From: Rebecca billardiae RCC1528
Lineage: Eukaryota; Protista; Haptophyta
Assembly (NCBI GenBank): GCA_965240325.2
Contig: OZ251245.1
Coordinates: forward strand, 1 to 64,000
DNA length: 64,000 bases
Direction of reading: 5' to 3'
Made by a program: the position numbers and the translations under genes. Below the pieces are notes generated by a model. It made no database searches. It was not told where the DNA came from and saw nothing but the letters and a program-made list of their open reading frames with translations. Shown here piece by piece: positions 1 to 64,000 of the stretch (position 1 is the first letter of the stretch; every line of letters begins with the position of its first letter).

Positions 1-105
1 GAGTTAAAGTTAAAGTTAAAGTTAAGTTAAAGTTAAAAGTTAAAGTTAAAGTTAAAGTTAAAAGTTACAAGTTAAAGTTTAAAGTAAAGTTAAAGTTAGT
101 TTAGT
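1..105. repeat. (GTTAAA)n tract distal to the telomere, possibly a basecalling or fold-back artefact
   Basis: Irregular GTTAAA hexamers grade into GTTAG and join (CCCTAA)n through the palindrome GTTAAC at 104-109. Confidence 0.6.
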
Positions 106-362
106 TAACCCTAACCCTAACCCTAACCCTAACCCTAACCCTAACCCTAACCCTAACCCTAACCCTAACCCTAACCCTAACCCTAACCCTAACCCTAACC
201 CCTAACCTAACCCTAACCCTAACCCTAACCCTAACCCTAACCCTAACCCTAACCCTAACCCTAACCCTAACCCCTAACCCTAACCTAACCCTAACCCTAA
301 CCCTAACCCTAACCCTAACCCTAACCCTAACCCTAACCCTAACCCTAACCCTAACCCTAACC

Positions 363-403
<41 letters not shown>

Positions 404-660
404 CCCTAACCCCTAACCCCCTAACCCTAACCCCTAACCCTAACCCTAACCCTAACCTAACCCTAACCCTAACCCTAACCCTAACCCTAACCCTAACCCT
501 AACCCTAACCCTAACCCTAACCCTAACCCTAACCCTAACCCTAACCCTAACCCTAACCCTAACCCTAACCCTAACCCTAACCCTAACCCTAACCCTAACC
601 CTAACCCTAACCCTAACCCTAACCCTAACCCTAACCCTAACCCTAACCCTAACCCTAACC

Positions 661-701
<41 letters not shown>

Positions 702-920
702 CCCTAACCCTAACCCTAACCCTAACCCTAACCCTAACCCTAACCCTAACCCTAACCCTAACCCTAACCCTAACCCTAACCCTAACCCTAACCCCTAACC
801 CTAACCCTAACCCTAACCCTAACCCTAACCCTAACCCTACCCCTAACCCTACCCCTAACCCTAACCCTAACCCTAACCCTAACCCTAACCCTAACCCTAA
901 CCCTAACCTAACCCTAACCC
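106..920 (-). repeat. Telomere, (CCCTAA)n/(TTAGGG)n, ~135 units; left chromosome end
   Basis: Near-perfect CCCTAA tandem array at the start of the window. Confidence 0.97.
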
Positions 921-1233
921 CGCAGGTAAGGGTTAGGGCGCAGGTAAGGGTTAGGGTTAGGGTGGTGGTTAGGGTCGCCAGTACTAAAATGAGAATTTCT
1001 CGAGATTGACCGAACTGATTTCAACGAGACTTGGGCTCTGCCATGGAAATGGGAAGGGCTAAGGGCCCTCCAATTTTGAGAGAATTTGGCCCGGTCAATC
1101 TCGAGAAAACATACTTCTAACCCAACTTGGGCTCTGCCATGGAAATGGGAAGGGCTAAGGGCCCTCCAATTTTGAGAGAATTTGGCTCGGTCAATCTCGA
1201 GAAAACATACTTCTAACCCTAACCCTAAACCTA
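921..1233. repeat. Subtelomeric palindromic cassette, copy 1 (variant TTAGGG repeats, inverted-repeat core, CCCTAA tail)
   Basis: CGCAGGTAAGGGTTAGGG units; 18-bp inverted repeat TTTCTCGAGATTGACCGA (996-1013) / TCGGTCAATCTCGAGAAA (1187-1204); internal ~97-bp tandem duplication; ends CTAACCCTAACCCTAAACCTA. Confidence 0.85.
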
Positions 1234-2029
1234 GGAGGCTCTGGGCCGGCCGAGTGGGCCGAGCTGGGCTGCCCAGAGCCTCCCAGGCCGGCTCCAGCTG
1301 GGCTGGGAGGGCTGGCGCCAGGCTGCGCGCCGGCTGCGCACTGGGCGCGCAGTGGTGAGGTTAGGCCCAAAGAGACATCTACCCTGGGTGAGGTTACCAG
1401 CCGCGGCCGTTTCGGCCCAGTGGGGGCCGGCTGGGGCGGCGTGTTTGGCGGCCCAGGAGGCTCTGGGCCGGCCGACTCTGCCGAGCTGGGCAAATCATTC
1501 TGAGATGGGCGGTCAAGGATCCGCTTGCGCACGTTGACAAGGCTGGAGAGCAATCGTCCCCTCTGCTTGCTTGAGCTGTGGCATGCAATGGGTGCTGCTC
1601 TGTGCGCGCCCCCTGTGCAGGTTGAGCCAAGAGCAAGATGGGGGGGCGGGGCGGGGGCAGCTTTGACAGGTGCTCAGCGCTTGAGCTGAGCTTTGACAGG
1701 TGCTGCACTCGTCCGCACCGCAGCATACTATTCTGCCACAGCCACTCTGCTTAGCAGCCATGCGCTTGATTTGCCCTATCAACTGTCGTTGTCATCATCG
1801 AGGTCTCGTCATCGATGATTGACAGCTCACAGCTGCAACTCGAGATCGACTGACTGGTGCTGATGCCAACCACATTATTGAGGGATACTCCCCGCACAGA
1901 ACTAGGACGTATGTACGAGCAGCTGCTCTCACCAGTTGCTGCTCACCAGAGTCAAGTAGGACTAGGCTTCAGATGGGGGGGCGGGGCGGGGCCTGCATCG
2001 ACCGGTGCTGTGCTCTGAGACTGCAGGCG

Positions 2030-2596
2030 CGAAAGTACGTTTTTGACTGTACATATCTGTACACTCTGTATGTTTTCGCTTATTCCTCTGAATGTATCCG
2101 AATGTAGATTGTGACGGTATATTGTACACTTTGTACACTTCTTGATTGTACATATGAATGTACACTACTGTATACATTTTGAATGTACACATTTGTACAC
2201 TTTGTACACTCTGTACACTGATTGATTGTACATATCTGAATTTATCCGAATGTACATTGCAACAGTACATCTGATGATCAAATGTATCCGAATGTACAAT
2301 GCAGTACATTCCAAATGTACAATGTACATTTCCGAATGTACAATGTACATTCCAAATGTACAATGTACTACATTCCAAATGTACAATGTACACTTCCGAA
2401 TGTACAATGTACATTCCAAATGTACAATGTACATTTCCGAATGTACAATGTACTACATTCCAAATGTACAATGTACACTTCCGAATGTACAATGTACATT
2501 CCAAATGTACAATGTACACTTCCGAATGTACAATGTACATTCCAAATGTACAATGTACATTCCAAATGTACAATGTACATTCCAAATGTACAATGT
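2030..2596. repeat. AT-rich TGTACA minisatellite (~20-23-bp units, TTCC(G/A)AATGTACAATGTACA)
   Basis: Units are regular over ~2290-2596 and degenerate towards 2030. Confidence 0.9.
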
Positions 2597-2858
2597 GAGG
2601 GTGAGGGTAAGGGTTAGGGCGCAGGTAAGGGTTAGGGCGCAGGTAAGGGTTAGGGCGCAGGTAAGGGTTAGGGCGCAGGTAAGGGTTAGGGTTAGGGTGG
2701 TGGTTAGGGTCGCCAGTACTAAAATGAGAATTTCTCGAGATTGACCGAACTGATTTCAACGAGACTTGGGCTCTGCCATGGAAATGGGAAGGGCTAAGGG
2801 CCCTCCAATTTTGAGAGAATTTGGCTCGGTCAATCTCGAGAAAACATACTTCTAACCT
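2597..2858. repeat. Subtelomeric palindromic cassette, copy 2
   Basis: Direct repeat of the cassette at 921-1233 (offset 1735) with four CGCAGGTAAGGGTTAGGG units; its TTCTAACC end is fused directly to the 197-bp satellite. Confidence 0.85.
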
Positions 2859-5800
2859 GGGGCATCATCGGCCAGCCACCGAGCTGACTCTAGCACCGAC
2901 TCGCCGTCAGACGGTCACCGCTGCTGATCCGAGATCGCACGGCTACAGCCGGGCGTATGCAGCAGGGCCAGTCGGCCAGCTGATACTGCGAAAGTCGAGC
3001 CAATGTAGGGCTTCTGGCTGACGCTCCGCCCTGGTTCCAGCCCGTACGAGTCCTCTGTAGCATCATCGGCCAGCCACCGAGCTGACTCTCGGGTAAACTG
3101 GCCGTCAGACGGTCAGCGCTGCTGATCCGAGGTCGCAGCTCGAGCCGGGCCGTACGTGCAGCACTGCCAGTGGGCCAGCTGATACTGCGAAAGTCGAGCC
3201 AATGTAGGGCTTCTGGCTGACGCTCCGCCCTGGTTCCAGCCCGTACGAGTCCTGTGGGGCATCACCGGCCAGCCACCGAGCTGACTCTAGCACCGACTCG
3301 CCGTCAGACGGTCACCGCTGCTGATCCGAGGTCGCAGCTCGAGCCGGGCGTATGCAGCAGGGCCAGTCGGCCAGCTGATACTGCGAAAGTCGAGCCAATG
3401 TAGGGCATCTGGCCGACGCTCCGCCCTGGTTCCAGCCCGTACGAGGCCTCTGGGGCATCACCGGCCAGCCACCGAGCTGACTCTAGCACCGACTCGCCGT
3501 CAGACGGTCACCGCTGCTGATCCGAGATCGCACGGCTAGAGCCGGGCGTATGCAGCAGGGCCAGTCGGCCAGCTGATACTGCGAAAGTCGAGCCAATGTA
3601 GGGCTTCTGGCTGACGCTCCGCCCTGGTTCCAGCCCGTACGAGTCCTCTGTAGCATCATCGGCCAGCCACCGAGCTGACTCTCGGGTAAACTGGCCGTCA
3701 GACGGTCAGCGCTGCTGATCCGAGGTCGCAGCTCGAGCCGGGCCGTACGTGCAGCACTGCCAGTGGGCCAGCTGATACTGCGAAAGTCGAGCCAATGTAG
3801 GGCTTCTGGCTGACGCTCCGCCCTGGTTCCAGCCCGTACGAGTCCTGTGGGGCATCACCGGCCAGCCACCGAGCTGACTCTCGCACCGACTCGCCGTCAG
3901 ACGGTCACCGCTGCTGATCCGAGATCGCCGCTCGAGCCGGGCGTATGCAGCAGGGCCAGTCGGCCAGCTGATACTGCGAAGGTCGAGCCAATGTAGGGCA
4001 TCTGGCTGACGCTCCGCCCTGGTTCCAGCCCGTACGAGTCCTCTGGGGCATCACCGGCCAGCCACCGAGCTGACTCTAGCACCGACTCGCCGTCAGACGG
4101 CCACCGCTGCTGATCCGAGATCGCCGCTCGAGCCGGGTGCATGCAGTAGGGCCAGTCGGCCAGCTTGTACTGCGAAAGTCGAGCCAATGTAGGGCTTCTG
4201 GCTGACGCTCCGCCCTGGTTCCAGCCCGTACGAGTCCTCTGGGGCATCACCGGCCAGCCACCGAGCTGACTCTAGCACCGACTCGCCGTCAGACGGTCAC
4301 CGCTGCTGATCCGAGATCGCACTGCTAGAGCCGGGCGTATGCAGCAGGGCCAGTCGGCCAGCTGGTACTGCGAAAGTCGAGCCAATGTAGGGCTTCTGGC
4401 TGACGCTCCGCCCTGGTTCCAGCCCGTAGGAGTCCTCTGGGGCATCACCGGCCAGCCACCGAGCTGACCCTCGCGCGAACTGGCCGTCAGACGGTCACCG
4501 CTGCTGATCCGAGGTCGCAGCTCGAGCCGGGCGTATGCAGCAGGGCCAGTCGGCCAGCTGATACTGCGAAAGTCGAGCCAATGTAGGGCATCTGGCCGAC
4601 GCTCCGCCCTGGTTCCAGCCCGTACGAGTCCTCTGGGGCATCACCGGCCAGCCACCGAGCTGACTCTAGCACCGACTCGCCGTCAGACGGTCACCGCTGC
4701 TGATCCGAGATCGCACGGCTAGAGCCGGGCGTATGCAGCAGGGCCAGTCGGCCAGCTGATACTGCGAAAGTCGAGCCAATGTAGGGCTTCTGGCTGACGC
4801 TCCGCCCTGGTTCCAGCCCGTACGAGTCCTCTGTAGCATCATCGGCCAGCCACCGAGCTGACTCTCGGGTAAACTGGCCGTCAGACGGTCAGCGCTGCTG
4901 ATCCGAGGTCGCAGCTCGAGCCGGGCCGTACGTGCAGCACTGCCAGTGGGCCAGCTGATACTGCGAAAGTCAAGCCAATGTAGGGCTTCTGGCTGACGCT
5001 CCGCCCTGGTTCCAGCCCGTACGGGTCCTGTGGGGCATCACCGGCCAGCCACCGAGCTGACTCTCGCACCGACTCGCCGTCAGACGGTCACCGCTGCTGA
5101 TCCGAGATCGCCGCTCGAGCAGGGCGTATGCAGCAGGGCCAGTCGGCCAGCTGATACTGCGAAGGTCGAGCCAATGTAGGGCATCTGGCTGACGCTCCGC
5201 CCTGGTTCCAGCCCGTACGAGTCCTCTGGGGCATCACCGGCCAGCCACCGAGCTGACTCTAGCACCGACTCGCCGTCAGACGGCCACCGCTGCTGATCCG
5301 AGATCGCCGCTCGAGCCGGGTGCATGCAGTAGGGCCAGTCGGCCAGCTTGTACTGCGAAAGTCGAGCCAATGTAGGGCTTCTGGCTGACGCTCCGCCCTG
5401 GTTCCAGCCCGTACGAGTCCTCTGGGGCATCACCGGCCAGCCACCGAGCTGACTCTAGCACCGACTCGCCGTCAGACGGCCACCGCTGCTGATCCGAGAT
5501 CGCCGCTCGAGCCGGGTGCATGCAGTAGGGCCAGTCGGCCAGCTGATACTGCGAAAGTCGAGCCAATGTAGGGCTTCTGGCTGACGCTCCGCTCTGGTTC
5601 CAGCCCGTACGAGTCCTCTGGGGTATCACCGGCCAGCCACCGAGCTGACTCTAGCACCGACTCGCCGTCAGACGGTCACCGCTGCTGATCCGAGATCGCA
5701 CGGCTAGAGCCGGGCGTATGCAGCAGGGCCAGTCGGCCAGCTGATACTGCGAAAGTCGAGCCAATGTAGGGCTTCTGGCTGACGCTCAGCCCTGGTTCCA

Positions 5801-8800
5801 GCCCGTACGAGTCCTCTGGGGCATCACCGGCCAGCCACCGAGCTGACCCTCGCGCGAACTGGCCGTCAGACGGTCACCGCTGCTGATCCGAGATCGCAGC
5901 TCGAGCCGGGCGTATGCAGCAGGGCCAGTCGGCCAGCTGATACTGCGAAAGTCGAGCCAATGTAGGGCTTCTGGCTGACGCTCCGCCCTGGTTCCAGCCC
6001 GTACGAGTCCTCTGGGGCATCACCGGCCAGCCACCGAGCTGACTCTAGCACCGACTCGCCGTCAGACGGTCACCGCTGCTGATCCGAGATCGCACTGCTA
6101 GAGCCGGGCGTATGCAGCAGGGCCAGTCGGCCTCTGATACTGCGAAAGTCGAGCCAATGTAGGGCTTCTGGCTGACGCTCCGCCCTGGTTCCAGCCCGTA
6201 CGAGTCCTCTGGGGCATCACCTGCCAGCCACCGAGCTGACTCTAGCACCGACTTGCCGTCAGACGGTCACCGCTGCTGATCCGAGGTCGCAGCTCGAGCC
6301 GGGCGTATGCAGCAGGGCCAGTCGGCCAGCTGATACTGCGAAAGTCGAGCCAATGTAGGGCATCTGGCCGACGCTCCGCCCTGGTTCCAGCCCGTACGAG
6401 TCCTCTGGGGCATCACCGGCCAGCCACCGAGCTGACTCTAGCACCGACTCGCCGTCAGACGGTCACCGCTGCTGATCCGAGATCGCACGGCTAGAGCCGG
6501 GCGTATGCAGCAGGGCCAGTCGGCCAGCTGATACTGCGAAAGTCGAGCCAATGTAGGGCTTCTGGCTGACGCTCCGCCCTGGTTCCAGCCCGTACGAGTC
6601 CTCTGTAGCATCATCGGCCAGCCACCGAGCTGACTCTCGGGTAAACTGGCCGTCAGACGGTCAGCGCTGCTGATCCGAGGTCGCAGCTCGAGCCGGGCCG
6701 TACGTGCAGCACTGCCAGTGGGCCAGCTGATACTGCGAAAGTCAAGCCAATGTAGGGCTTCTGGCTGACGCTCCGCCCTGGTTCCAGCCCGTACGGGTCC
6801 TGTGGGGCATCACCGGCCAGCCACCGAGCTGACTCTCGCACCGACTCGCCGTCAGACGGTCACCGCTGCTGATCCGAGATCGCCGCTCGAGCAGGGCGTA
6901 TGCAGCAGGGCCAGTCGGCCAGCTGATACTGCGAAGGTCGAGCCAATGTAGGGCATCTGGCTGACGCTCCGCCCTGGTTCCAGCCCGTACGAGTCCTCTG
7001 GGGCATCACCGGCCAGCCACCGAGCTGACTCTAGCACCGACTCGCCGTCAGACGGTCACCGCTGCTGATCCGAGATCGCACGGCTAGAGCCGGGCGTATG
7101 CAGCAGGGCCAGTCGGCCAGCTGATACTGCGAAAGTCGAGCCAATGTAGGGCTTCTGGCTGACGCTCCGCCCTGGTTCCAGCCCGTACGAGTCCTCTGGG
7201 GCATCACCGGCCAGCCACCGAGCTGACTCTAGCACCGACTCGCCGTCAGACGGTCACCGCTGCTGATCCGAGATCGCCGCTCGAGCCGGGTGCATGCAGT
7301 AGGGCCAGTCGGCCAGCTGATACTGCGAAAGTCGAGCCAATGTAGGGCTTCTGGCTGACGCTCCGCTCTGGTTCCAGCCCGTACGAGTCCTCTGGGGTAT
7401 CACCGGCCAGCCACCGAGCTGACTCTAGCACCGACTCGCCGTCAGACGGTCACCGCTGCTGATCCGAGATCGCACGGCTAGAGCCGGGCGTATGCAGCAG
7501 GGCCAGTCGGCCAGCTGATACTGCGAAAGTCGAGCCAATGTAGGGCTTCTGGCTGACGCTCAGCCCTGGTTCCAGCCCGTACGAGTCCTCTGGGGCATCA
7601 CCGGCCAGCCACCGAGCTGACCCTCGCGCGAACTGGCCGTCAGACGGTCACCGCTGCTGATCCGAGATCGCAGCTCGAGCCGGGCGTATGCAGCAGGGCC
7701 AGTCGGCCAGCTGATACTGCGAAAGTCGAGCCAATGTAGGGCTTCTGGCTGACGCTCCGCCCTGGTTCCAGTCCGTACGAGTCCTCTGGGGCATCACCGG
7801 CCAGCCACCGAGCTGACTCTAGCACCGACTCGCCGTCAGACGGTCACCGCTGCTGATCCGAGATCGCACGGCTAGAGCCGGGCGTATGCAGCAGGGCCAG
7901 TCGGCCAGCTGATACTGCGAAAGTCGAGCCAATGTAGGGCTTCTGGCTGACGCTCCGCCCTGGTTCCAGCCCGTACGAGTCCTCTGGGGCATCACCGGCC
8001 AGCCACCGAGCTGACTCTCGGGCAAACTGGCCGTCAGACGGTCACCGCTGCTGATCCGAGGTCGCCGCTCGAGCCGGGCGTATGCAGCAGGGCCAGTCGG
8101 CCAGCTGATACTGCGAAAGTCGAGCCAATGTAGGGCTTCTGGCTGACGCTCCGCCCTGGTTCCAGCCCGTACGAGTCCTCTGTAGCATCACCGGCCAGCC
8201 ACCGAGCTGACTCTAGCACCGACTCGCCGTCAGACGGTCACCGCTGCTGATCCGAGATCGCACGGCTAGAGCCGGGCGTATGCAGCAGGGCCAGTCGGCC
8301 AGCTGATACTGCGAAAGTCGAGCCAATGTAGGGCTTCTGGCTGACGCTCCGCCCTGGTTCCAGCCCGTACGAGTCCTCTGGGGCATCACCAGCCAGCCAC
8401 CGAGCTGACCCTCGCGCGAACTGGCCGTCAGACGGTCACCGCTGCTGATCCGAGATCGCAGCTCGAGCCGGGCGTATGCAGCAGGGCCAGTCGGCCAGCT
8501 GATACTGCGAAAGTCGAGCCAATGTAGGGCTTCTGGCTGACGCTCCGCCCTGGTTCCAGCCCGTACGAGTCCTCTGTAGCATCATCGGCCAGCCACCGAG
8601 CTGACTCTCGGGTAAACGACTGGCCGTCAGACGGTCACCGCTGCTGATCCGAGGTCGCAGATCGAGCCGGGCCGTACGTGCAGCACTGCCAGTGGGCCAG
8701 CTGATACTGCGAAAGTCGAGCCAATGTAGGGCTTCTGGCTGACGATCCGCCCTGATTCCAGCCCGTACGAGTCCTCTGGGGCATCACCGGCCAGCCACCG

Positions 8801-11800
8801 AGCTGACCCTCGCGCGAACTGGCCGTCAGACGGTCACCGCTGCTGATCCGAGGTCGCCGCTCGAGCCGGGCGTATGCAGCAGGGCCAGTCGGCCAGCTGA
8901 TACTGCGAAAGTCGAGCCAATGTAGGGCTTCTGGCTGACGCTCCGCCCTGGTTCCAGCCCGTACGAGTCCTCTGGGGCATCACCGGCCAGCCACCGAGCT
9001 GACTCTAGCACCGACTCGCCGTCAGACGGTCACCGCTGCTGATCCGAGATCGCACGGCTAGAGCCGGGCGTATGCAGCAGGGCCAGTCGGCCAGCTGATA
9101 CTGCGAAAGTCGAGCCAATGTACGGCTTCTGGCTGACGCTCCGCCCTGGTTCCAGCCCGTACGAGTCCTCTGGGGCATCACCAGCCAGCCACCGAGCTGA
9201 CTCTAGCACCGACTCGCCGTCAGACGGTCACCGCTGCTGATCCGAGATCGCACGGCTAGAGCCGGGCGTATGCAGCAGGGCCAGTCGGCCAGCTGATACT
9301 GCGAAAGTCGAGCCAATGTACGGCTTCTGGCTGACGCTCCGCCCTGGTTCCAGCCCGTACGAGTCCTCTGGGGCATCACCAGCCAGCCACCGAGCTGACT
9401 CTCGCGCGAACTGGCCGTCAGACGGTCACCGCCGCTGATCCGAGATCGCAGCTCGAGCCGGGCGTATGCAGCAGGGCCAGTCGGCCAGCTGATACTGCGA
9501 AAGTCGAGCCAATGTAGGGCTTCTGGCTGACGATCCGCCCTGGTTCCAGCCCGTACGAGTCCTCTGGGGCATCACCAGCCAGCCACCGAGCTGACTCTCG
9601 CGCGAACTGGCCGTCAGACGGTCACCGCTGCTGATCCGAGATCGCAGCTCGAGCCGGGCTGTATGCAGCAGGGCCAGTCGGCCAGCTGATACTGCGAAAG
9701 TCGAGCCAATGTACGGCTTCTGGCTGACGCTCCGCCCTGGTTCCAGCCCGTACGAGTCCTCTGGGGCATCACCGGCCAGCCACCGAGCTGACTCTAGCAC
9801 CGACTCGCCGTCAGACGGTCACCGCTGCTGATCCGAGATCGCACGGCTAGAGCCGGGCGTATGCAGCAGGGCCAGTCGGCCAGCTGATACTGCGAAAGTC
9901 GAGCCAATGTAGGGCTTCTGGCTGACGCTCCGCCCTGGTTCCAGCCCGTACGAGTCCTCTGGGGCATCACCGGCCAGCCACCGAGCTGACTCTCGCACCG
10001 ACTCGCCGTCAGACGGTCACCGCTGCTGATCCGAGGTCGCCGCTCGAGCCGGGCGTATGCAGCAGGGCCAGTCGGCCAGCTGATACTGCGAAAGTCGAGC
10101 CAATGTAGGGCTTCTGGCTGACGCTCCGCCCTGGTTCCAGCCCGTACGAGTCCTCTGGGGCATCACCGGCCAGCCACCGAGCTGACTCTAGCACCGACTC
10201 GCCGTCAGACGGTCACCGCTGCTGATCCGAGATCGCACGGCTAGAGCCGGGCGTATGCAGCAGGGCCAGTCGGCCAGCTGATACTGCGAAAGTCGAGCCA
10301 ATGTACGGCTTCTGGCTGACGCTCCGCCCTGGTTCCAGCCCGTACGAGTCCTCTGGGGCATCACCAGCCAGCCACCGAGCTGACTCTCGCGCGAACTGGC
10401 CGTCAGACGGTCACCGCCGCTGATCCGAGATCGCAGCTCGAGCCGGGCGTATGCAGCAGGGCCAGTCGGCCAGCTGATACTGCGAAAGTCGAGCCAATGT
10501 AGGGCTTCTGGCTGACGATCCGCCCTGGTTCCAGCCCGTACGAGTCCTCTGGGGCATCACCAGCCAGCCACCGAGCTGACTCTCGCGCGAACTGGCCGTC
10601 AGACGGTCACCGCTGCTGATCCGAGATCGCAGCTCGAGCCGGGCTGTATGCAGCAGGGCCAGTCGGCCAGCTGATACTGCGAAAGTCGAGCCAATGTAGG
10701 GCTTCTGGCTGACGCTCCGCCCTGGTTCCAGCCCGTACGAGTCCTCTGTAGCATCATCGGCCAGCCACCGAGCTGACTCTCGGGTAAACTGGCCGTCAGA
10801 CGGTCAGCGCTGCTGATCCGAGGTCGCAGCTCGAGCCGGGCCGTACGTGCAGCACTGCCAGTGGGCCAGCTGATACTGCGAAAGTCGAGCCAATGTAGGG
10901 CTTCTGGCTGACGCTCCGCCCTGGTTCCAGCCCGTACGAGTCCTGTGGGGCATCACCGGCCAGCCACCGAGCTGACTCTAGCACCGACTCGCCGTCAGAC
11001 GGTCACCGCTGCTGATCCGAGGTCGCAGCTCGAGCCGGGCGTATGCAGCAGGGCCAGTCGGCCAGCTGATACTGCGAAAGTCGAGCCAATGTAGGGCATC
11101 TGGCCGACGCTCCGCCCTGGTTCCAGCCCGTACGAGGCCTCTGGGGCATCACCGGCCAGCCACCGAGCTGACTCTAGCACCGACTCGCCGTCAGACGGTC
11201 ACCGCTGCTGATCCGAGATCGCACGGCTAGAGCCGGGCGTATGCAGCAGGGCCAGTCGGCCAGCTGATACTGCGAAAGTCGAGCCAATGTAGGGCTTCTG
11301 GCTGACGCTCCGCCCTGGTTCCAGCCCGTACGAGTCCTCTGTAGCATCATCGGCCAGCCACCGAGCTGACTCTCGGGTAAACTGGCCGTCAGACGGTCAG
11401 CGCTGCTGATCCGAGGTCGCAGCTCGAGCCGGGCCGTACGTGCAGCACTGCCAGTGGGCCAGCTGATACTGCGAAAGTCGAGCCAATGTAGGGCTTCTGG
11501 CTGACGCTCCGCCCTGGTTCCAGCCCGTACGAGTCCTGTGGGGCATCACCGGCCAGCCACCGAGCTGACTCTCGCACCGACTCGCCGTCAGACGGTCACC
11601 GCTGCTGATCCGAGATCGCCGCTCGAGCCGGGCGTATGCAGCAGGGCCAGTCGGCCAGCTGATACTGCGAAGGTCGAGCCAATGTAGGGCATCTGGCTGA
11701 CGCTCCGCCCTGGTTCCAGCCCGTACGAGTCCTCTGGGGCATCACCGGCCAGCCACCGAGCTGACTCTAGCACCGACTCGCCGTCAGACGGCCACCGCTG

Positions 11801-14800
11801 CTGATCCGAGATCGCCGCTCGAGCCGGGTGCATGCAGTAGGGCCAGTCGGCCAGCTTGTACTGCGAAAGTCGAGCCAATGTAGGGCTTCTGGCTGACGCT
11901 CCGCCCTGGTTCCAGCCCGTACGAGTCCTCTGGGGCATCACCGGCCAGCCACCGAGCTGACTCTAGCACCGACTCGCCGTCAGACGGTCACCGCTGCTGA
12001 TCCGAGATCGCACTGCTAGAGCCGGGCGTATGCAGCAGGGCCAGTCGGCCAGCTGGTACTGCGAAAGTCGAGCCAATGTAGGGCTTCTGGCTGACGCTCC
12101 GCCCTGGTTCCAGCCCGTACGAGTCCTCTGGGGCATCACCGGCCAGCCACCGAGCTGACCCTCGCGCGAACTGGCCGTCAGACGGTCACCGCTGCTGATC
12201 CGAGGTCGCAGCTCGAGCCGAGCGTATGCAGCAGGGCCAGTCGGCCAGCTGATACTGCGAAAGTCGAGCCAATGTAGGGCATCTGGCCGACGCTCCGCCC
12301 TGGTTCCAGCCCGTACGAGTCCTCTGGGGCATCACCGGCCAGCCACCGAGCTGACTCTAGCACCGACTCGCCGTCAGACGGTCACCGCTGCTGATCCGAG
12401 ATCGCACGGCTAGAGCCGGGCGTATGCAGCAGGGCCAGTCGGCCAGCTGATACTGCGAAAGTCGAGCCAATGTAGGGCTTCTGGCTGACGCTCCGCCCTG
12501 GTTCCAGCCCGTACGAGTCCTCTGTAGCATCATCGGCCAACCACCGAGCTGACTCTCGGGTAAACTGGCCGTCAGACGGTCAGCGCTGCTGATCCGAGGT
12601 CGCAGCTCGAGCCGGGCCGTACGTGCAGCACTGCCAGTGGGCCAGCTGATACTGCGAAAGTCAAGCCAATGTAGGGCTTCTGGCTGACGCTCCGCCCTGG
12701 TTCCAGCCCGTACGGGTCCTGTGGGGCATCACCGGCCAGCCACCGAGCTGACTCTCGCACCGACTCGCCGTCAGACGGTCACCGCTGCTGATCCGAGATC
12801 GCCGCTCGAGCAGGGCGTATGCAGCAGGGCCAGTCGGCCAGCTGATACTGCGAAGGTCGAGCCAATGTAGGGCATCTGGCTGACGCTCCGCCCTGGTTCC
12901 AGCCCGTACGAGTCCTCTGGGGCATCACCGGCCAGCCACCGAGCTGACTCTAGCACCGACTCGCCGTCAGACGGCCACCGCTGCTGATCCGAGATCGCCG
13001 CTCGAGCCGGGTGCATGCAGTAGGGCCAGTCGGCCAGCTTGTACTGCGAAAGTCGAGCCAATGTAGGGCTTCTGGCTGACGCTCCGCCCTGGTTCCAGCC
13101 CGTACGAGTCCTCTGGGGCATCACCGGCCAGCCACCGAGCTGACTCTAGCACCGACTCGCCGTCAGACGGCCACCGCTGCTGATCCGAGATCGCCGCTCG
13201 AGCCGGGTGCATGCAGTAGGGCCAGTCGGCCAGCTGATACTGCGAAAGTCGAGCCAATGTAGGGCTTCTGGCTGACGCTCCGCTCTGGTTCCAGCCCGTA
13301 CGAGTCCTCTGGGGTATCACCGGCCAGCCACCGAGCTGACTCTAGCACCGACTCGCCGTCAGACGGTCACCGCTGCTGATCCGAGATCGCACGGCTAGAG
13401 CCGGGCGTATGCAGCAGGGCCAGTCGGCCAGCTGATACTGCGAAAGTCGAGCCAATGTAGGGCTTCTGGCTGACGCTCAGCCCTGGTTCCAGCCCGTACG
13501 AGTCCTCTGGGGCATCACCGGCCAGCCACCGAGCTGACCCTCGCGCGAACTGGCCGTCAAACGGTCACCGCTGCTGATCCGAGATCGCAGCTCGAGCCGG
13601 GCGTATGCAGCAGGGCCAGTCGGCCAGCTGATACTGCGAAAGTCGAGCCAATGTAGGGCTTCTGGCTGACGCTCCGCCCTGGTTCCAGCCCGTACGAGTC
13701 CTCTGGGGCATCACCGGCCAGCCACCGAGCTGACTCTAGCACCGACTCGCCGTCAGACGGTCACCGCTGCTGATCCGAGATCGCACTGCTAGAGCCGGGC
13801 GTATGCAGCAGGGCCAGTCGGCCTCTGATACTGCGAAAGTCGAGCCAATGTAGGGCTTCTGGCTGACGCTCCGCCCTGGTTCCAGCCCGTACGAGTCCTC
13901 TGGGGCATCACCTGCCAGCCACCGAGCTGACTCTAGCACCGACTTGCCGTCAGACGGTCACCGCTGCTGATCCGAGGTCGCAGCTCGAGCCGGGCGTATG
14001 CAGCAGGGCCAGTCGGCCAGCTGATACTGCGAAAGTCGAGCCAATGTAGGGCATCTGGCCGACGCTCCGCCCTGGTTCCAGCCCGTACGAGTCCTCTGGG
14101 GCATCACCGGCCAGCCACCGAGCTGACTCTAGCACCGACTCGCCGTCAGACGGTCACCGCTGCTGATCCGAGATCGCACGGCTAGAGCCGGGCGTATGCA
14201 GCAGGGCCAGTCGGCCAGCTGATACTGCGAAAGTCGAGCCAATGTAGGGCTTCTGGCTGACGCTCCGCCCTGGTTCCAGCCCGTACGAGTCCTCTGTAGC
14301 ATCATCGGCCAGCCACCGAGCTGACTCTCGGGTAAACTGGCCGTCAGACGGTCAGCGCTGCTGATCCGAGGTCGCAGCTCGAGCCGGGCCGTACGTGCAG
14401 CACTGCCAGTGGGCCAGCTGATACTGCGAAAGTCAAGCCAATGTAGGGCTTCTGGCTGACGCTCCGCCCTGGTTCCAGCCCGTACGGGTCCTGTGGGGCA
14501 TCACCGGCCAGCCACCGAGCTGACTCTCGCACCGACTCGCCGTCAGACGGTCACCGCTGCTGATCCGAGATCGCCGCTCGAGCAGGGCGTATGCAGCAGG
14601 GCCAGTCGGCCAGCTGATACTGCGAAGGTCGAGCCAATGTAGGGCATCTGGCTGACGCTCCGCCCTGGTTCCAGCCCGTACGAGTCCTCTGGGGCATCAC
14701 CGGCCAGCCACCGAGCTGACTCTAGCACCGACTCGCCGTCAGACGGCCACCGCTGCTGATCCGAGATCGCCGCTCGAGCCGGGTGCATGCAGTAGGGCCA

Positions 14801-17800
14801 GTCGGCCAGCTTGTACTGCGAAAGTCGAGCCAATGTAGGGCTTCTGGCTGACGCTCCGCCCTGGTTCCAGCCCGTACGAGTCCTCTGGGGCATCACCGGC
14901 CAGCCACCGAGCTGACTCTAGCACCGACTCGCCGTCAGACGGCCACCGCTGCTGATCCGAGATCGCCGCTCGAGCCGGGTGCATGCAGTAGGGCCAGTCG
15001 GCCAGCTGATACTGCGAAAGTCGAGCCAATGTAGGGCTTCTGGCTGACGCTCCGCTCTGGTTCCAGCCCGTACGAGTCCTCTGGGGTATCACCGGCCAGC
15101 CACCGAGCTGACTCTAGCACCGACTCGCCGTCAGACGGTCACCGCTGCTGATCCGAGATCGCACGGCTAGAGCCGGGCGTATGCAGCAGGGCCAGTCGGC
15201 CAGCTGATACTGCGAAAGTCGAGCCAATGTAGGGCTTCTGGCTGACGCTCAGCCCTGGTTCCAGCCCGTACGAGTCCTCTGGGGCATCACCGGCCAGCCA
15301 CCGAGCTGACCCTCGCGCGAACTGGCCGTCAGACGGTCACCGCTGCTGATCCGAGATCGCAGCTCGAGCCGGGCGTATGCAGCAGGGCCAGTCGGCCAGC
15401 TGATACTGCGAAAGTCGAGCCAATGTAGGGCTTCTGGCTGACGCTCCGCCCTGGTTCCAGCCCGTACGAGTCCTCTGGGGCATCACCGGCCAGCCACCGA
15501 GCTGACTCTAGCACCGACTCGCCGTCAGACGGTCACCGCTGCTGATCCGAGATCGCACGGCTAGAGCCGGGCGTATGCAGCAGGGCCAGTCGGCCAGCTG
15601 ATACTGCGAAAGTCGAGCCAATGTAGGGCTTCTGGCTGACGCTCCGCCCTGGTTCCAGCCCGTACGAGTCCTCTGGGGCATCACCGGCCAGCCACCGAGC
15701 TGACTCTCGGGCAAACTGGCCGTCAGACGGTCACCGCTGCTGATCCGAGGTCGCCGCTCGAGCCGGGCGTATGCAGCAGGGCCAGTCGGCCAGCTGATAC
15801 TGCGAAAGTCGAGCCAATGTAGGGCTTCTGGCTGACGCTCCGCCCTGGTTCCAGCCCGTACAAGTCCTCTGTAGCATCACCGGCCAGCCACCGAGCTGAC
15901 TCTAGCACCGACTCGCCGTCAGACGGTCACCGCTGCTGATCCGAGATCGCACGGCTAGAGCCGGGCGTATGCAGCAGGGCCAGTCGGCCAGCTGATACTG
16001 CGAAAGTCGAGCCAATGTAGGGCTTCTGGCTGACGCTCCGCCCTGGTTCCAGCCCGTACGAGTCCTCTGGGGCATCACCAGCCAGCCACCGAGCTGACCC
16101 TCGCGCGAACTGGCCGTCAGACGGTCACCGCTGCTGATCCGAGATCGCAGCTCGAGCCGGGCGTATGCAGCAGGGCCAGTCGGCCAGCTGATACTGCGAA
16201 AGTCGAGCCAATGTAGGGCTTCTGGCTGACGCTCCGCCCTGGTTCCAGCCCGTACGAGTCCTCTGTAGCATCATCGGCCAGCCACCGAGCTGACTCTCGG
16301 GTAAACGACTGGCCGTCAGACGGTCACCGCTGCTGATCCGAGGTCGCAGATCGAGCCGGGCCGTACGTGCAGCAGGGCCAGTCGGCCAGCTGATACTGCG
16401 AAAGTCGAGCCAATGTAGGGCTTCTGGCTGACGCTCAGCCCTGGTTCCAGCCCGTACGAGTCCTCTGGGGCATCACCGGCCAGCCACCGAGCTGACCCTC
16501 GCGCGAACTGGCCGTCAGACGGTCACCGCTGCTGATCCGAGATCGCAGCTCGAGCCGGGCGTATGCAGCAGGGCCAGTCGGCCAGCTGATACTGCGAAAG
16601 TCGAGCCAATGTAGGGCTTCTGGCTGACGCTCCGCCCTGGTTCCAGCCCGTACGAGTCCTCTGGGGCATCACCGGCCAGCCACCGAGCTGACTCTAGCAC
16701 CGACTCGCCGTCAGACGGTCACCGCTGCTGATCCGAGATCGCACGGCTAGAGCCGGGCGTATGCAGCAGGGCCAGTCGGCCAGCTGATACTGCGAAAGTC
16801 GAGCCAATGTACGGCTTCTGGCTGACGCTCCGCCCTGGTTCCAGCCCGTACGAGTCCTCTGGGGCATCACCGGCCAGCCACCGAGCTGACTCTCGGGCAA
16901 ACTGGCCGTCAGACGGTCACCGCTGCTGATCCGAGGTCGCCGCTCGAGCCGGGCGTATGCAGCAGGGCCAGTCGGCCAGCTGATACTGCGAAAGTCGAGC
17001 CAATGTAGGGCTTCTGGCTGACGCTCCGCCCTGGTTCCAGCCCGTACGAGTCCTCCGTAGCATCACCGGCCAGCCACCGAGCTGACTCTAGCACCGACTC
17101 GCCGTCAGACGGTCACCGCTGCTGATCCGAGATCGCACGGCTAGAGCCGGGCGTATGCAGCAGGGCCAGTCGGCCAGCTGATACTGCGAAAGTCGAGCCA
17201 ATGTAGGGCTTCTGGCTGACGCTCCGCCCTGGTTCCAGCCCGTACGAGTCCTCTGGGGCATCACCAGCCAGCCACCGAGCTGACCCTCGCGCGAACTGGC
17301 CGTCAGACGGTCACCGCTGCTGATCCGAGATCGCAGCTCGAGCCGGGCGTATGCAGCAGGGCCAGTCGGCCAGCTGATACTGCGAAAGTCGAGCCAATGT
17401 AGGGCTTCTGGCTGACGCTCCGCCCTGGTTCCAGCCCGTACGAGTCCTCTGTAGCATCATCGGCCAGCCACCGAGCTGACTCTCGGGTAAACGACTGGCC
17501 GTCAGACGGTCACCGCTGCTGATCCGAGGTCGCAGATCGAGCCGGGCCGTACGTGCAGCACTGCCAGTGGGCCAGCTGATACTGCGAAAGTCGAGCCAAT
17601 GTAGGGCTTCTGGCTGACGATCCGCCCTGATTCCAGCCCGTACGAGTCCTCTGGGGCATCACCGGCCAGCCACCGAGCTGACCCTCGCGCGAACTGGCCG
17701 TCAGACGGTCACCGCTGCTGATCCGAGGTCGCCGCTCGAGCCGGGCGTATGCAGCAGGGCCAGTCGGCCAGCTGATACTGCGAAAGTCGAGCCAATGTAG

Positions 17801-18774
17801 GGCTTCTGGCTGACGCTCCGCCCTGGTTCCAGCCCGTACGAGTCCTCCGTAGCATCACCGGCCAGCCACCGAGCTGACTCTAGCACCGACTCGCCGTCAG
17901 ACGGTCACCGCTGCTGATCCGAGATCGCACGGCTAGAGCCGGGCGTATGCAGCAGGGCCAGTCGGCCAGCTGATACTGCGAAAGTCGAGCCAATGTACGG
18001 CTTCTGGCTGACGCTCCGCCCTGGTTCCAGCCCGTACGAGTCCTCTGGGGCATCACCGGCCAGCCACCGAGCTGACCCTCGCGCGAACTGGCCGTCAGAC
18101 GGTCACCGCTGCTGATCCGAGATCGCAGCTCGAGCCGGGCGTATGCAGCAGGGCCAGTCGGCCAGCTGATATTGCGAAAGTCGAGCCAATGTAGGGCTTC
18201 TGGCTGACGCTCCGCCCTGGTTCCAGCCCGTACGAGTCCTCTGGGGCATCACCAGCCAGCCACCGAGCTGACTCTCGCGCGAACTGGCCGTCAGACGGTC
18301 ACCGCCGCTGATCCGAGATCGCAGCTCGAGCCGGGCGTATGCAGCAGGGCCAGTCGGCCAGCTGATACTGCGAAAGTCGAGCCAATGTAGGGCTTCTGGC
18401 TGACGATCCGCCCTGGTTCCAGCCCGTACGAGTCCTCTGGGGCATCACCAGCCAGCCACCGAGCTGACTCTCGCGCGAACTGGCCGTCAGACGGTCACCG
18501 CTGCTGATCCGAGATCGCAGCTCGAGCCGGGCTGTATGCAGCAGGGCCAGTCGGCCAGCTGATACTGCGAAAGTCGAGCCAATGTAGGGCTTCTGGCTGA
18601 CGCTCCGCCCTGGTTCCAGCCCGTACGAGTCCTCTGGGGCATCACCTGCCAGCCACCGAGCTGACTCTCGCGCGAACTGGCCGTCAGACGGTCACCGCCG
18701 CTGATCCGAGATCGCAGCTCGAGCCGGGCCGTACGTGCAGCACTGCCAGTTGGCCAGCTGATACTGCGAAAGTC
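2859..18774. repeat. Subtelomeric satellite A, ~196-200-bp monomers, ~81 copies, with higher-order duplication
   Basis: Monomer GCCGTCAGACGGTCACCGCTGCTGATCCGAG...GATACTGCGAAAGTCGAGCCAATGTAGGG...CCACCGAGCTGAC repeats continuously; rare variants recur at a 7691-bp offset. Confidence 0.97.
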
Positions 18775-19344
18775 TTAGAGGCGCGACGAAACTTTGCGCC
18801 CGGGGAAATACAGTTTTTCGCGTGCGCGAGGTGAGTGGACTCCCCCATATTGGCATATCATCACGATTGTATGTGGACGAATCAGAGCAGCCCAGCAGCC
18901 GGGCTGGTATATGATGATGCTGATGATATGTCCTCGGCATAGTATCGTTAATCATCATCTCGAGACGGTTGACATGAGTACTGAGACTACCAATGCATGA
19001 GTACCATCCGCACGGATCCATCCGCCGATCAAGCCGTCGCCGACGCACAGCTGCTTATGGTGATGGCTGTGAGGGCGTTGACGAATAATCTGACGAATAA
19101 CGCAGCGCAGGTCATCTGCGTATTTATGTCCCAGGCGGTGTCCGGATTCAAGACGTAGTATCTCGTCCTCGTCGCCGTCTTTTCTAATCACAACGAGAGC
19201 CGCGCTATGCGGTCACCACCTCGACGCGCCGCAATTGGGATCAGACCTACTTGCAGCTTCGCCGGCGGGGCGATAAGCACGGTTCGGATTCCCGGGCCCT
19301 TACTCATTCTACTATGATTCAAAGACACAGGCACGTCCTGATTA

Positions 19345-21876
19345 TTACCGATTTTGGGCAACTGAAAACATGCATTTCGTTTTTGCAAGTTTTGTTTTGT
19401 TTTTTGAACTTTTTTCCCTTTTTTGAAACATGTTTTGGACAAAACATCTTTTTGAAAAAATGTTTTCGAAAAACTTGTTTTGTTTTGTTTTTTTGAAAAA
19501 CGTTTTCAAAACAAGTTTTCAAAACGTGTTTCAAAAAACAAAACAAAACTTAAGTTTTCAAAACGTGTTTTGAAAACAAGTTTTGTTTTGAAAAAGTTTT
19601 CTTGGAGCGAGGAAAGAAAGACCGTTGTCCACCGCGTCGCGCGGCGGGGCAATCGGCGGCGACAGGAGATGCCGCGCGAGCCACGGCCGCGGATCGCAGT
19701 CAACGCGCACAACGGCGTGTACCGACAGGGTAGGAGCTACGACGTGGTTCTTCGGCAGCGCGTCGTGGGGACTGCCCTCCGACTGCGCGCGGGCAACTCG
19801 TCGTGCACGTACGACGAGATCGCTCAACTCACGGGCGTCGCCAAATCGACCGTGTTCAAGTGGGTGCGGGAGTACCTCGCGACGCAGCAGATCGTGAGCA
19901 CGCAGTCGGGCGGCGTCGCGTCCTCTGGCCCGCCGATCTTCGACCTGCCCCAGCTCTTCCTGCTGAAAGCACTCGTCAAGATGTACCCGCGAGACACGCT
20001 GGCGCAAACGTGTGCACGCCTTGCGCTGTGGTATGGCCTGAGCGTCAGCGAGCCGACCGTCTGCAGGGCAATGCAGGTCATCCGCATGACGCGCAAGAAG
20101 ACCGTTGAGGTTCCGGTGGTGCGCGCGAGTGCGCCGCGGCGACCGCGCATGCGTGCGCGCTTGATGCTTGGTCTCGCCCGGCCATCAGCGGGTGTGACCC
20201 TCAGCCGTGCCCTGCTGCGACAGGGCCAGGGGCGGGAGCTGATGGAGGATCCTGTCGCCGACGCAGTAAGCGCGCCGCTGAGCACATCGGCCTGCAGGAG
20301 TCCGTGCTTCGTTCGTCATCATGGCGAGCAGCGGAATCTGGGCGCGACGAGCAGCGTGATGATGCGCGCGTCCGGACGAGCCGATCATGTCTTTCGACTT
20401 TCATCCGCCTCCGCGGGCCCGTGCGCTTCGGGCAGGAGCCCTCGTCATCAGTCGTCTGATGCCGTGCATGACGCTGCCATACTACTACGACACAAGTACG
20501 CGTGAGTCGCTGTGAGTCATATCGATGCGATCGTCGCACGACAGCAGTGACGCTGCACGGCCGCGGAGCCCAGGGCTGACGATCAGTGTGGACCGAGCCG
20601 TCGGCAGACGCTTGCAAAGTCGGCGGACACGACGAGTCGTAGTGCGCGCCGCGTGCGGCCAGGTACCGCCAGGGCCAGGGCCACGCCGGTGACGGCGGGC
20701 AGCAGAGGATGCAGCACGCGCGTGACGCCAACGTGCCGTGCGAGGGCTACGCCAACGCTGCTCAGGCACCGCAGCAGCCGCAGCTCACGTGTGAGGACTT
20801 CTGCCGACTGTGGTTGGTGGCGGTGCGCGAACTCGTCGGCGGCGTCCGACGACCGCCGCGGAGGTGAAGGTGATGGTGCTTGCTGCGCTCAACGCCAGGT
20901 GCGCGTATGTGCGTGAGCTCAAGCGGTGGACGAGCACGGTCGCGTGCCGCCCGCACGTGGTCGTCGCCATCGCCCTTCGCGCCATCGTGCGACTCGGCGG
21001 CGAGCTGCACCGCGCGAGCACACAAGCGTCGGAGCACGACGGCAAGATCATCGGCAACACGTTCCGCGACCGCACGTGCCGGGCGGGCGGGCTGAGCTCG
21101 AACAGACGCGGCACGAGCATGCCGCGAGCTGGCCGCGTCGAGCAGGCCGCCAAGCAGGTGATCGTGGGCAAGATGAAGATCATGAAGAAGCGCACCAACA
21201 CCGTCGACAAGAACGGCCGGCTGCGACTGCGCGCAGCAAACGGACGGTGCAGCCGGGCGCATCCAGTGGCAGCGGGCCTGCGAGCGAGGTGCGTCTGCGC
21301 GAGATCGTCCATGCGCGTCGCACCGCATCACCACCTCCGCCATCTGACGCCTGCGCACCGCATGCGCGCGCGGCCGCGCGGTCGCGCGACGCCAGGGCGA
21401 TTGAGATGACATTCGCGCGTGTCGCGGGCAGTAATAGACGAGGAGACGAAGTGGCAGGGGCTGGTGAGCGGTGCCTGGAGCATGTGTTGGGTGGTTGCGC
21501 ACCTGCCAGTGCCCGTCCGCGCCGGCTCAGGGTTCTTACTAGGCCGCCGGCCCGCGTCGCGCGGCGGCACCCTAAAGTGAACATTTGGCCGCCATTCTGT
21601 TCATCACCGTGTGTTTTCGAGCGTCACTTTTTGGCGGAAAAAGACAAAAAGTGAAAACGTTTTTGAAAAAGGGAAAACAGGTTTGCACTTTTTGAAAACA
21701 CGTTTTGAAAACAGGTTTTGAAAAACGTTTTCGGTTTTTGTTTCGTTTTGGCAAAACTTCTTTTCCAAAAACAAAACAAAACATGTTTTAAATCCGGTTT
21801 TCAAAAGTTGAAACTTTTTGAAGTGCGTTTTTCAAAAAAGTGCAGAATCATGTTTTCAGTTGCCCAAAATCGGTAA
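19345..21876 (+). mobile_element. IS630/Tc1-mariner-type DNA transposon, copy 1 (probably non-autonomous)
   Basis: Perfect 28-bp terminal inverted repeats TTACCGATTTTGGGCAACTGAAAACATG (19345-19372 and 21849-21876); TA on both sides (19343-44, 21877-78); AT-rich subterminal TTTTGAAAA/TTTTCAAAA arrays; HTH ORF inside; second copy present in the window. Confidence 0.93.
19669..20505 (+). pseudogene. Truncated transposase: paired-like bipartite HTH DNA-binding region, no recognisable DDE domain
   Basis: VNAHNGVYRQGRSYDVVLRQRVV...EIAQLTGVAKSTVFKWVREY, then YPRDTLAQ...VSEPTVCRAM..IRMTRKK, typical of the IS630/Tc1 N-terminus; the resemblance stops at ~20110. Confidence 0.82.
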
Positions 21877-21959
21877 TACTATGACGGGCGTGCTCGGACG
21901 AAACTTCCACTCGAGTGGGGAAAAGACCTCATCGTCGCGCGCCTGCAGAACCCGCTGGA

Positions 21960-24782
21960 TGCTGGCGGCAGCGGCCCAGCGCGCGCCGTCGCGCGAGCAG
22001 ACGGCGCTGACCGCCAGGATGAACGAGGCGTGCGCGCACGCGGGGGCGCAAGCGCTCGCCGCCGTCGAGTCGGAGGTGCAGTTCGTCCGCGCGTGCGCTG
22101 GCTTCGTCACCGTGTACCAGGCGGAGAGCCCGGCGGGCGCCTCGCGCCTTTATGTGACGAGTGCCGACGAGCGGTGGCAGTTGCGAACGCGCGGCGAGGC
22201 GAAGTGGGACCGGCTGCGCGACGCGATGCACGCTGCTGGAGCGCTCGAGAGCACACTGCTGCGGCTCTTCAAACCGCGCGGGGGAGAGATGCCGATCTCG
22301 CAGCCGACACACGTCCTGTCGCTGGCTGTCTGCCTTGCAAAGGTGACCGCACTGGAGGGTGTGCACGCGGCCGACACCGCTCTCTGCGTGATCAAGGCTC
22401 ACGGAGCTGGCGTCAACCAACGCGCGCGCCGAGCTGCAGCTGGCGGCGCGGACACCGGACCACCCGCGCACCGATGGCCCGGGCACGAGCTCGGTGACGC
22501 AGTCGCAGCCGACCGCGCCTGGCCAGCAGCAGGTGGCTGGGCCTCTGGCCGGCTCTGGCGATGGGCCCGGGTCTCTGGTGGCGGGGATTGGCGCCGCCGC
22601 GGCCTCGACCAAGCCGAACGTTGTGCTAGCAGGAGGCAGCCAGCCTGCGTGCGTGTCGCACATGCTGCGGTGCAGCACGACGCCCGCAGCGCGCCAAGTT
22701 GCGCGCGAGCTGGCCGCAGGTGGGGCGCTGACCCGCGCGCACAGGGCGGCCCTCGGCGGCAAAGTGGTCGTCGTCACGTGCAGGTGGGAATGGCGGGCCG
22801 AGCTCGATCGCGACGAGACCGCCAAGCTGTACCACATCTCTGTGATCGGAGGCAGAGAGGGCGGCAGCGGTGGGGGCCAGCTGCAGCGCGCGCTGGGTGC
22901 GCTGTCCAGCCCCAGCGGCACGCGCGCGCCCTCGCCCGTCTGGGTCGTGTACCAGGGCGAGAAGGCGATGCGAACCACAGCAGGCGTCGCCGTGCCGCGC
23001 CGAGTGCTGCACGTGGCGGGCGCTGCCGTGACCGGGGAGCTGCGCGCGCTGCTCGGGATGCCCGACCCGACCGGTGGGCCTGGCGCCCGCGCCACGATCG
23101 GCCAGCTGACGCTCACTCGCGACGGTGCGGCGAGCGTGCTGAGCGTCGACGAGCAGCTGACCGTGCTGGAGAAGCTGGGGCGCTCGCAGTCGACGTCCGT
23201 GGGCCAGCGAAGCGCGCGCGGCGGCCTGGCGTGCGCGCTGCGCACGACTCGTGTCCGCCCGGGGCCCCGGCCGCTGCCCAGCGCGCGCCGGCCGCGACCG
23301 GAGCCGACGCCATCGCCGAGCGATGGCGGCGGCAAGCGCCCGCTCGCGCCGGCTGCCGACGCTGTCGACGGTCCTCGCGCCGCCGGACGGCCGCAACCGA
23401 CGGCCGCGGTGGCGCAGGTGTACGCGCGCCTCTTTGCGCGCCGTGGCTTGGCGGCAGACGGACGTGCTGCACCATCCGGCGATGGCCACCGCGGCGTCGG
23501 CAGCAGTGGCGGCGGCGACGGCGGCGGCGGCCCGTGGGCCGGCCCGCGGCTGGGTGCTGTGCACGAGGATGTGCTCGAGCGTCTGGTCGGGCTCGGCAGC
23601 ACCGGCAGCAGCAGCGCTCGGAACGGCAGCGCCGTGCCGAGCCTGGACCTGAGCGAGTGGGCGAGCGCAGAGCTGCGCAGTGGCGCGGTGGAGCACCTGC
23701 CGGTGGCATCAGTGCCGCCGCCCTCGGGCGGCAGCCGCGCACGCGTCACGCCGGTGATCGTCGAGGCGCCCTGCGGCAGCGCGTCCATGCTGCGCTGGAT
23801 GCTCCACCTCCTGGACGCGCTTGGCGCGCACACCGGAGCGGGCGGAGCAGCTGCGCGCATCGCCGCTGTGGCGGTGGAGCGCGAGCGCGCCCTCGCCGAG
23901 ACGCTGGTCGCTGACGCTGGCTTCACGGTGCTGGTGTGGCCAGGCGACGTTGTGCGGCGCGGACTGCCGCTGCACGTGATGCCGGGCTAGCGCCTGCTCA
24001 TCATTGCTGACATGCTCGACGCGCAGTTTCAGCACGTGTTGGGCGTGTGGCAAGCGGCCAACGCGCCCATCCTCCGCGCTGGAGGCACGCCGTGCAGCGA
24101 AAGCTCGCAGCTGTGTGGCCAGCAGCACTGCGCGACCTGCGGAAACCGCCACCGCTTCGCGACAGGCGAGACCGAGCTGCCGCTCGCCCTGAGGCAGGAG
24201 GGCTCCGAGGAGCTGGCGAGGCTGAACGCGCTCGCCGCGCGAGCGGCGTACGATGCGAGCGGCGGCAGCAGCCAGGCAATCCTGGAGATGTCCGCGGCAG
24301 CGTCGGTCTTCGAGCTGCCAGGCCTCCGCGCGCTGCACCAGGGAGGCAGCGCTATCGGCTCGCACGCACTCACGTCCCACTGCGCATTCACGGACGAGCG
24401 ACTGGACGGGCGCGTGCGCACGCTGGCCCAGCGTGCGGCAGCGGCCGACAGCGAGGCAGAGGTGGGGCCGTGCAGCATGCAGCTGCACGGCGCGCAGAAG
24501 GCCACACAGCTCATCGTGACGGGAAGGGGGAGCGACGCGTCGCACCGCCTGCCAGCTACGGCTGTGAGGCCACGCTGCTCTTCCGAGCACCCGTGCGAGC
24601 TGCTGCTGGCGCAGCCGCCAACTGGTGCCGCGGCCAAGCGCCAGAGGCGGCACCCAGCTGGCGTGAAGGACTGCCCGCGGGCGTACTACCACGTCCCAGT
24701 GCTGCTGTGCCTGGAGCTGGCAGTGGTGGTGCTGGGGCGCCTGACTGGCACCTGGGCGCACCCGCCAGCGGGCAACGGCTAG
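21960..24782 (+). pseudogene. Interrupted C5 cytosine DNA methyltransferase-like gene with a long N-terminal extension
   Basis: ORFs 22494-23990 and 24012-24782 share a frame and are separated by one TAG. Ordered motifs: VIVEAPCGSAS (I), AVAVE (II), GDV or IADM (III), GGTPCSESS (IV, catalytic PC), AILEM (VI-like), SHCAF, QKAT, YHVPxLL (X-like). Apparent frameshift near 22396; start is uncertain. Confidence 0.62.
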
Positions 24783-26518
24783 GCTCAGGTGGGTGCCAGT
24801 TCATCGGAGCCGTCTGCGCGGCGGCAGTTATTATGTATGTATAGGTCACTGCTGCTGCCTGCTGGCTGCTCAGCCGGCGCCCGTACGCGACTAATATATC
24901 GTCCGTCGTCGTCACTGCTGACGATCGATGCCGGATTATACAGCCTGCTGCGCCCGTCGCCATGGCGGATCTTATTATTATATGCGCCGATGATCGATGC
25001 TAGTCATATGGCTATTACTGCTGGTACTTGGCGGTAGTACAAGTCGTCGATCAGATTCGGTGCGCGCGCAAGACGCCAGCCAGCAGAGCACCGCGTCGCA
25101 GTGAACCGACGAGCGCACGTACGCGTCGAGCTCATGCTGACAATAGCGGCAGGACTACCGTCACAGTGCGGCTGATGTGCACGGGCCGGCACACGTGGCA
25201 AGCAGCGGCGGCTGGCCAAAGTGCGCAGGGCGAGAGCGCGCAGTCGCTCGCGCCGACGCTGGCCCTGCTCTGGGCTGCTGTGGCTGCCACGCACTCAGCT
25301 CGGAGTGATGGGATACCCGCGGCGGGCTCTGCTGCGAGCGCGGTGGGGGTGGAACCGAGGCTCGGCAGCGGTCACAGCGGGTGGACAGGCTGCTGCGCGG
25401 GGAGCGGAGGGACGGGCGACAGGCTGGGCGTGCGCGGCGGCGGGCTCTGCGACAACCTCGGCGGCAGGCACGGCGGGCGGCGGTGCAGGTGGCGGTGGGC
25501 TCGGCTGTGGCCACGGCAGCGGCGTTGAGGGCGGCTGCGAGGCGAGGGCGGCGGTGAGGGCAGCGGGCGGGCGGGGGGCGACGCCCCGGGCCACGGCACA
25601 GCTCGCGCGGCGGGAGAGACACGCCATCGCCGCCCGCCATCGCCGCCGCCATTCGCCGACGAAAAAAAAGGAATTCGGCAACACCAAAATTGGAAATCCG
25701 CAGGAGCAGGACGATAGGATTTCCATCGAAATTCGAAATTGTGAATATTGGCCGCGGCGAGCCCTGGGTCACTGGCTGAGCCTAGGTCGCTGAGCTCGCT
25801 GGGTGGCGGCTGTCACGCCCCGCGCCGCGCGAGCGCGCGGCGCGCTCGCACGTGAGTGCACCGCTCGCCCGAGCGGCGGCGGCGGCACGCGCGCGCTGCC
25901 GCTGCTCGGGTGCGCCAAGCGGCCACTGCAACCTAGGCGTCAGCTGGAGGCGGCCACCGCCCGACCGCCGTCCGAGCTGACCGGCCGGCCGGCTGGGTGC
26001 CACGGCACGCAGAGCGGCTGCAGCGCAAGCGCGGCGGCGGCAGGCGCAAGGGGCGCGCGGGCACCAGCATCCGCGCCCAAGCTACCCACTCTGCCGCGCT
26101 GCCGGGCACTGGCTCGCGGGCGCACCCAGCGCTCGTCGCCGCTCGGTGTAGCCCCGCTGCCGAGCGTGGACGGGTCGGCCGCTCGGCTGCCGACCTACCG
26201 CGCGGCAGCGTTGGGTGAGGCGAGGAGCGGAGGTCCGCGCGAAGAGGCGCGCGCACGCGCAACGCGAGCGCTCGCTCGCGCACCGCCGCCTCCAGCGCTG
26301 CCCGAGGCGATGCCTCGCACGCTGGCCACCGCCGCCGCACCCGCTGCGCTGGCTGGCGCCCCCGGACGCCGGCTGTGACGTCTCGGCCGGCCGGGCAGCA
26401 TGGTGGGCACGTGAGGAGAGCGAGGGCGCGCGTGCGCGCCGCGCGCGGCGCGTACGCGCTAACCGCGCGATCCACGCACACTGCGGGCATGCGCGCGGCG
26501 CCCTCACCACCGCCGCCG

Positions 26519-28465
26519 GCGCCGGTGGCGGCAGAAGGCTTGCACCTTGCTCTGCGCATTCAGTCATGAGGCTGTCGAAATAAGGCTCAAGGGTGGGGGC
26601 TGCCGCCCCCACACCCCCGCTTTTTTCTTCCGTGGGGGCTGCCGCCCCCACACCCCCGCTTTGGACCGCCTCCGAACGCTCGTTCAGCCCGCTCACTGCC
26701 GGCGGCGCCGGCGGCGGGCGCGGCGCGCGGGAGCAGCTCGGTGGCAGCCATCGTCGCCGGCGGCAATTTTTGGCGGTGGCATGGAAAAAACAAGTAGTCG
26801 TAGTATTCAAAAACCAATATTCGGACAGATTCGCCCGGTGAAACGGCCGCGCGCTGGACTGAGGCTCTGCTGCCGCCGCGCAATGGCGGCCGGCCCGCCC
26901 AGCGTCGTGGCTGGGCGACTCTGGAGGGTGAGAGCGGCGGAACGGCATATGAGAAGGGTCGGAAGAAGCTATCAGGCGACTCAGTGGGGCATGCTGGTCA
27001 CGTCAGGCAGCTTTGTTGCCGCGCCCCCGACCCGCTCGCCACCTGCACTGTTGTTGGGCGCCGGTCGGGTCTGCAGCCGTGCGCCGAAGTAAACTGGTGG
27101 TCGTAAGGCTGAAGGGGGGGGCTGCCGCCGCCATACAGCCGCTCTTTATCTTGCGGGGCTGCCGCCTTCACACGCCCGCGCGCTCTTTCGGCCGCCTCCG
27201 CACGCTCGGTCAGCCCGCTCACCGCCAGCGCCGGTGGCGGCAGAAGGCTTGCACCTTGCTCTGCGCATTCAGTCATGAGGCTGTCGAAATAGGGCTCTAG
27301 GGTGGGGGCTGCCGCCCCCACACCCCCGCTTTTTCTTCCGTGGGGGCTGCCGCCCCCACACCCCCGCTTTGGACCGCCTCCGAACGCTCGTTCAGCCCGC
27401 TCACTGCCGGCGGCGCCGGCGGCGGGCGCGGCGCGCGGGAGCAGCTCGGTGGCAGCCATCGTCGCCGGCGGCAATTTTTGGCGGTGGCATGGAAAAAACA
27501 AATAGTCGTAGTATTCAAAAACCAATATTCGGACAGATTCGCCCGGTGAAACGGCCGCGCGCTGGACTGAGGCTCTGCTGCCGCCGCGCAATGGCGGCCG
27601 GCCCGCCCAGCGTCGTGGCTGGGCGACTCTGGAGGGTGAGAGCGGCGGAACGGCATATGAGAAGGGTCGGAAGAAGCTATCAGGCGACTCAGTGGGGCAT
27701 GCTGGTCACGTCAGGCAGCTTTGTTGCCGCGCCCCCGACCCGCTCGCCACCTGCACTGTTGTTGGGCGCCGGTCGGGTCTGCAGCCGTGCGCCGAAGTAA
27801 ACTGGTGGTCGTAAGGCTGAAGGGGGGGGGCTGCCGCCGCCATACAGCCGCTCTTTATCTTGCGGGGCTGCCGCCTTCACACGCCCGCACGCTCTTTCGG
27901 CCGCCTCCGCACGCTCGGTCAGCCCGCTCACCGCCAGCACCGGTGGCGGCAGAAGGCTTGCACCTTGCTCTGCGCATTCAGTCATGAGGCTGTCGAAATA
28001 GGGCTCTAGGGTGGGGGCTGCCGCCCCCACACCCCCGCTTTTTCTTCCGTGGGGGCTGCCGCCCCCACACCCCCGCTTTGGACCGCCTCCGAACGCTCGT
28101 TCAGCCCGCTCACTGCCGGCGGCGCCGGCGGCGGGCGCGGCGCGCGGGAGCAGCTCGGTGGCAGCCATCGTCGCCGGCGGCAATTTTTGGCGGTGGCATG
28201 GAAAAAACAAGTAGTCGTAGTATTCAAAAACCAATATTCGGACAGATTCGCCCGGTGAAACGGCCGCGCGCTGGACTGAGGCTCTGCTGCCGCCGCGCAA
28301 TGGCGGCCGGCCCGCCCAGCGTCGTGGCTGGGCGACTCTGGAGGGTGAGAGCGGCGGAACGGCATATGAGAAGGGTCGGAAGAAGCTATCAGGCGACTCA
28401 GTGGGGCATGCTGGTCACGTCAGGCAGCTTTGTTGCCGCGCCCCCGACCCGCTCGCCACCTGCAC
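26519..28465. repeat. ~709-bp tandem repeat, ~2.75 near-identical copies
   Basis: CCGGTGGCGGCAGAAGGCTTGCACC recurs at ~26522, ~27231 and ~27940; ORF translations repeat at +708 and +709. Confidence 0.95.
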
Positions 28466-28647
28466 GGTTGACGTGAGCCGGTCGGAGGCCCGGTCGGGCT
28501 CCGCCCGCCCACGCGACGAGCCAAGACTCGAGATCGGCATATGAGACTGCCGCCAAATAAATTGGGGAGGGGTCCTCATACCATGCCCATCACGACCAGC
28601 CGAGTGCGCGCGTGGCCCCGTGATTTTGGGGAGTGGGCACCTCTTAT

Positions 28648-29547
28648 ACACGTGCACGGCGCGCACGCCCGCGAGCGCCGCGATGCGCCGCGGCGTGCGC
28701 TGATCCCGCACGTCACCGTGCCCATGGCGGCGAGCACCCCCGCACGAGTACACGGCGCCGCACGCCGAGAGCAGCAGCGTGTGCTCCGAGCCCGCGGCCA
28801 CGCCGCCCACGCGCACGCCGTCCAGCGCCTCGATGCGAGTCGGCCCCAGCCGGTGCTCCGTGTCGCCGTGGCCGAGCTCGCCTTGGCTGTTGTAACCCCA
28901 GCTGTACGCCGCGCCACCAGCCGTCAGCGCGAGGCTGTGATGGTAACCGGCAGCGATGCTGACGACGAGCTCCGCCACCTGCACGAACGCCCGTCGCTCA
29001 GCCTTGTCGCCCACGCCCAGCTGGCCGTACACGTTGCGGCCACACGCGTACACGGCGCCCGCCTCGCTCAGCGCGAGCAGGTGGTGCCCACCCGCCGCAA
29101 CGGCCCGCACGCGCACCGCCACCAGCGAGCCTACGCGCGTAGGCACGAGCACGTCCGTACCCATGCTGAGCTCGGGATGGCCCAGCCACGTGCCGCACGT
29201 GTGCACGCCGCCGGCACCGTCAACGACGGCGGAGAAGCCCATACCCATGGTTGGGCTGGCGGACGCGACGTACGTGTGCGCGTGCGCGAGCTTCAGTATG
29301 CGCTCGCGCGCGAGCAGCTCCTCCACCCACGTGGACACGCCCGCGGGCAGGGCCGCCGGCAGCGCGGCCTCGTGCCCGCGCGCGCGCGCGCGCTCGCGCA
29401 GCGCGTGCTCGAGCGGCCGGCGTTGGCGGCGGCGAGGTCGCGCACGTCATCGAAGTGAGCGAGAATGCGCGCGATCAGCTCGGGCGGCACGTCGGTCAGC
29501 CGGACGGTCGCCGCTGCGGTAGGCGCGCGCGTCGTCTGTTTGCCCAC
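28648..29547 (-). pseudogene. F-box plus RCC1-repeat protein, frameshifted and 3'-truncated
   Basis: F-box-like LTDVPPELIARILAHFDDVRDL lies in one frame; RCC1 repeats (VAAGGHHLLAL..GAVYACGRNVYGQLG, IAAGYHHSLAL..AYSWGYNSQGELGHGD, VAAGSEHTLLL) lie in another; the similarity ends abruptly at GVRAVHV. Confidence 0.85.
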
Positions 29548-29864
29548 GCCGGGGCGGCCCGGCTCGACGGTTAGCCGACAAGGCGACTGGCAGGACGACA
29601 TTACAGTCGGCATATACGACTAGCGTACGACTGTCTTGCAGATCTGAACGTGTACAGTCGTAGTGCCGTACTTGCGCATGTTAATATAGAATGTACGACA
29701 GAAAGCTAGTGTGTCAGCACGGTGTACGCACGGAACCCACGCGCGCAGCTGCTCAGCTCAATGGCACTGTGCGCATCCAGATGCTCAATCGTCACACTCT
29801 CGATGAGTGCCGCCCCCCTACAATGCCATCGTCGCGGATTGGGGCGCATCACGCACGCGCAGCG

Positions 29865-32800
29865 CGAGCTCGAGCGCCGCGCGGCCGAGTGAGACTCGGC
29901 GCGGCGGGAGCGCGCGCGTCTGAACGCGGGCGTTCAAAAGACACGGCGCGAGACCGGCACCGTCCGCCGCCGCGAGGCGCTGCTGCGCGTGCAGCAGCGC
30001 GGCGCGCGCCGCTCGGCCGCACTCGGCTGCCACTCGGCTGCACTCGGCAGCAGACGTGGCCGCCGCGCGCCGCGCGCCGAGCTCGAGCGCCGCGCGGCCG
30101 AGTGAGACTCGGCGCGGCGGGAGCGCGCGCGTCTGAACGCGGGCGTTCAAAAGACACGGCGCGAGACCGGCACCGTCCGCCGCCGCGAGGCGCTGCTGCG
30201 CGTGCAGCAGCGCGGCGCGCGCCGCTCGGCCGCACTCGGCTGCCACTCGGCTGCACTCGGCAGCAGACGTGGCCGCCGCGCGCCGCGCGCCGAGCTCGAG
30301 CGCCGCGCGGCCGAGTGAGACTCGGCGCGGCGGGAGCGCGCGCGTCTGAACGCGGGCGTTCAAAGGACACAGCGCGAGACCGGCGCCGTCCGCCGCCGCG
30401 AGGCGCTGCTGCGCGTGCAGCAGCGCGGCGCGCAACTCGGCCGCACTCGGCTGCCACTCGGCTGCACTCGGCAGCAGCTGCGGCGCGCCGCGCGCCGCGC
30501 GCCGAGCTCGAGCGCCGCGCGGCCGAGTGAGACTCGGCGCGGCGGGAGCGCGCGCACCTGAACGCGGGCGTTCAAAAGACACAGCGCGAGACCGGCACCG
30601 TCCGCCGCCGCGAGGCGCTGCTGCGCGTGCAGCAGCGCGCGCCGCTCGGCTGCACCCGCTCGGCTGCCACTCGGCTGCACTCGGCAGCAGCTGCGGCGCG
30701 CCACGCGCCGCGCGCCGAGCTCGAGCGCCGAGCGGCCGAGTGAGACTCGGCGCGGCGGGAGCGCGCGCGTCTGAACGCGGGCGTTCAAAAGACACGGCGC
30801 GAGACCGGCGCCGTCCGCCGCCGCGAGGCGCTGCTGCGCGTGCAGCAGCGCGCGCCGCTCGGCTGCACCCGCTCGGCTGCCACTCGGCTGCACTCGGCAG
30901 CAGCTGCGGCGCGCCGCGCGCCGCGCGCCGAGCTCGAGCGCCGCGCGGCCGAGTGAGACTCGGCGCGGCGGGAGCGCGCGCACCTGAACGCGGGCGTTCA
31001 AAAGACACAGCGCGAGACCGGCACCGTCCGCCGCCGCGAGGCGCTGCTGCGCGTGCAGCAGCGCGCGCCGCTCGGCTGCACCCGCTCGGCTGCCACTCGG
31101 CTGCACTCGGCAGCAGCTGCGGCGCGCCACGCGCCGCGCGCCGAGCTCGAGCGCCGCGCGGCCGAGTGAGACTCGGCGCGGCGGGAGCGCGCGCGTCTGA
31201 ACGCGGGCGTTCAAAAGACACAGCGCGAGACCGGCACCGTCCGCCGCCGCGAGGCGCTGCTGCGCGTGCAGCAGCGCGCGCCGCTCGGCTGCACCCGCTC
31301 GGCTGCCACTCGGCTGCACTCGGCAGCAGCTGCGGCGCGCCGCGCGCCGCGCGCCGAGCTCGAGCGCCGCGCGGCCGAGTGAGACTCCGCGCGGCGGGAG
31401 CGCGCGCGTCTGAACGCGGGCGTTCAAAAGACACAGCGCGAGACCGGCACCGTCCGCCGCCGCGAGGCGCTGCTGCGCGTGCAGCAGCGCGCGCCGCTCG
31501 GCTGCACCCGCTCGGCTGCCACTCGGCTGCACTCGGCAGCACGCGCCGCGCGCCGCGCGCCGAGCTCGAGCGCCGCGCGGCCGAGTGAGACTCGGCGCGG
31601 CGGGAGCGCGCGCACCTGAACGCGGGCGCTCAAAAGACACAGCGCGAGACCGGCACCGTCCGCCGCCGCGAGGCGCTGCTGCGCGTGCAGCAGCGCGGCG
31701 CGCGCCGCTCGGCCGCACTCGGCTGCACTCGGCAGCAGACGTGGCCGCCGCGCGCCGCGCGCCGAGCTCGAGCGCCGAGCGGCCGAGTGAGACTCGGCGC
31801 GGCGGGAGCGCGCGCACCTGGAGGCGGGCGTTCAAAAGACACAGCGCGAGACCGGCGCCGTCCGCCGCCGCGAGGCGCTGCTGCGCGTGCAGCAGCGCGC
31901 GCCGCTCGGCTGCACCCGCTCGGCTGCCACTCGGCTGCACTCGGCAGCACGCGCCGCGCGCCGCGCGCCGAGCTCGAGCGCCGCGCGGCCGAGTGAGACT
32001 CGGCGCGGCGGGAGCGCGCGCACCTGAACGCGGGCGCTCAAAAGACACAGCGCGAGACCGGCACCGTCCGCCGCCGCGAGGCGCTGCTGCGCGTGCAGCA
32101 GCGCGGCGCGCGCCGCTCGGCCGCACTCGGCTGCACTCGGCAGCAGACGTGGCCGCCGCGCGCCGCGCGCCGAGCTCGAGCGCCGCGCGGCCGAGTGAGA
32201 CTCCGCGCGGTGGGAGCGCGCGCGTCTGAACGCGGGCGTTCAAAAGACACAGCGCGAGACCGGCACCGTCCGCCGCCGCGAGGCGCTGCTGCGCGTGCAG
32301 CAGCGCGCGCCGCTCGGCTGCACCCGCTCGGCTGCCACTCGGCTGCACTCGGCAGCACGCGCCGCGCGCCGCGCGCCGAGCTCGAGCGCCGCGCGGCCGA
32401 GTGAGACTCGGCGCGGCGGGAGCGCGCGCGTCTGAACGCGGGCGTTCAAAAGACACAGCGCGAGACCGGCACCGTCCGCCGCCGCGAGGCGCTGCTGCGC
32501 GTGCAGCAGCGCGCGCCGCTCGGCTGCACCCGCTCGGCTGCCACTCGGCTGCACTCGGCAGCACGCGCCGCGCGCCGCGCGCCGAGCTCGAGCGCCGCGC
32601 GGCCGAGTGAGACTCGGCGCGGCGGGAGCGCGCGCACCTGAACGCGGGCGCTCAAAAGACACAGCGCGAGACCGGCACCGTCCGCCGCTGCGAGGCGCTG
32701 CTGCGCGTGCAGCAGCGCGGCGCGCGCCGCTCGGCCGCACTCGGCTGCACTCGGCAGCAGACGTGGCCGCCGCGCGCCGCGCGCCGAGCTCGAGCGCCGA

Positions 32801-35800
32801 GCGGCCGAGTGAGACTCGGCGCGGCGGGAGCGCGCGCACCTGGAGGCGGGCGTTCAAAAGACACAGCGCGAGACCGGCGCCGTCCGCCGCCGCGAGGCGC
32901 TGCTGCGCGTGCAGCAGCGCGCGCCGCTCGGCTGCACCCGCTCGGCTGCCACTCGGCTGCACTCGGCAGCACGCGCCGCGCGCCACGCGCCGCGCGCCGA
33001 GCTCGAGCGCCGCGCGGCCGAGTGAGACTCGGCGCGGCGGGAGCGCGCGCACCTGAACGCGGGCGCTCAAAAGACACAGCGCGAGGCCGGCACCGTCCGC
33101 CGCCGCGAGGCGCTGCTGCGCGTGCAGCAGCGCGCGCCGCTCGGCTGCACCCGCTCGGCTGCCACTCGGCTGCACTCGGCAGCAGCTGCGGCGCGCCACG
33201 CGCCGCGCGCCGAGCTCGAGCGCGGAGCGGCCGAGTGAGACTCGGCGCGGCGGGAGCGCGCGCACCTGGAGGCGGGCGTTCAAAAGACACAGCGCGAGAT
33301 TCGCGCCGTCCGCCGCCGCGAGGCGCTGCTGCGCGTGCAGCAGCGCGCGCCGCTCGGCTGCACCCGCTCGGCTGCCACTCGGCTGCACTCGGCAGCAGAC
33401 GTGGCCGCCGCGCGCCGCGCGCCGAGCTCGAGCGCCGAGCGGCCGAGTGAGACTCGGCGCGGCGGGAGCGCGCGCGACTGAACGCGGGCGTTCAAAAGAC
33501 ACGGCGCGAGACCGGCGCCGTCCGCCGCCGCGAGGCGCTGCTGCGCGTGCAGCAGCGCGGCGCGCGCCGCTCGGCCGCACTCGGCTGCCACTCGGCTGCA
33601 CTCGGCAGCAGCTGCGGCGCGCCACGCGCCACGCGCCGAGCTCGAGCGCCGCGCGGCCGAGTGAGACTCGGCGCGGCGGGAGCGCGCGCACCTGAACGCG
33701 GGCGTTCAAAAGACACAGCGCGAGACCGGCAACGTCCGCCGCCGCGAGGCGCTGCTGCGCGTGCAGCAGCGCGCGCCGCTCGGCTGCACCCGCTCGGCTG
33801 CCACTCGGCTGCACTCGGCAGCAGCTGCGGCGCGCCACGCGCCGCGCGCCGAGCTCGAGCGCCGCGCGGCCGAGTGAGACTCCGCGCGGCGGGGGCGCGC
33901 GCACCTGGAGGCGGGCGTTCAAAAGACACAGCGCGAGACCGGCACCGTCCGTCGCCGCGAGGCGCTGCTGCGCGTGCAGCAGCGCGGCGCGCGCCGCTCG
34001 GCCGCACTCGGCTGCAACTCGGCTGCACTCGGCAGCAGCTGCGGCGCGCCACGCGCCGCGCGCCGAGCTCGAGCGCCGAGCGGCCGAGTGAGACTCGGCG
34101 CGGCGGGAGCGCGCGCACCTGGAGGCGGGCGTTCAAAAGACACAGCGCGAGACCGGCGCCGTCCGCCGCCGCGAGGCGCTGCTGCGCGTGCAGCAGCGCG
34201 CGCCGCTCGGCTGCACCCGCTCGGCTGCCACTCGGCTGCACTCGGCAGCAGCTGCGGCGCGCCACGCGCCGCGCGCCGAGCTCGAGCGCCGCGCGGCCGA
34301 GTGAGACTCGGCGCGGCGGGAGCGCGCGCACCTGAACGCGGGCGTTCAAAAGACACAGCGCGAGACCGGCACCGTCCGCCGCCGCGAGGCGCTGCTGCGC
34401 GTGCAGCAGCGCGCGCCGCTCGGCTGCACCCGCTCGGCTGCCACTCGGCTGCACTCGGCAGCAGCTGCGGCGCGCCACGCGCCGCGCGCCGAGCTCGAGC
34501 GCCGCGCGGCCGAGTGAGACTCGGCGCGGCGGGAGCGCGCGCACCTGAACGCGGGCGTTCAAAAGACACAGCGCGAGACCGGCACCGTCCGCCGCCGCGA
34601 GGCGCTGCTGCGCGTGCAGCAGCGCGCGCCGCTCGGCTGCACCCGCTCGGCTGCCACTCGGCTGCACTCGGCAGCAGACGTGGCCGCCGCGCGCCGCGCG
34701 CCGAGCTCGAGCGCCGCGCGGCCGAGTGAGACTCGGCGCGGCGGGAGCGCGCGCACCTGAACGCGGGCGCTCAAAAGACACAGCGCGAGACCGGCACCGT
34801 CCGCCGCCGCGAGGCGCTGCTGCGCGTGCAGCAGCGCGCGCCGCTCGGCTGCACCCGCTCGGCTGCCACTCGGCTGCACTCGGCAGCAGCTGCGGCGCGC
34901 CGCGCGCCGCGCGCCGAGCTCGAGCGCCGCGCGGCCGAGTGAGACTCGGCGCGGCGGGAGCGCGCGCACCTGGAGGCGGGCGTTCAAAAGACACAGCGCG
35001 AGACCGGCACCGTCCGCCGCCGCGAGGCGCTGCTGCGCGTGCAGCAGCGCGGCGCGCGCCGCTCGGCCGCACTCGGCTGCCACTCGGCTGCACTCGGCAG
35101 CAGCTGCGGCGCGCCGCGCGCCGCGCGCCGAGCTCGAGCGCCGCGCGGCCGAGTGAGACTCGGCGCGGCGGGAGCGCGCGCACCTGAACGCGGGCGCTCA
35201 AAAGACACAGCGCGAGACCGGCACCGTCCGCCGCCGCGAGGCGCTGCTGCGCGTGCAGGCCGCTCGGCTGCACCCGCTCGGCTGCCACTCGGCTGCACTC
35301 GGCAGCAGCTGCGGCGCGCCGCGCGCCGCGCGCCGAGCTCGAGCGCCGCGCGGCCGAGTGAGACTCGGCGCGGCGGGAGCGCGCGCACCTGAACGCGGGC
35401 GTTCAAAAGACACAGCGCGAGACCGGCACCGTCCGCCGCCGCGAGGCGCTGCTGCGCGTGCAGCAGCGCGCGCCGCTCGGCTGCACCCGCTCGGCTGCCA
35501 CTCGGCTGCACTCGGCAGCAGCTGCGGCGCGCCGCGCGCCGCGCGCCGAGCTCGAGCGCCGCGCGGCCGAGTGAGACTCGGCGCGGCGGGAGCGCGCGCG
35601 TCTGAACGCGGGCGTTCAAAAGACACAGCGCGAGACCGGCACCGTCCGCCGCCGCGAGGCGCTGCTGCGCGTGCAGCAGCGCGCGCCGCTCGGCTGCACC
35701 CGCTCGGCTGCCACTCGGCTGCACTCGGCAGCAGCTGCGGCGCGCCGCGCGCCGCGCGCCGAGCTCGAGCGCCGCGCGGCCGAGTGAGACTCCGCGCGGC

Positions 35801-38800
35801 GGGAGCGCGCGCGTCTGAACGCGGGCGTTCAAAAGACACAGCGCGAGACCGGCACCGTCCGCCGCCGCGAGGCGCTGCTGCGCGTGCAGGCCGCTCGGCT
35901 GCACCCGCTCGGCTGCCACTCGGCTGCACTCGGCAGCAGCTGCGGCCGCCGCGCGCCGCGCGCCGAGCTCGAGCGCCGCGCGGCCGAGTGAGACTCGGCG
36001 CGGCGGGAGCGCGCGCGTCTGAACGCGGGCGTTCAAAAGACACAGCGCGAGACCGGCACCGTCCGCCGCCGCGAGGCGCTGCTGCGCGTGCAGCAGCGCG
36101 CGCCGCTCGGCTGCACCCGCTCGGCTGCCACTCGGCTGCACTCGGCAGCAGCTGCGGCCGCCGCGCGCCGCGCGCCGAGCTCGAGCGCCGCGCGGCCGAG
36201 TGAGACTCGGCGCGGCGGGAGCGCGCGCACCTGAACGCGGGCGCTCAAAAGACACAGCGCGAGACCGGCACCGTCCGCCGCCGCGAGGCGCTGCTGCGCG
36301 TGCAGGCCGCTCGGCTGCACCCGCTCGGCTGCCACTCGGCTGCACTCGGCAGCAGCTGCGGCGCGCCGCGCGCCGCGCGCCGAGCTCGAGCGCCGCGCGG
36401 CCGAGTGAGACTCGGCGCGGCGGGAGCGCGCGCACCTGAACGCGGGCGCTCAAAAGACACAGCGCGAGACCGGCACCGTCCGCCGCCGCGAGGCGCTGCT
36501 GCGCGTGCAGCAGCGCGCGCCGCTCGGCTGCACCCGCTCGGCTGCCACTCGGCTGCACTCGGCAGCAGCTGCGGCGCGCCACGCGCCGCGCGCCGAGCTC
36601 GAGCGCCGAGCAGCCGAGTGAGACTCGGCGCGGCGGGAGCGCGCGCACCTGAACGCGGGCGTTCAAAAGACACAGCGCGAGACCGGCACCGTCCGCCGCC
36701 GCGAGGCGCTGCTGCGCGTGCAGCAGCGCGCGCCGCTCGGCTGCACCCGCTCGGCTGCCACTCGGCTGCACTCGGCAGCAGCTGCGGCGCGCCGCGCGCC
36801 GCGCGCCGAGCTCGAGCGCCGCGCGGCCGAGTGAGACTCCGCGCGGCGGGAGCGCGCGCACCTGAACGCGGGCGTTCAAAAGACACGGCGCGAGACCGGC
36901 ACCGTCCGCCGCCGCGAGGCGCTGCTGCGCGTGCAGCAGCGCGCGCCGCTCGGCTGCACCCGCTCGGCTGCCACTCGGCTGCACTCGGCAGCAGCTGCGG
37001 CGCGCCGCGCGCCGCGCGCCGAGCTCGAGCGCCGCGCGGCCGAGTGAGACTCCGCGCGGCGGGAGCGCGCGCACCTGAACGCGGGCGTTCAAAAGACACG
37101 GCGCGAGACCGGCACCGTCCGCCGCCGCGAGGCGCTGCTGCGCGTGCAGCAGCGCGCGCCGCTCGGCTGCACCCGCTCGGCTGCCACTCGGCTGCACTCG
37201 GCAGCAGCTGCGGCGCGCCGCGCGCCGCGCGCCGAGCTCGAGCGCCGCGCGGCCGAGTGAGACTCGGCGCGGCGGGAGCGCGCGCACCTGAACGCGGGCG
37301 CTCAAAAGACACAGCGCGAGACCGGCACCGTCCGCCGCCGCGAGGCGCTGCTGCGCGTGCAGCAGCGCGCGCCGCTCGGCTGCACCCGCTCGGCTGCCAC
37401 TCGGCTGCACTCGGCAGCAGCTGCGGCGCGCCACGCGCCGCGCGCCGAGCTCGAGCGCCGCGCGGCCGAGTGAGACTCGGCGCGGCGGGAGCGCGCGCGT
37501 CTGAACGCGGGCGCTCAAAAGACACAGCGCGAGACCGGCACCGTCCGCCGCCGCGAGGCGCTGCTGCGCGTGCAGCAGCGCGCGCCGCTCGGCTGCACCC
37601 GCTCGGCTGCCACTCGGCTGCACTCGGCAGCAGCTGCGGCGCGCCGCGCGCCGCGCGCCGAGCTCGAGCGCCGAGCGGCCGAGTGAGACTCCGCGCGGCG
37701 GGAGCGCGCGCGTCTGAACGCGGGCGTTCAAAAGACACAGCGCGAGACCGGCACCGTCCGCCGCCGCGAGGCGCTGCTGCGCGTGCAGGCCGCTCGGCTG
37801 CACCCGCTCGGCTGCCACTCGGCTGCACTCGGCAGCAGCTGCGGCCGCCGCGCGCCGCGCGCCGAGCTCGAGCGCCGCGCGGCCGAGTGAGACTCGGCGC
37901 GGCGGGAGCGCGCGCGACTGAACGCGGGCGTTCAAAAGACACGGCGCGAGACCGGCGCCGTCCGCCGCCGCGAGGCGCTGCTGCGCGTGCAGCAGCGCGG
38001 CGCGCGCCGCTCGGCCGCACTCGGCTGCCACTCGGCTGCACTCGGCAGCAGCTGCGGCGCGCCGCGCGCCGCGCGCCGAGCTCGAGCGCCGCGCGGCCGA
38101 GTGAGACTCGGCGCGGCGGGAGCGCGCGCACCTGGAGGCGGGCGTTCAAAAGACACAGCGCGAGACCGGCACCGTCCGCCGCCGCGAGGCGCTGCTGCGC
38201 GTGCAGCAGCGCGGCGCGCGCCGCTCGGCCGCACTCGGCTGCCACTCGGCTGCACTCGGCAGCAGCTGCGGCGCGCCGCGCGCCGCGCGCCGAGCTCGAG
38301 CGCCGCGCGGCCGAGTGAGACTCGGCGCGGCGGGAGCGCGCGCACCTGAACGCGGGCGTTCAAAAGACACAGCGCGAGACCGGCACCGTCCGCCGCCGCG
38401 AGGCGCTGCTGCGCGTGCAGCAGCGCGCGCCGCTCGGCTGCACCCGCTCGGCTGCCACTCGGCTGCACTCGGCAGCAGCTGCGGCGCGCCACGCGCCGCG
38501 CGCCGAGCTCGAGCGCCGCGCGGCCGAGTGAGACTCGGCGCGGCGGGAGCGCGCGCACCTGAACGCGGGCGCTCAAAAGACACAGCGCGAGACCGGCGCC
38601 GTCCGCCGCCGCGAGGCGCTGCTGCGCGTGCAGCAGCGCGGCGCGCGCAGCTCGGCCGCACTCGGCTGCCACTCGGCTGCACTCGGCAGCAGCTGCGGCG
38701 CGCCGCGCGCCGCGCGCCGAGCTCGAGCGCCGCTCGGCCGAGTGAGACTCGGCGCGGCGGGAGCGCGCGCACCTGCAGGCGGGCGTTCAAAAGACACGGC

Positions 38801-38885
38801 GCGAGACCGGCACAGTCCGCCGCCGCGAGGCGCCGCTGCGCGTGCAGCAGCGCGCGCCGCTCGGCTGCACCCGCTCGGCTGCCCT
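29865..38885. repeat. Satellite B, GC-rich hairpin-containing ~202-214-bp monomers (mostly 213), ~43 copies
   Basis: The landmark CAAAAGACAC occurs about 43 times from ~29935 to ~38790. Confidence 0.97.
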
Positions 38886-40029
38886 CGGCGGCAGGGCGCG
38901 CGCCGGGCGCGCGCACACGCCCAGTCTGAGCGCGGCGCGGCCGCGGCAGCCTCGGCGCGGCAGCGGCACGCGCGGTTGGACGAGCGGGTCCGATTCCAGC
39001 GCTGCGAGACGCACGTCAGCGGCCGCCCTGATGCTGTGCTCGAGGCGGCGCGTGCACGCTCGGCGAGCCGACGCACGCCATCTCGCCCCGCGCCGACCGG
39101 CGGCGGGCGCAGCCGCGACCGCACTGGGCGACACGGCTGCGCGTGCGGCCGCGCGCGCAGCCGCGCGCGACCGCACAGCCGCAGGCGCGCACCCTCCGCC
39201 GCCCTCCGCCGCCGCGGCCCGCCGGAGCGAGCACAGCGGCGGCGCGCGGCCGCGGCCCGCAGCCCGTGGCCCCTGCTCGGCAGCTGGGCGCGGCAGCGGG
39301 CGCGCCCCACCCCGGCCTCGCGCGAGAGCAGCGGCGATGCGTTGGGGTGCGCGGCGGTGCGTTGCGCCGCGGAGTGGGCGCGTTGGCCGCTCCGGGCCCG
39401 CACCGGGCGCACGCACCGGGCAAGCACTCGAACGCACTCGAGCCGGCGCGAGCTTCGACGCGCGGCCGCAGCCGGCACATCACAGGGGGCCAGTGCGCGC
39501 GAGCAGCGCTGCATTCAGCAGTTGCCGCTCACCGGGGTCAGGTTGGACGAGGTGGAAGATGGGGGGCCGGGGCGGGGCCAGCTTCAAACGGTGCGAGGCG
39601 CTCGGACGGCAGTGGGGTGCCATGCGCGCGTCGCCCCCGGCGCGCGGCCGCGCCGCCGTCCGACGCCCAACGCAGCCTCGGAGAGCCGCCACGCCGCGCA
39701 GCGGCATGCGCGTCGCAGAGCGTGCGTGCAGTCGCGGGCAAGAGGACAGTCCAAGCGCGCAGCACGCACCCCGCGCGAAACCGCAGTGCTCAGGCTGCTG
39801 CTCGTCGGCGCGAGCCTCGCCTGCCAGGCCGCTGCCGGCCCGAGCCGCGAAGCCCGGCGGTCGCGAGCCGCTACGCGGCGCGCAGCCACGCCTGCGCCGA
39901 GGCAGTGAGCGCGCACGCGCGCGTAGCGGACGAGGAGCACGCATACGCGCGTGCGCGCGTGGCTGACCCGCCGGCACCTCCCGCCGTTGCGCCCGTCTGC
40001 AAAGCGAGACCCACCCCGCGGAGAACTCG

Positions 40030-42680
40030 GGCTGCCATGCTGATTTCTGCAAGCGACGGAATTCGGGAGCGCGAGGGAAAAAAGCACCGCCCGGCGACCC
40101 CCGCAAAAAAAACCAGCCCTCGGCAAGCATGGCGGCCGTCCTTCCGCCTCGGCGTTCGCGGGGTCAAGGCGGACGTGTGCTGTCCGGCGCGCACGCACGC
40201 CGACTCAGCGCGACTCAGCGGTGCGAGAGAGGGGCCACGCGTCGCCGAGCACCATGCGCTCGGTGCACCCCCTCCGGCTCGCACCGCCCCACCCGCGGCC
40301 CTTGCGACTGCGCCCCCGACGCGAGCGCACTGCCCGCTCGCTCGGCCCGCGCTGAAAGCAAACGCTGCCGGCTGCGCGCGGCCGCGCGAGCGCACGGCCG
40401 AGCGGCCGAGCGCGCTTGCTGGGGGGGTGCACTCGCGTCTCCGCCACTCGCACGCACGACGCCGCGCAGTGCGTGGTGCCCGCCAGCCACGCGTGAACAG
40501 CTGCCAAGTCTGCGCGCAGAGCTCGGCCGCGGCGCGCGCGCGGCTGTTGAAAATGAAGGCTGCGCGACTCCGGCTCACCACCGCCGACCCGCGGTGATCA
40601 TGGGCGCCGGGGTGTGCGCTCGTCTCGACCGCCACGCACCACGGCAAGGGACGGCCGCTCCCTCGAAGCGAGGCGCGTGTGCTAGCGTGCGCAGCGCGCC
40701 TGCGCGGCCGTGATGGCGCACACCAGAGGCAGCTCGGACGAGGTGGAGGATGGGGGGGCGGGGGCGGGGGCAGGCTGGGCTGGTGTGTTGCGCCAGCCAC
40801 GACCGCTGCTCGCCGCCGCGATGGTCGCGCTCGACAGTGCATCGACAGTGCTCGTCTCGGCCGCCGCTGCAAGCCGAGCCCGCTCCTTCGACGCGAGGCG
40901 CGCGCGCACCCAGCCGCACCGCAGTGGGACGGCCGTGCGCAGATGAGCTGGCGCTCGCGCGCGATGAGGAGCGCCCGCCGCGCTCACTACGCGGCCCACC
41001 AGGCGCAGGCTTGACGGAGGGTAAGATGGGGGGCCGGGGCGGGGGCAGCATCGATCGGTGCGAGGCGCTGGGCCGGCTGCTGCGCTCCACATCCGCAGCG
41101 CCCGGCCGCGCGGCCCGCCTCTCCGGTGCGGCCCAGCCAGCAGCGCTCGGCGGTAGCTGCCACCGAGCAGCAGCACCCGGCAGGCGCCGCCGCGCGCGCC
41201 GCGCGATCTGCTCGGGCGCGGAGCGGCAGCCTCGGCGCCGCAGGAGCGTGCGCGGTGGGGCGCACACACGGCCCACCGCGCAAGAGCCGCGCAATTGGCA
41301 GCCGTGAAGCGCCGCTCGGCGCGGCAGCCCTTCTGCACGCTGTGATGCCCTCGCGGGCGTGGCCCGTTCACCCACCAATTCGGCCATCCAAGGGGCCAGA
41401 TTGCCCGCGCACAGCCATGCTGTGCTGCGCCACGCGAAGCGCAACAGCACCTAGCCAGCCACAACGGCGCAAGCCAGCTGCAGGTTTAGCAGAGACCTCT
41501 CTCGGCTGCAGTTGCTGAGTGGTCCGCGGGACACTCGCAGGCCGCGCTGCGACAGAGACCAATTAGGCGGCGGGCGCGGGCGCGGGCGGTGGGCTGCTGA
41601 CTCGACGATGTGCGCCCGACGCAGCCAAGGCTCGTCGATAGACGCCCGCCATCGCCGCCTGCCTCCCCAAACCGCCCGGCGCGGCTATCGGACGGCCCGC
41701 GCCGCTCGCCGGAGGCAGGTCGGATGGCGAGTGTGAGACTGGGCTGGGACAGATACCCACCTTGGGCTCGTGCGAGGCGCAGGGGCGGATACGGCGCTCC
41801 ACGTACGCGCCTCCAGGCGCACGACCGCCTCGTCCGACGCGGGCTCGCGCCCATCTTGCGCCGCGGGATGCAGACTCGTGGGGAGAGGCCATGCTGATTC
41901 GCGCGCAGCCGCGACCAACGGTCGTCGGTGACGTCGCGAAAAAAAGATCCAACGCCGATATTCCAGGCGAGGGAATTCAGGGAAAAGTCAACTGGGCCTC
42001 GGAAGCCAGCATGGCGGCGCCGCTTCCCGGCCGTCCGCCGGAGGGCGGCTCTCGTGCGCGCACGGCGGCCCAGTGGTGCGCGAGAGGATCCACGCGCCGT
42101 CGAAGCACGCGCCTGGAGCGCCTCGGCCAGCTCACCACGTCCCACGCGCTGCCATCGCGACAGCGCGCGGCGGCGCGGGCGCACCGCCACTCCCCTCGCT
42201 CGGCCGCGCTGCCACGCAAACGCAGCCGGCCGCGCGCGGCCGCGCGGGTGCACTGCCGAGCGGTCGAGCGCGCGTGCTGGGGGGATGCACTCGCGTTTCC
42301 GTTGCTTGCACGACGCCGCACAGTGCGCGGTACCCGTCAGCAACGCGCGAACAGCTGCCAAGTCTGCGCAGAGCTTGGCCCGGCGGCGTGCGCGGCCGTC
42401 CAACATAGAGACTGCTCTTCTGCTGCTCGCCACTGCCGACCCGCGCTGACCGCGCTGGGGTTTGCTCGTCTCGGTCGCCACGTGCACGCGTCCCTGTAAG
42501 GGGCGGCCGCGCCTTCGACGTGAGGCGAGTGCGCGGCCAGCTGCATGCAGCAGCTCGGCCCGTAGGCCGCTCGCTGCCGTGATGGCGCGCACGGGAGGCA
42601 GCTTGGACGAGGTGGAAGATGGGGGCGCGGGGGCGGGGGCAGGCTGGGCCGCGGTGCGTTGCGCCAGCCACGGCCGCGAC
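40030..42680. repeat. Diverged direct duplication (~40030-40810 versus ~41885-42680)
   Basis: Colinear shared blocks GCCATGCTGATT, AGCATGGCGGC, TGCACTCGCGT, GAACAGCTGCCAAGTCTGCGC, GCCGTGATGGCGC and GGACGAGGTGGA at ~1.86-kb offset. Confidence 0.8.
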
Positions 42681-43763
42681 GCGCTCATGCCACGCGCCGC
42701 CGACCTAGCATGCGCTGCGGTCGCCCAGCTGGCTCGCTGCCCACCTGCCACGGGCGCGCTGCCATCAGCCTGCGGGCGGGCCTGCCATCGCGCCGCGCTT
42801 CAGCTAGCCAGTGCGATGCAGCCGAGTCGACACAGCGTCGGCGCTGCCGCGACAGGTCGAGCCTGCCGGGCGCGGGCAGCCCGCCGTGCTGGGGCGCGCG
42901 AGCACGCCGCGGGCCGCCACGCCTCGGTATATCTGATCAGCCCCGACGAGCCCCAGCCGAGCCGCACGGCGTCGATCTCAGACTCAGTAGGGGTGCGAGC
43001 GCGCTAGTGATGGCAGCGCCACTCTCTAGCTACGACTAGCAGTAGTCTAGTACGGTCTACTACTGCGCGGAACGGCTCCGCGCCGCACGGACGGCACGCT
43101 GGCAGCCGCCTCTTATATTGATAGTGATCATTGATACTGCCCTCGGTCACGGCTGCAGCAGCGCAGCCTGAGTCGTCCGGTCGATGCGGTCGAGTCTGAC
43201 GTACTACAGGAGCAGTCATCGATATATATGCGCGCATGCTGATGCGGCCAAGGCCCGCCAGCAGACGCCGCCGGGCCGAGTCATCGCGCTGATCCGCCGC
43301 GCCCCACCAGCCACCCCGACTGGCTGACGGGCAGACGCACGCCGTGGCGGTTACTGAGGGCGGCGCCTGCGCCGACTGCTGCTCACCGCCGCTTAGGCTA
43401 GAAATGGTCGCGCCCGCGTGGGCTCGTCTCGCCCGCCGCGGCAAGGCGCGCCCGCTCTCTCGACGTGAGGCGTGCACGCGACCAGCTGCACCACAGTGGG
43501 GCGGCTGTGCGCCGAGAGCGGGCGGACGCCCACGCGCAAGACCCGATGGTTGCCGCTCACCACGCGCGCCGGGCGCAGGTTGAACGAAGGGGGGCAAGAT
43601 GGGCGGCCGGGGCGGGGGCAGCTTCGACGCCGCCTCTCCGGCGCGGGCTTCGCGTCGGCACACTCGGCAGCACTCCGCAGCCGCGCTCAGCAGCAGCGCT
43701 CGGCCGCCGCCGCGCGCGCGCCGGCACGGCGTCCGTCCGGCGACGATGGACGATGGACGAGCG

Positions 43764-44557
43764 TCACGCCGGCGCGCGCGGCGCGGCGGCGAGCGCGGCC
43801 TGCGGCGGCGGGCGGCCGAGCTCGCGCCGCCTGTAGAAGAGGACGTACGCGTCCTTGCGCAGCTTGTTGCGCAGCGCGGAGCCGGCCGACAGGTCGGCGC
43901 GCGAGACGACGCCGTCGTTGAACATGTACCAGCGGCCGTCCTGCGCAGCGCACCGCGCGCGCCGAGACGGCGCGTGAGCGGCGTGAGCGGCGCGCGGCCT
44001 CGGGGAGCGCGCGCGCGCGCGCGCGCACCACGTGCGAGTTGCACAGCGCGGTGTAGTGGCCGTTGTGCAGCGTGCCCGTGTGGCAGCACGCCGCGTACAG
44101 GTCGTACAGCGGCGCGCCCCCGTCCGCCATGCGCGAGGGCGAGGTGGCCGCCAGCGCCTTGCCCACGTCCAGCCCTGCGAGCGGGAAGGACACGGCGCAG
44201 TCGAGCTTCTCGCGGCACACGTCCTGCGCGCACGCACGCGCGCAGAGGGGGGGCGGCTCAGGGGCGGGCAGGCGCGGGGGGGCGACGCGCACGCGCGACG
44301 ACGCGCGCGCGCGCACGGTGAAGGCGAAGCGCTTGAGGTGGAGGACGAGGACGGGCGGCAGCCGCCACACCGCCAGCCGCTTGTGCGCGCGCACGTGCGC
44401 CGCGCAGCCCGCGCAGTAGAAGCGCTCCGAGTCGTCGAGCACCTCCTCGCGGCAAAAGTCGCCGAGGCACGCGTCGAGCGTGGTCGCGTACTCGCCGCTG
44501 CCGCCCGCCGCCGCGCCCGCGCCGCCGCCGCCGCCCTTCGACTCGGCGCCGCCGCCC

Positions 44558-44599
<42 letters not shown>

Positions 44600-45198
44600 G
44601 CGCGGCCGGCGCGGCCGCGCATCGGCGACTTTGCGCGCTCGGCGGCCGCGCGGCGCGCCGGGCGCTCGGGCTTGGGCGGCAGCGGCAGCGAGAGGTCCTG
44701 GAACGGGTCGAAGCACGCGCTCGCGCGGCCGCACGCGCTGCACTCCACCATCGAGCGCAGCTGGCCGCAGAAGAGATCGATCAAGACGGACGAGGCGCGC
44801 GCGCAAAAGTTCTGCCAGTGCAGGGAGGCGAGCCACGCCTCGTCCAGCCCCGCCGTCTCGGGCGGGATCTCGTGCGGCAGCGGCGGCAGCGGCGGCGCGC
44901 CGCCGCCGCCGCCGCGCGCGCCCGAGCCACCGCCGCCGCCCTCCGCCGCGGCGGGCGCGCCCGCCGCCGCGTGCTGCTGCCGCTGCGCCGCCGCGTGCGC
45001 CGCCGCCGCGGCCGCGGTCGCCCTGTTGAGGTCCTCGTGCAGCCCGTCGAGCAGGAAGCGCAGGAACTCGTGCGCGTCGTGCTGCGCGTACCCGGTGAAG
45101 CGCGGCGCCCACATCCCCACCTCGCGCTTGAACGTGGCGGGCGAGACGTGCCGGCGCACGAGCGCGCCGTGCGCGTCCGACCCGCCGCCGCGGCCGTC

Positions 45199-45259
<61 letters not shown>

Positions 45260-45664
45260 CGCTGCAGCGCGAGCGACGAGGGCGCGGAGAAGGCGACGGC
45301 GGCGGCGGGGTACTCGGCGGCGAGCTGCGCGGCGCCGCCGTCCTCGCCGCGCGAGTCCGGCCCCTCCTCCTTCTCCCGCTCCTTGCCGCCGCCCTCCGCG
45401 CTCCACAGCGCGAGCAGCAGCGACGCAAACGCCTTGGCGAGCATGCCGCGCGACTTGGTGCGCGAGTTGACCTCGGAGCGGTGCGCGGCCGAGCCGAAGT
45501 AGTGCGTGAGCGGCGGGGTGTGCGAGAGGCACTGCAGCGTGGCGTTCATGAAGCACGTGTTGCCCAGGTTGGACAGCCCCACCAGCCCGTCCCCCAGCGC
45601 GCGCCGCAGCGGGATCACCACGTACACGCTGCTGCCGTCCGACCCACCGCCCGCGCCGTCGGCC

Positions 45665-45695
<31 letters not shown>

Positions 45696-46548
45696 CGGGC
45701 GGCGGCGGCGGCGGCACGCGCTGCAGCGGCGCGCGCGAGCCCACCGCCTCCGCCGCCGCGACCACCGCCGGCGTGCGCGCCGAGCTCGACTCGATCCACA
45801 TCGTGCCGCGCAGCGGGTCTTCGCCCCAGCCGCCGCCCAGCCCGCCGCCCGCGCCCGCGCCGCCGCCGCCCTCGGCGCCCGCGGACGCGGCGTCGGCGCC
45901 CGCGGCGCTCGCGGCGCGCGCCACGGCGGCGGCGAGCGCGGCGGCGGCGGCGGAGCGGTCGGCCGCCGCGCGCTCCGCCGCGCGGTCGCGCCGCCCAAAC
46001 AGCGCGTGGTAGCGGCCGCGCGGCGGCGCGGCCGCGACCGCCGCGTCGACCGGCGGCGGCGCCGCGGCCGCGGCCGCGGGCGCGGCGCCGCCGTCCGGCG
46101 GCGCGTCGGCGGCGGCGGGCGCGGCGGGCGCGGCGGGCAGCGGCGGCCGCGCGCGCCCGGCGGACGACGCGCGCTTGCGCGTCCCAAACTGCGTGAACAC
46201 CGAGCGGCGGTAGCCGGTGGCGCCGGCGGCGCGAGGCGGCGTGCGCGCGCGCGCGCCGTCGCCGCCGTCCGCGGCGGCGGCGGCGGCGGCGGCGGCGGCC
46301 TCGGCGAAGGCCTGCGTCGGGTCGGAGGCGGAGCGCCGGTGCCGCGGCCCGCGCGCAAACGACGGCAGCGAGCCCGCCCACTGCGACGGGCGCGCGCCGC
46401 CGCCGCGCGCCGCGGAGGGCGGCGCGGGCGGCGGCGCCTCGTCCGCCGCCGCCGCCGGCTCGGGCGGCGCGGCGGCGGCGGCGAGCGCGGGCGCGCGCGA
46501 GGGCGCGACGGCGCCCGACTCGCGCCCGCTGAGGATGAGCAGCGGCAT
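43764..46548 (-). CDS. Ubiquitin-specific protease (peptidase C19/UCH), with 2 introns
   Basis: Cys box GLSNLGNTCFMNATLQCL, QHDAHEFL, LPPVLVLHLKRF, His box HTGTLHNGHYTA, WYMFND, AYVLFY. Predicted GT-AG introns 44224-44316 and 43941-44028. Confidence 0.95.
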
Positions 46549-57840: not shown

Positions 57841-59736
57841 GTGGGGTTATTGGCCGTACAATAACTGATTGTCTAAGAGGACGACAAGAACGCCGGGCGC
57901 CAGCGCCGCTCATCAGCCACCACGCATCGCGTCTCGTCGACGGCGAGCGGCATGCCCACCGCATCTGCTGCCGCTCGCCAAGGCATGACGGGACACCGGT
58001 AAATCCCACTGAGTAGGAACACACGCAGCCGCCTCGGCATCGACATGCCAGGCGGCGTGCCCACCTTCGGCCAGCAGCTGTGGCGAAAGACGTTGCCAAG
58101 ACATGCTGCTTCCACTTGCCGAGGTGCTTCGCCTTGACACAGGGGTAACTTGCGGCGCACGTGCGCGATGGCGAGCCGCGGCGTGAAGGGCGGCAGCGGC
58201 GGGCCCGCTGCAAGCTGCAAGCACTTTGTGCTGGCTGCGTTTAGCCCGTGCCATGTGACGACCAAGACCGGTTGATAGAAAGCTAGTCTGCCATCGAAAC
58301 CAGCTCTACACGCTCCGCCGCCACTACCTTGTCGAGCTTGAGATGCTTCCGTTGCGTGTGCTCGCATGCAGCCTGCCGCCTGCATTTGAACGTGATCGCG
58401 GCAGGTCGGCTGGCCGGATTGTCACGCCTCCTCGGCGTAGACTACGACACGATGCGTGCCACACGCACCCATGACACGCCGCAAGGCGTATGCACGCGTC
58501 TTCGCGCATCTGGCAGGCTGCAGTCTTGGCCAAATTGATGAGAACAAGCCTGCATCAAGCGCTCGCGGCGCAGGCGCGAGCGCGCGGAGAGTTCTGGGAT
58601 GACCCATGGTGCCTTGCTCGGGGACGCAACTCCTCCTCAACGGCTGCGAGCGGCGACACCGGAGCTAGATCGCTGCACTCAGCACTCCTCGCTGAGTGCA
58701 GCGTGACCCTCGGAGTCGTGCGTCTCGGCTTCCCGCCGGAGCCTTTGCGTCCCCGAGCGGGGCGTGACACCGATTCCCACTGGCGGGCACGGGTTTGTCG
58801 CCGTGACATACAGGGGTCTCAACAATTAAACGTCACATTCTGACTGAGCTGCACGCCACTGCTCACCCTGCCCCCCTGGGCTGATCCAGGCGGCCCCCAC
58901 GGCCCGTGCACCGGACGGTTTCGACCCAGCGCGTCAGCCCCAGCGCGCGTGGGCTGGAGTTGGGCACACCAGCAGGTCACACGGCTGCAGGCGTACAGCC
59001 TGTCGCAGCTGGCCAGATCCTGCCGCAGGCTTGTCGTCACTGGTCGCGGGCCGTGTGCCCACACAGGCCAGGCCTAAATTGTGCTTGGCAGTGGATCTGG
59101 TACCCCCTAGGGTGGGCTGCATGCCACCTGGGGGGGAGCTCATGGGATGCAGCTGCTGTGGCACAGTGCCCAATCCCGCACCCCCACCTGCGCAAGGACC
59201 TGTCGGGTCAGCTCCCCTGCACTGGGAGGCCAGCAGCAGCACCCGCTGACACACCCCGAGGGTGGCCAGCCACCCGACTTGAGGGGGCTGGAGTGGGGCT
59301 GGTGCAGCCAAGAGCTCTGCAGCCCAGCTGCTGGTGGCTGGCCTGCATGGATTTTCAAGCTGACCACCCACTGCTGCCTGCCGCACCCCTCGCTGCACCC
59401 ACCTGGGCTGCTGCACATGCGCACTCTGGATGGCACCACAGCCCAGCATGGAGAGCTGGCCAAGCAGCCACCCACTCGTCAGAATGGCCAGGGAGTGGGC
59501 TGTGCTAGACCACAGCATCTAGCCAGGCAATCAAGTGCTCACATGCCTGTCCAGTGGCACAAACATGCAGAGATACACACAGCAACGACTTCTTTTTTAA
59601 AGCGGCCGTTAGCGTGTCCATCGGCCGGATTATTTTACGGAAAATTACTATGCGCTGCGCGCGCGCGCCCAGCGGGCGGCGCGCGCGCGCGACTAGTCCC
59701 CCCTGCATGCCCTAACCGTCAGCTGCCTGATTCCCG

Positions 59737-62700
59737 CTACCCAGCCCCGCTGCCGTCGCGCGCGACATCCGCGCCGTCGCTCACCGTCGCCGAGGCCGAG
59801 CGCGCCGCCGCCCTCAATTTGCTCTTGAGTGCCGACAAGTCCTCCTCCGGAAGCCCAGCCTCCTCGCGCACGAGCTTGCGCGCCGCGATGTACTCGTCGA
59901 CCAGGTCGTGCGCGCCGGCCTTCGCCTTGCGCTGCCATTCGCGCTGCCGCTTGCCCTCCTTCTTCAGCCAGAGCCGCCGCACCTTGTCGCCGAACTCCTC
60001 CTCCGCCCACGTCGCAAGCGACACGCGGCGCAGGAGCTGCGCGGCCGTCGAGATGTGCGGCTGCACCGTCGACTTCTTCCCCTCGGCATACTCGCGGACG
60101 AACGAGTCGAGCGACTTGCGCGCGTTCACGAGCGGCATCGCCCGCTTGGTCACCTGCACGAAGTGCTCCTGCACCTGCTCGTCCGCGAGCTGCACGAGGT
60201 GGCCCCACCGCCTGATCAGCAGAGGCAAGACGAACCGCGCGATCGTCTTGTACTGCGAGGTGACCGGCTTGAGGACGAACAGGTCGAGCGCCTCGACCCA
60301 CGCCGTCGCGGCTGCCTCAACCTCGTCCGCACGCTTCGCGCGGCCATCGTCATCGTCCGTGTAGCCGCGCGAGGAGACGAGGTCGTGCAGCTGCCACGTG
60401 AGCATGAGCAGGCGGCAGAAGAGTGCCATGCGCGGCATGTCCGCGATCTCGGCCTTCAACTGCGCCTCGTCGTCAAAGCCGATCTCGTCCATCATCTCGC
60501 GCTCCTCCTCGTCCTGCATGTCCGAGATGCGCGCGTCCTCGTCGCCGCTGTCCGCCGCGCCCGCGCTGCTCGCGCCGTCGAGATCCGCGTCGATCTTCCA
60601 CACGACCTGCACCAACGCCCAGAAGACCGCGTGCGTGCGCAGCAGCGAGATGCCGTCGCCGCGGAGGTCGGGCACGCCGATCTCGTTGGTGCGCGTGCGC
60701 CGCTTGGGCACTCGCACAGGCACGCCCGCGTTCTTGAACAGGACGATCAGGTCGTACTTGGTGAGCGGCGCGTCGCGGCCGTACAGCTCGTCCACCTCCC
60801 TCCACAGCGCCGACAGCACCGGCTTGAAAGTGTCGTGCTTGAAGTGCATGATGCCGGGGAAGTAGTTGACGTGCTCGAGCTCCAGCTGCGGTAGCAGCCA
60901 CTGGTTCTCGTGCAGCTTCTGGTCGACGATGCGCTCGGCGTCCTTCGAGTCGTCGGCGAGAAGGCGGCGGCGCTTGGTCATCTCGGCGTCGCACTCGCCC
61001 TGGTCGGCAGGCGTGACCTTGCACGCAGGGCACGTCACGCCCGGGTCCGCGTGGCACAGCGCGCGCGCGCGCTTGTACGTGCGCAGCCGCCACTGAGGCG
61101 AGCCGCCGTCCGCGCCCGCCTCCTTGACAGCCCACACGTTGAAGCGGAGCGGCGAGACGTTGTGCGAGCCCTGGCCGGCGAGGCTGGCAAGGTTGACATA
61201 ATCGCCGGTGTACGTGATGATGGCCTTCTGCTCCTCCGCGTAGTCGGCCGCCTCGCCGCCGCCGCCAAAACCGCCGCCGGCCGCGCCGCCCGCCGCGCCG
61301 GCAGCGCCGGCCGCGCCGGCCGCGCCGGCCGCGCCGGCCGCGCCGCCGGCCGCGGCGGCCGCGGCGGCCGCGGCGGCCGCGGCGGCCGCGCCGCCGGCCG
61401 TGCCCGCGCTCGGGTTGCCAGCCGCGCTGCTCGCCGCGCCGCCGGCCGCGCCACCGGCCGCGCGGACGCCAGCGCCGGCGGTGCCGCCAGCCACGCCGCT
61501 GCCGCTGCCGCTGCCGCCCGCGCCGCCCGCGCCGCCCGCGCCGCCGCCAGCGCCCGCGCCCGCGTTACCAGCCGCGCCGCCGGCAGCGCCGCCGGCCGCG
61601 CGGACGCCAGCGCCGGCGGTGCCGCCAGCCACGCCGCTGCCGCCCGCGCCGCCCGCGCCGCCCGTGCCGCCGGCCGTGCCGCCGGCCGTGCCGCCGGCCG
61701 CGCCGCCGGCCGCGCCGCGGGCCTCGCCGCGGCCCGCGCCGCCGGCCGCGCCGGCTGTGACGGCCGCGGCCGCGCCGCCGGCCGCGCCGGCCACACGTGC
61801 GGTGGCGGCAGCAGGCGGCGTCGGTCGCGGCGGAAGCAGGCCGCTCCGGATCACGTCATTGATCGCGTCGGCGTGCGCACTCCATAACTCGGACATGTCC
61901 GAGTCCGGCCGCTCCGAGATGGCGATCGCCTCTGACGACGCGAGCGCGCCGTAGTTGACGCCCCAGCCGTTGCGCACGATGGCGATCGTGGCCGTGCGCG
62001 AGTGAGCCGTGTTGCCCGCGTCCGCCGAGAGGAGGAGGACGTGCGGATGCCCGCGCGGGCGCGCGGACTTGCCGTTGCGCTCCGAGCGATCCAGCACGGC
62101 GTGCACGGCCTGCGCCCACGGCCGCGCCGCCGACTCGCTGCCGATCATGAGCACGCCCGCGCCCGCGTGCTCGCGATCGCGCTGCGCGACCTCTCGAGAG
62201 CCAGCCGCCGGCGGCGGGATCGGGTGGCGGATCGGCTCGCGGCCGAAGCCGCCGCGGAAGACGGTGCGAGCCGAGTGCTCGCCCGTCACCGGGTGGATCT
62301 CCTTCCCCACCCACTCGCGCCACGTGTCGAACTGCGCGTCCGTGACGTTCTTCGAGACGAGGTAGCCGGCGACGTCGTGGTGCGTCTGATGAGATTGAAT
62401 CTCGCGCACAACGCCCACTGCGCCGCGGCGCTGCTGGAGGTAGGCGTGCCTCGCCCACGGCTTGCGCGAGCCGTCGTCTGCGCCCTCGAGCATCTCGTGC
62501 AGCACGAGGTCCATCACGTCGTCGGGCGTGCCACGCAGGATGTGCTCGATATGGTCCGCCTCCCCCCGCCTGCGCTTGCGGCACGCGTTGCTCGAGACCG
62601 AGAGAGATGGGCGCTGAGCGCGCTGCCGATGAGCGCCGTCCAGCCCGTTCAGCTCGGCGAGGTGCTCGAACTTGCCGGCGGCTCGGTCGGCGCGCTTGCG

Positions 62701-64000
62701 CGCGGCGTCCTTGTCGCGCTTGAGCTCGACAAGCTGCGACTGCTGCTCGTCGCAGAGCGACTGGGCGTGCGCGCACTGCTGCTCGAGCAGCTGCTGCGCG
62801 TGCAGCGCAGCCGCGAGCTCGTGCTCGACGCCGCTCAGCGCGTCAGCGGCGATGTGCTCGGTCGCGGTGAGGCGGCGCTCCAACTCGAGGGCCCGATCGC
62901 GCTGCGCGTCGGCGGCGCGCTGCGCAGCTGCGGCCCGCGCGTTCGCCTCTTCGAGATCGCGCCGAAGCTTCGCCTGCGCCTGCTCCGCCTCGGCGTCGTG
63001 GCGGGTGCGCGCATCCGCGCTGTGCCCGGCGCGGTACCCGGCGAGCACAGCGCGCCTCTCCGCGGCAGCAGCGGCGGCGCGCGCGGCGGCGATCCGGTCG
63101 AGGGCCTCGCGCTCGATGTTCTCGCACTCGAGCTTGACGGCGGCGATCACCACGTCGAGAACCGGCTCGAGATCGACGGCGGCCGAGTTGACGATGTCCT
63201 CGCGCTGCCGCACCGCGTCGTCGCGCTCGCGCTCGAGCTCGCCGTTGAAGTGCTCGAGCTCGGTCACACGTGTGCGCAGCGAGGTGAGCTCGAGCTCGGA
63301 AGGGACGCTGCGCGTGCTGTGCGAGCGCCGCAACTGCTGCTCGAGCTCGGCCACGTGCTACAGCTCGGCCATGCGCCTTCGACCCCGTGCTGTCTGCTCG
63401 TCCGCCTCTGCCTCGGGCGTCGGCGCCACGCTGCCAGCCGAGCGCGTGAGAGGCCGCTGGCGGGTGGGCGCGGCCGAGAGCAGCACGGCAGGCGGCGGCG
63501 ACATGAAGGCGGGCGAGGCGACGGCAGGTGACCTCGGCGGCAGCAGCTCTTCCGCCGACCCACCGACGAACGGCTGCGCCGCCGCGCCAGCGAGGAGGAG
63601 TGGCGGCGCGGGCTGGCGGGAGGCGCTGCGCGTGACCGCGGGCGACGGCGCAGCGGCAGCAGGAAAGCTCAAGGCGGAGGAGGCGTTGGTAGTGGCGGGC
63701 GAGAAGACGAGGTGGTCGGCGTGAGCGGGAAGAGACGAGAAGCGGGCAGCGACGACGGCGGGAGACAAATCGGCGGCGGCGGCGGCGGCTGATGCCGCCG
63801 CCTCGCCGCCATCAGCTCGAAGGAGAGCGAGCGCGCGCGCGGTCGGTGGACGGGCGGCATCATGCGGCGAGGACAGCGGCTGCGGCTGCGGCCGCGGCCG
63901 CGGCCGCGGCCGCGGCTGCGGCGGCTGCACGAGCGGCGGAGGCAGGTGCGGAGGCGCCGACGGCAGCTGCGGCGGTGGCGGAAGCGACGGCAGCGGCGGC
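59737..64000 (-). mobile_element. RAG1/Transib-like DDE transposase gene; the element probably continues past the window edge; in-frame TAG at 63358-63360
   Basis: Ordered RAG1/Transib-like motifs: SLSVSSNACRKRRR, NVTDAQFDTWR, LLLSADAG (D, 62020-22), AISERPDS, YTGDY (D, 61201-03), PGIMH, LRGDG, VTSQY...LIRRWGHLVQLADEQVQEH (E, 60166-68). Confidence 0.78.

Follow-up and report, generated by a model that had tools for sequence, protein, structure and literature searches.

A divergent transposon copy with a predicted RAG1-like transposase core in the haptophyte Rebecca billardiae

A long open reading frame at the end of the window carries a transposase gene

The window, a 64,000-nucleotide stretch of Rebecca billardiae RCC1528 DNA, ends in a minus-strand open reading frame of 1205 amino acids (59737..63354, stop codon included), whose features are collected in Table 1. 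Translation of the minus strand over 59737-63999 revealed that this frame stays open 5'-ward to the window end with the exception of a single TAG (63358-63360), as the first-pass annotation had reported on the basis of the open reading frame and its same-frame extension. An ATG lies four codons 5' of the TAG (63370-63372), and the translation across it, M-A-E-L-stop-H-V-A-E-L-E-Q-Q-L, aligns by eye to the start of homologue P0001 (MEEIAYVRSLEQRL), which makes a nonsense codon, at codon 5 of the transposase, the best reading of the TAG. The earliest methionine within the listed reading frame is residue 281. The upstream extension stands as an open frame, but the Pro/Ala-rich stretch 5' of the ATG is probably outside the protein. 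One contig matches 63307-63892 exactly.

Table 1 Features of the element in the window (residue numbers refer to the 1205-aa open reading frame)
Feature	Position	Strand	Basis or remark
Element terminus, 3' relative to the transposase gene	59578..59610	minus	plus strand reads CACAGCAACGAC...
3' untranslated and subterminal region, AT-richer than the open reading frame	59578..59736	minus	sequence
SQY...P.LI..WG......EQVQE block	60166..60258	minus	E1059 and E1063 present; His pair absent
MHFKH (H837, H840), start of long helix	60835..60849	minus	conservation, model
Candidate zinc module H768, C775-P-A-C778, H815	60910..61053	minus	conservation; metal binding inferred only
D718, putative second catalytic Asp (TGDY)	61201..61203	minus	conserved in 15/16 sequences
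Gly/Ala-rich repeat expansion, in frame, predicted disordered	61246..61785	minus	residues ~524-703
Predicted RNase H-like fold, first half (strands 1-3, helix 1)	61786..62049	minus	DSSP order
D484	61903-61905	minus	conserved in 13/14 sequences
D445	62020-62022	minus	conserved in 13/13 sequences
Segment aligned to RAG1 DDBD and pre-RNase H	62050..62283	minus	residues ~358-435; VIA alignment
Charged helical stretch at the N-terminus, probably a coiled coil	62575..63354	minus	residues 1 to ~260; composition, profile
Probable true start ATG and TAG at codon 5	63358..63372	minus	by-eye alignment with P0001 start
Upstream element part, open Pro/Ala-rich frame	63373..64000	minus	probably non-coding or spacer; window end cuts element

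At 74% GC, 1205 consecutive codons free of stops have a probability of ~1e-8 at any given start, so base composition alone would not lead one to expect so long a frame. The reading frame is a real gene, with homologues elsewhere. Long open reading frames do occur on all strands here at this GC content, which would be the ground for regarding the frame as a chance product of very GC-rich DNA with a coincidental resemblance to transposase motifs. We give this explanation almost no weight, since it is opposed by that low probability per start and has already been refuted by the homologues and the confident predicted fold of the product described below.

The gene product belongs to a family of algal and marine metagenomic proteins

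An exhaustive search recovered 34 homologues of the product (15 with E <= 1e-10), including Pavlovales sp. CCMP2436 proteins, MMETSP transcripts, marine metagenome contigs, and Logan and ENA sequences; the family is distributed in pavlovophyte/haptophyte algae and marine metagenomes. The nearest homologue is partial, a 331-aa in-frame deletion derivative (E = 1e-91). Pfam, including the RAG1_* models, returned no match for the reading frame, its halves, or any of the 34 members, even with E values as high as 10 admitted, and neither Transposase_21 nor other CMC models matched the reading frame or the members. Searches of PDB sequences by phmmer and with family profiles gave coiled-coil and linker noise, with no RAG1 or Transib. 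Judged by these searches, the transposase family matches no described family by sequence, and nothing at that level links it to RAG1, Transib, or CACTA profiles. Within the window, tblastn found no second copy, and GC-rich low complexity swamped the output of a repeat search over 40-64 kb.

Conserved motifs follow one order across the family: SADAG (D445), ERPDSD (D484), TGDY (D718), H768-x6-C775-P-A-C778, LHEN (H815), MHFKH (H837, H840), RGDGISLLRT, SQYKTIARF...WG (1033-1051), and DEQVQE (E1059, E1063). The motif order read earlier from the window alone is therefore present and conserved family-wide, and further conserved columns run from G358 to G435 in the DDBD/pre-RNase H segment. The long coiled coil proposed earlier for the N-terminus also appears reasonable, given that the first ~260 residues are rich in Ala, Arg, Glu, and Leu and that coiled-coil segments are the only PDB matches of the family profile at these positions. 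At the place of the Gly/Ala-rich repeat expansion (TRF periods 9 and 12 at 61272-61792), the family alignment shows that relatives have a linker that is either short or rich in Cys. An intron reading of this stretch was also considered; both repeat periods preserve the frame.

The predicted fold is closest to RAG1, RAGL, and Transib

The AlphaFold model of the core (mean pLDDT 72, pTM 0.69) contains 331 residues at pLDDT >= 90. With the repeat insert and the termini set aside, pLDDT is 80-98 in most blocks, and it falls below 50 in the repeat expansion (model residues 189-368). In Foldseek, RAG1, HzTransib, or BbRAGL made up 36 of the first 37 PDB matches, the outcome expected of the RAG1/Transib-like enzyme that the first-pass annotation had proposed. 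This was further strengthened by the VIA comparison against 48,161 chains, in which RAG1 (Z 18.2, 415 residues, rmsd 4.9), amphioxus RAGL (BbRAGL, Z 17.2), and HzTransib (Z 11.4) scored above the other DDE transposases (<= 10.3; P element 10.3, ISCth4 8.3, Hermes 8.1). The VIA alignments begin at model residue 22-46, corresponding to RAG1 484-503, and the best one pairs model 46..791 with RAG1 484..1004 (4wwx_E). The C-terminal half folded alone gave a similar ranking (BbRAGL Z 12.9, RAG1 12.8, HzTransib 9.1, next unrelated 7.5), with model positions 8..360 aligned to RAG1 701..962. These comparisons point to a DDE enzyme whose predicted fold resembles that of RAG1 across RAG1 residues ~484-1004, with all parts of the RAG1 core (DDBD, pre-RNase H, RNase H, ZnC2, ZnH2, and CTD) represented in the model.

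Language-model features gave a similar picture. The nearest neighbours of the C-terminal half of the window protein were RAG1 ZnC2/ZnH2 clusters (0.85), and those of the core of a relative, P0035, were RAG1 and arthropod/cnidarian RAG1_RNase_H clusters (0.94-0.95), with 178-182 of 256 features shared and no CACTA family among its 30 neighbours. The 196-residue N-terminal part of the core alone returned noise (phage portal, 0.83). In an ESM-Atlas shape search, several clusters without a name and one of CACTA type (Transposase_21) came up at TM 0.44-0.49 (Transposase_21 at TM 0.47 over 499 residues), as well as a DUF1280 cluster; the C-terminal half alone matched only one unnamed rotifer cluster and was not discriminating. 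Structure cannot separate Transib from CMC, because no CMC structure has been solved. The kinship to the V(D)J recombinase advanced earlier is thus suggested by the fold and the language-model neighbours, but not by sequence profiles, where both Pfam and PDB searches came back empty.

In the model, DSSP places D445 in strand 1, D718 right after strand 4, and E1063 in a C-terminal helix. The alignment ranges put D718 near RAG1 D708 and position 360 of the C-terminal-half model, which is E1063, at RAG1 962. Accordingly placed, the family-conserved D445, D718, and E1063 would sit at RAG1 D600, D708, and E962, which we take to be the catalytic residues, the mouse RAG1 motifs being compared by way of the alignment ranges. 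E1063 is likely the catalytic Glu, and topology together with the alignment ranges suggests that the three residues may converge on one site. The three acidic residues that had been described as kept are therefore family-conserved at the predicted places of the RAG1 triad.

The zinc motifs are partly missing and probably in part relocated

No family member has the H(3-4)H pair that would be expected ahead of the catalytic Glu, as is evident from the aligned SQY.T....P.LI..WG......EQ.QE block. The sole conserved His pair is the MH..H of H837 and H840, ~220 residues upstream of the Glu. The C(2)C motif, C775-P-A-C778, lies ~57 residues after D718, and a conserved His that is not in the RAG1 pattern (H768) stands six residues ahead of it. 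Conservation across the family is high for H768 (15/17 sequences), C775 (16/20), C778 (18/19), and H815 (16/18). By comparison, the RAG1 His pair is H937/H942, and its CxxC falls ~19 residues after the second Asp.

We read the CPxC as the RAG1-type CxxC, shifted further along the chain by an insertion of ~35 residues that adds a hairpin and a helix. The earlier proposal that the zinc ligands had been replaced is therefore borne out for the two-His motif, which is missing family-wide, but not for the CxxC, which had been regarded as lost in favour of a new cluster and instead appears conserved and displaced. A zinc site could be formed by H768, C775, and C778 with a fourth ligand (H815, H837, or H840). 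Such a local site would replace the Cys2-His2 site of RAG1, which forms a bridge to the helix preceding the catalytic Glu.

Element ends, sibling copies, and relatives indicate a mobile element

Contigs of a sibling copy, ~92% identical to the window copy, have their first matching base precisely at 59578; ahead of this position, two of the contigs carry unrelated loose ends. This sharp start fixes one element end at 59578, where the sequence reads CACAGCA. The search for sibling copies suggested at first reading thus succeeded, with at least one ~92% identical copy and an internally deleted variant (881-bp deletion) from the same sample. Differences between the sibling and the window copy are spread evenly over codon positions (8/10/8, manual count). 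The second element end, together with the target duplication of this copy and any upstream reading frame, lies beyond position 64000. The setting of the window copy is subtelomeric and repeat-rich.

A search for related loci yielded five metagenome loci, two of them useful as deletion derivatives. Complete relatives are 5.5-6.0 kb long, have inverted ends of 14-33 bp starting CACAG or CACTG, and include two deletion derivatives at different sites. Locus L001 has CACAGCC at both ends, and L004, L006, and L007 have 33-bp inverted repeats starting CACTGCTTT; termini beginning CAC (5'-CA..TG-3') are thus seen in the visible end and in all four loci. This terminus reading leaves out the Pavlovales copies L002 and L005, which have a diverged 5' end and N-masked stretches. 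Target-site duplications were GAT/GAT (3 bp) in L001 and TA/TA (2 bp) in L006, and L004 and L007 had no matching flanks. The 5-bp duplication anticipated in the first-pass annotation did not materialize in any of the four complete relatives (0/4), a small sample of metagenome contigs that may be chimeric; these show 2-3 bp or none.

Neither the 640 bp visible upstream nor the 1.7 kb past the element end contains a RAG2-like/Kelch gene, and the earlier statement that such a partner is lacking holds for this visible part of an element that the window cuts. Relatives have an upstream reading frame or an N-terminal domain (L004 913-1803, P0036 1-270), neither of which gave a Pfam match, Kelch included.

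A domesticated, transposase-derived algal host gene that has lost mobility could share the long, nearly intact reading frame, the transcription of relatives (MMETSP), and the annotation of Pavlovales gene models as ordinary proteins. It is nevertheless a quite improbable explanation, given the stop at codon 5, the ~92% sibling whose similarity begins sharply at the CACAG end, the even spread of differences over codon positions, the 881-bp deletion variant, the inverted ends of relatives together with their deletion derivatives at separate sites, and the subtelomeric, repeat-rich setting. No RNA runs contained the window copy. The stop at codon 5 and the 180-residue repeat expansion inside the predicted RNase H domain suggest that this copy is probably non-autonomous, and the window shows an incomplete view of a probably inactive copy.

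Relationship to known transposons and proposed mechanism

RAG1 descended from Transib-like transposases, and the CACTA-Mirage-Chapaev-Transib (CMCT) assemblage is defined by common Cys and His zinc motifs. The locus most probably represents most of one cut-and-paste DNA transposon copy, belonging to a new CMCT lineage that is nearest to Transib/RAG1 without being a strict Transib, with the nearness to Transib/RAG1 resting on structure and language-model features. The inconsistent duplications of the relatives (3 bp, 2 bp, none, and none) count against this assignment. Members of the CMCT clade have in common the motifs C(2)C and H(3-4)H, termini of the form CA..TG, and duplications of 2-5 bp (PMC12730594).

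The same evidence could be taken to indicate a strict Transib-superfamily transposon, a RAG1-like sister with 5-bp duplications and nick-hairpin cleavage that has diverged too far for profiles. The top solved-structure matches are RAG1, RAGL, and Transib, the language-model neighbours are RAG1/Transib and not CACTA, the CACAG/CACTG ends resemble the RSS heptamer, and published examples of Transib and RAG1L extend to protists, plants, fungi, and bacteria (PMC9435367). We consider this assignment unlikely, though less so than domestication, in view of 34 members that lack any Pfam RAG1_* match, the missing H(3-4)H pair common to all CMCT lineages, the lack of a 5-bp duplication in the complete relatives, and an HzTransib Z score well under that of RAG1.

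Compared with RAG1, ProtoRAG, and Transib, the haptophyte family is alike in its predicted fold (Z 17-18 to RAG1/RAGL), in an RNase H-type DDE core with the order Asp, Asp, CxxC, Glu, in having a helical domain inserted between the second Asp and the Glu, in CAC-starting element ends, and in its nearest language-model neighbours. It differs in the lack of detectable profile similarity, of the RAG1 His pair, and of a visible RAG2-like/Kelch partner, in the position of the CxxC (~57 versus ~19 residues past the second Asp) with its extra conserved His, in the probable long N-terminal coiled coil, and in duplications that are 2-3 bp or undetectable in relatives rather than 5 bp.

With CMC (CACTA/EnSpm, Mirage, and Chapaev) and with the newer lineages Plavaka, ESTA, and Lanisha, it shares a C(2)C that follows the second Asp and precedes the Glu, termini of the CA..TG (CAC..GTG) type, 5.5-6 kb elements with a possible second reading frame, and, in some relatives, short duplications. 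The shape match to the Transposase_21 cluster is a further likeness to CMC, whereas the absence of a Transposase_21 profile match, the absence of H(3-4)H, and the RAG1/Transib neighbours set the family apart. Against the 2-4 bp duplication typical of CMC, the four relatives show a mixed pattern (3 bp in L001, 2 bp in L006, none in L004 and L007).

The first-pass annotation had correctly placed the sequence in a non-animal genome, the host being of haptophyte type, but to treat this as a surprise was an overstatement, as earlier work had extended RAG1L and Transib beyond animals to protists, plants, fungi, and bacteria (PMC9435367). The pelagophyte Aureococcus anophagefferens, likewise a GC-rich unicellular marine alga, has a RAG1-related transposon, AanRAGL; it is a RAG1L by sequence, with a RAG2L gene, asymmetric ends, and 5-bp duplications (PMC9435367), none of which is seen in the haptophyte element. 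We describe the latter as an algal branch added to a known transposon group, in a very GC-rich haptophyte host.

Mechanistically, the single large gene would encode a DDE transposase with an N-terminal coiled coil, probably for multimerisation, and a predicted core of DDBD-like, pre-RNase H, RNase H, ZnC2-like, ZnH2-like helical, and C-terminal domains. A transposase multimer would bind the CAC-ended inverted repeats and nick at CAC, the element would be released, probably via a hairpin on flanking DNA as RAG and Transib do, and it would reinsert with a short staggered cut of 2-3 bp.

Implications

This haptophyte lineage, which combines a RAG1-like predicted fold with the absence of the His pair and a relocated CxxC, widens the sequence space of the fold and offers natural variants with which to probe the role of the zinc site and what sets duplication length. 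In practical terms, annotation pipelines built on Pfam will overlook this transposon family in the genomes of pavlovophytes and in marine metagenomes. We also raise, tentatively and with odds that we regard as somewhat against it, the idea of a deep, undescribed sister of Transib/RAG1 that has the whole RAG1 core, no Cys2-His2 bridge, a local His-Cys-Cys(-His) site, and 2-3 bp duplications. If true, such a sister lineage would stand as a natural intermediate, with CACTA-type transposases on one side and Transib-type ones on the other, and it would let one test the origin of the zinc bridge and of the target-cleavage stagger en route to the V(D)J recombinase.

Predicted fold and family of the transposase

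The product of the transposase ORF was modelled by AlphaFold2 over residues 336-1205 from a 38-sequence alignment, giving a mean pLDDT of 72, a pTM of 0.69, pLDDT >= 90 at 331 residues, and a sole long disordered part at model residues 189-368. The DSSP order of this predicted model matches an RNase H-like DDE domain: D445 lies in strand 1, with strands 2 and 3, a helix and the disordered insert after it; D718 directly follows strand 4 and precedes a large helical domain; E1059/E1063 belong to a C-terminal helix. In a Foldseek search of the PDB, 36 of the top 37 rows were RAG1, HzTransib or amphioxus RAGL, with weak E-values (best 0.015), probability up to 1.00 and TM up to 0.51 by target length. 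A VIA-align comparison against 48,161 representative chains gave the ranking tabulated here.

Chains matched by VIA-align to the AlphaFold2 model (ORF residues 336-1205)
Chain	Z	Aligned residues	rmsd	Range
RAG1 4wwx_E	18.2	415	4.9	model 46..791 on RAG1 484..1004
BbRAGL	17.2	419	4.7	
HzTransib	11.4	336	8.3	
P element transposase	10.3	307	5.5	
ISCth4	8.3	216	5.1	
Hermes	8.1	293	6.9	
Tn5	6.6	191	5.5	

When the C-terminal half was modelled alone, BbRAGL (Z 12.9), RAG1 (Z 12.8) and HzTransib (Z 9.1) stood above unrelated helical proteins (Z <= 7.5). Residues 8 to 360 of this half-model align to RAG1 701 to 962, which puts D718 (model 15) near RAG1 D708 and E1063 (model 360) at RAG1 E962; judging from topology and alignment ranges, the three acidic residues should converge. 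On the predicted model, Foldseek, VIA-align and the DSSP order thus bear out the first-pass annotation of a RAG1-like DDE transposase with an RNase H fold.

phmmer, run exhaustively against 1.8 billion representatives, gave 34 homologues, 15 of them at E <= 1e-10, from the genome of Pavlovales sp. CCMP2436 (source of the closest named relatives), MMETSP transcriptomes, JGI and ENA marine metagenomes, and Logan assemblies. Pfam gave no domain in any family member, and no RAG1 or CACTA Pfam match was obtained even at E up to 10 for the ORF protein, its halves or any of the 34 members taken singly; profiles of the whole core, C-core and N-core retrieved no RAG1 or Transib chain from PDB sequences. 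Alignment and column counts revealed conservation (ORF numbering) of S443-x-D445-A-G, D484, T716-G-D718, H768-x6-C775-P-x-C778, H815-x-N817, M836-H837-x2-H840, R906, S1033-x-Y1035, G1051, E1059-Q-x-Q-E1063 and K1070.

Language-model comparison brought the C-half of the ORF nearest to RAG1 ZnC2/ZnH2 clusters at 0.85, which we treat as a lead only. The core of the homologue P0035, a protein that has no repeat insert, fell beside RAG1 clusters and arthropod/cnidarian RAG1_RNase_H clusters at 0.94-0.95 (178-182 of 256 features in common), with a DUF1280 cluster at 0.93 and no CACTA family among its 30 nearest neighbours. In an ESM-Atlas shape search, the matches at TM 0.42-0.49 were eukaryotic clusters without a name, one DUF1280 cluster and one Transposase_21 (CACTA) cluster. 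To our knowledge, no CMC transposase structure has been solved, and therefore structure alone cannot tell a Transib enzyme from a CACTA-like one; the language-model neighbours point toward Transib/RAG1.

Putative zinc site

The CACTA-Mirage-Chapaev-Transib (CMCT) clade, RAG1 included, is defined by C(2)C and H(3-4)H between the second Asp and the Glu (PMC12730594). The family keeps the first motif and misses the second. Its C(2)C is C775 and C778, conserved ~57 residues after D718; in the model, D718 and CPAC are separated by two strands, the first of them FNVW, and a short helix. The first-pass annotation had taken CPAC as a new insertion, with the RAG1 CxxC position at SPLR, before the FNVW strand; we think it simpler that CPAC is the RAG1 CxxC knuckle, moved downstream by an insertion of ~35 residues. 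In the pre-Glu block (SQY.T....P.LI..WG), no member has a conserved His, so that the proposed replacement of the zinc site holds for the His pair, whereas the conserved cysteines are better read as displaced. H768 (six residues before C775), H815, H837 and H840 are candidate ligands that could complete the site.

Most family members also have, within the RNase H loop, a linker rich in Cys (CC-x10-12-CxC followed by 4-6 further Cys), seen in columns ~1100-1290 of the family alignment A1 for P0004, P0011, P0014, P0019, P0027, P0033, P0035 and P0036, which may be an extra zinc module.

State of the window copy

Coordinates of the main features in the window and of the complete relatives
Feature	Location	Strand	Details
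Telomere array (TAACCC)n	window 106-920		chromosome end
Satellite, 196/394-nt units	window 2857-18774		80 copies
Satellite, 213-nt units	window 29856-38893		43 copies, 79% GC
Element end	window 59578	plus	reads CACAGCAACGAC
Transposase ORF	window 59737-63354	minus	1205 codons
In-frame TAG	window 63358-63360	minus	
ATG	window 63370-63372	minus	four codons upstream of the TAG
L001	Pavlovales genome, 9471-14977		5.5 kb; ends CACAGCCTAGA, second common block 21 nt in; flanks GAT / GAT
L004	metagenome contig, 444-6400		5,957 bp; perfect 33-bp inverted ends starting CACTGCTTTGCC; flanks ...ATCA / ATCT...
L006	metagenome contig, 124-3586		internally deleted derivative of the L004 element; both ends kept; flanks TA / TA
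L007	metagenome contig, 100-3553		internally deleted derivative of the L004 element at another site; both ends kept; flanks CA / GC

The earlier description of a long ORF whose frame extends upstream beyond one TAG was confirmed by its homologues and by translation of 59737-63999 (minus), the frame being open as far as the window end except for that TAG; 1205 stop-free codons from one start have a chance of ~1e-8 at 74% GC. We read the TAG as a nonsense codon at transposase codon 5, because the peptide from the upstream ATG (M-A-E-L-stop-H-V-A-E-L-E-Q-Q-L) aligns with the start of the homologue P0001; we read the Pro/Ala-rich stretch further upstream as probably outside the transposase. The next Met within the ORF is residue 281. 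Around the nonsense codon, GCCGAGCT is present twice, 18 nt apart (window 63352-63372; ATG GCC GAG CTG TAG CAC GTG GCC GAG CTC GAG), and a small duplication or insertion may have brought in the stop.

P0001, the closest homologue, has 331 aa (68% identity across the matched region) and comes from a 2.4-kb NCBI contig. Its N-terminal coiled coil runs directly and in frame into the last third of the transposase, with neither catalytic Asp present, and it represents a deletion derivative or else an alternative product. The window copy keeps all catalytic and most conserved residues. It carries a Gly/Ala-rich stretch of 180 residues (61246-61785) with in-frame 9- and 12-nt repeats. This stretch, predicted to be disordered, occupies the RNase H loop that links helix 1 to strand 4, a place taken up by a short linker in close relatives and by the CC-x(10-12)-CxC... 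linker in more distant ones. From its sequence, we take this copy to be recently disabled or non-autonomous.

Contigs from three runs of one sample were aligned to window 58001-64000 at 80% likeness, and exact contigs covered 60170-60884, 62119-62334, 62576-62845, 62934-63163 and 63307-63892. The element end was placed at 59578 because a 666-nt sibling contig (~92% identical; 52 substitutions, 8 gaps) begins to match exactly there, two contigs have unrelated loose ends before that point, and a flanking contig ends at 59565. The 26 listed substitutions in the coding tail fall 8, 10 and 8 at codon positions 1, 2 and 3 (hand count, two copies), giving no apparent sign of purifying selection between both copies in this poorly conserved tail. 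Another contig joins 60211 to 61093, a variant with an out-of-frame 881-bp deletion in the transposase gene. No second copy was found within the window, and the other end of the element is past 64000.

Window GC is 65-82%. At window 58201-58600, contigs lie ~3x as deep as in the adjacent flank and several contain indels, which probably marks a further repeat family beside the transposon. A (TA)n / TATATT tract lies at ~57800-57860, 1.7 kb past the element end.

Relatives and classification

Complete relatives of the element measure 5.5-6.0 kb. The marine-metagenome derivatives L006 and L007 have intact 33-bp inverted ends with different flanks, which is evidence for past mobility of the family. 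The 5-bp target duplication of Transib type was found in none of the four complete relatives; the duplication would be of 2-3 bp (GAT in L001, TA in L006, no matching flanks in L004 or L007), and metagenome contigs may be chimeric at repeats. In L004 the transposase is split into two calls and preceded by an upstream ORF of 296 codons (913-1803), which by eye has PFPHQVM / PFPHEVM in common with the N-terminal domain of Pavlovales gene models. Such an upstream ORF or N-terminal domain of ~250-300 residues, also seen in P0036 (1-270) and the N-termini of P0027 and P0033, where by eye the PFPH(Q/E)VM motif recurs, had no Pfam match, Kelch included.

Protists (with an active RAGL in Aureococcus), plants, fungi and bacteria are already known hosts of RAG1-like and Transib elements (PMC9435367; PMC10462144), so that the non-animal host is no novelty. 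Despite a predicted fold of the RAG1 type, as in Transib, the family does not qualify as Transib proper: profile similarity is lacking, the H(3-4)H motif is missing and, in the four relatives tested, duplication length does not fit. What stands of the proposed V(D)J-recombinase-related lineage with a rebuilt metal site is the RAG1-fold DDE transposase and the loss of the His pair. The CMCT clade holds lineages seen as RAG1-like by HHpred only, such as ESTA with TA duplications (PMC12730594), and the open-access literature that we searched has no account of such a lineage from haptophytes. The family is a new lineage within this known assemblage.
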